A stretch of 64,000 nucleotides of DNA from Dendrobates tinctorius. Lineage: Eukaryota. Below are positions 1-64,000 of the stretch, one piece after another. Location of the stretch: assembly GCF_039654945.1 (NCBI RefSeq), contig NW_027361783.1, positions 13,392,001-13,456,000 on the forward strand. The letters run 5' to 3'. The position numbers and the translations under genes are program-made. Every line of letters begins with the position of its first letter. Positions within the stretch are counted from its first letter, which is position 1. The notes below the pieces were generated by a model. It saw nothing but the letters and a program-made list of their open reading frames with translations, was not told where the DNA came from and searched no databases.

Positions 1-3000
1 GCTCTTGTTCCTTCTGCTACCCATCCTGGTGCCAGCACTGTCTGCTGGTTCTCGCCACAGCCTTTAACCTAGGTGCCTCCATCTCGGTATCCGAGGTCCA
101 GCACCGTCAGCTGGTCCTTGGTAGTGCTTTTAAGCACAGGTACCTTCTGCTTAGTAACCGTGGTCCAGCACCGTCAGTTGGTCCTCGGTAGTGCCATTGG
201 GTCTTGTTCCTTCTGCTACCCATCCGGGTGCCAGCACTGTCTGCTGGTTCTCGCCACAGCCTTTGGCCTAAGTGCCTCCTTCTCGGTATCCGAGGTCCAG
301 CACCGTCAGCTGGTCCTTGGTAGTGCTTTTTAGCACAGGTACCTTCTGCTTACTAACCGTGGTCCAGCACCGTCAGTTGGTCCTCGGTAGTGCCATTGGC
401 TCTTGTTCCTTCTGCTACCCATCCGGGTGCCAGCACTGTCTGCTGGTTCTCACCACAGCCTTTGGCCTAGGTGCCTCCATCTCGGTATCCGAGATCCAGC
501 ACCGTCAGCTGGTCCTTGGTAGTGCTTTTTAGCACAGGTACCTTCTGCTTAGTAACCGTGGTCCAGCACCGTCAGTTGGTCCTCGGTAGTGCCATTGGCT
601 CTTGTTCCTTCTGCTACCCATCCGGGTGCCAGCACTGTCTGCTGGTTCTCGCCACAGCCTTTGGCCTAGGTGCCTCCATCTCGGTAACCGAGGTCCAGCA
701 CCGTCAGCTGGTCCTTGGTAGTGCTTTTTAGCACAGGTACCTTCTGCTTAGTAACCGTGGTCCAGCACCGTCAGTTGGTCCTCGGTAGTGCCATTGGCTC
801 TTGTTCCTTCTGCTATCCATCCAGGTGCCAGCACTGTCTGCTGGTTGTCACCACAGCCTTTGGCCTAAGTGCCTCCATCTCGGTATCTGAGGTCCAGCAC
901 CGTCAGCTGGTCCTTGGTAGTGCTTTTTAGCACAGGTACCTTCTGCTTAGTAACCATGGTCCAGCACCGTCAGTTGGTCCTCGGTAGTGCCATTGGCTCT
1001 TGTTCCTTCTGCTACCCATCCGGGTGCCAGCACTGTCTGCTGGTTCTCACCACAGCCTTTGGCCTAGGTGCCTCCATCTCGGTATCCGAGGTCCAGCACC
1101 GTCAGCTGGTCCTTGGTATTGCTTTTTAGCACAGGTACCTTCTGCTTAGTATCCGTGGTCCAGCACCGTCAGTTGGTCCTCGGTAGTGCCATTGGCTCTT
1201 GTTCCTTCTGCTACCCATCCGGGTGCCAGCACTGTCTGCTGGTTCTTGCCACAGCCTTTGGCCTAGGTGCCTCCATCTCGGTATCCGAGGTCCAGCACCG
1301 TCAGCTGGTCCTTGGTAGTGCTTTTTAGCACAGGTACCTTCTGCTTAGTAACCGAGGTCCAGCACCGTCAGTTGGTCCTCGGTAGTGCCATTGGCTCTTG
1401 TTCCTTCTGCTATCCATCCAGGTGCCAGCATTGTCTGCTGGTTGTCACCACAGCCTTTGGCCTAAGTGCCTCCATCTCGGTATCCGAGGTCCAGCACCGT
1501 CAGCTGGTCCTTGGTAGTGCTTTTTAGCACAGTTACCTTCTGCTTAGTAACCGTGGTCCAGCACCGTCAGTTGGTCCTCGGTAGTGCCATTGGCTCTTGT
1601 TCCTTTTGCTACCCATCCGGGTGCCAGCACTGTCTGCTGGTTCTCGCCACTGCCTTTGGCCTAGGTGCCTCCATCTCGGTATCCGAGGTCCAGCACCGTC
1701 AGCTGGTCCTTGGTAGTGCTTTTTAGCACAGGTACCTGCTGCTTAGTATCCGTGGTCCAGCACCGTCAGTTGGTCCTCGGTAGTGCCATTGGCTCTTGTT
1801 CCTTCTGCTACCCATCCGGGTGCCAGCACTGTCTGCTGGTTCTCGCCACAGCCTTTGGCCTAGGTGCCTCCATCTCGGTATCCGAGGTCCAGCACCGTCA
1901 GCTGGTCCTTGGTAGTGCTTTTTAGCACAGGTACCTTCTGCTTAGTAACCGTGGTCCAGCACCGTCAGTTGGTCCTTGGTAGTGCCATTGGCTCTTGTTC
2001 CTTCTGCTACCCATCCGGGTGCCAGCACTGTCTGCTGTTTCTCGCCACTGCCTTTGGCCTAGGTGCCTCCATCTCGGTATCCGAGGTCCAGCACCGTCTG
2101 CTGGTCCTTGGTAGTGCTTTTTAGCACAGGTACCTTCCGCTTAGTAACCGTGGTCCAGCACCGTCAGTTGGTCCTCGGTAGTGCCATTGGCTCTTGTTCC
2201 TTCTGCTACCCATCCGGGTGCCAGCACTGTCTGCTGGTTCTCGCCACAGCCTTTGGCCTGGGTGCCTCCATCTCGGTATCCGAGGTCCAGCACCGTCAGC
2301 TGGTCCTTGGTAGTGCTTTTTAGCACAGGTACCTTCTGCTTAGTAACCGTGGTCCAGCACCGTCAGTTGGTCCTCGGTAGTGCCATTGGCTTTTGTTCCT
2401 TCTGCTGCCCATCCGGGTGCCAGCACTGTCTGCTGGTTCTCGCCACAGCCTTTGGCCTAGGTGCCTCCATCTCGATATCCGAGGTCCAGCACCGTCAGCT
2501 GGTCCTTGGTAGTGCTTTTTAGCACAGGTACCTTCTGCTTAGTAACCGTGGTCCAGCACCGTCAGTTGGTCCTTGGTAGTGCCATTGGCTCTTGTTCCTT
2601 CTGCTACCCATCCGGGTGCCAGCACTGTCTGCTGTTTCTCGCCACTGCCTTTGGCCTAGGTGCCTCCATCTCGGTATCCGAGGTCCAGCACCGTCTGCTG
2701 GTCCTTGGTAGTGCTTTTTAGCACAGGTACCTTCCGCTTAGTAACCGTGGTCCAGCACCGTCAGTTGGTCCTCGGTAGTGCCATTGGCTCTTGTTCCTTC
2801 TGCTACCCATCCGGGTGCCAGCACTGTCTGCTGGTTCTCGCCACAGCCTTTGGCCTGGGTGCCTCCATCTCGGTATCCGAGGTCCAGCACCGTCAGCTGG
2901 TCCTTGGTAGTGCTTTTTAGCACAGGTACCTTCTGCTTAGTAACCGTGGTCCAGCACCATCAGTTGGTCCTCGGTAGTGCCATTGGCTCTTGTTCCTTCT

Positions 3001-3838
3001 GCTACCCATCCGGGTGCCAGCACTGTCTGCTGGTTCTCGCCACAGCCTTTGGCCTAGGTGCCTCCATCTCGTTATCCGAGGTCCAGCACCGTCAGCTGGT
3101 CCTTGGTAGTGCTTTTTCGCACAGGTACCTTCTGCTTAGTAACCGTGGTCCAGCACCGTCAGTTGGTCCTCGGTAGTGCCATTGGCTTTTGTTCCTTCTG
3201 CTGCCCATCCGGGTGCCAGCACTGTCTGCTGGTTCTCGCCACAGCCTTTGGCCTAGGTGCCTCCATCTCGATATCCGAGGTCCAGCACCGTCAGCTGGTC
3301 CTTGGTAGTGCTTTTTAGCACAGGTACCTTCTGCTTAGTAACCGTGGTCCAGCACCGTCAGTTGGTCCTCGGTAGTGCCATTGGCTCTTGTTCCTTCTGC
3401 TACCCATCCGGGTGCCAGCACTGTCTGCTGGTTCTCGCCACAGCCTTTGGCCTAGGTGCCTCCATCTCGGTATCCGAGGTCCAGCACCGTCAGCTGGTCC
3501 TTGGTAGTGCTTTTTAGCACAGGTGCCTTCTGCTTAGTAACCGTGGTCCAGCACCGTCAGTTGGTCCTCGGTAGTGCCATTGGCTCTTGTTCCTTCTGCT
3601 ACCCATCCGGGTGCCAGCACTGTCTGCTGGTTCTCGCCACAGCCTTTGGCCTGGGTGCCTCCATCTCGGTATCCGAGGTCCAGCACCGTCAGCTGGTCCT
3701 TGGTAGTGCTTTTTAGCACAGGTACCTTCTGCTTAATAACCGTGGTCCAGCACCGTCAGTTGGTCCTCGGTAGTGCCATTGGCTCTTGTTCCTTCTGCTA
3801 CCCATCCGGGTGCCAGCACTGTCTGCTGGTTCTCGCCA
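1..3838. repeat. 199-bp tandem satellite, about 19 copies, running off the window start; the unit consists of three diverged ~66-bp subrepeats
   Basis: Near-identical ORF translations recur every 199 bp (73, 272, 471 ...). The core ccagcac-gtc-gctggt occurs three times per unit. Confidence 0.97.
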
Positions 3839-4927
3839 GTTTCTCAGCCTTCTTGTACCTTCTGCTACATTTCCAAGATCAAGCTTTTTGAAATTGTCTT
3901 TGGTAATCCTTATTGATCTCCATGACGACGACCCTGATGATGACGACCCTGAAGTCCACACCAAAGAAGACCAGAAATATGACCCTAAATAATAAGACCA
4001 AGAGGACAAAGAACATGAAGACAACCACCAAGATACAGAAGAACAAGAAGCAGAAGAATCAAAAGCAGAAGAACAGAAAGCAGAAGAACATTAAGCATAA
4101 GACTAAAAATCAGCATAGAAGAAATCAAAATTATAAGCAGAAGAAGACTAAGCAGTAAATGGGGGTGAGTCCGTTCCTCCTCGTGGTGCCCCTGGAAAAT
4201 GCCTGCTGCTGCAGGCCAAACTGAACACGGACAAATCCTGTTGTAAATCTTTTGTGACAAGCAGAACGTAAGGTGTAATCTTATAACTTTTATAGATAAG
4301 TACTACAGGAATGCCTGTCACCATAAGAAAATGAAGACAAAGAAGAATAGGAAGAAGATGAAGAAATAGCATATTAAAATTAATAATAGCTGAATAAGAA
4401 GAATATGAAGAATGGAAAAAAAAATTAATGGGGAGAAGATGAAGAAGTGGAAGAAGATGAATAAGGTGAAGAAAAAGTTGATGAAAAAAATGCTACTGCT
4501 GCGGATCATGAAGGAGAAAGTGTGGGAGAAGTACAAAAGAAGGTGAAGAGCATGGAAGTTGTGAAACATACAGTACATATCTGACAAAACATAAAAAAGG
4601 TTAACATAGTCAATATCTTTTTAACTCCGAACGTATTGAAAAAAAAATTGGAATTAATGCTATGCCATGTGACTTGAATAAACCATTATGCTTTTAATGT
4701 CTCCTCCACCTCCCACAATACATTCTACATGATTCTCATTTGTTTTCAATTATGTAGAATTAGCCAACAAGGAAATAAAGGGTTTTTTTTAATTCCGATA
4801 CCGGAAGTCCCATTGACTTGAATGGGACTTCCGGTATCGGAATCGGCGATACCCGATATTTTTTTCGTATCGGGCGATACCATCCAATACGATATTTTTG
4901 GGTATCGAACGGTATCGCTCAACACTA
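1..4927. mobile_element. Right part of a non-autonomous hAT-type element carrying the 199-bp satellite and a GAA-rich spacer
   Basis: Ends in ...gtatcgctcaacacta at 4927 with clustered ccgatac/gtatcgg motifs. 4790-4927 is nearly identical to 56160-56299, the end of an element with an 8-bp TSD. The left end lies outside the window. Confidence 0.7.
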
Positions 4928-5015
4928 GTTATGATTTATAAAAACACGGTGCCGAATGTGTTTTGTTTGCTGCCTAGCGAGGATCCCCTAACTGAATAAC
5001 AGCGCTACCTCACAC

Positions 5016-5366
5016 ACCTCACAGGTGATATATTATGCAACATGTGGATGCCCAAAAATTTATGTTGGGCTAACTAGCCGTCAACTTAAAACACGGACTA
5101 GAGAACGCGTCCATGATATTTTGGCAGCCAAGACAGTCACAGACCTGACACAACTTAAAACCATCCCTTAGCATTATAAATCAGTGCACAATTGTGACCC
5201 GAAAATCTTTTTTGTTAGAGGTATTCAACATATAAAGAGTGGAATAAGGAGAGGCGATATTAAACGCCTCCTTGCCCAGAAGGAATGCAGGTGGATCATG
5301 GTTTTGGGAACCACGACTCCACATGGCCTAAATAAATCATTGGGGTTTGCGTTTTTTATAAATTAA
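5016..5366 (+). pseudogene. GIY-YIG endonuclease C-terminal fragment of a Penelope-like retroelement
   Basis: Translates VIYYATCGCPKIYVGLTSRQLKTRTRE...ECRWIMVLGTTTPHGLN with one in-frame stop; paralogous to 41196-41612. Confidence 0.85.
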
Positions 5367-6221
5367 GTGTCTGCCCACTTTTTGATATGGATCTCGCCGG
5401 TCTGTTTTCCCTCACCCTCTTTTTTCCCCTCCTTTTTTGTTTTTATCACTGTTTTATTGAGTAACATATATAGTGTGCACTTATTTGCGTGCTTTCTTCC
5501 AAGTGTATGCACATGGAGGCACACTTTGTTTTGTTTTTAATTCTTCACATTCATTCCTTGACATATTGGTTTTTAAATCCAGGTTTAGATAATATACATT
5601 GTCACCAATATCCATACCCATGAGAGTGTCGGTAGTTATACACCATGCTTCTGAAGATTCTCCAGGAAAATTAATGAGAAGGAATTCCTTGATACCACAT
5701 TATATACTGTCTTCATGTGGACTTATGTTAGTACATTGGCCATTTTTTGGTCGATGCCTCTATTATTGTAACTAATATGTTACTATGTGAAGTTAACTGT
5801 ATACTGCCCAGTGGTGTCATATTGGTATTTGTATATGCTATTTTTCGATTTTTGGAGACAGAGAACATTGTTATCTTTCATTATTTTCTCACATAGTATT
5901 ATCTTCACATCTGTGCTTGGATGTTCCATGCCCCTCGGTAATCCTTGAGTGATGGCTGCATTGCCCTGGTGATGGCCTGGCGCCGGCCCTCCTGGTGTGA
6001 CGTCAGCACACTCAGGTTCCTTCCTTTGTGTTTCTGGCATTGCCCGGGAGACGGCCAGGTGCCGGTCACCTCCGAGTGACGTCAGCATGCTCTGGATGCG
6101 CTGATGGGTTGTGGCGCCACCCAACCGCAGGATGCATGTGCCACCCTCCTCTCCATATTGGCTCATAACAGCCATGTGATTTGATGTTACCGGATATAAA
6201 GGGGTTGGATTTATTCCTTTA

Positions 6222-6275
6222 GCCATGCCCCCGAGGAAGCGGTATCTATACCATGAAACGCGCATTATGGGGTCT
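6222..6275 (+). ncRNA. Degenerate type I hammerhead ribozyme-like motif
   Basis: ccgagga (CUGAGGA with U>C), stem II ggtat-ct-atacc, then gaaa and cgcg; cleavage triplet and stem I are eroded. Confidence 0.5.
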
Positions 6276-7816
6276 CCTGACCAGCGGCCGGTTCATGATA
6301 TGATCGGTATGTGCTGATTTATCACATTGTTTTTGAGCATGTGCGCGCATTGTGCAATATATCTTTTCATGTGATTATAACATTTAGGTCTACCGCATAC
6401 TGCGGCTTCCTCATGTGCTGCACGTTCTGACTTGTGTGGCGACGGTTTACAGCCACAGCTGACTTTACCACAGGCAACCTTGGCTCACATTGCAATTATA
6501 AGCACCTCATGTTGATGGTGACGATTGTCCGCGGTGGCTGTATGCTTCGCCACTATGTCAGCAGTTTAATTATACAATTCCGTTTAGGGGTTAAGTGCAA
6601 TAGAGTGTAGCCAGTGTCTTGATGATTTTTCTATATTTTCTTGCACATGATTTTTCAGCATTTTATTGCACATTTGATATATATTAATTTACCCTGTCAT
6701 CATTGTTACACTTGGCCTTTTTTTACTGTTCCTGTCGCTGGTCTATTTCTTTGTTCCAGGCTAATTTACCCTTTGACCATCTTTTATAATATTACATGTC
6801 CTGTATCTCACGTATGTGTCTTTTATGGACTAATTAAATATTCATTATATAGTTTTTTACTCTTGTTTTCTCCAGTTTTTCTATTAAGTTAGAGTCGTCG
6901 CTATGGGCACTTCATGAGGCACTATTTTGGGATATAACCATATGTGTTTGAAATGTATTTTTGGAGTTTTTTTTGCATACTGCCTTAAATAGATGTTGTG
7001 TGCACAGACTCAGTGTGTGACGTCAGTAAGGGGTGCCACCATGAATAGTGCCTAGGGCAGCATGAAGGCCAAATTTGGCCATCGTTCACGCTGCAGGCGC
7101 AGGCTGGGTGCTGAAGACAGCTCTCTTCATTGTCTCCTGCTTGTGCTGATATCAGCGTGACCATGAGACAATGATGGGAATTGTATTCAACAGCAGCTGT
7201 ATAATTCCTGTTTAAAATAAAGAATTAAATAAAAAAACAGTGTGGGCTCTCGCTCAATTTTTATAACGAGCAGAGAGAAAACCCACAGTTGGGGAATGAT
7301 GTTAATAATCTGGGAAAAGGGGCAATATCTCAAATGGTTCCCAGGATATTAATAACAGCTCACAGCTGTTTGATTAACATTTCCTGGTGAATTTACGTGG
7401 ATCCCAGAAAAAAAATGACTTCTATGAGTTCAAACCAGCTAAGGGTAAACAGACAGCTGTATGTTGATATTAATATTCTGTGAAGGGGCCAGAGATATTG
7501 ACACCCCTCCCAGGCTACCAACATCAGCCCTCAGCTACACCAGAAATTGCCATAACTGCAAATCAAAAGATCAACAGATCTGAGGAATTGATAGGATTCA
7601 TACTGGCATAAGGGGTAGTGACACCAAGCATATTGTTGCACAAAGAGAATGCCATTGGATCTCTGTTTGAAACACACAGGTTTAAGCAAACAGTTAAGTT
7701 TCACCTCCTTTCTATAATTCTTGTCCTGTGTTTTAATTTTAACTTCTAATTTGTGTGTTTTGTTGTGCTTTCCTTTATGTTTTTGTAGCTATTTACCTTT
7801 ATGATGATCAGTATAA

Positions 7817-7953
7817 GGCCGGGATCACACATGCAAGAAACACGGCCGCATAGCAATACATGCAGCAGAACGCTCCGCTCCCGAGTGTCGGCCGCAGTGC
7901 CGGGTATTAACATGCGAGACTCGGCCGTGTTTCTCACATGTGTGATCTCGGCC
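7817..7953. mobile_element. Short palindromic Harbinger/Tourist-like MITE
   Basis: ggccgggatcacacatg...catgtgtgatctcggcc inverted ends, flanked by taa and tta. Confidence 0.75.
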
Positions 7954-8520
7954 TTAGTGAGTCTGACTGAAAGTGCCTACATGGGAAGTAATTTGTCCTC
8001 CTTTTCTACCATCTTCTCTGGCTGGTAGGACACTGCACAGCACATGTAATAACATGTATATACGTGATCAGCCATTTATATCCATTTCATGCTCTCTTTT
8101 TATGTATATTTTGGGTCTGTATATATAGTTTTTAGTTTTATTTGTGTTTTTTACATGCAGTTAGCTCATCATCCGCAGGGTTTTTTTTTGTAATTTGTAT
8201 GGATTTTCTCTACCCTTGCTGTCTATTAAATCTATTATTGTATATATTGTCTTTTGCACAATTTTACCAGGTTGAGCACTAGCACTTTAGGATATTTGTG
8301 TATATTAAACACTATTTTCATCATTTTTACATTTTTAATTGTTGTTGTATTGCACCACAGTATATGGCATGCAATGTTGGCAAATGTATTTGTATGTCTA
8401 ATAATGAATTATCAGATTCACTTAATTTTGGTATGTACATCACTATGTAGCATTTACTATGTGGTGATCATTGTCACTATACACATTCTCTATGATAACG
8501 AAGTGTCTCTGAGATATATA

Positions 8521-9689
8521 TTCACACATGGTCAAAATTGTTGGTACCCCTCGTTTAATGACATAAAATCCCACAATGGTGACAGAAATAACTTGAATCT
8601 GACAAAAGTAATAATAAATCAAAAATCTATGAAAATGAACAAATGAAAGTCAAGACATGCTTTTCAACCATGCTTCCACAGAATTTAAAAAAAAATAAAA
8701 TTCATGAAATAGGCCTGGACAGAAATGATGATACCCTGAAAATAATGTGACAAAAAGGACAAGTTAATTAGCATCACAGGTGTCTACAATCTTGGAATCA
8801 GTGAGTGGGCCTGTATAGAGGGCTACATATAGCTAATATAGTGGGCTAGTTTTCAGCTTTGCCCAACACATGGTCGTCTAAAGGTTAGATGGAGACCTGG
8901 AGAGGAGTACAAGCCATAGTGTCTTGCACCCACTGTGAAATTTGGTGGAGGATTGGTGATGATCTGGGGATGCTTCAGCAAAGCTGGGATTGGGCAGGAT
9001 AATCTTTGTCAAGGACGTATGAATCAAGCCGCATACAAGGTTATCCTGGAAAAAACAGTTGATTCCTTCTGCTCAGGAAATGTTCCCCAAATCTGAGGAC
9101 TGGTTTTTCCAGCAGGACAATGCACCTTGCCACACAGCTGGGTGAATCAATGTGTGGATGAAGGACCACCACATCAAATCCCTGTCATGGACCGCCAAAT
9201 CTCCAGACCTGAACCCCATTGAAAATCTCTGGAATGTAATCAAGAGGAAGATGGATAGTCACAAGCCATCAAACAAAGACGAACTGCTTAACTTTTTGTA
9301 CCAGGAGTGGTATAAGGTCACCCAAAAGCAGTGTGAAAGACTGGTGGAAAGCATGCCAAGACGCATGAAAGCTGTGATTAAAAATCATGATTATTTCACA
9401 AAATATTGATTTCTGAATTCTTTCTGAGTTAAAACATTAGTATTGTTGTTTCTAAATGATTATGAACTTGTTTTCTTAGCATTGAGGTCTGTAAGCACTG
9501 CATTTTTTTTTGTTCTTTTGACCATTTCTCATTTTCTGAAAACAAATACAAAATTTAGTGCTTGGAAATTCAAAGACATGTTGTCAGGAGTTTATAGAAT
9601 AAAAGAGCAATTTACATTTTACTCAAAAATATACCTATAAAAAGAAAAAAACTGAAAATTTTGCAGTGGTCTCTTTTTGCCAGAGCTGA
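8521..9689 (+). mobile_element. Internally deleted Tc1/mariner remnant
   Basis: Frameshifted C-terminal transposase ([31 protein letters not shown]; ORF 9152-9409) with decayed ends next to TA runs. Confidence 0.8.
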
Positions 9690-10179
9690 ATATATTATGT
9701 TTCTGTACTAAACTTATAACTTTTTATACACATCACATATTGGACGTATTACTCCATTTTTTCTATTGTTTTGCTCAGTTTTGGAGCATCCCTCCTTCTT
9801 GTTCTGAACTGGGCCCTCCCACATGGGAACATAATCCCCTTACAGCTTTTTACTTATGGTTTCTGTTTTGGTCTTTATTCTCCTTTGTCCCTAATTAGTT
9901 TAACTTTTTGATATCTTAGTATTTCATTTGGGGCTTATTTTCTACTATATCCAATCAACCATTTCACCTCTCCCCCTTTTTTATGAATTAGTCATGGAAA
10001 ATTTGGCAGCAGTTGCTCTATTCTATCCAGTTCCCTTTTGGTTCAGATCATGCTTATTTCAGGTATTGATGTGGTCCCTATTTATTTAGACACTTCCTCT
10101 TCTAAGGCCTCCTTCACACTACCTGATGATTGCTGCACAGGAAAAACAAGGACTGCACTATCTATTCTATTATTTTTAA

Positions 10180-10960
10180 ACACTGTTTTTCGCTGATTAC
10201 TTTGTATCTCCGTTCATACTCCACCCACACACAAATGATGCACCATTTGAAAGGTAAACTTGCTCCCTTCAGCAAGAAAATAGCCAAACAAACCACACAT
10301 CCACGATTTGATCAAAAAATACAGTTTAAACATTAATTTTCATAAACATGCAGTAAGGAAAAATTACCTGCAGGTGGCACCACACTACCCCAAAGCTGCT
10401 TACAGTCATCACAAACAAATCCAAACCCAGCCTATTTCAGGCAAATTGAAGGATTGCACACTTCACTGTAGGTGAGTCACATATGCAAACACATTTGTAA
10501 GCATGCACTGCCTATTGAATTGCACACTTGCTCCGTTCATACTCCACCCACACAAACAAATGATACTCCATTTGAAAGATCAAATGCCATGCAAGTGGCA
10601 GCACACTACCCCAAAGCACAGTACCACAAAGCTGCTTATAGACATCACAAACCAATCCAAACATTTGCCTTGGGGTATTTCCAGCTTGCCCAGCCTATTT
10701 CAGGCACATTGGAGGATTGCACACTTCACTGCAGGCGAGTCACATATGCAAACACATGTGTAAACATGCACTGCTTTTTCGATGATTACTTCACCCCACA
10801 CACAAAAATGATACACCATTTGGAAGGTAAACTTGCCCCCTTCAGCAAGAAAAGAGCCAAACAAACCACACATTCAAGATTTTATCACTAAATACAGTTC
10901 AAACATTCATTTTCATAAACCTGCAGAAAGAAACAATGACCTGCAATTAGCACCTCAATT
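10180..10960. repeat. Degenerate tandem repeat of about 300 bp, 2-3 partial copies
   Basis: Blocks ctccgttcatactccacccacac, cccagcctatttcaggc, gagtcacatatgcaaacaca and cccttcagcaagaaaa each recur. Confidence 0.7.
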
Positions 10961-11288
10961 GGAAGACATTTTTTTGGCGTATACTTATCAAATCAATTTA
11001 TTGTATTACCAATCTACATATATAAATACCTGTCTGTGTTCATCATCTCATGAAATACATTTACATTTGACCAGCTTGCTTTTTCTGAAATTGCCTGTGC
11101 CCCTGACGATCAATGTGCAAATATTTTGCACGGGCCAATTAGTGTTTATGTAATAAACTTATACCTTTTTTTATACAATACATATTGGACGTATTGCTCC
11201 ATTTTTTCTATTGTTTTACTAAATAGGGACAAGACAGACACTCAGGACCTCATTTATTAAGACTGGTATTGTTTCAGCCATTCTTTAA

Positions 11289-13100
11289 AAGAGATGAGAG
11301 AACCTTTCAAGGTTTGGTTAGGTTCGATTCGCCAAAAGAGTTTGCAGAACAGTTTTCCGAACATACCCGAACCCCATTAGATTCAATGTGAAGCCAAACC
11401 AAACGTATACACAACACCTTAAGGGGTGACAAAAAGCTTCCCAAACAGCTAAAATTAGGGGCAGACACAATGAAAAGTGGCATTAATTGACCCACAGCAG
11501 AAATTTTCAAATGGCAAAGCAGCAAATAGCTATGGGCTATGCATGAGGTATGAGGGTCTGGGCCAGCATTTACAGCTTGGAATTGAAGTTTCACTGATGA
11601 CCTGGTGGTTAAGGGAATGGTGTAAGCCTTCTTAGCTGGGAGCCCTGATACCTTATGCAACAACTCCAATTTTTTTTTCAAACACACACAGATGACACAA
11701 TCATCAGTTTTGTACAGCAATATTGGTAGAAAAATGTAAGGCAAGTAACACAGGTAGTTGAGTGAAATTAAGTGCAGGCATGCCTGCCTGGGAGCCCTAA
11801 TTACACAGGAAACCCACCAGACCCAACTGGAAGTCTCCATATTTCAAAAAATTATTATCACACACCACTAACGTGACATCAATTTCCAGGCCTCAGACAC
11901 ACCTTCTACTACAGGCAACCCACCAGATGGAGATCTAAGTTGGAGTCACCATATTTAAAAAAATTATTGCTACACAACACTAAAGTGGCATCAATTTCCA
12001 CAGAGTATAAGCAGTATAATAGGCCTCTGACACACTTTCGACCACAGGCGACCCACCAGATGGAGACCCAACTTGGAGTTTCCACATTTCAAAAGATTGT
12101 TTGCAACATCATCAGCAGTAGCAATAGCAGGCACAGAAGACATCACAAAGATGGCACAGACTTCAATAACGTGAGATCAATGCATGACAATAAACATGAC
12201 ACCATCACCTAGTCTGCCCAGTCTGAGATCCATGACTTGTTCATTTTGATGAAAGTTAGGTGGCCTACACTTTCAGAGGATGGCTGGATGTGCTTATCCA
12301 TTAGGGCACCACCAGAAGCTAAAAAGACATGTTCTGAGAGAACACATGGCATGACAAAACCTCGAAGGCGTGACAGGTGAGCTCAAGCCACTCTTTAATT
12401 TTTAAAAACAAAATAGAAAAGACTCCAACAACCCCTCCTCTGGATGGCATTGATAGTGAGTGCACCCTTTTCCAGGGGGAAGCATCTTCTAAATTTACTC
12501 TTGTACCATGGATCTACCACCCTCCCACTGAACCCGTATCTGCAATGACAGTCCATAAATTTGAAATATTTTTATATTTTTATCCCTTCCTCATCCTCCT
12601 CTGTTTCCACCTCTTACTCTGGGACCGCCACCTTCTCACGCAGACTATTCAAAGTGGGTAGATGTCTGAATAGTGATGCTGATGATGGCATTGTCAACGC
12701 TAACCATCTTAGTAGCCATTTCAAAACTCTGCAGAAGAGAGCATTGGTCCTTCATCTGTGCCCATTCCGCAAGCATGATTTGCACCACATCTGGACTGCA
12801 TTTGCACCACCGTGTCAGAACATTGCAAATCGAACAGTTAACCGGTAGGCCGAAAGACCTCTGTAGCGATACAAGTCGATGAACTGCGGGGTGCGATCAG
12901 CAGAAGGGAGCTCATAGCTACCATGCTTTCTGCAGTAGCACGTCCAGGCTGGGGATAGTGGCTGAGAAATTGTTGAACCACCAGGTTGGGGACGTGGCAG
13001 CAGGATCAGTGGAGTCAGCCATTGCTCTAATTTGGCCTGGATAGCTGTCCACAACTCTTGAGCTGTGTGACTGCGATCCCCAAGGCACATTAATGTGAAC
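11289..13100 (-). mobile_element. Decayed hAT transposon: terminus and C-terminal transposase part (continues at 24723)
   Basis: Terminus-like agagatgagagaacc at ~11290. Minus strand gives a hATC-type motif (VLSEHVFLASGG...LTFIKMN, 12240-12345) and an NLVVQQFL motif (~12970). Three ~120-bp internal repeats at 11800-12100. Confidence 0.75.
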
Positions 13101-13353
13101 AGGGGAAGAGTCCTGAGGAGAGAATTTGCATATTGCCAGTGCCTTCTGGGATAAGTGAAGAGTCTCTGCGAGCGCAACGATCACTGGATTTTGGCTGTTG
13201 CAGCTGAAAAGAGGAAACCGGTAAACCAGGGAAAGAGTCCTGAGGAGAGAATTTGCATAATCCCAGTGCCTTCTGGGATAAGTGAAGAGTCTCCGCAAGC
13301 TCAACGATCACTGGATTTTCGCTGTTGCAGCTGAAAAGAAGAAATCAGTAAAC
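13101..13353 (+). promoter_or_regulatory. Two 127-bp CR1 5'-UTR monomers, each with an ATTTGCAT octamer
   Basis: gagtcctgaggagagaatttgcata at 13108 and 13235. Confidence 0.6.
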
Positions 13354-13390
13354 CGATTGGCTCATTTTTCATCGCTTTAACAATACCAAT

Positions 13391-14353
13391 ATGGAAGAGG
13401 CCAGGAGCCATTTGGTGAGCTGCATTTCTTGCTACATGTTTACAGACTTACCAGTGGAAAAGCCAAACTTCACATGCCACAAATGCAAGCTTGTGTCTCT
13501 GTTGGAGGAAAAGTTGCAAAATCTTGAAGAGAGGATAGCTACATTGAAGATCATTAAGGAAGATGAAGAGTTCTTAGACAGAGCAGAATAATCTCTTCAT
13601 GTTACAGAAAGAGAAGAAATTCGAAGTGCACCTGAAGAAACGGAGGAATGGAAACATGTGACCCAGAGAAGCAGGAGGATCGGGAAGCGGTCAGCGCCCA
13701 TACTGCTAAAGAACCAGTACTAGGCCCTCACGCAGGAGAACAATGAAGAAATACATCAGGATAACACTTTCCCCACAAGCACCAACCTTGTACGTCTTCA
13801 GAATCCTCCTGGATGGAGAAAGAAAAATTTTATGAAGAAGAAACAGAGAGTGGTGGTAATAGGGGATTCCCTGTTGAGAGGAACAGAGGCTGCTATCTGC
13901 AGACCGGATATAACCTCAAGAGAAATGTGCTGTCTTCCAGGTGCAAACATTAAAGATGTGTCTGACAGGATATCAGGACTCTTCAGACCTACTGATGACT
14001 ACCCATTCCTGCTAATACATGTGGGGACAAATGACACAGCAAGAAACGACCTGGAAACCATCTGCAATGACTTTGAAAACTTAGGTAAGAAAGTGAAAGA
14101 ACTGGGAGCGCAGGTGGTCTTCTCTTCCATCCTCCCAGTGGATTGCCATGGAACAAGGAGGTGGAATAAGATTCTGCAAGTGAACAACTGGCTGCGTCAA
14201 TGGTGCCGTCAGCAAGGATTTGGACTTCTGGATCACGGAGTGAATTACCTATACGATGGACTACTTGCTAGAGATGAGGTGCAGCTTACAAAGACTGGAA
14301 AATATGTATTTGGAAGTCGCCTTGCTACAATCATCAGGAGAGTTTTAAACTAG
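13391..14353 (+). pseudogene. CR1 ORF1 (zinc finger/coiled coil plus SGNH esterase), with stops
   Basis: CISC...CHKC followed by a leucine-zipper-like stretch; VIGDSLLRG and HVGTND esterase motifs. Confidence 0.9.
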
Positions 14354-14502
14354 AACAATGTGGGAAGGGAAGAAAAAGGCCAGAAAAAGCCAAACACCTG
14401 ACAAATGCTATTGAGAACTCTGCTATTAGAAGTGGAAAGGAAGAACAAAGACAAAAGAATCTAATTAAGAAAAATATTGGAGAAAGAGAAACCAATCACA
14501 AA

Positions 14503-17155
14503 CTAAAATGTTTATATACTAATGCACAAAGCATGGGCAAACAAACAAGGAGAATTGGAACTACCAACGCAGGAAAAGAAATATGATGTCATTGGAATCA
14601 CTGAAACTTGTTGGGCAATACACATGATTGGAATACAAGGATAGAAGGATACAACTTATTTGCTAGAAACAAACTTGATAAACGAGGAGGAGGTGTCGCA
14701 TTGTATGTTACAAACACGTATATCGGCACAGAGATTGAAGCTACAGAGACTGGGAGTCCTGTGGAAACTGTTTGGGTAAGAATACAAGGACAGAACTATG
14801 GAAAGCACACCATTGTAGGCATTTACTACAAGCCGCCTCTGCAAGCTGAAGATATGGATGAACTCTTTATGCATCAAATGGCCAAGTTCTCCAAAAAATA
14901 TGACATAGTTGTCATGGGGGATTTCAACTATCCTGACATTTGTTGGGAATCTCTCTCAGGCAAAACTAACAGGTCAAGGAAATTCTTATCCTCTCTTGCT
15001 GACAACTTTATCTTCCAAAAGGTAGGGGAGAAAACAAGGGGAACTGCTACATTGGATCTAATCCTTATAAACAGGGAGGAAATGGTTGAGGAGGTAAAAG
15101 TGGCTGGGACCCTAGGAGGAAGCGACCATGCTATTTTAAAATTTTGGATAACTAAAGGAGGAAGACCTGTGAAGATTCAGACGTCAAGGTTAGATTTCAG
15201 AAAGGCAGATTTTAAGGGATTCAGAAAGAGAATTGGAGGGATCCAATGGCTGGATATCCTAAAGGACAAAAATGTCCAGGAAGGATGGGAAATCTTGAAA
15301 AATGAAATTATCAAAGCACAAACGTTAACAATTCCGAAAAGAGGGAAGAATAGGAAGCGTTTAAGGAAACCAGGATGGATGAACACAGAACTTAAGCACA
15401 TGCTAAAAAGGAAGAAAGAAATGTTTATAAAATGGAAAAAGGGAGGCATATCTAACGAAGAATATAATGCTGTCTGCAGAAATTGCAGGGCACAAATCAG
15501 ATTACTAAAGCTGACAATGAATTGAAGCTTGCAAGAGATGTCAAAAGCAATAATAAAGGATTTTGGTGATATGTCAAAAGTAAAAGAAAAGTCAAAGATG
15601 CTAAAGGATTTTTACAGGATGAAAATGATGAAATGGTAAGACAGGATGTTGAGAAGTCCGAACTTTTAAATTCCTATTTTGCATCTGTTTTCTCCCAGAA
15701 AGGAAATGTAAATGGTTCTTCACTGTCCTATTAAGGGAATAGAAGAATCCAGGATATCTATAAACAGAAAGTTAGTGAGGAAACACTTAGCTAACCTAAA
15801 TGAATTCAAGTCTCCAGGTCCAGATGAATTACACCCCAGATTTCTGAAGGAGATAGCAGAAGAAATTTTTGAACCCCTCTCCATAATCTTTGAAAATTCT
15901 TGGAGAACATGAGACGTCCCAGAAGACTGGAGAAGAGCAAATGTTGTTCCTATCTTGAAAAAGGGGAAGAAGGTGGACCCAGGGAACTATAGCCCGGTGA
16001 GTTTGACTTCTATACCAGGAAAGATCTTTGAACAAATTATTAAACAACATGTATGTAAGTACCTGGACAAGAATGAAGTGATTAAACAGAGTCAGCATGG
16101 GTTTGTAACTAATAAGTCATGTCAGACTAACTTAATTTCCTTCTATGACAGAATCACTGATTGGGTGGATCAAGGAAATGCTGTAGATATAGTATATCTT
16201 GACTTCAGCAAAGCATCTGACAAAGTATCTCACACAATCCTTATTGAAAAAATGACTAGGTATGGAATGGACAAGGCAACTGTTAGGTGGATTCAAAACT
16301 GGCTTAGTGATCGGACCCAAAGAGTGGTCGTAAATGGCTGCACATCCAGTTGGAAGAATCTCTCAAGTGGGGTACCACAGGGCTCTGTCCTGGGCCCTGT
16401 ATTGTTCAACATCTTTATCAACAATTTAGATGAAGGAATTGAGGGTAAACTGATTAAATTTTCTGATGACGCAAAGCTAGGAGGGATAGCTAATACTAGA
16501 GAAGAGAGAGAGAGGTTTTAAAAAGATATAAATAAACTGAAGCAGTGGGCAGCAACTAACAGAATGGTTTTTAACAGGGAAAAATGCAAAGTACTACATC
16601 TGGGCAATAAAAATGAAAAAAACATGTACAAAATGGGAGGAATAGGGCTAAGCAACAGCACATGTGAAAAAGACTTGGGTATACTAATTGATCACAGACT
16701 GAATATGAGTCAACAGTGTGATGCAGCAGCAAAAAAGGCAAATGCAATTCTTGGATGTATAAAAAGAAGCATACAGTCTAGATCACGTGAAGTCATAATT
16801 GCGCTCTACTCCTCTTTGGTCAGATCTCATCTGGAATACTGTGTCCAGTTTTGGGTGCCACATTTTAAAAAAGACATCAACAAACTGGAGCAAGTTCAGA
16901 AAAGAGCGACCAGAATGGTGACCAGTCTGCAAACCCAGTCTTATGAGGAAAGGTTGCAGCATTTGGGAATGTTTAGCTTGCAGAAGAGAAGATTGAGAGG
17001 AGACTTAATAGCTGTCTACAAGTATCTCAAGGGCTGTTACTTTGTAGAAGGATCATCTTTATTCTCATTTGCACAAGGAAAGACTAAAAACAATAGGATG
17101 ACACTGAATGGGAGGAGACACAGATTAGATATTAGAAAAAACTTTTTGACAGTTA
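14503..17155 (+). pseudogene. CR1 ORF2 (APE endonuclease plus reverse transcriptase), disrupted; last codons at 24541-24645
   Basis: [44 protein letters not shown] and FSDD motifs. Confidence 0.93.
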
Positions 17156-17769
17156 AGGGCCTTTTACACATAGCGACGCACCAGCGATAACGATAGCGAT
17201 CCGACAAGGCATAGATCGCTGGTGTGTCGTTACGTGATCGCTAGATAGCTTTCAAACAGTCCAATCTCGTCAACGACTCTAGAGAGATCAGCGATCTGCA
17301 TAGCGACCTCATTGCTCGTTGAGTACCTTTCACATTACTAAACAAAAACCGATTCAGACCTCAGTGGGCGTGCTTCAGCGTTTCATTTACAACACCCCTC
17401 AAGCACCGATTGGTGGTCACCGCTGCGCTGTCATTGGCCGGCGGCGTCATTAAAGAGGACGTAGTAGCGTTTCAGTTTAAATCTCTGGAGCGCTGTGGTT
17501 AGCTTCTAAACCAGCATTTTTCTCCCTAGAGACAAAAGTGCATTTTTGGTTTGATTTTGCTATTCGTCCTTCAGCAACCCTCTTGAAGACTCATCAGCGT
17601 TATTTTCGAATACCTCCATTTTTGAGACCATCTGAAGAATCAACAGTGCTAGTTACGTTATTTTTTTTTTCTCCTCCATAACTTTCGGATTTTTCACATT
17701 GTCAGAGGTCGGTTTATTTTGGTTCAAAAGTTATAATTTTTTTGTATGCAATTTTATTTGTTTTATTTT

Positions 17770-18560
17770 AGTTTAGTTTAGAAACCGCGCCCGCCCCCAT
17801 TTTTGTAATTGTGGAACGTGATACTTTTATAGGTCAGTGACCAAGCTTATGCGATTCAAACTCTTTTTTATCTAATGTATGTCCATTGTGTCCATATGCA
17901 CATGTCTGGTCAGCCATTTTAGTTTAGAAATTGCGCCCGCCCCCATTATTGTAATTGATGAACGTGATACTTTTATAGGTCAGCGACCAAGCTTATGCGA
18001 TTCAAACTCTTTTTTATCTTGTGTATGTCCATTGTCTCCATATGCACATGTCTGGGCAGCCATTTTAGTTTTGAAACCGCGCCCGCCCCCATTATTGTAA
18101 TTGTTGAACGTGATACTTTTATAGGTCAGCGACCAAGCTTATGCGATTCAAACTCTTTTTTATCTTGTGTATGTCCATTGTCTCCATATGCGCATGTCTG
18201 GGCAGCCATTTTAGTTTTGAAACCGCGCCCGCCCCCATTATTGTAATTGTTGAACGTGATACTTTTATAGGTCAGCGACCAAGCTTATGCGATTCAAACT
18301 CTTTTTTATCTTGTGTATGTCCATTGTCTCCATATGCACATGTCTGGGCAGCCATTTTAATTTTGAAACCGCGCCCGCCCCCATTATTGTAATTGTTGAA
18401 CGTGATACTTTTATAGGTCAGCGACCAAGCTTATGCGATTCAAACTCTTTTTTATCTTGTGTATGTCCATTGTGTCCATATGCACATGTCTGGGCAGCCA
18501 TTTTAGTTTAGAAACCAAGCCCGCCACCATTATTGTTATTGTTGAACGTGATACTTTTGA
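17770..18560 (+). repeat. 146-bp tandem repeat, about 5.4 copies, inside the Harbinger
   Basis: GC box (ccgcgcccgcccccat or variant) at 17785, 17931, 18077, 18223, 18369 and 18515. Confidence 0.95.
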
Positions 18561-18629
18561 ACCGTGCCGTAACTGAGCCACCATGCCAAAATGAAACGTT
18601 GTCACCATTTCCTTTTATTTTTTTTAAAG

Positions 18630-19891
18630 ATGGCAGCAAGTAGCCAAGTAGCAAGTAGCCAAGACATCATACGCCAATTTATTGACATGTATCGGTCAAT
18701 GCCCTGCCTCTGGAAGGTGAAGTCGCCAGACTACAGTAATAAGTACAAAAAGAAGGTTGCATATGAGAAACTTGTGCATCTATATCAAGAACATCATCCC
18801 AGCGAAACGGTAGATGAGGCTGTTATTAAAAAAAAAATACAAGCACTACGCACTGTCTACAAGAAGGAATTGAACAAGGTGGAAAAGTCTACTAGGTCGG
18901 GGGCGGGTACCGATGAAGTGTATGTTCCGAGGTTGTGGTACTACAACTTACTGGAGTTTACTCGAGACCAGGAAATCCCCTGGCTTATGCATTGTTCAAT
19001 GTCACTGCCTGAAGAGGAAGAAACAGTGACACGGCCTGATTCCCCTCTTGTCAATGTAAGTATGTTTTGGGTTTCCCTCAAAAAACCAATGATACATATT
19101 TATGTACATGCTATTGTTGAGTTTTAATGAGTGAGTCCATGATTTAAAACTTTGTTCACAGCTGATAACTGTACATCAGTAATTGGGTTATCATTACATA
19201 ATTTCTACAAATGGTCGATGTCAGTACATAGCCAGTACCACTTCTCCCCCCCTCATAATAATTTCTGTTATGTGTTTAGAAAAAACTCTTTTTAATTTTT
19301 CTGTGTTCTAACCTGGTTTTTCTGTTCTTGCAGCATGTTACAGAAGATGTCTCACCTACACCATGTGTCATACAGGAAACCCCAGCAACATCAAACGCAA
19401 CCGACGACAGGATGTCCATAATTGCAGAGGAGGCAAGTGTGTCCACGTGAGCGTACACTGTGCAAAGGCGTCTCCCAGTGAGTCGAAAAAGAAAGGCCAC
19501 CGCTCCTCCTTTTCCAGAGTTTGTCGATTTAGCAAAGAACATATTGGTGCTGCAGGAAAAACAAGCAATTGGTGGCTTTGCACACATGGTGGACGAAAGA
19601 CTTCGGTCTCTCGACGTAACGCAAAGGCTTCAGGTCGAGAGAATAATATTTGAAACGCTAAATAAAGCTGCCTTCGGAAAACTTACAGACAGTTATACTC
19701 TTGTTGATGGCTAGTCTATGTCACAAAACCCATGGCCGCAGACGCAAGAACATGTAACCAGCACGCCAAGAAGGATGATTCAGCCAATACAGAGCATGAA
19801 CTTTGGAACCCCACATTTCCAGTCTGCCCCATTCATAAATCCTGGAAGGCAGCAACTTAATGACTCTGACTGTTTTTACACTCAATTATAG
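18630..19891 (+). pseudogene. Harbinger MADF (Myb/SANT-like) DNA-binding protein; coding exons 18630-19055 and 19334-19891, two nonsense codons in exon 2
   Basis: FIDMYRSMPCLWKVKSPDYSNK...KKKIQALRTVYKKE...YVPRLWYY is MADF-like. A phase-0 gtaagt...ttgcag intron keeps the frame. The C-terminus resembles a BESS motif. aataaa at ~19998. Confidence 0.85.
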
Positions 19892-20440
19892 TTTTAATGT
19901 TTACTTGACTGTTTTTACACTCAATTATAGTTTTAATGTTTACTTGTTGTATTAAAAAAATTAGTTTTGTATCCTTATTGTTTGTTTCAAAAAAAGAAAT
20001 AAAATTTAAATTTTTGCATTACACATGATCACGGTTACAAGTTCTTTGTAGACTGTGACAAACTGGTTTGCCGCGCAATAAAGGCAGGTTTCATAGTCTG
20101 CTGTGTAGTTAAGTAAAGCCAGCAATTATCCTGGTACGTGTAGTGTTCCTTATGAAAAAGTGTGTTATCTTATAACATTAATATTCTATCTGTTACGATG
20201 CCAAAAAAAGGTGCCACATGAGAGGTAGAATTGTTTTTTCAAAATAACATTTTTTTAATGTTTTAATTACTGACAGTGTCAGTTTCTTAATTTTTTTTTT
20301 TTTTTTGGCTTTTAAATTCCTTTTTTATGATAGATTTTTAAACAAACCTTTTTAGTTTTACATATGTCAACATGACATAGATATATTTTTTTAACAAAAA
20401 ATAAGAAAAGGTAGAACATAAAATATAACGCGAAACTAAA

Positions 20441-21985
20441 TTAAATGTTTTCACCCTGCGGTTGGGCTGCCACAAAACGGTCCAGCATCACTCCGAGTTG
20501 GTGTAACGCAGACATCGCCCTCCTGTGTGCTGCCAAGAGATCAGGTAAGGTTGGTATTTCTGTTGAGGAAATTTACATTGTTTAGGGCGTTTTTTAAATG
20601 TGGGTGCATATGGGGCCATAGTATGTGGGGCAGCATATGGTGCCATAATGTAGGTGTGGTAGCAAATGGGGCCATATCCTATGGGTCGCAATATGGGGCC
20701 ATAGTGTAAAGTGGCAGCAGATGGGTGCATACGGTTCATTCTTGCAGTCAAACACTTACGTTTTTGTGCCGCCTCTGACTCATCTGATGAGGAGATAACA
20801 GCCCTTCCACGTCGAGTGGCAACACGTACTAGAAAAAAAAAGGTATATATATATATATTTGTTACACAAATTATCATTTCAAACATGCTTCAAACAAAAA
20901 TAAAAAAGTTAGTCGATTACCGGAGGTCGAGTCTGCTCCAGCTTCTCGGAGTGATGCTGGAGAAAACATACCCATTGGGGATGAAGTGGAGGAAGCAATT
21001 TGTGGTTGAGGGGTTGAGGGGTGCGAGGGGGTCCTTACGGGCTCTGGTATCTAAAAATTGGAAATTGTGCATTGAGCATTTCCAAAGTGGTAAAAACATC
21101 CAAAAATAAAACGGTATTGTAATACTATATTATAGAAACCGAATACTTCTTTCAAAAGTTGTTATTATCTCTCTCTCCAACAACCATCTTTTTTGTATCT
21201 AACTTATATTTTTTTTTTAAAAAAATATTTTTACCATCAGGTCTGGTTACAATTTTTTTGCTTTCGTTTCCTCCCTGGATTACACTTTGGTTTTTTTAAA
21301 TTATTACAATTCAAAATCTCTTTTCCTTTCCCCTTATGTGAACCTTGACTTCCTCCTCCCCCCCCTTTTCTTTTATCTTTCAACCCAATAAAAATACTAA
21401 TAACATGAATAAACGTATTTTAAAAACTTACGGACTCAGCTTCAGGAGATGCTTGCAGCGCCGGGCTTGCGTGTGCTGCGGGGGCTGGTGGTGCTGCAGG
21501 TGGTGATGGGGCTGGGGCCGCTGCATGCGCCGCTGTTGGGAAAAAATTAATACTGAGCGCAATACCACTTCAACTTGAGTTGTGCAATTTAACATGTGCG
21601 AATGTATTTTTATTTTCTTTTTTTTAAACTGTAAACCCTGTCGTAAATAAAAAAAACAAAACACTTCAACAACTAATATAACATATGTAAAAAACATACT
21701 ATCTGGAACACTCACCTCGCTCCCTTCGCACTTGTTGTTGGAGGCTGGTGAGGAGGTCTCTTGAGCGAAAGCGCAGATCCGCCAATTTTTTCCTTATTTG
21801 TGTCGTGGTGCGCTCAACTCCGAAACGGCGTAACAGTCCTCCCCTGATCCTCCGCAACACAGCCCGCTTGTGTCTCATGGGGTGTGCATGCGCCTGTCCA
21901 CACGCATAATCGCGCCTCTCCATCTCCTGTACCAGGAAACGCATTTCGGCCTCCCCCAAGGTGTAGCTCTCTGTCTACCAGCCAT
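20441..21985 (-). CDS. Second Myb/SANT-like gene of the Harbinger; 5 exons (to 21716; 21532-21432; 21050-20921; 20828-20760; 20559-20441), 215 aa from ATG 21944
   Basis: All four introns are GT-AG with pyrimidine tracts, and splicing gives a stop-free frame ending in TAA at 20441. Exon 1 FLVQEM...RTTTQIRKKLADLR is trihelix/SANT-like. The upstream ATG at 21985 is 1 nt out of frame. Confidence 0.75.
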
Positions 21986-22328
21986 TGCTTCCTGTTTTGC
22001 TTTCACTACGCAGCAGGGACGCCCACAAGAACGTCGTGACGTCACAACGTTTTCGCGCCTCTTTTGGTGACGCTACTGCGTTATTTAAATTATGGTACTA
22101 GTGCGCGCTTATCGGAGACGCAATAGCGTCCACTTGAGGGCGGTTATAAAATGGCGTCTTAACGCCGATGCTACAGTGCTGATACTGTGTCGCAGGGCCA
22201 TGTTCCCTTTTCTTTTTTTTTTTCTTTTAAAAACCAGAAACACTTTGTAAAGTAGTAACTATTTGAATTTATTGTTGTCTTTATCACACAAGAATAAAAT
22301 AAACATGTTAAATATACACTTTTGCTGT

Positions 22329-23582
22329 CTAGATTTGATGCTGCCAAGTAACAGCACCAGGCCCATTAAAATATTGGCAGTATTGCTCCCTGCAGGCCTT
22401 TGCATCATCACGGTTTCTTCCCCTTGCCAGTGCTTGAAGTCCAGGTACTGCGGGATCATTGTCGCGCCACCCACCAAGAAGAACCTGACCATTTGTCGTG
22501 TCAACAGAGTCCACAAAGGCAGGCGGAGTGTAATCATTTGCAATGCAGCGCCGCAGAAAATTGTGCAGCACGCAACAAGCCATAACGACCGAGTCAATGG
22601 ATTCCAACTTTAGGTTTATGGGTGTGTGGAAAATCCGAAAGCGGCTGGCCATGATGCCAAACGCATTCTCCACAACCCTTCGTGCCCTTGACAAACGGTA
22701 GTTAAATATCCGTGTTTGCACCGTCACTCTTTTTTGGGGGTACGGTTTCAGCAGATTGGCATGCAGCGGGAAGGCTTCATCACCGACAAAAACAAAGTTG
22801 AGGTTGGCGGTTGTCTCTGTGTTGGGAGGCAGGTTCAGGTCACATTTGTTCAATCGCTCTCCAAAAAGTGTATGATCTAACACTCCCCCATCTGAAACCC
22901 TGCCGTTCATGCCTACATCAACATTTATGAACTCGTAGTTTGCATTAACAAGGGCCATAAGGATAACACTAAAATAGCCCTTATAATTGAAAAAATAGGA
23001 TCCACTTTTCGGCGGTTGGGTGAACCTCACATGTTTACCATCCAAAGCCCCCCCACAGTTTGGGAACTGCCAAAGCCTCTGAAAATCAGAAGCAATATTT
23101 TTCCACTCCACCTCTGTTTTTGGAAACTGGATGTAGCTCCTGAGGCTTTGAACTATGGCATTGCATGTTTCAGAAATCAAACTGCTGAGCAGTGACAAAG
23201 AAACGGCAGAAGAAAATTGCAGATCTTTGAGTGATCATCCGGTGGCCAGTAATCTCAGCGTCACGGTCAATCGTTCGTCTACCGGCACAGCAGCTCGCAT
23301 TTTGGTATTTCTCCTTTCAATCAATGGCATCACCCTGGCTAGTAAAAATTTGAAAGAGTCCTCTGACATCCGCAGATAGTTCTTGAAATCATGAGGATTG
23401 TTCTCCTGCAGTTCTCTTACGAGCTGCATGTGTGAGAATTCGCACCTCTTCGCCAGCCACTCTCTGGTCCACATGCGCTGCTTTCTTTTGGACCGCCTCT
23501 CTTACATCAGTGCCTCTTCATGTAGCCGACCACCCTCCAACACCAAAGCAGCAGCCACAATAGCACGCTCTGCGCCGTTCAT
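22329..23582 (-). pseudogene. PIF/Harbinger (HARBI1-like) DDE transposase with two in-frame stops and no frameshift
   Basis: FKNYLRMS, LTVTLRLLATG, FPNCGGALDGKH, FFNYKGYFS, GRVSDGG, VGDEAFPL, FNYRLSRARRVVENAFG. ORFs 23502-, 23235- and 22329- share one frame. Confidence 0.95.
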
Positions 23583-23649
23583 GATATACAAACTGCAAAA
23601 TAAAATAAAATCATTAGACGATTTGGAAACAAGAGCTTCAATTGTATAA

Positions 23650-23950
23650 AGCCAACAAATAGCAACAATGGGGTGGGAGCGGTCTGACACCTGAAATGTA
23701 TGCCCCAGGCCAGTGCGTATGGACACTATGAGCATACAATAGGAAAAAGTGAAAAACTGATGCATGGTCGCTGAGCTCTAAAAGTGTCACGCTGAAAAGT
23801 GGCAAGAAAAGGGGGGTGGGCGCGGTCTGAAACTAAAATGGCTGTGCAGGCCCAGTGCGTATTGACAGAATGGACATACAAAAGCTAAAAAAATTTAAAT
23901 TGCTGAAACATGGTTAATAATAAGCAATAAAAGTATTACGCTACAAAACA
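23650..23950 (-). repeat. About two diverged copies of the 146-bp repeat in inverted orientation
   Basis: ggggtgggcgcggtctgaaactaaaatggctg, tggacataca, tggtcgctga and aaagtgtcacg match the reverse complement of the 17770-18560 unit. Confidence 0.8.
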
Positions 23951-24722
23951 GCTTGTATGGTACTATTTAAATACATACCTGGCAAACAGAGTTGTTCTTT
24001 GATGAATAAAATGAATCCACAAATAAAAGCGCAATAGCGATTGCAATAGGGACGCCGAAGCAACCGCGGTGTGAAAGCCGTTTAAATATAAACGCTGTAG
24101 CGACTCACACTGGAACGTTGAAGCCAAAATGGTTAATAACATCCACTATGCACGGGAACAAAGTGTTGAATGAGGCGCTCCAGCATTGTCTTTTATACCT
24201 TTGTCAGATACATTTCGCACATTGTGAGCGCTGTAAAGACCAATAGGGCAGTGGAGGCGTGGCCGGTAAGTCACGCCTGTGTCGCTGAGCCATGCGTCGC
24301 TATCGACGTCGCTCGTCGTTTTTAAGCTTCAAACACAACGATAATTACTGGCCAGCGGGACGCCAGCGATGGAAAAATGTACCTGCACATTCGAGCACGA
24401 TCAGCGATAGCCGACGGGGGGTCTGGTCGCCACTACATTTCACACTTAGCGAGATCGCTAGCGATATCGCTGTCGCGTCACAATATCGGTGACGCTTGAG
24501 CGATATCGCTAGCGATCTCGCTTAGTGTGAAACCCCCTATAGAGTGATCAATGAGTGGTACAGGCTGCCATGAGAGGTGGTGAGTTTTCCTTCTATAGAA
24601 GTCTTCAAACAGAGGCTGGACAGACATCTGTCTGGGATGATTTAGTGAATCCTGCTTTGAGCAGGGGGTTGGACCAGATGGCCCAGGAGGTCCCATCCAA
24701 CTCTACGACTCTATGATTCTAT

Positions 24723-26180
24723 GAACAATGCCTGATTGTGATGAGCCATGGCTGTGCAGGATGAAGGTGGCGAGGATTCTATCTGCTCAGTTGGAATGCT
24801 TGTCGGATTAAAGGAGAGGTTGAGGACACAGGTGAAGGTCATAGAGGAGGTGGAGGTGCCAAAAGCAGTGGAAGTGTTAGATATAGAGATTTGTCCTGAA
24901 AGCCTTGGGGATTCTAAGACTTGTGGAGCAGCCTTTTTTACAGCCTGCACAAGCAGCCACCAGAGTCACTCAGTGCACAGTCAGTGAGATGTAATGTCCC
25001 TGCCCATGTTTGCTTGGCCAGGTGTCAGTGGTTAAACGCACCCTGGCAGACATACAGTTTTTCAGGGAATGGGTGATATGCTGGTGTAGCACAGGCACAG
25101 CAGTCTTAAAGAAGTAATGGTGACTGGGCAACTGGTACAGAGGGACTACGATATCCATCAACTTTATGAAACTGTATCAACCAGTCATAAAGGCAGCATT
25201 AACATGGCCAACAGATTGGAGGTGGTGGAGTTCAAGCTCTTAGCTTTGTAGTAGGAAACATTCTTTTACTTGACAACAACTGTGTTGTGCTAGGTGACAC
25301 AAAAACAGCAATCATCTCCACTTCCATAAAAGCTGATGGGTTCTCCCTCGCCCTGACTGTTTGGGGTAAACAAGTTTAGTTTCTGCAGACTGGGCATGGT
25401 GATGGAAGGAGAATAAGCAGCAGATGTGGTTGATGGGACAGCCGGTGGTTGGTGAGGCCCGCTAGTCCACATTTTAGTGCAGTGAGATTCCCAGACTAAG
25501 GCATGTTGATTGCGCAAGTAGTTGTCAAATTATTGCAATTTTGGTTCTAACAAGTTTTTTTTGCAAATTTGGCAGATAATGCGATTTGGGTCATCCTTTG
25601 CAGTCTCAAAAAACATTCAGGCAAGGCAACTCTTCCTGCCCCAATGAACTGCACACTCGCGACCAGTGCTGGCCACTACCAAAATTGGAGATGAGAATGC
25701 AGTGCTTGTCATGGTTGCATCGTGTCTGTGTGGGAAAGAAGCTTCCTCATTTTGCTCCTGCTCCACCTCCACTGCTGAGATACTCAGCTGCGTACCTCTG
25801 GGTTCACACTACAACCTCATTGTCATCCTCTCTGTTATCACACTCCTCACCCTGAGAGTCACCCTCCTCCACTTCCTACACTGAAACCACAGTAGAGTTT
25901 GCATGCACCTCTGTTATCTGAGTCTCATCAGGATCACCTCCACCCCAGGTGGTTAAGGTCTGTTGACGAGGGTCTAGATTCTGCTTGGACCCTACTTCAT
26001 CTGGCCCCGGATCCAGAATGAAAAATTTTGGACATCAGTGTAGATACTTTCCTTCTCTGGATTTCATGAATCTTCGGAGCAGACCTCTGATGCCCATGGA
26101 ATACAATGTATGAACAGCTCTGCAGAATAGCCCATCTGTAGTTCATGACAGTCAGTTGGGTGTTTGGAAATTCATGACAC
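24723..26180 (-). pseudogene. N-terminal and central part of the decayed hAT transposase (BED finger remnant, first catalytic D)
   Basis: ICQICKK, LPSHHYF and LTTDTWPSKHGQGHYISLTVH. HNQALF joins TLMCLG across the CR1 insertion. Confidence 0.75.
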
Positions 26181-26189
26181 GGGGGGAAA

Positions 26190-28605
26190 CATGGGTGATA
26201 TAGGACTACTCCAGCACCGACAGAAGAGGCATCCACTTCCAATATGAAGGGCTTATCCTCATCATGGCAATGTAGCACGGGAGCCCTAGCGAAATGAGAC
26301 TTCACAGAAGTAAAAGCCTTGGAGACCTTCTCTGACCACAACTTGGTATTAGCTCCTTTATTGGTGAGGGCTACCAGAGGAGCTACTAAGGTAGAGAAGT
26401 GAGGGGTGAACTGGCAATAGTAGTTGATGAACCCCACATAGTGTGCTGCACCGCTTTAAGGGAATGTGGTTCCTGACAGTTCATCACGGACTCTAATTTG
26501 GCAAGATTCGTGGCCAATCTCTTGGCCGAGATAATATAGCCTAGGAAAAGCAAAGACTCCTGCTCAAATGCACACTTCTCTAATATGGCAAACAGGGAAT
26601 TGGCACGCAGGCGTTCGAAGACTTTAGAGACATCCTTTCGGATGGTATCAATATCTGGAGAGAGGATAAGAATATTGTCCAGATAGCCAACTACCGAAGT
26701 GGATAACAATCCAAAAAGATGTCATTAACAAAGCCTTGGAAGACAACAGGAGTATTACAGAGTCCGAACGGCATCACCAGATACTCATAGTGACCGTTCC
26801 GTGTATTAAACGTGGTCTTCCATTCATCCCCCTCACGAATATGTATCAAGTTGTACATGCCACGCAAATCTAACTTGGAAATACCCTAGATCCTCGCAGC
26901 CTGTCAAAGAGCTCCGAGATGAGAGGTAGAGGGTTTTTGTTTATGATGGTAATAGTGTTCAATCCCCTGTAATCAATACATGGACGCAGTTCCCCGTTTT
27001 TCTTCTGAACAAATAAGAACCCAGCCCCTGCAGGAGACACTGACCTCCTAGTAAACCCTCTCATCAGATTCTCTTTGATATGTTGAGACATAGTCTCAGT
27101 CTCCGGGAGAGATAGATGGTAAATACGTCCCCGGAGAGGCACAGCACCCGGCAAGACGTCTATAGGACAGTCATATGGGCGATGAGGGAGAAGGGTCTCC
27201 GCTGCTCTTTTGGAGAACATGTCTGCATATTGCCAAAAATGTTTAGGGAGAGGGGTTAGATCTGCGGTGATCTCTGATGTAGCCACCTGAACCTGAGCCC
27301 CCAGACATCTTCCCTCACATGACCCAATCCATCCTAATATGCTCCCTGTAGACCAGTCAATATGAGGTGAATGATAACGTAACCAGGGTATCACTAACAA
27401 TACCTCTTCAATATCATAAGGAATGACCAACAACAAGATTATCTCCAGATGTTTTGGAGACATGGCCAGAGAGAGAGGAATGGTCTGATGTGTGATTTGT
27501 GAGGGAAATGCGAACCCATTTACCACTCGGATGGTAACTGGCTTGGTGAGCATCAATAGCGGTATTGTGTGCCGTTGAGTGAAGGCAGAAGACATAAAGT
27601 TATCTTCAGCCCCGGAGTCCACACAAACCTCCATAGAGTGGGTGGTTGAGCCATATGAAAGAGTCACCCTAAAGGTTAACTTGGAGCACAACGCCGCCAT
27701 GTCTAGTGAGCCTCCTCCAATAGTAACTAGATGCGGTCGTCCCTGCCACTGGGGACACTTGTTGGCATAATGACCTGACTGCCTACAAACATGGCAGATT
27801 GGAGGTGTGTGGGCGGAACGAGACTTGGATTCCACTCAAGAAACCTCCATGGCCTCTATTGGTTCATTAGCCTGGGCCGGAGATTCCAGAGGCTTGGCGA
27901 AACTTGGAGCCAGGAGAAACCTCTGCCTATGCCGGGCTCGCTCCAACCTTCATTCTGAATATCGAAGGTCAATGCGGGTGGAGACTGATATCAAGTCCTC
28001 CAGCATGGCAGGAATCTCCCTAGTGGCCAAGGCATCCTTTACATGACCAGCAAGCCCCCTCCAGAAAACTGGGATAAGGACCTTATCCGACCACTCCAAC
28101 TCGGATGCTAGAGTCTGAAATTAGTTGGCAAAATGGCTGACCATGGAAGAGCCCTGAGTTAGCGCCAAGAGTTGGAGCGCGGTGTCATGGGTGACCTGAG
28201 GTTCTAAGAAGATCGGTCTCAGAGCACTCAAGAAGCAAGATACGTGACCTGGTTATTGCGCTCCCACAGCAGCGTAGCCCACTACAGTGCCCTGCCCTTT
28301 AATAAGGAGATAACAAATCCCTCCTTGGCCTGTTCAGAAGGGAAACATGACACCAGTATCTCCAGCTGAATGGCATACTGGCTCACGAAAGCCGTACAGG
28401 CCTTACTATCGCCCGTGAACTTATCGGGTAGGGGGAGATGAGTGAGACATGGAACATGGATGGCAGTGGAAACCCCAGACACAGCTTCACTGGCTGCATG
28501 AGCCGCTACTATGGTGACATCCACTGCTGTAGTCATGCTCTCAAGAGCGGACAACCTGCCTTCCAGCTGCTGAATGTACCGCTGTAAACGCTGCTCGTCC
28601 ACCAT
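26190..28605 (-). pseudogene. Gypsy gag-pol, disrupted
   Basis: [22 protein letters not shown] knuckle, [23 protein letters not shown] and FILEVDAS. Confidence 0.92.
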
Positions 28606-28613
28606 TGCCCAGG

Positions 28614-29503
28614 TGTTGTGAACACTCTTAACCTGACTTCTGAGTTTGGGCTCCCTCTGGTGGTGGCTGAGGGTAGTGTAGCTGGTCGGGTTGACAGAAG
28701 TCCATCACCTGAAGACGATGAGTGGAAGTCAGGTGTTACAGACTGGGAAGATTTAAGTGAGCAAGCTTCCCTCAGTTGCTGCTGGTGATTTGTTTTTCTT
28801 CCTGTGCATCTTGAAGTCTGCTTGTCCCCTGCTTGGTCCTGCACCATTCAGCTAAGCTATTTGTTTGCTGGAATCTTTTTGCATTTCATCCAGTTTTGCC
28901 TTTCTCTGCTTTCTGCTTTGCTGTGTGGGTTCAGCATTGTTCCCTGCTGGGACCAGTGCTGGACCCCGCTCCATATGCCACAGCTTATGTCAGTCTTGTC
29001 AGTATTGCTAATCCCTTGTTATAGCAGTGTCTTTGGTTTTCCTTCCAGTTAACACCAAAATGCTGATCTAGTGAGGGAGAGGTTGTGTGGCCTCAGTATT
29101 TTTGCATATCAGACATGTTGGATTTTTTAGGGTTCTTGCGTGATTGCAGACAGTATCTTTTCTATCTTGTGCTATCTAGATAGTTTGGGCTCCATCATTT
29201 GCTTACTCTATTTTCTGCCTGTGTTTGTGCCTCATCTTGTCTCATCGGCAATAATGTTTGGGGGCTATCTATTCTTTTGGGGTTCTGCTCCGGGGCAGTT
29301 TAGCTGTCCCCTTTCTTGCTTTAGGCTTAGTTAACACTTTGGCCGTGCCAAGGCGTCTAGGGCAACGTAGTTACGTCCCATGGCTAATTTTAATTGTGCT
29401 GTTAGGTTTAGGGGTCTGCAATCTGCTAAGTTGCCAACCTTAATGGTGTTCTGGTTGCCTAGCTTATTTCCCGGTTATCCTCCTCGGTGACCAAATCAAA
29501 ACA
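28614..29503. mobile_element. Solo LTR of a second family, inserted between the Gypsy primer site and gag
   Basis: tgttgtga...tcaaaaca ends; flanks cccagg/ccctgg; homologous along its length to 56348-57226 in inverted orientation. Confidence 0.85.
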
Positions 29504-29520
29504 CCCTGGTGCTAAGATAC

Positions 29521-30394
29521 TGTTAGGGTTTGTGGTTCGCACCAAATGTAAATTATGAGAAGATGTAATCGCAACCTGGGGTCCACCATGTGGTGATTGA
29601 AAAACTGCAGCTAGAGGACAATGGTGAAGCGTAGCTACGAGCAAGCACTGTAAACACACCGACTTATATGTCACTCAATGTGAACAGAGTGCAATGTGCC
29701 TGACTCTGCTATGCCACAGAGCAGTACCAAAAGTGGGAGCACTCTAAGCTATGCCCTGCTAGACATCACAGGAACATAGAGGAATTGAGCCTAGTGGGGT
29801 CCCTATAACTCACCCCCTACTATGCTGGTGACTGAACCTGTCCTGACACCCAGTGGCTTTTGAGCCCGCGCCTGAGGATGCACGGTGCAGATGCTAAGCT
29901 CAAGCGGGAGTTTCCACCCTACGCTGCCTGTCTAGAAACACACTCGTAGTGCTATTAGCAGCACACGTGCATACAGGGTGGTAACTGGCCCACCAACACA
30001 CACACAGCAAATATGCATGATCTTAGCGCACCGATGGGCACGCCAAAGATTCTTTTATAGACAATGCCAATCAGACAGGACCTTGCTCGCGGACCATTCT
30101 GGAGCTGGCACAGGACCTGAGCAGCTGACGACTGACCACCAATGAAAGGTCGCCACCTCACAAGCATGCTCAGTAGACCGAATCCTGGACTTAGCCTCAG
30201 GAACGACTGCTCACCGCTGTCTATTGCAAGTTACCATAGCTGAACCTGGAGAGGCAGCGGTAACAAAGCACACAGCCCGAGTCTGAGCAAGACGCTGAGC
30301 AGCATCTACTGCAGTTGAGACTGAATGGGAGACCACAGAAGAAGATAATGCTTGGGATCCATCCTGTAGAGAGGGAGGATCTTGGCGCCTAACA
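29521..30394 (-). mobile_element. 5' LTR of the Gypsy element
   Basis: tgttagg...cctaaca inverted termini; minus-strand tataaaa at ~30059; related to 32883-33168. Confidence 0.85.
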
Positions 30395-30433
30395 CATAGG
30401 CTCTCCTACTGAGCACTACACACTTCAGCCTTA

Positions 30434-30839
30434 AGCCCCCGTTACACACTGCGATATCGCTAGCAATATCGCTGTAAAGTCACCGATTTTGTGACGTAGC
30501 AGCGATATTGCTAGCGATATCGCTGCATATGATACTTACCTCCGACCAGCTCCCCCGCTGGTTATCGCTGATCACGCGAGAAGCTCCTTGACCATTCCTC
30601 GTCGGCCACTTCCTGCTGCGCTTCCTGTGGCGCCAACGAGCAACGTGTGGAGCCGGGCGGGAGGACGCAGGATCGCCGCGTCTGACAGGTAAGTAGCGAC
30701 CCCCGACCCCAGCGATGTCGCTGGTGAGATCTGCCTGTGTGGCAGCTCACTAACGACCACCTAGCGATGCACCAGCGATCCTGACCGCGTCATATCGCTG
30801 GTCGGGATCGCTGGTGCATCGCTAGGTGTAACGGTACAC
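30434..30839. mobile_element. Non-autonomous Harbinger derivative
   Basis: ccgttacac/gtgtaacgg TIR cores, tta flanks, and the same agcgat/atcgct subterminal arrays as the 7.4-kb Harbinger. Confidence 0.8.
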
Positions 30840-31074
30840 TTAGGTGTTTTTAATTACAGCAGGATCCTACCTTCCCATATAAATGTAGGGTTTAGCCTAA
30901 GAGATGATTCATATTACTCAGGTTCCCAGCAACAAGAATCACCTTATTGTGGCTGCCTGGTACATATGAATTTCGTGGCACACCCACCGAAACATTGAGT
31001 GTCTGCGCTTGGTTTGATCAGTCATTCTCTGATGACAGATTCCTTTTAAACAGGATATTTACCATGCAGAATTA

Positions 31075-31451
31075 GGCTGTGCGCCCACGTAGCGTTTTTT
31101 AAGCATTTCTGCAGCACTTTTAGACAAGAGATTCTGCTGCAGAAACGCTTAAGAAAAGCATCCAATTGATTTTTAATGAAAAACACACATGTTGTGCCAA
31201 TGGTGCGTTTTCAACCGCTGCGGAAACGCTTAGCGATTAAAAACGCAGCATGTTCATTAATTTTGCGGAATCGCATGCGATTCCGCATACCATCAATTAT
31301 ATTGGCAAAAACGCTTAGGAAAACACATACAAAAACGCTTGGCAAACGCTTACAAAAGCGCGTCAAAAAACGCATGCGTTTTAACGGGAGCAGGGTGTGC
31401 AATTCTGCTGAGGTTTATTCTGCTTCAGAATCGCTACTTGGGCACATAGCC
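31075..31451. mobile_element. Tourist/Harbinger-like MITE
   Basis: ggctgtgcgcccacgtagcg...cgctacttgggcacatagcc with TTA TSD. Confidence 0.85.
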
Positions 31452-31744
31452 TTACAGTTCCCCTCAAAATAGTGTCTAGGAAGTTGTAGTTAGCGCTACC
31501 CAAAAAGTTGATGGTCAACAGATTAAGAGATTGAAAGATTCCCAGGATAGAAGGCATATGGTTGTTATTGAAAGTAGAGTGGCTATCTTGGTCACTGATA
31601 TTTTTTTTTTTTTAAATGTCTGAAATGTATTTTTGTACATTTTGATTTATTTGGTTATTATTCTCACTTTAACAGATAGAAATAAACAATAAAGATGGAA
31701 ATACCTATGTTTTTCATTTGTTCCATCTTCACTCTGCATGTTAA

Positions 31745-32882
31745 CCCCTTAATGATCACTGATACGCCTTTTAACGGTGCCAGTCAAGGGTACTTATTCC
31801 TCAGTGCCTCTTTTTAACAGCGCTGAGAAAAAAGGTTATAGCGTTTCCAAGCATCAGAAATTTTCCGGGGTCTCGGCTATGAGGGGTAGCTGAGACCCCA
31901 GAGAAAATTATTTGGGTTTGTTTTTACCGATCCCAGTGTTGCGATCACGGTTATTCATGGAATAAGGGTGTCTGCAAAAAAAGCCCGATTTCCCATTTAA
32001 TTTCTCTCTCCTCTAATATGATCTAGGACATCAGGGAAGAGAGAAATGAGGTCCCCTGAGCCCCCCATGTAACTTTGTTGTCCCTGGACTTGCCTACATC
32101 CCAGTCCTGTCCGCCGGCCATCGGCATATTCTTCCGGGAAGAAAATGGCTGTCACATATGTAATGCTGGCTGGCACCCGGCAACAATAGAAAATTTTTCC
32201 TATTGGTTCATATTGATCACTGTGATAACAGTGATCAATATAAAAAAAATAGTACATTAAGCACCCTTTATCACCCTCTTAGTTAGTCAAAATATTAATA
32301 AAAAAGCATTTACTTCCACTTTTCCATTAGGGTTGGGATTGGGGCTATTGTTATGGTTGGGGCTAGAGATAGGGTTAGGGTTAGGGCTAGAGTTAGGGTT
32401 AGGGTTGTGTTGGTGTTAGGGTTGTGTGGGGGTTAGGCTTGTGGTGTTGGGTTTAGAGTGGTGCTGGGGTTAGGGTGGTGATGAGGTTAGGGTTGTGGCT
32501 ATGGTTGGTATTATGGTTAGGGTTGGGATTAGGGTTAGGGGTGTGTTGGGGTTAGGGTTTTGAATAGGGTTATGGTTAGGGTTGAGATTAGGGTTAGGGG
32601 TGTGTTGGGGTTAGGGTTGGCGTTAGAATTGGGAGTTCCACTGTTTAGATACATCAGGGGTCTTCAAACTTGCCATGGCACCCACCCCTTGATTCAAGTC
32701 AATTTTCATTCAAAAAGTCAAACAGTGCTTCCTCCCTTCTAGCCCTGCCATGCGCGCAAACAGTGGCTTTCCCCACATACGTGGTATTGGCAAACTCAGT
32801 AGAAATATTTTTGTGAAAAAAGTAAAATGTTAATATTTTCCTTCCACATTCCTTTAGTTCTCGTGAAGCTCAATAAACTACT
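31745..32882 (+). mobile_element. Left part of a probable piggyBac-like non-autonomous element
   Basis: Begins ttaa|ccccttaatga, with an internal hairpin ggggtctcggcta...tagctgagacccc; the right end was not found. Confidence 0.5.
32326..32632 (+). repeat. Degenerate (TTAGGG)n telomere-like tract
   Basis: Many gggtta/ttaggg units mixed with variants. Confidence 0.85.
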
Positions 32883-33168
32883 TGTTAGGCGCTGGGTTCC
32901 TGTCGCTGCACAGCAGGAATCCCAAGCCTTGCATGGTCTCCCATTCCTCTTTGGCCGCAGAGGAGGCTGCTCAGCAGACTCGTTGATCCCGGCGCTCTGC
33001 TCAGACTAGCACGGTGGGTTTGGTTGCTGCTGCAACCTCTGGTCCAGCTATAGCAACGCATGCTGGTCAGCAGCGAGCTACTACAGGGACTATGACCTCC
33101 TTTCGGTCTACTGAGCATGCCCGTGGGACAATTTCTTATTGGAGATCGGAGGTCACATGCTCAGGTCC
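32883..33168 (+). mobile_element. 5' fragment of an LTR related to 29521-30394
   Basis: Starts tgttaggcgc; shares tggtctcccattc, tcggtctactgagcatgc and tgctcaggtcct. Confidence 0.8.
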
Positions 33169-33966
33169 TATAATGAAAAACTAGACCCTCAACTTAGAGA
33201 GATGCTTTTGGTGTTTTTTAATGCAGTCCAAAATAAAAAGTTTCGGCCACATCTGGCCTTTATCAATTACAGACTGTTTAAAAGTGTTGTGGATTCATGG
33301 GAATCTTGATTATTTAAGGCAGGACACATCTCAGTTAATGTGAATTTGTAGACTTGGGGGTACTGTTGCATAAACCGGTGGTGTAGAGAAAGTGCTTTGT
33401 GCATGAATAGTAAGGGTCCAAAGAGAATCACTGTCTAATAAGGTCCCAAAAGGTGTTACCTATGTCTTACTGGATATCAAACAAAACATGTCACAAGGAT
33501 GTCTACTGCCACTTACCCATGTCTGTTGTAAATTGGAGTGCCCCATGCAATTCCGATGCATGTTTCACCACGGCTTTCTCAAGGGGAGGTGTTTGTCATG
33601 TGCATACCGGATGGAATTTATAACTGCAGAGTCCCAGGTGGAGCCACTTAGGCAGCGCATGTCGGGTAAAAACTGCACCGCTATCGCACAGCTGACCATT
33701 GCCATCAAAGTGTCATGCGCATTTGGGGTATGGACATAACCCCCTGACATCAGTACCATGCGCGTGACACCTCAATTGATGGCCAGAACTGAGTGTACAG
33801 GCATACAGCACACCAAACATGCGCATAGCGTGGCATTCATCTTTCCAGAGCTCAACTGGAGGTGGCCATGTTTAATGTGTCATAATACATTGGAATATAT
33901 GCTCTACTAGAGGAAAACAGGGTGAAAAGAAAAAAGGGAAATGTAAAGACAGTACCAGGACCCTAA

Positions 33967-34330
33967 GGCTATGTGCACACGCTGCAGATTCTGCTGTCGA
34001 TCCACAGAGGTTTTGGTCCTGCGGATCCCCAGCAGTTTCTGCTGCAGTGTACAGTACCATTAAAATCAATGCAAAATGAAAACCGCTGTGCAGACAGTGC
34101 AAATTTTTCTGCGTGGATTTGCTGCGGTTTCAAAATGGCAGCATGTCAATTCTTTGTGCGGATTCCCCTGCGGTTTGGCTCCTGCTCCATGGCAGGTGTC
34201 AAACCGCAGGGGAACCCTGCAGGCTAAACCGCAGAAAAACTGCAGATAAACCGCAGGTCTTTTGACCTGCGGATTACCTGCGGTTTTTGACAAATCCGCG
34301 CGGATGAATCCGCAGCACGTGCACACAGCC
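33967..34330. mobile_element. Tourist/Harbinger-like MITE
   Basis: ggctatgtgcacacgctgc...gcagcacgtgcacacagcc with TAA TSD; ccgcag/ctgcgg motif arrays. Confidence 0.88.
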
Positions 34331-34656
34331 TAAGTAAGTGTTTTTGCTAATATGAAAGGGAAATAGGAAATCAATTGACAAAAGGTCCATAATAGAACCG
34401 GTAGAAAATCAAAGTAGAAGATTAATAGGTGAGCAAAATATGTAATAATACATCATATAATCGAAATCAGGAGATCACAACAATATCAATATCCAACAAA
34501 TCAGTGGTATAGTGTGAATAAATTATTGCTATTATAAATACAACAGAATCTAATTTGTATGGGGGCGTGGCTTAGCTGTGATGGAGTGAAGAAGCTGCTT
34601 TCTAGTGCTCCTGGGACCTGGAGATTATACTTCACTTTAACTCACCCACAGGGTCC

Positions 34657-35900
34657 ATGTGTGCTTCCAGAAGAAGGGGAACTGGTTCCAGCAACACTCC
34701 GATCCCTTCCCACCACAAAGAAACAGCCCTGACCCACATGTTACAGAGCAGTATGCTGAAGGGGAAGCCAGCAACAGCCTCAGCAATGGTGTCCAGCACT
34801 GTGAGACCACAAGGTATATCAGAGGAGAAGTCTGTGGGGAGTCAGGGAAGGAGTGCTCGGGTCTCACCTTGGGAGGGTAACTCAACCCCCCACCAGAACC
34901 CAGATTCAGTACACACCAAGAATGCAGCAGACCAGGGAGATAAAGCTGGTGGAGATTGGCAGGGAGAGACCCAGGCACAAGGCAATGGAACAATACACTG
35001 CAGCCCCATCCATGCAGTCTTCCAGTCTGACTTCCACAGCCTGCAGGAGCTGATCAAAGCCCTTCCTACTAAAGCAGACATAGACTCCCTAATAGCTAGG
35101 ATAGAAGTGTCACAGGAAAGGGCAGTTTCAGCTCTTAGAATTATATGGACACACTATCCGCTCACACGGCCTCAGTTGAGGAGCCTACGGCGTCACTATC
35201 TGAGAGGCTGTCTTCTCTGGAGCGGGAGCTCTCATCATCACAGGCAGGACATGATACTGTTGCTGGATGACCAGGAGAATCGTGGTCGACGCAATAACAT
35301 GCGCCTCAAAGTTATACCTGAGAGCGTCACCATGGATACCTTATCTCAAAAAGTCACGGCCATCTTTAACCAAATTACGCTACAGAGACTCCTTTTGTGT
35401 TTGACAGAATCCATAGAGTCACAAGTCAGGAGCCTCCTTCCAGCAGGAACCCCAGAGATGTTCTGTGCAGAATGCACTACTTCTCAGTGAAGGAGCTTAT
35501 CATACGTAAAGCTTAGATTTCTGGGCCGGTCTCCCTGGAGGGAGTGGAGATCCGTTTGTTTCAGGATATTTCAGCTCGCACCTTGTTTATGAGATGTCTG
35601 CTTCGGCCAATACTGCAAAAGGTCAAGGAGTCTGGAGCTACTTACCGGTGGGGCCACCCATTCCATCTAAACGTATGGAGAGAGGGCTCTGTCCTCACCT
35701 GTAAACACCCAGATCAGCTCAAGGATTTGTTCAAATTTTTGGACATACTGTATCACCATTCCCTGTACCAAATTGGCTACAAGTTGAGCGTCCTCAGCCT
35801 CTACCTCAGAGGGAGAGGAGGAATAGGGGCAGACAATCTTCCCATGTGCAGGAAAAGGAGAAGGCTGATTTTGCGACAAGTTCCACTCCCTCTGATGCTC
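34657..35900 (+). pseudogene. L1 ORF1, frameshifted; end approximate
   Basis: DQENRGRRNNMRLKVIPE, IRLFQDIS and YRWGHPF motifs. Confidence 0.85.
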
Positions 35901-36558
35901 CCATCTGACACTCTGCTGCAAATCTTGTATGGCTATTATGAGGTTTCCTCCCTCCTGTCTGATGAGGTAGACTTGGAGGGAATTATTTAGATCCTGTCCC
36001 ATGGGACTGCGGCTTAAATGCTTTTGTTCATCTAAAATGCCTGAGTTTAATATATCGATGTGTAAACTTATCTTGGTCCCCCCCTCCCTCCTCCCCCTTG
36101 TTCTGACTAATAAAATTGAATACTCTGTGATTTGGAAGAAACCTGTGGTTATATTACCCAAATTGGAGTTGGGTTGGGTTCTTGTGGGTGAGTAGTATTA
36201 TCTTATCTTGCTCAGTTAATGTATGTTTTTATGTCCTTTGTCCGTCGGGGCACTGCCTCACGGTTTTCTGTGTTCCCAAAAGACTTGCAAGTCCAATTTG
36301 GATTTGCTAGGTGGCTCTTTGACCTCGTTCTGTTCGGGGTGCGGAGAGCTCACCAGTACTACTGGTGGAGGAATTTTCCTCCATTCTTCTTTTTAGCGTT
36401 TCGCATTAACTACCTTCTACTTTCTTTCCCTATATTTGCATTTTTCTTTTCCCCCTATCTATTCCCTTCTTACCTTCACCCCTCCTCCCACCTGCCCATT
36501 CCCCCCATACACACACGGGGACCCACAGCCTGCATTCACTATGCCTCATGCCATCCCA

Positions 36559-39500
36559 ATGGAGGTAAAGTGTGGCTCACTTAATCTAAAGGGATTGCAT
36601 AGTTTAGGCAAGAGAGCCATTCTGACAACTTTTTTGAGAAAATCCCATATCCAAATCGCTTTTTTGCAAGAAACACATGCCAGCCCAGCCAAGCCAGTCA
36701 AACTATTTTCTCATTGGTTCCCAGAGGAGTATCAGAACTGCTCTCCTGACTCAAAATTTAGAGGGACGGGTATCCTGATTTCCCGGGCTCTTCGATGGGA
36801 GTTTATGGATTCTCACACAGATAATATGGGTAGAATGATGTTGGTAAAAGGGAAAATAGCTTCCCACATCTTTACTCTTGCCCTTGTGTATTTACCTAAT
36901 ATCGGACAGGTCTCTGCACTGGTGAGTCTCCTGGAATCTATTGCTGAGTTCTCGGAGGGTACTCTGGTCCTGGGGGGCGACCTCAATATTGTACTTGACC
37001 CATCTGTAGACACATCTTCTGGAGCTTTATCTCATTCCCTAGCAGCACTACGTAGACTTAGAAGGATATTTACATGATCACCAACTTATCGACACTTGGA
37101 GACTACTATACCCATCGGAAAGGGACTTCTCTTTTTACTCGTCAGTCCATGACTCTTATTCTAGACTAGACTATTTCTTCGTACACCACAAAGATATCTC
37201 TAAGATACAGGAGACTGACATAGACTACATTACCTTCTCGGACCATGCGCTCTGTTCTCTCGTGCTTGCCATGCCCTCCTCGACCTCCCATCAATGACAG
37301 TAGAGACTAAACTCCTCTCTCCTGGATGATCCTATGGTTACACAGGAGATTTTCCAGACCTTGAAAGAATTTTTTGAACTAAACAAATCTCCTGATACTT
37401 CTCCAAACACTGTTTGGGAGGCTCATAAATGCGTGATCAGAGGCGTATTGATAAAACATGGCGCGAGGCGGAAGGGGGAGAGGGAGGTCGATCTTGATGC
37501 CCTTCTGACCCAATTAAAAATACTGGAAACAAGCCATAAAACTTCCCCTACAGAAGCAGCAAAAATTGCACTCATTAAGGTGCGAGACGATTTGTGTAGC
37601 CTTCTTAATAAAAAGGCCAAGGGGATTCTCTCCTGTTGTAGGCGACACTACTATGAACATGGGAACAAATGTAGGAAATCCCTCGCAAAAGCATTAAGAC
37701 AGTAAAGAGCTAGGTCTTACATTTCAGAAATATCCTCCACCGCCCATGCTAAACGTGTCCAATCCTCCCATGACATTGCCAAAGCCTTTCAGACATTTTA
37801 TGCATCCCTTTACAACTTATATAATAAAAGTCCTGCCACCGCCTTGCTCGGTTTTCATTCCACATAAAGGAATATATTGCGAAGGCAGGTTTGCCAAAGC
37901 TAATCTCCAGTGACATCTTGATGCTGGAGGAACCCATAACAGAACAAGAAGTGCGCTCGTCTATTTCTGCCTCTAAAACGGGTAAGACACCAGGTCCCGA
38001 TGGCTTCCCGGCCCTTTACTACAAAAAATTCAGAGATTTACTAATCTCGGGAATGTTAGCCTCCTTTAATTCAATGTCTAAAAATAACCCCCCACATCCA
38101 GATTCTCTGAGAGCCCATATTGCGGTGATACATAAAGAAAGACCCGACCCAGTGTGCTAGCTTTCGCCCCATTTCCCTGTTAAATGTTGATGTAAAACTC
38201 TTTGCCAAGATCCTTGCATCTAGACTTGCTCCCCTTCTCTCGGGAATTGTTCATCCGGACCAAGCTGGATTTATGCCAGGCCAAAAGGCCAGAGATAATA
38301 CTATTAAGTCTATTAACTTAATTCATCATGCTAAATCCCGGAATGTCCCATTAATCCTCTTATCCACTGATGCCGAGAAGGCATTTGACAAGGTCAATTG
38401 GGTTTTCATGGAAGAGATCCTCATTTACCTGCGTCAGGGAACAAGGATGCTCCAGTGGATCCTGTCTCTATATTCAGTCCCTTCCGCCAGGGTCCGGGTG
38501 ACCGATGCACTTTCAGATCCGTTTTATATTTATAATGGCACACGACAGGGATGCCCTCTGTCCTCCCTCATTTTCATCCTCACCCTTGAACCCCTTCTTA
38601 GACATGTTAGAGCCAACCACAATATCTCGGGTATTCATGTACTTCAAAACACTTATAAAGTAGCAGCATACGCTGATGACCTTCTTTTCTTCATTACCTC
38701 ACCTAAGATCTCCCTGCCTAACCTAATGAATGAATTCAGAACATATGCCCAATTGTCTAATCTCAAGATTAATTTTACAAAATCTGAGGCGTTTAACATT
38801 AATTCTTCCCCGGAACTAGTAAGATCTTTACAGAAGTCCTTCAGTTTCAAATGGGCTACCCAACACCTGAAATATTTAGGAGTAAGACAATCTGCAGACA
38901 TCAATTCTCTATATCGATGGAACTTCCCTAGCCTTTTAACATCTATTCAAGCAGACTGTGATAGGTCGTCCAAGATATCCTTCACCTGGTTTGGCAGATG
39001 CAACATTTTTAAGATGAACATATTAACAAGGGTCCTGTATATTCTGCAGGCTCTCCCCATCACTATCCCTGCTAAATTTATTAGAAAATTAGGGTCCATT
39101 CAAGTCTCGTTTATATGGGGGAAAAAATCTGCTAGACTAAAGAGGGAGTTTCTCTGCAGACCCAAGAGGTTGGGGGGAGTGGGGCTTCCAGACCTAAAAA
39201 TGTATCACTTGGCAGGCTACCTAGCTAGAATGATAGACTGGTGTAGAAATTGTCACCATAAGGCATGGGTTTAAATGGAACAAAGTTTTTGCCTGACCCC
39301 ATTGAAGACCCTCCCATGGGTTTTACTTTCGGCCCCAGAACAAATCAAATCCCATCCGACTATTGGATCCACTTTAAAATACTGCAATACAGCAGTAGTC
39401 CATTTACATTTACTCCCAGAGGCTTCTCCTCTCACTCCAGTGTTGAGTTATCCTAAATTTGTCCCTAGCCGCTCGGACTCTATTTTTCATCTGTGGATAG

Positions 39501-40325
39501 ATTCGGGGATGGATAGAGTAGAAAACTGGGGAGAGGGAGCCTCCTGGCCTTCTCTGAGTGACCTTACCACCAAAACAGATCAATACAACTGGGCAGTGGG
39601 AGGTATTTGCCACTTACCCACTTTTTCAGCAGCCTTCCCCCTAAAAGTTCATTTAGATGACCCAAAACCCAATTTGAGCTTTTATGTAATAGCCTGGGCC
39701 CAATCAGATACACCTTAGCTAAAACCTACTCTATGTTGATGGACCCCCGGAGCCGGTCACCCCCTTCTTTCCCTGCGCAGTGGGAGGGAGATTTAAATAT
39801 TTCTTTTACGGAAGATCAGAGAACTCAAATTTTTACCCTTGTACACTGTGCCTCGATTAGCTCTAGGTTCGGTTCCAGGAGGCTGGCTATAAGATTTTGT
39901 CCAGATGGTACAGAGTGCACTTGAGGTTGCACACCATATTTCCCGAAATTGACCCCAACTGCTGGAGGTGTGGAAGGGCAGAGGGCACGATTTTTCATAT
40001 TTTCTGGCAATGTGACGTTTTGCAATAATTTTGGACAGGGGTGTGGGAAATTATTTGTCGGGTTACGGGCTGTTCCGAAAAGTTGACTCCAGCTCTGATA
40101 CTACTCCAACATAATGAAATCCCTCCTTGGATCTATAAATCCTCTTTGTTGAAATTTTTGATCATGGCTGCGAGGGCTTGCATCCTGGAGAGAGGGAAGA
40201 GTCCCGCTCCTCCAACCATAACTCAGTGGGTCGCAAAAGTCAATGAAATTATGTATATGGAGGACCTCACCTCATCCATACAAGTTTTGGGCGACTTGGC
40301 TTGGATGGATGGATGGATTTTCTAA
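36559..40325 (+). pseudogene. L1 ORF2 (APE endonuclease plus RT), disrupted
   Basis: SLNLKGL, FLQETH, GGDLN, KTPGPDGF, DAEKAFD, GTRQGCPLS, AYADD and KYLGV. Confidence 0.93.
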
Positions 40326-41195
40326 GCTCTAGTGAGTATTGTGATCAAATGCTGGAGGCAAACCCCCCTGAGGTTAACTGAAAACATCAGGCTGAGTGGT
40401 GGACTTGGTCGGGTGGGTACTCCTTCCCTTACCCCCTCGTTTTTTCCTTCCCTTCCCTTTTTTTGTTGCCTCTCTTGGCTCCGTTATTTCCCCCCACTCT
40501 CTTTTTTCACTTCAACTGCTCTCCTTCTTCCTTCTCTGCTTTGCCTTTTCTTTCCTATACTGTTTGTTAAAAGTTAAAAAATGAAAGACCCTTCGAATTG
40601 ACCTCTACTACCGGGTCCCCGGATATTAAGGACTCGTGAACGATTGTCTTGGTCGGGAGTTAAGTTGTATTGCTTGTATTCGCCTACTTGTCTGGTTTCA
40701 ATTATTATGTTAATCTGGATTTCGTTGTGTCTTTAAATAAAGAATAATAAAAAAAAATTTAATTTGTATAAAAAACTTCCCTAATCTGATTAAGAGAGAA
40801 CAAGTGAAATACACATAGTGACATATATATTATAAGCACTAATATGAGGTGAATAGAAAAAGCAATTACACCCACAAAGTTAAATCTCTATTGTTAGGTT
40901 GCATAAAAATGATGTCATCTATATCCATATCGATTATCAAATTTGTAGTCCAAATCATGACATGTATGTAAAGTTCAGTACATAGTACCAGTTCACAGTA
41001 GAGACAGTATGTGGATCCGACCACCAGGGCAAGTAGGTAGAATCTGCAGTTAGTCAGACTGTCAATATATCGATAAATGAAAACTAAAACAGAACAAACA
41101 ACAAATTAAAACACAGGCACAAAGGATAATTATAGTTGGAGCAAAATAAGAAATAAGGATTGGAAGTTGGGAGGTGTACAGACTAAGTGGAAACC

Positions 41196-42493
41196 TCATA
41201 AAAAAGGGACAAAACTATTTTTTTCAATTAATCTAAGGGGCGACATAGTGTCCAATGTAGCAATCCACTTGCATTCGTGTTGTGCCAAAATTTGTTTCTC
41301 ATTACCTCCTCGAATCCCGCTATTCACCCTTTTAATACCCCTAATCATCTGGCCCCGAGACTTGGCATTATGAAATAATATAAAATGTCTTGGGAGGGTT
41401 TTAAGTATTGAAAGGTCCAAGACATACTTTGCTGCCGAAATATCCCTAATATGCTCACGTGTGCGAGTATTCAATTCACGTGACATTAATCCAACATAGA
41501 TTTTTTTACATGGACACGTGGCATAATATACCACATTGGGGGTATAGCAAGAGATGTCATCTCTAATTTGGAATGTTTTAGCCCCATTAGAAGAAGTGAA
41601 AGATGTAGACATACAAATATTGGGGCAAGCACCACATTTGCCACAGGCGTAGCATCACACTGTGTGGGCAGTATTTATGAGAGGCGCTGGTGATTTAGGT
41701 ATATTGTGACTTCTCACTAATTGATCTTTCAAATTCATGCTCCGTCTAGGTATGACTCTGGGCCTCTGGGGCAAATGTGCTGTTAGAACATTATCAGTAT
41801 GTAAAATGGACCAATGTTTCAGCAAAATATTCCAGACACGATTCCTTTGACAGTTAAAAGTGAACACAAAAGAAATCGAATGATCATCCTTTTTTATCAA
41901 TGGATTTAGTCAGGAGTGCATCTTGAGGGGTGGCTTTGGCTCTACGGCATCCATTTTTTATGCATCTATTGCTATATCCCCATAACTTAAACTGCTGTTT
42001 AAGGTAAGTAGATTGCATCTCAAATCTGTCATTGGTGGAACAAATACAGCGGGTTCTCAAGAACTGACCCACTGATGACTGGTAGAATGTGCGCCGAGGA
42101 AGCATGAAGTAAAGAATTTATCGCAGTCTCCTTACGAAAGAGATCAACCTGTATTGACCCATCTGTTTCAACATACAGAAGTACATAAAGAAACTCAATT
42201 TTGATTTCTGCCATTTTTAGGTAAATTTCAAATTGAGTGCATTGGAGTTAAGGTTCATAATGAAGTCAACAAGATTGGATATAGGACCTTGTCAGATGAC
42301 AAAAACATCGTCAATGTAATGATGCCAGCACTGCACATGTTCGGCGGCCCGAGCTCTGTCCCCATGGAAAATCTGTCTCTCCCAATAGCTGAGAAACAGA
42401 TTTGCATAGGATGGAGCACATGCCGCACCCATGGCAGTGCCGCATTTCTGCAAATAGAATTTGTCTTTAAAGACAAATTAATTGTGTGACAAT
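41196..42493 (-). pseudogene. Penelope-like element: RT C-terminal half plus GIY-YIG endonuclease
   Basis: FVFKDKFYLQKCGTAMGAACAPSYANLF (42390-42480), DLFRKET, VVYYATCPCKKIYVG and ECKWIATLDT. Confidence 0.9.
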
Positions 42494-45400
42494 TAGTGTT
42501 GAGCATTCCGATACTGCAAATATCGGGTATCGGCCGATATTCGCTGTATTGGAATTCCGATACCGAGTACCAATATTTTTTCAATATCGGATATCGGAAT
42601 CGGAAGTTCCCATAATGCAAAGAGCCACTGCTGTGGCTCTGATTGGCTGCCGAAATGACGTCATCATGATGCGCCGTCAGTTCGGGCCTTCCGGAGGGAG
42701 GGGGGTCTGTGCCGACTGCCCGGGGCTCTGTACCGGCCTCCCGGTGGTCTGTGCCGACTGCCCGGGGGTCTGTACCGGCCTTCCGGGGGGCTGTGCCGGC
42801 CTGCCGGTGGTCTGTGCCGACAGCCCGGGGGTCTGTGCGGACTGCCGTGGGTCTGTACCAGCCTGCCGGTGGTCTGTACCGGCCTGCCGGGGGGCTGTGC
42901 CGACTGTCCGGGGGTCTGTGCAGGATCGTCCGATGGGACTACAAGTCCCATCGGGCGATGCCTGCTACCATGATGGTGATTGACACATTAGCCAATGATG
43001 GGACAGTAGTAGTCCCATCATCCGGCTAATGTGTTGAATGTACAAAAAAAAAAAAAATCCCTACTACATACATGCTACATGCATACTACATGCATACTAC
43101 ATGCTACATACATACTACATACATACTACATGCATACTACATACATGCTACATACATGCAACATATATACTACATACATGCTACATGCTACATACATACT
43201 ACATGCATACTACATGCTACATACATACTACATACATACTACATGCTGCATACATACTACATACATGCTACATACATGCAACATATATACTACATACATA
43301 CTACATGCTACATACATGCTACATACATGCAACATACATACATACATACTGCATATATACCACATGCATGCAACATGCATACTACATATATACTACATGC
43401 ATGCAACATGCATACTACATATATACCGGGGGTCTGTGCCGACTGTCCGAGGGTCTGTACCGGCCTGCCGGGGGGCTGTGCCGGCCTGCCGGTGGTCTGT
43501 ACCGACTGTCCGGGGGTCTGTGCAGGCTGCGGGGGTCTGTACCGGCCTGCCGGGGGGCTGTGCCGGCCTGCCGGTGGTCTGTACCGACTGTCCGGGGGTC
43601 TGAGCGGACTGCCGGGGGTCTGTACCGGCCTGCCGGGGGGCTGTGCCGGCCTGCCGGTGGTCTGTACCGACTGTCCGGGGGTCTGAGTGGACTGCCGGGG
43701 GTCTGTACCGGCCTGCCGGTGGTCTGTACCGACTGTCCGGGGGTCGGAGCGGACTGCCGGGGGTCTGTACCGGCCTGCCGCGGGGCTGTGCCGACTGTCC
43801 GGGGGTCTGTGCGGACTGCTGGGGGTCTGTACCGGCCTACCGGGGGGCTGTGCTGGCCTGCCGGGGGGCTGTGCCGGCCTGCCGGGGGGCTACTGTGCCG
43901 ACTCTCCGGGGATCTGTCCCGACTGTCCGGGGGTCTGAGCGGACTGCCGGGGGTCTGTACCGGCCTGCCGGGGGGCTGTGCCGGCCTGCTGGTGGTCTGT
44001 ACCGACTGTCCGGGGGGTCTGAGCGGACTGCCGGGGGTCTGTAGCGGCCTGCCGGGGGGCTGTGCCGGCCTGCCGGTGGTCTGTACCGACTGTCCGGGGG
44101 TCTGAGCGGACTGCCGGGGGTCTGTACCGGCCTGCCGGGGGGCTGTGCCGGCCTGCCGGTGGTCTGTACCGACTGTCCGGGGGTCTGAGCGAACTGCCGG
44201 GGGTCTGTACTGGCCTGCCGCGGGGCTGTGCCGACTGTCCGGGGGTCTGTGCCGACTGCCCGGGGGTCTGTGCGGACTGCCGGGGGTCTGTACCGGCCTA
44301 CCGGGGGGCTGTGCTGGCCTGCCGGGGGGCTGTGCCTGCCTGCCGGGGGGCTGTGCCGACTGTCCGGGGGTCTGTGCCGACTGCCCTGGGGTCTGTTCGG
44401 ACTGCTGGGGGTCTGTACCCGCCTACCGGGGGGCTGTGCTGGCCTGCCGGGGGGCTGTGCCGACTGTCCGGGGGTCTGAGCAGGCTGCGGGGGTCTGTGC
44501 AGGATTGTCCGATGGGACTACAAGTCCCATCGGGCGATGCCTGCTACCATGACGGTGATTGACACATTAGCCAATGATGGGACAGTAGTAGTCCCATCAT
44601 CCGGCCTATGTGTTGAATGTAAGAAAAAAAAAATACATACTACATACATACTACATGCTACATATATACTATATGCATGCAACATACATAGATACTGCAT
44701 ATATACCACATGCATGCAACATGCATACTACATATATACTACATGCATGCAACATGCATACTACATATATACCACATATACCGGGGGGCTGTGCCGACTG
44801 TCCGGGGGTCTGTGCCGACTGCCCGGGGGTCTGTACCGGCCTGCCGGGGGGCTGTGCCGGCCTGCCGGTGGACTGTACCGACTGTGGTGGGGTCTGTGCA
44901 GGCTGCGGGGGTCTGTACCGGCCTGCCGGGGGGCTGTGCCAGCCTGCCGGTGGTCTGTACCGACTGTCCGGGGGTCTGAGCGGACTGCCGGGGGTCTGTA
45001 CCGGCCTGCCAGGGGGCTGTGCCGGCCTGCCGGTGGTCTGTACCGACTGTCTGGGGGTCTGAGCGGACTGCCGGGGGTCTGTACCGGCCTGCCGGGGGGC
45101 TGTGCCGACTGTCCGGGGGTTTGTGCCGACTGCCCGGGGGTCTGTGCCGACTGCCGGGGGTCTGTACTGGCCTACCGGGGGGCTGTGCTGGCCTGGCGGG
45201 GGGCTGTGCCGGCCTGCCGGGGGCTGTGCCAACCATCCGGGGACTTGTAGTCCCATCGGGCGATGCCTGCTTGCTACCATGACGGTGATTGACACATTAG
45301 CCAATGATGGGACAGTAGTAGTCCCATCATCCGGCCTATGTGTTGAATGTAAGAAAAAAAAAAAATACATACTACATACATACTACATGCTACATACATA

Positions 45401-45538
45401 CTACATACATGCTACATACATGCAACATATATACTACATGCATGCAACATACATACATACTGCATATATACCACATGCATGCAACATGCATACTACATAT
45501 ATACTACATGCATGCAACATGCATACTACATATATACT

Positions 45539-46068
45539 TAGAAAATTAGGAAGGGGAAAGGGAAATTTGTGCTCACCAAAATAGTCCTGTAAGCCGGTCG
45601 TGCCTAGGGATCAAATGGCTGACCACCATGTGTTGCAAACATGAAGAGAGAAGGAAGATCCGGCACTGGAGACTTGATAAAATCCACGATAAGTTTTATT
45701 CACATAATTTCATGATAAAACCATGAAGGGGAAAACAGACCCCCCCCACGCCTGACGCGTTTCGAACCTTACACCAGGTTCTTCCTCAGAGACATGAAAC
45801 AAAACAGTTCACAAAATGATTATAAACATTCCTAATCAGCAGAGGGACTCCACACATGTGTATAATCAAAGAGGCAGACAACTAAGCCCTCAAATCACTG
45901 GTGGAGTCACTCCCTTGCAAGAAGAAAGAAAAAAAAAAAAAAAAAAGGAAAAGACTTATACAACAATGGACAAGACATAGAATAAATAAAAACATGTGCA
46001 ATACACACGTATAAATGCATAAATACATAGCAACTATCAAATGACAAACAAAAAAAAAAAAAAAAAAA
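45539..46068 (-). mobile_element. PLE terminal-repeat fragment inserted in the microsatellite
   Basis: Unique sequence with no counterpart in the mirror arm; contains a hammerhead motif. Confidence 0.7.
45747..45796 (-). ncRNA. Type I hammerhead ribozyme with minimal palindromic stem III
   Basis: Minus strand reads catgtct CTGAGGA a gaacc tggtgtaa ggttc GAAA cgcg TC aggcgtg: core intact, 7-bp stem I with G-U pairs, 5-bp stem II. Confidence 0.85.
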
Positions 46069-48339
46069 ATACTACATATATACTACATGCATGCAACATG
46101 CATACTACATATATACCACATATACCGGGGGGCTGTGCCGACTGCCCGGTGGTCTGTGCCGACTGCCCGGGGGTCTCTACCGGCCTGCCGGTGGTCTGTA
46201 CCGACTGTCCGGGGGTCTGTGCAGGCTGCGGGGGTCTGTACCGGCCTGGTGGGGGGCTGTGCCGGCCTGCCGGTGGTCTGTGCCGACTGCCCGGGGGTCT
46301 GTGCGGACTGCCGTGGGGCTGTGCGGACTGTCCGGAGGTCTGTGCAGGCTGCGGGGGTCTGTACCGGCCTGCCGGGGGGCTGTGCCGGCCTGCCGGTGGT
46401 CTGTACCGACTGTCCGGGGGTCTGAGCGGACTGCCGGGGGTCTGTACCGGCCTGCCGGGGGGCTGTGCCGGCCTGCCGGGCGGCTGTGCTGGCCTGCCGG
46501 GGGGCTGTGCCGACTGCCCGGGGGGGGTGAGCGGCCTGCCGGGGGTCTGTACCGGCCTGCTGGTGGTCTGTACCGGCCTGCCGGGGGGCTGTGCCAACTG
46601 TCCGGGGGTCTGTGCAGGCATCGTCCGATGGGACTACAAGTCCCATTGGGCGATGCCTGCTACCATGACGGTGATTGACACATTAGCCAATGATGGGACA
46701 GTAGTAGTCCCGTCATCCGGCCTATGTGTTGAATGTAAAAAAAAAAAAAAAAAACATACTACATACATACTACATGCTACATACATACTACATACTTGCT
46801 ACATACATACTACATACATACTACATGCTACATACATACATGCTACATACATGCAACATTTATACTACATGCATGCAGCATACATACATACTGCATATAT
46901 ACCACATGCATGCAACATGCATACTACATATATACCACATATATACTACATGCATGCATACTACATATATACCACATATACCGGGGGCTGTGTCGATTGT
47001 CCGGGGGGCTGTGCCGACTGCCCGGGGGTCTGTACCAGCCTGCCGGGGGGCTGTGCCGGCCTGCTGGTGGTCTGTACCGACTGTCCGGGGGTCTGTGCAG
47101 GCTGCGGGGGTCTGTACCGGCCTGCCGGGGGGTTGTGCTGGCCTGCCGGTGGTCTGAGCGGCCTGCCGGGGGTCTGTACTGGCCTGCCGGGGGTCTGTAC
47201 CGACCTGCCGGGGGGCTGTGCTGGCCTGCCGGTGGTCTATACCGACTGTCCGGGGGTCTGAGCAGGCTGCGGGGGTCTGTGCAGGATCGTCCGATGGGAC
47301 TACAAGTCCCATCGGGCGATGCCTGCTACCATGACGGTGATTGACACATTAGCCAATGATGGGACAGTAGTCCCATCATCCGGCCTATGTGTTGAATGTA
47401 AAAAAAAATAAAAATACATACTACATACATACTACATGCTACATACATACTACATGCATGCAACATACATACATACTACATGCAACGTGCATACTACATG
47501 CATGCAACATACATATATACTACATATATACTACATGCATGCAACATGCATACTACATATATACTACATGCATGCAACATACATACATACAACATATATA
47601 CTACATGCAAGCAACATGCATACTACATATATACCACATATATACTACATGCATGCAACATATATACTACATGCAACATGCATACTACATGCATGCAACA
47701 TACATACTACATATATATCACATGCATGCAACATGCATACTATATATATACCACATATATACTACATGCATGCAACATACATATATACTACATATATACT
47801 ACATGCATGCAACATGCATACTACATATATACCACATATATACTACATGCATGCAACATACATACAACATATATACTACATGCAAGCAACATGCATACTA
47901 CATATATACCACATATATACTACATGCATGCAACATATATACTACATGCAACATGCATACTACATGCATGCAACATACATACTACATATATATCACATGC
48001 ATGCAACATGCATACTATATATATATACCACATATATACTACATGCATGCAACATACATATATACTACATATATACCACATATATACTACATGCATGCAA
48101 CATATATATAATACATATATACTACATGCAACATACATACTACATATATACTACATATATACCACATGCATGCAACATGCATACTACATATATACTACAT
48201 ATATTCTACATGCATGCAACATACATACATACTACATATATACCACATGCATGCAACATGCATACTACATATATACTACATGCATGCAACATACATATAT
48301 ACTACATACAATACATTCATACAATACATACATATAGAC

Positions 48340-48990
48340 ATACAGTACATATAACATAGAGTACATACTCACTATCACTTGTCACTTTGATCCCCGAAGC
48401 CATTGTCGTCTATGGAATAAAGATTAAAATAACAAAGCACGAATATACTCACCCCTGATCCGCAGAAGTCCACGGGTGTCCCACAACGATCTTGCGTGGA
48501 GAACAGCAGCATCAGCTGATGCTACCGTTCTCTACGGGCTCCAGGAAACCAGTGTCGGGAGGTAGGTATCCTTCCGCCCTGTATTCCTCTGCCACTGTAA
48601 AGAAAAAAAAAGTCCCTAGTCTCATTTCATGGCATTGCTGTGTGAAAAATTTCCGATGCAGCTTTTGCCATAAAGTGAGACTAGGGACTTTTTTTTTTTT
48701 TTTTTCTACACTGGCGGAGGAATACAGGGTGGAAGGATACCTACCTCCCGACACTGGTTTCCTGGGCCCCGTAGAGAACGGTAGCATCAGCTGATGCTGC
48801 AGTTCTCCACGCAAGATCGTCGTGGGACTCTTGTGGATTTCTGCGGATCAGGGAGTATATTGTTTGTTTGTTATTTTAATATTTATTCCAAAAATGACAA
48901 TGGCTTCGGGGATCAAAGTGACAAGTGATGGTGAGTATGTACTCTATGTTATATGTACTGTATGTCTATATGTATGTATTGTATGAATGT
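48340..48990. repeat. Central near-perfect inverted repeat of the foldback (arms ~300 bp, ~30-bp spacer at 48634-48665)
   Basis: Mirror ORFs 48492-48794(+) and 48512-48814(-) translate almost identically. Confidence 0.95.
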
Positions 48991-49033
48991 ATTGTATGTA
49001 GTATATATGTATGTTGCATGCATGTAGTATATA

Positions 49034-50670
<1,637 letters not shown>

Positions 50671-50672
50671 TA

Positions 50673-53600
50673 TGTAGAATGCATGTTGCATGCATGTGGT
50701 ATATATGTAGTATGTTTGTATGTTGCATGCATGTAGTATATATGTATGTTGCATGCATGTAGTATATATGTATTATATATGTAGTATGCATGTTGCATGC
50801 ATGTGGTATATATGTAGTATGTATGTAGTATGTATGTTGCATGTAGTATATATGTATTATATATATATGTTGCATGCATGTAGTATATATGTATGTTGCA
50901 TGCATGTAGTATATACTGTGTGTGGTATATATATAGTATGCATGTTGCATGCATGTGGTATATATGTAGTATGTATGTTGCATGTAGCATATATGTATTA
51001 TATATATGTTGCATGCATGTAGTATATGTGTAGTATATATGTATGTTGCATGCATGTAGAATATATGTAGTATATATGTAGTATGCATGTTGCATGCATG
51101 TGGTATATATGTAGTACATATGTAGTATGTATGTTGCATGTAGTATATATGTATTATATATGTTGCATGCATGTAGTATAATGTAGTATATATGTATGTT
51201 GCATGCATGTAGTATATATGTGGTATATATATAGTATGCATGTTGCATGCATGTGGTATATATGTAGTATGTATGTTGCATGCATGTAGTATATATGTAG
51301 TAAGCATGTTGCATGTAGTATATATGTATGTTGCATGCATGTAGTATATATGTTGTATGTATGTTGCATGCATGTAGTATATATGTGGTATATATAGTAT
51401 GTATGTTGCATGCATGTGGTATATATGTAGTATGTATGTTGCATGCATGTAGTATATATGTAGTAAGCATGTTGCATGTAGTATATATGTATGTTGCATG
51501 CATGTAGTATATATGTTGTATGTATGTTGCATGCATGTAGTATATATGTATGTTGCATGCATGTAGTATATATGTAGTATGCATGTTGCATGTAGTACAT
51601 ATGTATGTTGCATTCATGTAGTATATATGTGGTATATATGTAGTATGCATGTTGCATGCATGTGGTATATATGTAGTATGTATGTTGCATGCATGTAGTA
51701 TATATGTAGTATGCATTTTGCTTGTAGTATATATGTATGTTGCATGCATGTAGTATATATGTGGTATGTATGTATGTTGCATGCATGTTGCATGTAATAT
51801 GTATGTTGCATGCATGTAGTATATATGTAGTATATATGTATGTTGCATGCATGTAGTATGCATGTTGCATGTAGTATGTATGTATGTTGCATGCATGTAG
51901 TATGTATGTAGCATGTATGTAGTATGTATGTAGCATGTAGTATGTATGTAGTATGTATTTTTTTTTACATTCAACACATAGGCCGGATGATGGGACTACT
52001 ACTGTCCCATCATTGGCTAATGTGTCAATCACCGTTATGTGGCAGGCATCGCCCGATGGGACTTGTAGTCCCATCGGACGATCCTGCACAGACCCCCGGC
52101 AGTCCACTCAGACCCCCGGACAGTCGGTACAGACCACCGGCAGGCCGGCACAGCCCCCCGGCAGGCCGGTACAGACCCCCGCAGCCTGCACAGACCCCCG
52201 GACAGTCGGTACAGACCACCGGCAGGCTGGTACAGACCCCCGGCAGTCCTCTCAGACCCCCGGACAGTCGGTACAGACCACCGGCAGGCCGGCACAGCCC
52301 CCTGGCAGTCCGCACAGACCCCCGGGCAGTCAGTACAGACCACCGGCAGGCCGGCACAGCCCCCCGGCAGTCCGCACAGACCCTCGGGCAGTCGGTACAG
52401 ACCACCGGCAGGCCGGCACAGCCCCCCGCAGCCTGCACAGACACCAGGGCAGTCGGTACAGACCACCGGCAGGCCAGCACAGCCCCCCGGCAGTCCGCAC
52501 AGACCCTCGGGCAGTCGGTACAGACCACCGGCAGGCCGGTACAGACCCCCGCAGCCTGCACAGACCCCCGGACGGTCGGTATAGACCACCGGCAGGCCGG
52601 CACAGCCTCCCGGCAGGCCGAAACAGACCCCCAGGCAGTCGGCACAGCCCCCCGGTATATGTGGTATATATGTAGTATGCATGTTGCATGCATGTGGTAT
52701 ATATGCAGTATGTATGTATGTTGCATGCATGTAGTATATATGTTGCATGTATGTAGTATGTATGTAGCATGTATTTTTTTTTTTCTTACATTCAACACAT
52801 AGGCCGGATGATGGGACTACTACTGTCCCATCATTGGCTAATGTGTCAATCACCGTCATGATAGCAGGCATCGCCCAATGGGACTTGTAGTCCCATCGGA
52901 CGATCCTGCACAGACCCCCGGCAGTCCGCTTAGACCCCCGGACAGTCGGTACAGACCACCGGCAGGCCGGCACAGCCCCCCGGCAGGCCGGTACAGACCC
53001 CCACAGCCTGCACAGATCCCCGGACAGTCGGTACAGACCACCGGCAGGCCGGCACAGCCCCCCGGCAGGCCGGTACAGACCCCGGGCAGTCCGCTCAGAC
53101 CCCCGGACAGTCGGTACAGACCACCGGCAGGCCGGCACAGCCCCCCGGCAGGCCGGTACAGACCCCCGGCAGTCCGCTCAGACCCCAGGACAGTCGGTAC
53201 AGACCACAGGCAGGCCGGCACATCCCCCCGGCAGGCCGGTACAGACCCCCGGCAGTCCGCTCAGACCCCAGGACAGTCGGTACAGACCACCGGCAGGCCG
53301 GCACAGCCCCCCGGCAGGCCGGTACAGAACCCCGCAGCCTGCACAGACCCCCGGACAGTCAGTACAGACCACCGGCAGGCCGGCACAGCCCCCCCGGCAG
53401 GCCGGTACAGACCCCCAGCAGTCCGCTCAGACCCCAGGACAGTCGGTACAGACCACAGGCAGGCCGGCACATCCCCCCGGCAGGCCGGTACAGACCCCCG
53501 GCAGTCCGCTCAGACCCCCGGACAGTCGGTACAGACCACCGGCAGGCCGGCACAGCCCCCCAGCAGGCCTGTACAGACCCCCGGCAGTCCGCTCAGACCC

Positions 53601-56100
53601 CCGGACAGTCGGAACAGACCACAGGCAGGCCGGCACATCCCCCCGGCAGGCCGGTACAGACCCCCGGCAGTCCGCTCAGACCCCCGGACAGTTGGTACAG
53701 ACCACCAGCAGGCCGGCACAGCCCCACGGCAGGCTGGTACAGACCCCCGGGCAGTCGGCACAGACCCCCAGACAGTCGGCACAGCCCCCCGGTATATGTG
53801 GTATATATGTAGTATGCATGTTGCATGCATGTAGTATATATGTAGTATATATGTAGTATGCATGTTGCATGCATGTAGTATATATGTGGTGTATATGTAG
53901 TATGCATGTTGCATGCATGTGGTATATATGTTGCATGTATGTAGCATGTATGTAGTATGTATGTAGCATGTAGTGTGTATGTAGTATGTGTTGTTTTTTT
54001 TGTTTTTTTACATTCAACACATAGGCCGGATGATGGGACTACTACTGTCCCATCATTGGCTAATGTGTCAATCACCGTCATGGTAGCAGGCATCGCCCGA
54101 TGGGACTTGTAGTCCCATCGGACGATCCTGCACAGACCCCCGGCAGTCCGCTCAGACCCCCGGACAGTCGGTACAGACCACCGGCAGGCCGGCACAGCCC
54201 CCCGGCAGGCCGGTACAGACCCCCGCAGCCTGCACAGACCCCCGGACAGTCGGTACAGACCACCGGCAGGCCGGCACAGCCCCCCGGCAGGCCGGGACAG
54301 ACCCCCGGCAGTCCGCTCAGACCCCCGGACAGTCGGTACAGACCACCGGCAGGCCGGCACAGCCCCCCGGCAGGCCGGTACAGACCCCTGGCAGTCTGCT
54401 CAGACCCCCAGACAGTCGGTACAGACCACCGGCAGGCCGGCACAGCCCCCGGCAGGCTGGTACAGACCCCCGGCTGTCCGCTCAGACCCCCGGACAGTCA
54501 GTACAGACCACCGGCAGGCCGGCACAGCCCCCCGGCAGGCCAGTACAGACCCCCGCAGCCTGCACAGACCCCCGGACAGTCGGTACAGACCACAGGCTGG
54601 CCGGTACAGACCCCCGGCAGTCCGCTCAGACCCCCGAACAGTCGGTACAGACCACCGGCAGGCCAGCACAGCCCCCCGCCAGGCCGGTACAGACCCCTGG
54701 CAGTCTGCTCAGACCCCCAGACAGTCGGTACAGACCACCGGCAGGCCGGCACAGCCCCCGGAAGGCTGGCACAGACCCCCGGCTGTCCGCTCAGACCCCC
54801 GGACAGTCAGTACAGACCACCGGCAGGCCGGCACAGCCCCCCGGCAGGCCAGTACAGACCCCCGCAGCCTGCACAGACCCCCGGACAGTCGGTACAGACC
54901 ACCGGCTGGCCGGTACAGACCCCCGGCAGTCCGCTCAGACCCCCGAACAGTCGGTACAGACCACCGGCAGGCCGGCACAGCCCCCCGGCAGGCCGGTACA
55001 GACCCCTGCACAGACCCCCGGACAGTCGGTACAGACCACCGGCAGGCCGGCACAGCCCCTCGGCAGGCCGGTACAGACCCCCGGCAGTCCGCTCAGACCC
55101 CCGGACAGTCGGTACAGTCCCCCGGCAGGCCGGCACAGCCCCCCGGCAGGCCCGTACAGACCCCCGCAGCCTGCACAAACCCCCGCACAGTCGGTACAGA
55201 CCACCAGCAGGCCGGTACAGACCCCTGGCAGTCCGCACAGACCCCTGGACAGTCGGTACAGACCCCCGGCAGTCTGCACAGACCCCCGGCAGGCCGGCAC
55301 AGACCCCCGGCAGGCCGGTACAGACCCCCGGCAGTCCGCTCAGACCCCCGGCAGGCCGGCACAGACCCCCGGCAGGCCGGCACAGACCCCCGGACAGTCG
55401 GCACAGCCCCCCGGTATATGTGGTATATGTGTAGTATGCATGTAGTATATATGTAGTATGCATGTTGCATGCATGTGGCATATATGTTGCATGTATGTAT
55501 GTAGCATGTAGTATGTATGTAGTATGTATGTAGCATGTATGTAGCATGTATGTAGTATGTATGTAGCATGTAGTATGTAGTATATATGTTGCATGTATGT
55601 AGCATGTATGTAGTATGTATGTAGCATGTAGTATGTATGTAGTATGTAGTATGTATGTAGCATGTATGTAGTTTGTATTTTTTTTTTGTACATTCAACAC
55701 ATTAGCCGGATGATGGGACTACTACTGTCCCATCATTGGCTAATGTGTCAATCACCGTCATGATAGCAGGCATCGCCCGATGGGACTTGTAGTCCCATCG
55801 GACGATCCTGCACAGACCCCCGCAGTCTGCTCAGACCCCCGGACTGTCGGTACAGACCACCGGCAGGCCAGCACAGCCCCCCGCAGCCTGCACAGACACC
55901 CGGGCAGTCGGTACAGACCACCCGCAGGCCAGCACAGCCCCCCGACAGTCCGCACAGACACCCGGGCAGTCGGTACAGACCACCGGCAGGCCGGCACAGC
56001 CCCCCGCAGCCTGCACAGACACCCGGGCAGTCGGTGCAGACCACCGGCAGGCCGGTACAGACCCCCGGCAGTCCGCACAGACACCCGGGCAGTCGGCACA
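50673..56100 (-). repeat. Right arm: inverted copy of the composite repeat, 4 modules
   Basis: Reverse-complement modules at ~51957, 52775, 53993 and 55677. Confidence 0.92.
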
Positions 56101-56347
56101 GACCTCCGGAAGGTCCGTACACCCCCCGAGAGGCTGTACAAGGAGAGAAAAGGGTTTTTCTTATTCCGATACCGGAAGTCCCATAGACTTGAATGGGACT
56201 TCCGGTATCAGAATCGGCGATACCCGATACTTTTTTCGTATCGGGCCGATACCATCCGATCCGATATTTTAGGGTATCGGATGGTATCGCTCAACACTAG
56301 TGTCAATACAAACTCCAATAGCTCCAGTAGGAACTCAAACCAGTGAC

Positions 56348-57226
56348 TGTTATGAATGGGTCCCCGAGGAGGATGGCAGGAACAGGCTAAGCCACCAGAA
56401 AACCAGAGAGGTTGGTAACTAAGCAGATCACAGACCCCTGATCCTATCCACACAACTAGCAGTAGCCGTGGAGCGTACCTACGATGCCCTAGACGCCTCG
56501 GCACAGCCGGAGAGCTAACTAAGCCTAAAGCAAGAAAGATGAAATCTAAACTGCCCCGGAGAAGACCCCAAAGGAATAGATAGCCCCCAAACATATATTG
56601 TCGGTAAGACAAGATGAAACACAAATGCAGGCAGAAAAATAGACTGAGCAAATGATGGGGCCCAAACTGACTAGACAGAATAGGAAAGGAAAGACACTGT
56701 CTGCAATCACGCAAAAAACCCTGCAAAATCCAACACATCTGATGTACAAAAAACACTGAAGTCACACGACTTCGCCCCCACTATATCAGCACTCCGGTAT
56801 TAACTGGAAGCAAAGCAAAAGAGATCAATATAACAGGGGACTGAACAAACTGACACAAGCAGTAACATATGGAGCAGTGGTCCAGCACAGCCCCCAGCAG
56901 GAGCAAGCTGAACCCGCACAACAAGCAGAGATAGACAAAACCAGATCAGATGCAAAGGATTAGCCAATGAATCACTTAGCTGGAAAATGCAGGAACAGGG
57001 CAGGAGACATCACACCTCTGAATGCACAGGAAAGCAATCACCAGCAGGGATTGCAGGAAGTCTGCAGACTTAATTACTCCAATCCATAACCCCAGATCTC
57101 CAATCGTCATCATCATCACCAAGTGGCAGACCTCTGTCAATCTGGCCAGCTCCACTACCTCCAGTAACCACCAGAGAGAGCAGGGGGAGCTTCAGCTCAG
57201 AAGTCTGAGCCAGGGAATTCACAACA
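56348..57226. mobile_element. Solo LTR, same family as 28614-29503
   Basis: tgttatga...tcacaaca ends; flanks agtgac/agtggc; interrupts the PLE RT. Confidence 0.85.
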
Positions 57227-57500
57227 AGTGGCCATCCCGGCTAGTCATCTTGAGATAAAAAAAATGAATCGCAGTAAGGCCATCAACATGACCTATTGAC
57301 ATGTAGAGAGATTCAATGTCAATGGCCACAAGGACCATGTCATCCTCCAAGTGAATCCCATTGATCTTATTAACTAGATTGACGTATCCCTGACATAGGA
57401 GGGCAAAAGTTTCAGCAATTGATTTTAGATAGAAATCAATAAATTTGCATGTCATATCACAAAGCCCTCTTATGCCAGAAACAATGAGCCCAACAAACAG
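57227..57500 (-). pseudogene. Upstream part of the same PLE RT (continues via 56300-56347 to 42493)
   Basis: IVSGIRGLC...FIDFYL and LVAIDIESLYMSI, followed by FLLELLEFVL. Confidence 0.85.
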
Positions 57501-57911
57501 GATCTCCATGCATGCGTTGTGACTGTCACACAGCAATGAAAAATGCAGCTGCGGTGTTGAACAGATGATTATTGGGAGCGTTACAGGTATCCAGGTTGCC
57601 GATGCAGCTATTCAGTAAGCGCTATAGCTTTTTGGAAAAGAACTTATCCGAAGCTATTTGCTCATCCCTAGTAGTAACATTATAATAAGGAAACAATACA
57701 TTAGGTGTAAGATGTCAGAGTCAAATGTCAAACTCAGATGTCAGAGTCAGATATCAGTCATATGTTAAAGTCACATATCAAAGTCAGATGTCAAAGTCAT
57801 ATTTCAGATTCAGATTTCAAAGTCAGATGTTAATGTCAGTTCTCAGACAGGGTATTTAGCCTCACACTGACATTATTCTGATGTTTGACTTTGATTATGT
57901 TTTTTAATTGG

Positions 57912-58660
57912 TGTGAGACAGTGACTGGCTTTATTGTGAATGGCTGGTATGTGTCCCAGAGGCAGAGGTCCTCTGCCCTGTAAGCCTGGAATATTGCTCT
58001 GGGACCTGTTGTTCCATGAGCCTTGTTTAGTTCATAAGGGATGGGGCTTGCAGGGCTAGCCGGAGAGCTGGGCGGGTCTGACTAACCACACACTTCCCAT
58101 CAATGGGTGTGTTTCATAGGATATAATGAGGCTGTTTTTTGGTCACATGGCCTTTGTGTTGGAAGATCCTGCAAGAGGACAGGTTTCCTGAAAAGCACAT
58201 CGTGGAGATCATGTACCTTCAGAGTCTGTGACGGCTACTGCATTGAGAAAGCTTTCGTCTTTCTGAGGGTCTGCAACTGACGGATGTGAGTTTGTCATGC
58301 AAGACATAGTACGGGTCAGTGGTCCCAGTAAGGCAGCTTCCCTGTGTGCCAGGACTGAAAGAAGTCAGAGTGTGAGCCCCTGGAAGGTAACCTCGGACAA
58401 GGGGGTTGTAGTAAACTCAGACAAGTGTATCTACTATTGGAACAGACTAGTGGTCATCATTACTATTTCACTTATACGAAGATCACAAAGCCTTCTTTCA
58501 CCTTTTTTTCTGGATTTTGTGCCACCATTGTGGAGCAATTTTAATATATTTTCATACATTTTTCTATTAAATAGTACAGCATTGTTTAATTGCATTAAGA
58601 CCTGCATATCATATATATTTTTTTAACATTGAAGTATGCTCCTGTGTCTGTGGTCACACA
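57912..58660 (+). mobile_element. Possible decayed solo LTR
   Basis: tgtgagac...gtcacaca ends and an internal TATA-like site; no TSD found. Confidence 0.3.
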
Positions 58661-58899
58661 TTTCCAATGCCACAGTCAGATAACCTGTATCCATTGTACA
58701 TTGTTAGGAGAACAATTCTGATCATTCTGCAAGTAAACCTGTAAGTAATAGTAAACTAGGAGTGGTTTTCTCATACTACTCTACACATTAGACCTGGTCA
58801 CACATCCATCTTTCAGGTACATGTGACACCCATTATAATATATGGGGCTTCGTGCATGTGTGTGTGACCCACAAGTAGACATGTCCATTTTTATTCCAG

Positions 58900-59350
58900 C
58901 AGTACGAATGACAACACGTACTGCACAGGTGCACATGGATGAAATGTGTGACACACATACGTGTGCCCATCTATGTGACACTTACTGGATGAGAACGCAG
59001 AATAGAAATTAAAGATTTTTATGTGTTAAAGATGTGCAAAGATAGATATAGTTAGAAATGGAGTTAATAGTTGATAAATAGATAGAAAATACTCTAGGTA
59101 GATAATGAGATACTCAAGAGAGATATAATTAGTGCCTTGCGTATCTACATGTACAGTACACTACACACGCAAGGCACTAATTGCATATCTCACGTATATC
59201 TATTTTTCTAATATCAATCTATATATTTAGCACCCAAAAATCTGTCATTTCCATTCTGCACTCTATCCTATTAGGTGCCACACGGATGGCACATGGATGG
59301 TAAACGCATACACACTGACAGTACTTGGATGGTGCACAAGTACATATGGA
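58900..59350. mobile_element. Decayed palindromic MITE-like element
   Basis: aattagtgccttgcgt / acgcaaggcactaatt around ~59150, plus outer inverted matches. Confidence 0.55.
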
Positions 59351-60574
59351 CAGAAAACCACATGAGTAGTAAAAAACAACAATCTCACATGTATTTTTTT
59401 TAAGTGGAAACGGGAAGGGGGCCTTAGGTAGACGATCTTCAGGGGATTCCATATAACACCTGAGGATGTAACAAGAAATAACTTATGTATCAGCAATATT
59501 TAGATATCAGATTACTTTTTTTTGATTATTCAGTTTAAAATAAATATATGTGCCATGTGGTTTCGCAGAAATATTATCTTGAATTATGGGACTCTATAAA
59601 ATACTTTAATGCTCAGCTGCCTGGTAAAATGTCTCATGGATCTTCTCAATTCCATTTGATGTCCTTGGCTGGAGCAACTGATCCAAGTTAGGCTGTACGG
59701 CATATAAAAGTTCTAAAAAGCCTATTGACAATTAATTTAAATTTTGTACTCCAAATTTTACGCTTCTCTAAGTGCAATTATGGTACACAGTAACAAGAAA
59801 CTATTAAATTATAAAAGAAATAGTATATACACATTATTAATAGCGTTTTCTTACTTTTTTATCCTAAATGTATATAAGAAATAAAACATATAATCTCCTA
59901 CTTCACTTTATTTAGGGGAATATGATGGTACAATTAGTTTTCAGAATGCATTTGAAAAACTGTACAGAAAAACAATATGCGAATATTCTGCATTGCTGAA
60001 GGGAAAAAAACTACATGATATTTTAGGAAAAGCTGCTAATTAGAAACGAGAATATAGTGTGAAATTTTCTTTGACCAATTTGCAGAATCGTCAATTATAT
60101 TTGCTGTAGCAAATTTCCATATTATCAAGCACATTATGACACTTGATGCAATGAGATATACCTATGTGTCTTCCTCTTCTGTTTTTTTTTTTTGCTGAAA
60201 TGAAGTTGAACGTAAAAAAAGAATATAATTCATTCTGCTTAAAAGATATTAAATTGTGCTTTAGAATTTAAACTACTAATAAAAAATGTACTCAATAAGG
60301 CGGGAGTCACACTAGCGATTTTAAAATTGGTACGATTTTGATGCAGGAGAGTTGGACGAATGTAATGCAAGTGTCATGTGAGTGTCATGCGTTTTTTTAC
60401 GTGAGTGTCATCTGATTTTTCACCCCTAGCATCTGATTTACTGTACATCTGAATGCAGTGTGATTGCTATCCAATTGCAATGCGATTTTAACATGAACTT
60501 TTACATAGAGAACTTCTCTAAGTCATTTGCACATCATTTTCAAGGGAAATATTCTTCAACACATTATATATATA

Positions 60575-62177
60575 CAGTGGGGAAAAAAAGTATTTAGTCA
60601 GTCAGCAATAGTGCAAGTTCCACCACTTAAAAAGATGAGAGGCGTCTGTAATTTACATCATAGGTAGACCTCAACTATGGGAGACAAACTGAGAAAAAAA
60701 AATCCAGAAAATCACATTGTCTGTTTTTTTTTTCATTTTATTTGCATATTATGGTGGAAAATAAGTATTTGGTCAGAAACAAAATTTCATCTCAATACTT
60801 TGTGATATATCCTTTGTTGGCAATGACAGAGGTCAAACGTTTTCTGTAAGTCTTCACAAGGTTGCCACACACTGTTGTTGGTATGTTGGCCCATTCCTCC
60901 ATGCAGATCTCCTCTAGAGCAGTGATGTTTTTGGCTTTTCGCTTGGCAACACGGACTTTCAACTCCCTCCAAAGGTTTTCTATAGGGTTGAGATCTGAAG
61001 ACTGGCTAGGCCACTCCAGGACCTTGAAATGCTTCTTACGAAGCCACTCCTTCGTTGCCCTGGCGGTGTGCTTTGGATCATTGTCATGTTGAAAGACCCA
61101 GCCACGTTTCATCTTCAATGCCCTTGCTGATGGAAGGAGGTTTGCACTCAAAATCTCACGATTAATGGCCCCATTCATTCTTTCATGTACCCGGATCAGT
61201 CGTCCTGGCCCCTTTGCAGAGAAACAGCCCCAAAGCATGATGTTTCCACCACCATGCTTTACAGTAGGTATGGTGTTTGATGGATGCAACTCAGTATTCT
61301 TTTTCCTCCAAACACGACAAGTTGTGTTTCTACCAAACAGTTCCAGTTTGGTTTCATCAGACCATAGGACATTCTCCCAAAACTCCTCTGGATCATCCAA
61401 ATGCTCTCTAGCAAACTTCAGACGGGCCCGGACATGTACAGGCTTAAGCAGTGGGACACGTCTGGCACTGCAGGATCTGAGTCCATGGTGGCGTAGTGTG
61501 TTACTTATGGTAGGCCTTGTTACATTGGTCCCAGCTCTCTGCAGTTCATTCACTAGGTCCCCCCGCGTGGTTCTGGGATTTTTGCTCACCGTTCTTGTGA
61601 TCATTCTGACCCCACAGGGTGGGATTTTGCGTGGAGCACCAGATCGAGGGAGATTATCAGTGGTCTTGTATGTCTTCCATTTTCTAATTATTGCTCCCAC
61701 AGTTGATTTCTTCACTCCAAGCTGGTTGGCTATTGCAGATTCAGTCTTCCCAGCCTGGTGCAGGGCTACAATTTTGTTTCTGGTGTCCTTTGACAGCTCT
61801 TCGGTCTTCACCATAGTGGAGTTTGGAGTCAGACTGTTTGAGGGTGTGCACAGGTGTCTTTTTATACTGATAACAAGTTTAAACAGGTGCCATTACTACA
61901 GGTAATGAGTGGAGGAAAGAGGAGACTCTTAAAGAAGAAGTTACAGGTCTGTGAGAGCCAGAAATCTTGATTGCTTGTTTCTGACCAAATACTTATTTTC
62001 CACCATAATATGCAAATAAAATGAAAAAAAAACAGACAATGTGATTTTCTGGATTTTTTTTTCTCAGTTTGTCTCCCATAGTTGAGGTCTACCTATGATG
62101 TAAATTACAGATGCCTCTCATCTTTTTAAGTGGTGGAACTTGCACTATTGCTGACTGACTAAATACTTTTTTCCCCA

Positions 62178-62180
<3 letters not shown>
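60575..62180 (-). mobile_element. Intact-looking Tc1 transposon with ~205-bp TIRs
   Basis: cagtggggaaaaaaagtatttagtcag...ttccccactg, flanked by TA runs; TIRs are almost identical. Confidence 0.98.
60792..61814 (-). CDS. Tc1 DD34E transposase, 340 aa, uninterrupted
   Basis: Paired-like [23 protein letters not shown] and DLNPIENLW. Confidence 0.96.
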
Positions 62181-62210
<30 letters not shown>

Positions 62211-62215
<5 letters not shown>

Positions 62216-63938
62216 GTGTTCAAAAGTCCTGCATAGGATAAATTGATTTTTCAAGTTTTAAAGGTTTTCTGTCGAATATCTTCGATGCTAATATGACATA
62301 TTATATATGGTTTTGTTCAGAATACAATTTTGCATTCTCTCCCTGTAATATTTTTAGCTTTTGAAGCAGTTTTGCCTGAAATTATTGCAACAATATGGGA
62401 ACTGAAAGCACAACTAAATATTGTACAGCTTCAGATCCAAAATTAGCCAATCACAGATGAGGTTCTTGTGACCAATCATAACCTTGATATGGCAGCCAAT
62501 TACATTGCATCACATCTGCTGCTTTGTTTGTTTTATCTGTTGGTCTATCTAGTGAATCATACTGTAGAGTTTTATGATGGGAGCCTTCAGATTTTTGTCA
62601 GCGGAGGATCGTGTGCGAGTTGTGGTGCTACATGAAGAGGGTTATACTGGCCCCCAGATCGCAAGGAAGGTCGGCTGTAATCAGAGTACAGTCGTAAGAA
62701 TTTTGCAGAAACATAAGCAACTTGGTATTACCCAGGACAGGCCCACATCTGGTCGGCCCAGAAAGTCAACTAAAAGGGAGGATAGAGTACTGATAAGAAC
62801 ATCCCTTGCCAATCGAAAGCTCACCTCTCCTCTGCTTCTGCGAGAATGGCAAGAAAAGTGCAATATTGAGGTAGCAACATCAACTGTTAGGAAGAGATGT
62901 TTGGAAGCAGGATTGAGAGGGTGCAAGGCCCAAAAGAAGTCATTGATGACAGCCACACAAAGACAAAGGCGAAAACTGTGGGCATTGAAATATTTAAAAT
63001 GGAGGAAGGAGGAGTGGGAAAAAGTGCTATTTAGTGATGAAAGCACTTTTTGCATTTTAGGAAATGTGAGAAGGTTCCCAAATGAAGAGTACAAGCCAGA
63101 GTGTTTGAGCTTCTCTGTGAAACATCTGATGAAAGTAATGGTCTGGGGCTGTATGGCAGCCAATGGTGTTGGAAGGCTTCATATTGTGGAGGGTATGGTT
63201 AATGCAAAAAAATATATAGACATCCTTAATAAGAAAATGCTGCCTTCTGCTCAACACCTGTTTTCAGGGGATTATATCTTCCAGGATGATAATGCTCCTT
63301 GTCACAGAGCTAAGACAGTAACGGAATGGAAAAAAAAAGAACAAGGTGGCTACTATTGACTGGCCAGCTCAGTCCCCGGACCTCAATCCAATTGAAAATT
63401 TGTGGCACAAGGTATCATTAGAGATATCTAGAAAACAGCCAAGGACCAAGAGTGAGTTGATTGAGGCTCTGATACAGGCCTGGAACCACATCATCACTCG
63501 TGAACATCTGCAGAAGCTTGTTCACTCAATGCCACAGAGATGCAAGCTGGTGCTCAAGAGCAAAGGCTGGCCAATAAAGTATTAGAAGCTAAAGATGCAC
63601 TCAAAAGGCCCTTTTCAGGACTCTGAATGAAATAGAAAATAATAAATCTTAAAAAGTAAAATTTAAGTCTGTGTGAACTTGCATTGGAAGTTAGTGAACT
63701 TAGAAACCTGTTCACCATTCTACACACTGTACTGGTGTAGGTATGGTTATGCTGTAAAAAAAATTATCAAAAATGCGTACACCATAACAATTTATACACT
63801 TGGGACATTAAAAAATGAGTATGGCATACAATGAGGGATTACAAAAACATATATGTTCCACCAGTTTCACTGTAGAGATGCAGAAGTATGAAACATATAG
63901 TTTTCTTCATGCCTATGCAGGACTTTTGAACAACACTG
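62211..63938 (+). mobile_element. Tc1 transposon with short TIRs
   Basis: tgttcaaaagtcctgcatagg / cctatgcaggacttttgaaca; TA flanks. Confidence 0.93.
62574..63585 (+). pseudogene. Tc1 transposase, frameshifted in an A run (~63330)
   Basis: GRPRK, FSDES and FQDDNAPCH in one frame; [11 protein letters not shown] in another. Confidence 0.9.
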
Positions 63939-63969
63939 TATATATATATAGTGTGGTGTAGTGACCACT

Positions 63970-63989
63970 GTGTCCGCTAGGGGGCGCTG
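63970..63989 (+). promoter_or_regulatory. CTCF-like motif
   Basis: ccgctagggggcgc matches the CCNCNAGGGGGCGC core; motif match only. Confidence 0.4.
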
Positions 63990-64000
63990 TGTGGATGTCC

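What the first reader, a model, noticed from the sequence alone, without database searches (positions are those of the whole stretch)
20441..21985. Hidden 5-exon second Myb/SANT-like gene makes this a three-gene Harbinger
Seen: four GT-AG introns (phases 1, 0, 1, 1) join five exons into a stop-free frame with a SANT/trihelix-like N-terminus, a Pro/Ala/Ser linker and a helical tail (LPDLLAAHRRAMSALHQLGVMLDRF). A CpG-rich region with a TGACGTCA palindrome (22037-22044) lies between it and the transposase polyA signal (22268-22273). Known: canonical Harbingers encode a transposase plus one Myb-like protein, and extra ORFs are reported in only some families. Inference: this family encodes two different Myb-type proteins, and the second could be a regulator, inhibitor or anti-silencing factor. 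It has no nonsense codon while the other two genes have two each, although its likely first ATG is 1 nt out of frame.
Basis: partly seen in the sequence, partly recalled or inferred. Interest (0 to 1): 0.8.

Follow-up and report, generated by a model that had tools for sequence, protein, structure and literature searches.

The report
Frog Harbinger transposon with third gene
This frog jumping gene carries a third gene for a small DNA-binding protein beside its cutting enzyme and its usual helper; the gene is spliced, kept by selection and shared with related elements in other frogs, but its job is untested.

Summary
On the minus strand, five exons joined by four GT-AG introns (phases 1,0,1,1) give 221 codons with no stop. 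The natural ATG (21985) is out of frame because one base is missing from a G-run.

The gene lies inside one 7,383-bp PIF/Harbinger element (17156-24538). The element's exact ends are shown by a LINE reading frame that closes again once the element is removed.

Contigs from public runs join exons exactly at three of the four predicted introns. The fourth could not be tested.

Homologues occur only in frogs, all uncharacterised. In poison-frog genomes at least five further loci show the same order: transposase, this gene, then a reversed MADF gene. Two Xenopus elements hold the same three genes in another order.

Intron 1 sits at the same position from Xenopus to poison frogs. dN/dS is about 0.06-0.3, like the transposase and MADF genes.

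The N-terminus folds as a trihelix domain. A disordered linker and one long C-terminal helix follow.

So the three-gene reading is supported, but the function is inferred. This copy is dead in all three genes. The scan reported the same family on other pieces of this genome. I found no published three-gene Harbinger.

The parts
17156..24538 (.). Whole PIF/Harbinger element, 7,383 bp, holding three genes
   Evidence: The terminal regions 17156-17309 and 24315-24533 resemble the ends of related elements in L004, L001 and L002. The flanking CR1-like LINE ORF reads through (..KNFLTVRVINEWYRLP..) once the element and one TSD copy are removed.
17153..17155 (.). Left target-site duplication, TTA
   Evidence: Read from the sequence. 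The right copy reads ATA, one mismatch.
24539..24541 (.). Right target-site duplication, ATA
17156..17176 (+). Left terminal inverted repeat, AGGGCCTTTTACACATAGCGA
   Evidence: It resembles the TIR AGGCCCCATCTCACATAGCGA of the complete element in L004.
24518..24538 (-). Right terminal inverted repeat, AGGGGGTTTCACACTAAGCGA
17626..18655 (+). Left subterminal array of 146-bp tandem repeats; it probably lies in a 5'UTR intron of the MADF gene
   Evidence: the repeat finder family D1. Contigs carry sequence like 17673-17702 directly before 18626 (table 7). The intron reading is an inference.
18630..19891 (+). MADF gene: coding exons 18630-19052 and 19334-19891, with two in-frame stops in this copy
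   Evidence: Pfam MADF_DNA_bdg E=1.5e-16. Alignment to the L001 MADF protein. Contig joint 19052/19334.
20441..20559 (-). Third gene, exon 5: C-terminal helix (Q)IPTLPDLLAAHRRAMSALHQLGVMLDRF, then TAA
   Evidence: joint 20559/20760 in all four runs. The homologous tail is, and it is predicted as one long helix.
20760..20828 (-). Third gene, exon 4: Ser/acidic stretch
   Evidence: The intron upstream of it (intron 3) lies in a simple repeat that the read tool skipped, so it was not tested.
20921..21050 (-). Third gene, exon 3: Pro/Ser-rich linker
   Evidence: Joint 21050/21432 in runs X5 and X6.
21432..21532 (-). Third gene, exon 2: Ala/Pro-rich linker
   Evidence: Joint 21532/21716 in run X6.
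21716..21985 (-). Third gene, exon 1: start codon and trihelix (Myb/SANT-like) domain
   Evidence: Weak Pfam Myb_DNA-bind_5 hit, E=0.0027. Model pLDDT 93.8. Best structural matches are the Zeste and GT-1 DNA-binding domains. Homologues start MAARRRATPWG.
21953..21957 (-). G-run holding the one-base deletion that puts the ATG out of frame
   Evidence: Exon 1 is 270 nt here against 271 nt in six homologues. A homopolymer error in the assembly cannot be excluded.
21986..22180 (-). CpG-rich promoter region of the third gene, with TGACGTCA (22037-22044) and two copies of the motif AACGCAGTAGCGTC (22069-22082, 22117-22130)
   Evidence: The motif is conserved in the R. imitator copies; the TGACGTCA palindrome is not.
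22268..22273 (-). Transposase poly(A) signal, AATAAA
22332..23582 (-). Transposase gene: no introns, 417 codons, two in-frame stops in this copy
   Evidence: Pfam DDE_Tnp_4 E=5e-32. 74% identical over 417 aa to the intact L001 transposase.
23691..23892 (-). Right subterminal copies of the 146-bp repeat, inverted relative to the left array
24091..24104 (+). Motif AACGCTGTAGCGAC in the presumed transposase promoter; a weaker copy lies at 17458-17471 upstream of the MADF gene
   Evidence: In L004 the motif has 4 hits against 0.06 expected, one or two in each of the three promoter regions.

Best explanation
The segment is a real third gene of a frog lineage of PIF/Harbinger DNA transposons. The gene has its own CpG-rich promoter and four spliced introns. 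It encodes a protein of about 190-250 aa made of three parts: an N-terminal trihelix (Myb/SANT-like) DNA-binding domain, a disordered Pro/Ala/Ser linker, and one long C-terminal helix. It is a different family from the element's MADF protein. Shown here: the gene model, its place inside the TIRs, its recurrence in diverged elements, the conserved intron position, purifying selection and the fold. Inferred: the protein is needed for the element to spread. It would bind element DNA through the trihelix domain, either at the subterminal 146-bp repeats or at the motif AACGCAGTAGCGTC shared by the three promoters. [quoted passage not shown] On this view it either shares the recruiting and nuclear-import work that a single Myb-like protein does in two-gene Harbingers, or it tunes expression of the element's genes. 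The copy in this window is dead: the third gene has a frameshift, and the transposase and MADF genes each have two stops.
For: Gene model and frame.
Exact GT-AG joints at introns 1, 2 and 4 in contigs of public runs.
Element limits from the re-closing LINE ORF and the TIRs.
Same order (transposase, third gene, reversed MADF) in L001, L003, L004 and L008, with partial support from L002 and L009.
L004 is a complete element with TIRs, a GGA/GGA TSD and about 400-bp subterminal inverted repeats around all three genes.
Xenopus laevis L006 and L010 hold the same three genes. In L006 they lie inside a perfect 26-bp inverted repeat.
Intron 1 falls after residue 90 in phase 1 in poison frogs and in Xenopus.
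dN/dS is 0.20-0.30 over the full length and 0.06-0.09 in the domain among R. imitator copies. Between subfamilies, synonymous sites are saturated while pN is 0.24-0.40. The transposase (0.14-0.20) and MADF (0.10-0.17) values are similar.
Fold: pLDDT 93.8, and the best of 48,161 chains are the Zeste DNA-binding domain (Z 7.5) and GT-1 (Z 6.5).
Domain, disordered linker and C-terminal helix.
Not a copy of the MADF gene (hhalign probability 1.5%).
Shared promoter motif.
Against: No experiment or binding data exist, so the function is inference.
Pfam hits to Myb_DNA-bind_4/5 fall below the curated thresholds in nearly all members. The structural Z-scores lie in a range the tool warns can reflect a common helical arrangement.
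The runs are not on record as RNA, so the joined forms could come from cDNA or from processed copies. Intron 3 was not testable.
The dN/dS values rest on a few annotated, intact copies, which biases them towards low values.
The promoter motif is absent from the L001 subfamily, and its count in the window alone is not significant.
The gene order differs between Xenopus and poison frogs, so the gene may have moved or been gained more than once.
Confidence: 0.75

Rival explanations
1. The roles are reversed. The five-exon trihelix protein is the working Myb-like partner that recruits and imports the transposase, as in zebrafish Harbinger3_DR and NAIF1. The MADF protein is then the added or regulatory gene.
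For: The build of N-terminal trihelix domain, linker and C-terminal helix is what is described for Harbinger Myb-like proteins (PMC9392472). Its constraint is as strong as that on MADF. A relative in Hyla lies near a DDE_Tnp_4 gene with no MADF detected.
Against: MADF is the described partner in insect and nematode PIF elements (PMC9710019, PMC13668399), and it too is under purifying selection here. The Hyla locus has no clear TIRs and a decayed transposase, so it is inconclusive. No binding or interaction data separate the two proteins.
Confidence: 0.3
2. It is a passenger: a host gene or a gene from another element that an ancestral Harbinger captured, carried along without serving the element.
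For: The gene has introns while the transposase has none. Its position differs between Xenopus and poison-frog elements. Complex loci hold extra copies of the domain (L002, L011).
Against: It is retained in elements whose transposases are only 55-79% identical. Synonymous sites are saturated while dN stays low. Many full-length copies exist in R. imitator. No host gene outside frog elements appeared among 1.84 billion representative proteins.
Confidence: 0.08
3. The segment is a separate nested insertion, or a chance open frame, in this one copy.
For: Only one copy lies in the window. The Pfam support is weak.
Against: The same arrangement recurs at other loci in several species. No separate TIR or TSD surrounds the segment. 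The splice joints are exact. Full-length homologues exist.
Confidence: 0.02

Closest known systems
Canonical two-gene PIF/Harbinger elements (for example zebrafish Harbinger3_DR, insect PIF, Caenorhabditis Turmoil)
   Same: DDE_Tnp_4 transposase, short TIRs, 3-bp TSD, subterminal repeats and a separate Myb/SANT/MADF helper gene (PMC9710019, PMC13668399).
   Different: This element has a third gene, conserved and selected, that encodes a second and unrelated trihelix protein. The papers I could search describe two genes only.
Harbinger Myb-like proteins and their domesticated descendants NAIF1 and MSANTD1-4
   Same: A small protein with an N-terminal trihelix DNA-binding domain and a non-globular remainder, encoded beside a Harbinger transposase. 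It gives weak Pfam hits to Myb_DNA-bind_4/5, the families that (from my memory) hold these proteins.
   Different: Sequence searches recover only frog proteins and none named NAIF1 or MSANTD. Here the protein sits alongside a MADF helper rather than replacing it.
Zeste and plant GT-1 trihelix DNA-binding domains
   Same: They are the best structural matches to the exon-1 domain: Z 7.5 with rmsd 2.5 over 67 residues, and Z 6.5 with rmsd 2.6 over 63 residues.
   Different: Only 15-16% identity and no significant sequence match to any solved structure. They are host transcription factors, not transposon genes.
MADF domain proteins
   Same: Also a Myb/SANT-like helical DNA-binding fold, and encoded in the same element.
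   Different: The third gene gives no Pfam MADF hit. The profile-profile comparison with the element's own MADF domain gives probability 1.5%.

Membership tests
PIF/Harbinger superfamily (the element) | DDE_Tnp_4-type transposase | tested here: met
   PF13359 E=5.1e-32. 74% identical to an intact 418-aa frog Harbinger transposase.
PIF/Harbinger superfamily (the element) | Terminal inverted repeats with a 3-bp target-site duplication | tested here: met
   Window: TIRs begin AGGG.., TSD TTA/ATA with one mismatch, and the LINE ORF closes again across the site. L004: a perfect GGA/GGA TSD.
PIF/Harbinger superfamily (the element) | A separate gene for a Myb/SANT/MADF helper protein | tested here: met
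   MADF gene, E=1.5e-16.
PIF/Harbinger superfamily (the element) | Two genes only, as described in the literature | tested here: not met
   Three genes lie inside one TIR pair in the window, in L004 and in X. laevis L006.
Myb/SANT-like trihelix domain (Pfam Myb_DNA-bind_4 / Myb_DNA-bind_5) | Score above Pfam's gathering threshold | tested here: not met
   Window exon 1 scores 18.0 bits against 21.7, and 14.6 against 27. Of ten homologues, nine give only sub-threshold hits (or, for P0014, none); only P0015 passes, at 22.1 against 21.7.
Myb/SANT-like trihelix domain (Pfam Myb_DNA-bind_4 / Myb_DNA-bind_5) | Trihelix fold | tested here: inconclusive
   The confident model (pLDDT 93.8) has Zeste and GT-1 as its top two matches among 48,161 chains. 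The Z-scores of 7.5 and 6.5 lie in the range the tool calls possibly generic.
MADF domain family | Sequence or profile similarity to MADF | tested here: not met
   No MADF Pfam hit. hhalign probability 1.5%.
NAIF1 / MSANTD (domesticated Harbinger Myb-like genes) | Detectable homology, and a single-copy host gene in conserved synteny | tested here: not met
   None of the named hits is called NAIF1 or MSANTD. The gene is multi-copy and lies inside TIRs. No direct alignment to NAIF1 was made, because no tool supplied that sequence.

The most novel reading that the evidence does not exclude
An old frog lineage of Harbinger transposons works with three proteins instead of two. The third, a trihelix protein unrelated to MADF, would be either required for transposition or the element's own regulator, acting through the 14-bp motif shared by the promoters of all three genes.
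Probability: 0.4. Interest if true: 0.75.

Novelty: new variant of a known kind. Interest (0 to 1): 0.62.

Why it matters
PIF/Harbinger elements are the textbook case of a DNA transposon that splits cutting and DNA binding between two genes. Both genes have repeatedly been domesticated together (HARBI1/NAIF1, ALP1/ALP2, HDP1/HDP2). A conserved, selected third gene would mean the machinery can be more complex than described. It would also be a further source of trihelix host genes, and a test case for how a transposon divides recruitment, nuclear import and self-regulation among its proteins. Apparently intact natural copies are annotated in Ranitomeya and Anomaloglossus, so the question can be tested directly with the cell-based Harbinger assay.

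Tried and rejected
- A profile search of the domain against PDB sequences found nothing meaningful.
- Foldseek E-values were all non-significant. Only the exhaustive VIA search ranked the trihelix domains on top.
- I thought the MADF protein's tail looked like a BESS motif. Pfam gives no hit, so I dropped the claim.
- The TGACGTCA palindrome is real but is not conserved in the R. imitator or A. baeobatrachus promoters, so I give it no weight.
- The Hyla sarda locus (L007) has a decayed transposase, no MADF and no clear TIRs. It cannot settle whether two-gene elements with this protein exist.
- L011 looked like another clean three-gene example but holds three copies of the domain and is probably a nest of elements. 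I did not count it.
- Trees of the three genes resolve only Xenopus against poison frogs and the R. imitator cluster. They show no conflict but give no fine co-phylogeny.
- P0008 and P0012 are not on record for context.
- Paper searches for a three-gene Harbinger found none. One search was rejected for its syntax. Sinzelle et al. 2008 is not held under the id I tried.
- The idea that this copy's third gene was specially preserved is rejected: it has a frameshift, and finding no stop is within expectation.

Full report
**Observation.**
The exons are 21959-21716, 21532-21432, 21050-20921, 20828-20760 and 20559-20441. Every intron starts GT and ends AG, with phases 1, 0, 1, 1. The joined frame is 221 codons with only the final TAA.

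The ATG at 21985 is one base out of frame with the domain. TGACGTCA lies at 22037-22044. The 190 bp upstream of the ATG have CpG o/e 1.58. The transposase AATAAA lies at 22273-22268.

In a script I checked the joined frame only for its length and its stops. I built no family consensus.

**The element.**
The flanking genes are a MADF gene on the plus strand (Pfam E=1.5e-16) and a DDE_Tnp_4 transposase on the minus strand (E=5e-32).
- The transposase is one frame of 417 codons without introns (23582-22332), with two in-frame stops.
- The MADF gene has coding exons 18630-19052 and 19334-19891, also with two stops.
- A 146-bp tandem array (17626-18655) is mirrored by inverted copies at 23691-23892.

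Beyond these repeats, 17156-17309 and 24315-24533 resemble the ends of related frog elements. The termini read AGGGCCTTTTACACATAGCGA and, on the other strand, AGGGGGTTTCACACTAAGCGA.

The element sits inside a CR1-like LINE. When 17156-24541 is removed, the LINE frame reads straight through..RKNFLTVRVINEWYRLP... This fixes the element at 17156-24538 (7,383 bp), with a 3-bp duplication of TTA/ATA. All three genes therefore lie inside one TIR pair, and nothing marks the middle gene as a separate insertion.

**Splicing.**
I laid contigs from four public runs of the same organism on 18500-23600. Joints fall exactly at 20559/20760 (all four runs), 21050/21432 (X5, X6) and 21532/21716 (X6). Each skipped stretch ends CT..AC on the plus strand, which is GT..AG for this gene.

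Intron 3 lies in a TA-rich repeat that the tool skips, so it is untested. The runs are not on record as RNA. The joined forms therefore come either from cDNA or from processed copies, and either way the predicted introns were removed by splicing. The MADF intron also shows a joint (19052/19334).

**Relatives.**
The exon-1 peptide finds only 21 proteins among 1.84 billion representatives. The best hits (57-61% identity) are uncharacterised proteins of poison frogs: Anomaloglossus baeobatrachus, Ranitomeya imitator, R. variabilis, Phyllobates terribilis and Dendrobates tinctorius. Weaker hits (33-37%) are multi-copy Xenopus laevis proteins and one Hyla sarda protein.

Full-length members start MAARRRATPWG[DE]AE and end IPTL.DL....H..ML.RF.AAQQ. 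These match the window's out-of-frame start MAGRQRATPW and its exon 5.

In six homologous genes exon 1 is 271 nt. Here, ATG to donor is 270 nt. So this copy has lost one base, in the G-run 21953-21957. A homopolymer error in the assembly is possible. From its closest relatives I infer that the window comes from a poison frog.

**Gene order elsewhere.**
- Poison frogs: the order is transposase, third gene, then reversed MADF in L001 and L003 (A. baeobatrachus, two chromosomes) and in L004 and L008 (R. imitator). L002 has the transposase and third gene but a rearranged continuation. L009 has the first two genes before the contig ends.
- L004 is a complete element (7459-14070). It has TIRs, a perfect GGA/GGA duplication and about 400 bp of subterminal inverted repeats around all three genes.
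- X. laevis: L006 and L010 hold transposase, reversed MADF, then the third gene. In L006 this lies inside a perfect 26-bp inverted repeat.

The three-gene content is thus shared by frogs that split long ago, while the order differs. Divergence from the window falls in step for the transposase (79% to 55%) and the third gene (59% to 35%). Trees of the three genes agree on the few supported splits.

**Conservation and selection.**
Intron 1 falls after residue 90 in phase 1 in poison frogs and in Xenopus. The last intron, in phase 1 just before IPTL, is shared among poison frogs. The middle introns vary with the linker.

| Comparison | dN/dS or site differences |
|---|---|
| Third gene, three R. 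imitator copies, full length | 0.20-0.30 |
| Third gene, R. imitator copies, trihelix domain | 0.06-0.09 |
| Third gene, between subfamilies | pS 0.62-0.92 (saturated), pN 0.24-0.40 |
| Transposase | 0.14-0.20 |
| MADF | 0.10-0.17 |

The third gene is therefore as constrained as the two accepted genes. Two caveats apply: few copies were compared, and they were chosen because they are annotated as intact.

**The protein.**
Pfam gives only sub-threshold hits to Myb_DNA-bind_4/5 for the window and for nearly all relatives.

A model of the exon-1 domain is confident (pLDDT 93.8, four helices). Among 48,161 solved chains its two best matches are the Zeste DNA-binding domain (Z 7.5, rmsd 2.5 over 67 residues) and the Arabidopsis GT-1 trihelix domain (Z 6.5). 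The scores are moderate, but they agree with the Pfam hints.

A full-length relative folds as the domain, a disordered stretch (residues 90-144) and one long helix (150-188). A profile comparison with the element's own MADF domain gives probability 1.5%. The two helper proteins are therefore distinct families, not recent duplicates.

**A shared promoter motif.**
In the young element L004, the motif AACGCAGTAGCGTC occurs four times against 0.06 expected. It occurs once upstream of the transposase, once upstream of MADF and twice upstream of the third gene.

In the window it lies at 22069 and 22117 (third gene), at 24091 (transposase side) and, weakly, at 17458 (MADF side). It is absent from the L001 subfamily. 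This suggests common control of the three genes, but it is a lead only.

**Interpretation.**
- Shown: an expressed, or at least spliced, intron-bearing gene for a trihelix protein is an integral and selected part of a frog Harbinger lineage.
- Inferred: the protein serves the element, binds element DNA, and uses its C-terminal helix for protein contacts.
- Open: whether it or MADF plays the classical recruiting and import role.
- This copy: dead in all three genes. The lack of nonsense codons in the third gene is within expectation (about 1.2 expected).

**Literature and earlier notes.**
Papers I could read describe PIF/Harbinger elements as two-gene (PMC9710019, PMC9392472, PMC13668399). Searches for a three-gene form found nothing. 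Repbase is not covered by these searches.

The scan has already reported the same family on other pieces of this genome, and two follow-up agents reached the same reading. I treat those as agreement, not as independent evidence.

Noticed in passing
window 20599-20708 (inside intron 4): Two units of about 55 nt (TGTGG..ATATGGGGCCATAGT..) coincide with a depth spike and with many contigs that break at 20606 and 20647. This looks like a separate, very abundant short repeat lodged in the intron.
   Followed up: no
P0001 and P0004 (Phyllobates terribilis): These annotated proteins join the first ~26 residues of the transposase (MNNVQCAVVSAALLVEEAQ.QDEARM) directly to the start of the third protein. 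They probably come from deletion derivatives that lost the transposase body. P0004 also carries a frog zinc-finger-type N-terminus, probably through a mis-joined gene model.
   Followed up: no
window 21793/23266: One contig in run X6 joins these two places and skips 1,472 bases, that is, most of the transposase and the start of the third gene. This points to internally deleted copies in the genome.
   Followed up: no
L011:5971-17231 (R. imitator): Three copies of the third gene's domain lie between one transposase and one MADF gene, at 51%, 32% and 37% identity and on both strands. This is either a nest of elements or a set of paralogues.
   Followed up: partly
L002:14776-18923 (A. baeobatrachus): A second third-gene copy lies on the minus strand, head to head with a MADF gene and next to the first element. 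This arrangement differs from the usual one.
   Followed up: no
window 24438-24532 and 17167-17236: Just inside each terminus the TIR sequence recurs as an inverted copy and forms a hairpin (44-nt arms, 91% complementary, at the right end). L004 shows the same at both of its ends.
   Followed up: no
L001 / L004 comparison: Synonymous divergence is much lower in the transposase (dS about 0.6) than in the MADF gene (1.5-2.0) or the third gene (about 1.4) for the same pair of elements. Possible causes are recombination between subfamilies or constraint on synonymous sites.
   Followed up: no
window 21048/21464: In run X5, two abundant contigs replace the exon 2/exon 3 junction region with about 22 other letters. 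Expressed relatives therefore differ in the linker exons.
   Followed up: no
window 14608-17155 and 24542 onward: The host of the element is a CR1-like LINE whose ORF2 C-terminus is split by the insertion.
   Followed up: partly

Follow-up and report, generated by a model that had tools for sequence, protein, structure and literature searches.

Most known foldback transposons come from insects, sea urchin, nematodes and plants; they have Mutator or P ends, cause inversions and seed satellites. The target-site duplication of Galileo is 7 bp long. In maize, double Ds consists of one Ds inside another, with internal copies of the ends and a rearrangement-prone internal inverted arrangement. The Xenopus 1723 element makes 8-bp duplications and carries internal tandem repeats. 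The foldback-type transposons of Drosophila are FB, Galileo (P superfamily) and Tetris (PMC4079207, PMC3573991). For hAT elements, the Hermes paper describes an nTnnnnAn duplication, dissimilar ends and sub-terminal repeats, and Tol2 needs its terminal 200 and 150 bp (PMC10368747). Finally, MITEs that carry tandem repeats or form hairpins include Xstir/Xmix and miDNA4 in Xenopus and Angel in zebrafish (PMC9659126, PMC12628747).

The element described here lies in a 64-kb stretch of the Dendrobates tinctorius genome (hereafter the window). It occupies positions 42494-56299, which is 13,806 bp as annotated and about 11.6 kb minus two nested transposable elements (Table 1). We consider it, with a probability of roughly 80%, to be an old copy, no longer mobile, of a non-autonomous hAT-type foldback that is present in high copy number in dendrobatid frogs. 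Like the Drosophila foldbacks it has long inverted tandem-repeat arms around a middle domain, lacks coding capacity and has a modular, variable structure tied to satellite DNA. In Drosophila foldbacks, however, the long arms are terminal inverted repeats that reach the tips, whereas the frog element ends in dissimilar hAT-type ends of about 190 bp with an 11-bp terminal inverted repeat (TIR). FB-like inverted arms built from 21-bp and 11-bp satellites make up 97% of the element; we find neither arms that reach the tips nor Mutator- or P-type ends or duplications (9-10 bp or 7 bp). The frog element also differs in having a vertebrate host and being hAT-like, where Drosophila foldbacks belong to P or Mutator. 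With Xstir/Xmix, miDNA4 and Angel it shares satellite arrays inside a DNA transposon of an amphibian and a single strand that can pair with itself, but those elements belong to other superfamilies (miDNA4 to Tc1/mariner), are small and carry one type of array, whereas the frog element mirrors a composite of two satellites and a unique module. The poison-frog genome papers we examined for foldbacks or palindromes do not mention any.

Table 1. Features of the element and its surroundings; positions are those of the window.
Feature	Position	Strand	Remarks
Left target-site duplication, 8 bp	42486-42493		GTGACAAT; fits nTnnnnAn
Right target-site duplication	56300-56307		GTGTCAAT
Left TIR, 11 bp	42494-42504	+	TAGTGTTGAGC
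Right TIR, 11 bp	56289-56299	-	TAGTGTTGAGC
Left end, unmirrored	42494-42686 (193 bp)	+	7 TATCGG/CCGATA motifs; CCAAT-like and TGACGTCA stretch
Right end, unmirrored	56115-56299 (185 bp)	-	6 TATCGG/CCGATA motifs; outer 162 bp found again at 4767-4927
Left arm, five composite units	42687-48368	+	begins at CCTTCCGGAGG
Right arm, four composite units	48935-56114	-	reverse complement of left arm; ends at CCTCCGGAAGG
U1	42922-43063	+	partner 55678-55809, 98.5%; three-site variant private to pair
U2	44501-44633	+	partner 53994-54129, 97.7%
U3	45240-45366	+	no right-arm partner; first hairpin inverted relative to other eight copies
U4	46616-46752	+	partner 52774-52907, 97.8%
U5	47283-47415	+	partner 51958-52085, 97.0%
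U', innermost	51958-52085	-	right arm; partner of U5
U', second	52774-52907	-	right arm; partner of U4
U', third	53994-54129	-	right arm; partner of U2
U', outermost	55678-55809	-	right arm; partner of U1
Central non-satellite hairpin	48369-48934 (566 bp)		arms ~270 bp, 89-91% alike
Nested Tc1/mariner, 1,637 bp	49034-50670	+	~210-bp inverted ends; TA duplications 49032-33 and 50671-72
Nested poly(A) retroposon, 530 bp	45539-46068	+	15-bp duplication TACTACATATATACT; left arm
Right end of second element	4767-4927	+	91% identical to right end, same last base; flank GTTATGAT
Host, RT motif-A-like stretch	57222-57611	-	read by eye; no Pfam match
Host, YIDD motif and weak RVT_1 match	42295-42477	-	Pfam E 0.003, below cutoff
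Host, GIY-YIG-like domain	41199-41654	-	ESM Atlas look-alike 0.97; motifs read by eye

The element inserted in one piece into a Penelope-like retroelement, making an 8-bp duplication. If the element and one octamer are removed, the minus strand reads ..LEFVL(S/T)HN*FVFKDKFYLQKCGTAMG...YIDD, so that we recover the very junction string by which the original prediction had claimed that removal restores a Penelope-like reverse transcriptase. The stop in this string belongs to the decayed host and was not created by the junction. On the minus strand the order of the host is unbroken across the element, running from the RT motif-A-like stretch over the junction and the RVT_1/YIDD piece to the GIY-YIG-like domain. 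A Pfam search of the host pieces gave no match above cutoff, the weak RVT_1 match being the only one. Directly to the right of the element there are only about 16 Penelope-like codons because positions 56348-56929 are occupied by another repeat. The 11-bp TIRs and the duplication with seven of eight identical positions were also predicted correctly: the two TIRs match at 11/11 positions (chance 2.4e-7 for one fixed position pair), and the flanking octamers are 7/8 identical (P=3.8e-4). That the two ends stem from independent insertions can be ruled out, since both the duplication and the host frame close across the element.

Two further insertions, a Tc1/mariner element and a poly(A) retroposon, came later and lie outside the family's own sequence. 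The original prediction had overlooked both. The Tc1 transposase reading frame, which contains one in-frame stop, is the only real open reading frame within the element, and the unique modules are all shorter than 600 bp. Hence, the element does lack a transposase of its own, as had been claimed. A scan of positions 42000-57500 at Rfam gathering thresholds found no family.

Between the two unmirrored ends, positions 42687-56114 form one long imperfect palindrome. Its composite unit consists of a GC-rich 21-bp satellite (G), a unique module of about 135 bp (U) and an AT-rich 11-bp satellite (A); on the right arm all three are reverse-complemented. With five U copies on the plus and four on the minus strand, the count of five left and four right units in the original prediction stands; unit counts and satellite lengths are taken from the genome assembly alone. 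After removal of the nested elements, the left arm and the reverse-complemented right arm are collinear and 93.4% identical over 4,680 interior columns, and both the module order and the relative sizes of the arrays are mirrored. The three-site variant common to the two outermost U copies is missing from all seven inner copies. Only the unit U3+A3 (45240-46124) is unpaired, and arm-specific change consists of this unit and slippage-sized indels of 40-250 bp.

The palindrome turns around in a hairpin with an asymmetric loop of about 18-25 nt (around 48641-48665). Its centre (~48652) is off the geometric middle of the element because the Tc1 sits in the right arm. Including the adjoining satellite, the central palindrome measures 764 bp, of which 89.8% are matched, and the hairpin itself has 30 mismatches between its arms. 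A central palindrome is thus present, though at 566 bp and 89-91% matched it is not the near-perfect one of about 650 bp that had been predicted. The computed DNA fold of the hairpin has an energy of -274 kcal/mol (z -38.8); the cruciform or long dsRNA of the original prediction is a potential that shows in this computed fold of the centre only. A separate MITE at the centre can be ruled out, as the palindrome passes without interruption from the unique sequence at the centre to the satellite beside it.

The centre is not confined to this locus. It is present in 20 sequencing runs from nine studies, none of which is recorded as RNA; six runs that we guess to be RNA contain only 12-16% of the words sampled from it. 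Four runs, representing three organisms, cover it with 3,925-19,291 short Logan contigs per run; summed contig depth does not give a copy number. These contigs are 80-130 nt long, none spans the whole centre and the full multi-kb mirror is beyond their reach, but in each organism's deepest run 19-42 distinct contigs bridge the loop positions. The turn-around is a multi-copy feature in three frog species; hence it was inherited and not built at this locus. The mirror image was evidently already present in the parent element, and the element is not a one-off but belongs to a common frog family, in which it stands out by its size and is decayed. Metagenome scans with a 20-mer of the U module gave no match, and scans with the right tip (17 nt) matched 69 loci, which we set aside because local BLAST with the modules of the element found only chance matches of 19-33 nt in them.

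How did the mirror arise? Collinear arms with 93.4% identity, mirrored order and U pairs that are 97.0-98.5% identical mean that the arrays predate the mirroring, or that the arms were copied onto each other. We favor the first option. The foldback would have arisen within the family when an element with the arrays already in place underwent an inverted duplication, with strand switching during replication or gap repair as a likely route. A hAT transposase recognizing the TIR and the TATCGG motifs would have moved the element in trans, as non-autonomous hAT elements are mobilized. Snap-back pairing could have brought the two ends of an element of more than 10 kb close to each other. The later changes are about 7% divergence between the arms, slippage-sized indels, one unpaired unit and the insertion of the Tc1 and the poly(A) retroposon.

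The second option is possible, with the odds against it. Symmetry may have been kept or remade by copying from arm to arm, either through hairpin gene conversion or through hairpin-templated repair at transposition. In that case the arrays may be younger than the palindrome, having expanded in it and been transferred from one arm to the other. Arm-to-arm divergence is fourfold higher in the centre than in the U pairs (9.3% vs 2.3%, p=2e-5), which is not what one would expect if the arms had been duplicated once, cleanly, and had then decayed uniformly, and the A modules, like the U modules, are far more alike between the arms than the centre is. Moreover, at least eight mirrored site pairs in the centre agree between the arms yet differ from the depth-majority base of the family contigs, where chance alone, at 5% divergence per arm, would give about 0.2 of these double changes; this comparison assumes that the family-majority state is symmetric, and palindrome contigs are not assignable to an arm. 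On the other hand, the 30 mismatches in the centre, the unpaired unit and the two nested elements that each sit in a single arm show decay without re-symmetrizing. Arm copying concerns the origin of the symmetry and is compatible with a hAT foldback.

One could go further and argue that the foldback is the working design of the family. Paired arms would juxtapose the hAT ends, the arms would be re-symmetrized with every move through conversion or hairpin-templated repair, and perfect, long hairpin RNAs made by read-through would feed the silencing of the family. If this were true, then an element of more than 10 kb laden with satellites could move as efficiently as a MITE. We think this rather unlikely; the only hints are the close similarity of the U pairs and the double substitutions that mirror each other in the centre.

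To return to our preferred reading, a hAT-type foldback that was mirrored before it inserted here, the superfamily has to be read from the ends. A hAT transposase with these ends was not found in the 64-kb window, hence the superfamily assignment is made on cis features only. These features support a non-autonomous element with hAT-type ends: an 8-bp nTnnnnAn duplication, a short TIR, and dissimilar, motif-rich ends. First, the two flanking octamers GTGACAAT and GTGTCAAT and the octamer flanking the second element, GTTATGAT, all have T as their second and A as their seventh base (two independent sites). Second, the TIR is short (11 bp perfect, where hAT elements have about 10-25 bp), and its tip, TAGTG, fits the hAT consensus, YARNG. 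Third, 17 of the 23 TATCGG/CCGATA sites of the window lie in three ends (seven left, six right, four in the second element); the other six fall in the remaining ~50 kb outside the element and none in its 13.4-kb interior. All 13 GGTATCG sites of the window are within the three ends, with none in the interior. Beyond the TIR the two ends align only loosely, with scattered motifs and no mirror; the right end contains an internal hairpin with a 17-bp stem (about 56163-56214). The second element has 162 bp of the right end in common and carries unrelated cargo, a 199-bp satellite at 1-3838. A second copy of the left end was not found in the window, where it gives a single match. Although the element resembles maize double Ds in being of hAT type and internally inverted, nesting of that kind can be ruled out: neither end has an internal copy, and the right end matches only itself and 4767-4927.

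Could these be the ends of a different cut-and-paste superfamily with 8-bp duplications, for example P-like, Mutator-like (as most foldbacks are) or Zisupton? Published foldbacks have mostly been placed in Mutator, and Galileo in P (PMC4079207), and no transposase is linked to these ends in the window. We nevertheless regard this as very unlikely. All three octamers match nTnnnnAn and the tip fits hAT. Tetris, which is assigned to Mutator, makes duplications of 8-10 bp. Short TIRs with dissimilar ends of about 150-450 bp and sub-terminal repeats are also what non-autonomous hAT elements of the Hermes and Tol2 kind have, and the ~190-bp repeated-motif ends fit this pattern (PMC10368747). The frog element departs from its presumed relatives in size: typical hAT MITEs are shorter than 1 kb, not multi-kb satellite palindromes, and even minus its nested elements it far exceeds the MITE limit of about 800 bp.

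The original prediction was right in seeing a non-autonomous foldback with hAT-type ends that inserted as one unit. The evidence does not bear out its derivation from a small hAT MITE whose two arms grew by tandem expansion independently of each other, either on insertion or later. It is true that the unit number differs (five vs four), that array lengths differ (e.g., G 1075 vs 1285 bp, A 955 vs ~1390) and that the indels between the arms come in satellite-sized steps. But independent expansion would not yield arms in which unit order, relative sizes and private variants are mirrored. Furthermore, left G3 and G4 align to a single right array, which is easier to explain by the loss of one U+A unit than by growth, and the turn-around is older than the locus. 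We regard such inflation as very unlikely. An assembly artefact, in which a chimeric palindromic read or an erroneous inverted join made the mirror, is very unlikely as well: long satellite-rich palindromes are difficult to assemble and the read evidence consists of Logan contigs only, but the arms differ by ~7% and many indels, each holds a nested element that made a duplication of its own, TIR and target duplication close the outer ends inside one host element, and contigs bridging the loop occur in independent samples and species.

The locus itself is an old, dead copy, and its value is that of a clear, layered specimen, not of a functional element. Its main effect today would probably be that of a long hairpin-prone tract in otherwise inert DNA. 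Long palindromes are normally unstable in vertebrate DNA, and the element is relevant to how they persist there. A multi-kb, hAT-ended foldback that several poison-frog species carry in many copies would place the foldback architecture in a third superfamily and would show that it evolves in vertebrates too. It would also show that a cut-and-paste element can carry and mirror whole composite satellite arrays, which is relevant to the growth of frog genomes of 6 Gb and more and to the spread of satellites within them.

Our results show one insertion of cut-and-paste type that bears hAT hallmarks, and an inherited foldback interior that subsequently decayed. The left tip of the element is TAGTGTTGAGC, and the right tip is the exact reverse complement of this sequence (11 of 11 positions; chance 2.4e-7 at fixed positions). 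The octamers just outside, GTGACAAT and GTGTCAAT, are identical at seven of eight positions (chance 3.8e-4 at fixed positions). Hence the original prediction of 11-bp terminal inverted repeats (TIRs) and a 7/8 target duplication stands. If the element and one octamer are removed in silico, the minus strand reads ..HWFEFLLELLEFVL(S/T)HN*FVFKDKFYLQKCGTAMGAACAP...YIDD.., which is the restored reverse transcriptase (RT) that had been predicted. Only 48 bp of host DNA directly adjoin the right side, because another repeat, an unclassified one of about 590 bp, follows. On the minus strand the host pieces run from the motif-A-like piece through the junction to the RVT_1/YIDD piece and then the GIY-YIG-like piece. 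Since Penelope-like elements are laid out as RT followed by GIY-YIG, this order points to one decayed Penelope-like copy split by one insertion. The two copies of this unclassified repeat in the window are 79% identical; the one at 56348 breaks up that Penelope-like element too, at a distance of 48 bp from the hAT insertion.

Past the 11-bp TIR, the left and right ends align only loosely. What they share are motifs: across the 64-kb window, 17 of 23 TATCGG/CCGATA sites and all 13 GGTATCG/CGATACC sites fall in these two ends and in a third, the right end of a second element of the same end-family. The 13.4-kb interior contains no site of either kind. The tip TAGTG is compatible with YARNG, the consensus for hAT tips. 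Over 162 bp the third end matches the right end at 91% identity; both terminate at the same last base, and GTTATGAT follows the third end as flanking octamer. The cargo behind it is different, a 199-bp satellite in 19 copies (97% matches). Because the same right end fronts unrelated cargo, the roughly 160-bp end is a portable module. All three flanking octamers fit nTnnnnAn, the target pattern described for Hermes together with dissimilar ends and short sub-terminal repeats (PMC10368747); Tol2 needs its terminal 200 and 150 bp (PMC10368747).

We found no hAT transposase within the 64-kb window. By its cis features alone, the element would belong to the hAT superfamily, with which it agrees on every testable point. 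It works like Drosophila-type foldbacks, but its tips and target duplication are not of their kind.

The second element, whose left end lies upstream of the window, also contains about 900 bp of A/G-rich sequence. A further Penelope-like GIY-YIG fragment lies just beyond its right end; thus both members of the end-family that the window contains adjoin Penelope-like DNA. A hairpin with a 17-bp stem (GATACCGGAAGTCCCAT, loop, complement) is conserved in both right ends, and its GGGACT..AGTCCC core recurs in both hairpins of every copy of U, the unique module of about 135 bp. In the left end, next to the mirrored interior, lie a CCAAT-like box (ATTGG) and a perfect TGACGTCA site, which may be a remnant promoter.

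We mapped the interior with tandem-repeat scans, inverted-repeat scans and BLAST of U. The map confirms the predicted mirror of five left and four right composite units, and base composition and skews reverse sign between the halves. Without its two nested insertions the element measures about 11.6 kb, with the hairpin centre near the middle. The nested Tc1/mariner transposase frame, interrupted by a single in-frame stop, matches HTH_Tnp_Tc3_2, HTH_SB and DDE_3. All other long reading frames run through satellites, and no unique module exceeds 600 bp, so the element itself carries no gene, as had been supposed for a transposase. U modules also bear two inverted CCAAT-containing stretches. Elsewhere in the window there is a second Tc1/mariner copy, and the remainder is LINE, Ty3-like, Harbinger and Penelope-like sequence.

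Features of the element, its host and its surroundings (window positions; G, 21-bp GC-rich satellite; A, 11-bp AT-rich satellite; U1–U5, left-arm copies of U; A3, G3 and G4, left-arm arrays)
Feature	Position	Strand	Remark
Whole element	42494-56299
Left end	42494-42686
CCAAT-like box and TGACGTCA site	42625-42686
Left arm	42687-48368		five units [G, U, A]
U3+A3	45240-46124
First small hairpin of U3	45240-45268
Nested poly(A) retroposon	45539-46068		530 bp; 15-bp duplication; later insertion
Unique central hairpin	48369-48934		566 bp
Mirrored double-change pairs	48524/48782, 48548/48758, 48552/48754, 48555/48751, 48559/48747, 48578/48728, 48808/48498, 48913/48390
Right arm	48935-56114		four units, reverse complement
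Nested Tc1/mariner	49034-50670		TA-flanked; later insertion
Right-arm array aligned to G3 and G4	53792-52908
Right end	56115-56299
Right-end hairpins	56163-56214, 4792-4843
Cys-rich GIY-YIG-like host piece	41199-41654	-	closest ESM Atlas clusters: GIY-YIG fragments of eukaryotes (score 0.97)
Host piece with YIDD motif	42295-42477	-	weak RVT_1 match
RT motif-A-like host piece	57222-57611	-	read by eye, no Pfam match
Unclassified repeat	56348-56929; 28912-29503 (also listed as 29503-28912)	; -
Second element	1-4927
Third end	4767-4927
Penelope-like GIY-YIG fragment	~4950-5340	+
Second Tc1/mariner	60792-61814	-	uninterrupted 340-aa transposase ORF: HTH_Tnp_Tc3_2, HTH_SB, DDE_3

After removing both nested elements, we aligned the left arm globally to the reverse-complemented right arm. 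The alignment is collinear, with 93.4% identity over 4,680 interior columns. U1, U2, U4 and U5 are 98.5, 97.7, 97.8 and 97.0% identical to their mirror partners, the A arrays 93–98%, the G arrays 88–93% and the centre 90.7%. The G arrays that mirror each other are 221/319, 1075/1285 and 300/570 bp long. The outermost U of both arms has a common three-site variant that is absent from the seven inner copies. Such collinearity suggests that the composite array predates the mirroring, or that the arms were copied onto each other. Together with the mirrored sizes and the shared outermost variant, it speaks against the part of the original prediction in which a small MITE was inflated arm by arm. 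The hAT-ended foldback itself is borne out by TIRs and octamers, motif-rich dissimilar ends and the mirrored interior.

U3+A3 is the sole unit without a mirror partner. Because G3 and G4 both align to a single right-arm array, it looks as if one U+A unit was lost from the right arm by recombination between G arrays. One could also argue that the unpaired unit is a gain on the left arm, which is possible. The other differences between the arms are indels of 40–250 bp. The first small hairpin of U3 is inverted with respect to its counterpart in the eight remaining U copies, its loop ACAA reading TTGT; strand switching within a hairpin would be expected to produce such a flip.

The computed fold of the centre as single-stranded DNA is a single hairpin, almost continuous (-274 kcal/mol, z = -38.8). 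It is less perfect than predicted: its arms are only 89–91% alike, with 30 mismatches and an asymmetric loop of about 18–25 nt. Arm mismatches are about four times as frequent in the centre as in the U pairs (25/269 or 9.3% vs 12/530 or 2.3%; Fisher p = 2e-5), and arm-to-arm divergence is 3.1% in the A array that borders the centre. At eight pairs of mirrored sites the two arms of this copy are alike but depart from the depth-majority base of the family contigs, which cannot be assigned to an arm; this hints at possible arm-to-arm copying in the lineage.

The central stretch is present in 20 public runs from nine studies and at least four organisms. Contigs of four runs from three organisms were aligned to 48200-49100, giving 3,925–19,291 short contigs per run at 85–100% identity. 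In the deepest run of each organism (n=3), 19–42 distinct contigs cover loop positions 48646 and 48650, reaching 21–36 nt past to the contig end. Bridged loops in three organisms show that the turn-around is a multi-copy feature, inherited rather than made at this locus; if copies are vertically inherited, it appears older than these species. Of the 30 mismatches between the arms, at least 13 are repaired by the base that predominates in contigs of the family or of other species; the parental hairpin was therefore better matched, and the copy here has decayed. No run containing the central stretch is recorded as RNA, and six guessed to be RNA hold only 12–16% of the central words. The genome papers on the dyeing and strawberry poison frogs describe hAT elements as abundant and never mention foldbacks or palindromes, and a literature search pairing hAT with foldback found no such description.

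The mirror may have come from inverted duplication of an ancestor that already bore the arrays, for example if strands were switched while a gap was repaired or the DNA replicated. Mobilisation would have occurred in trans, by a hAT transposase binding the TIR and the TATCGG motifs, with self-pairing possibly bringing the distant ends close to each other. The copy at this locus is now dead DNA.
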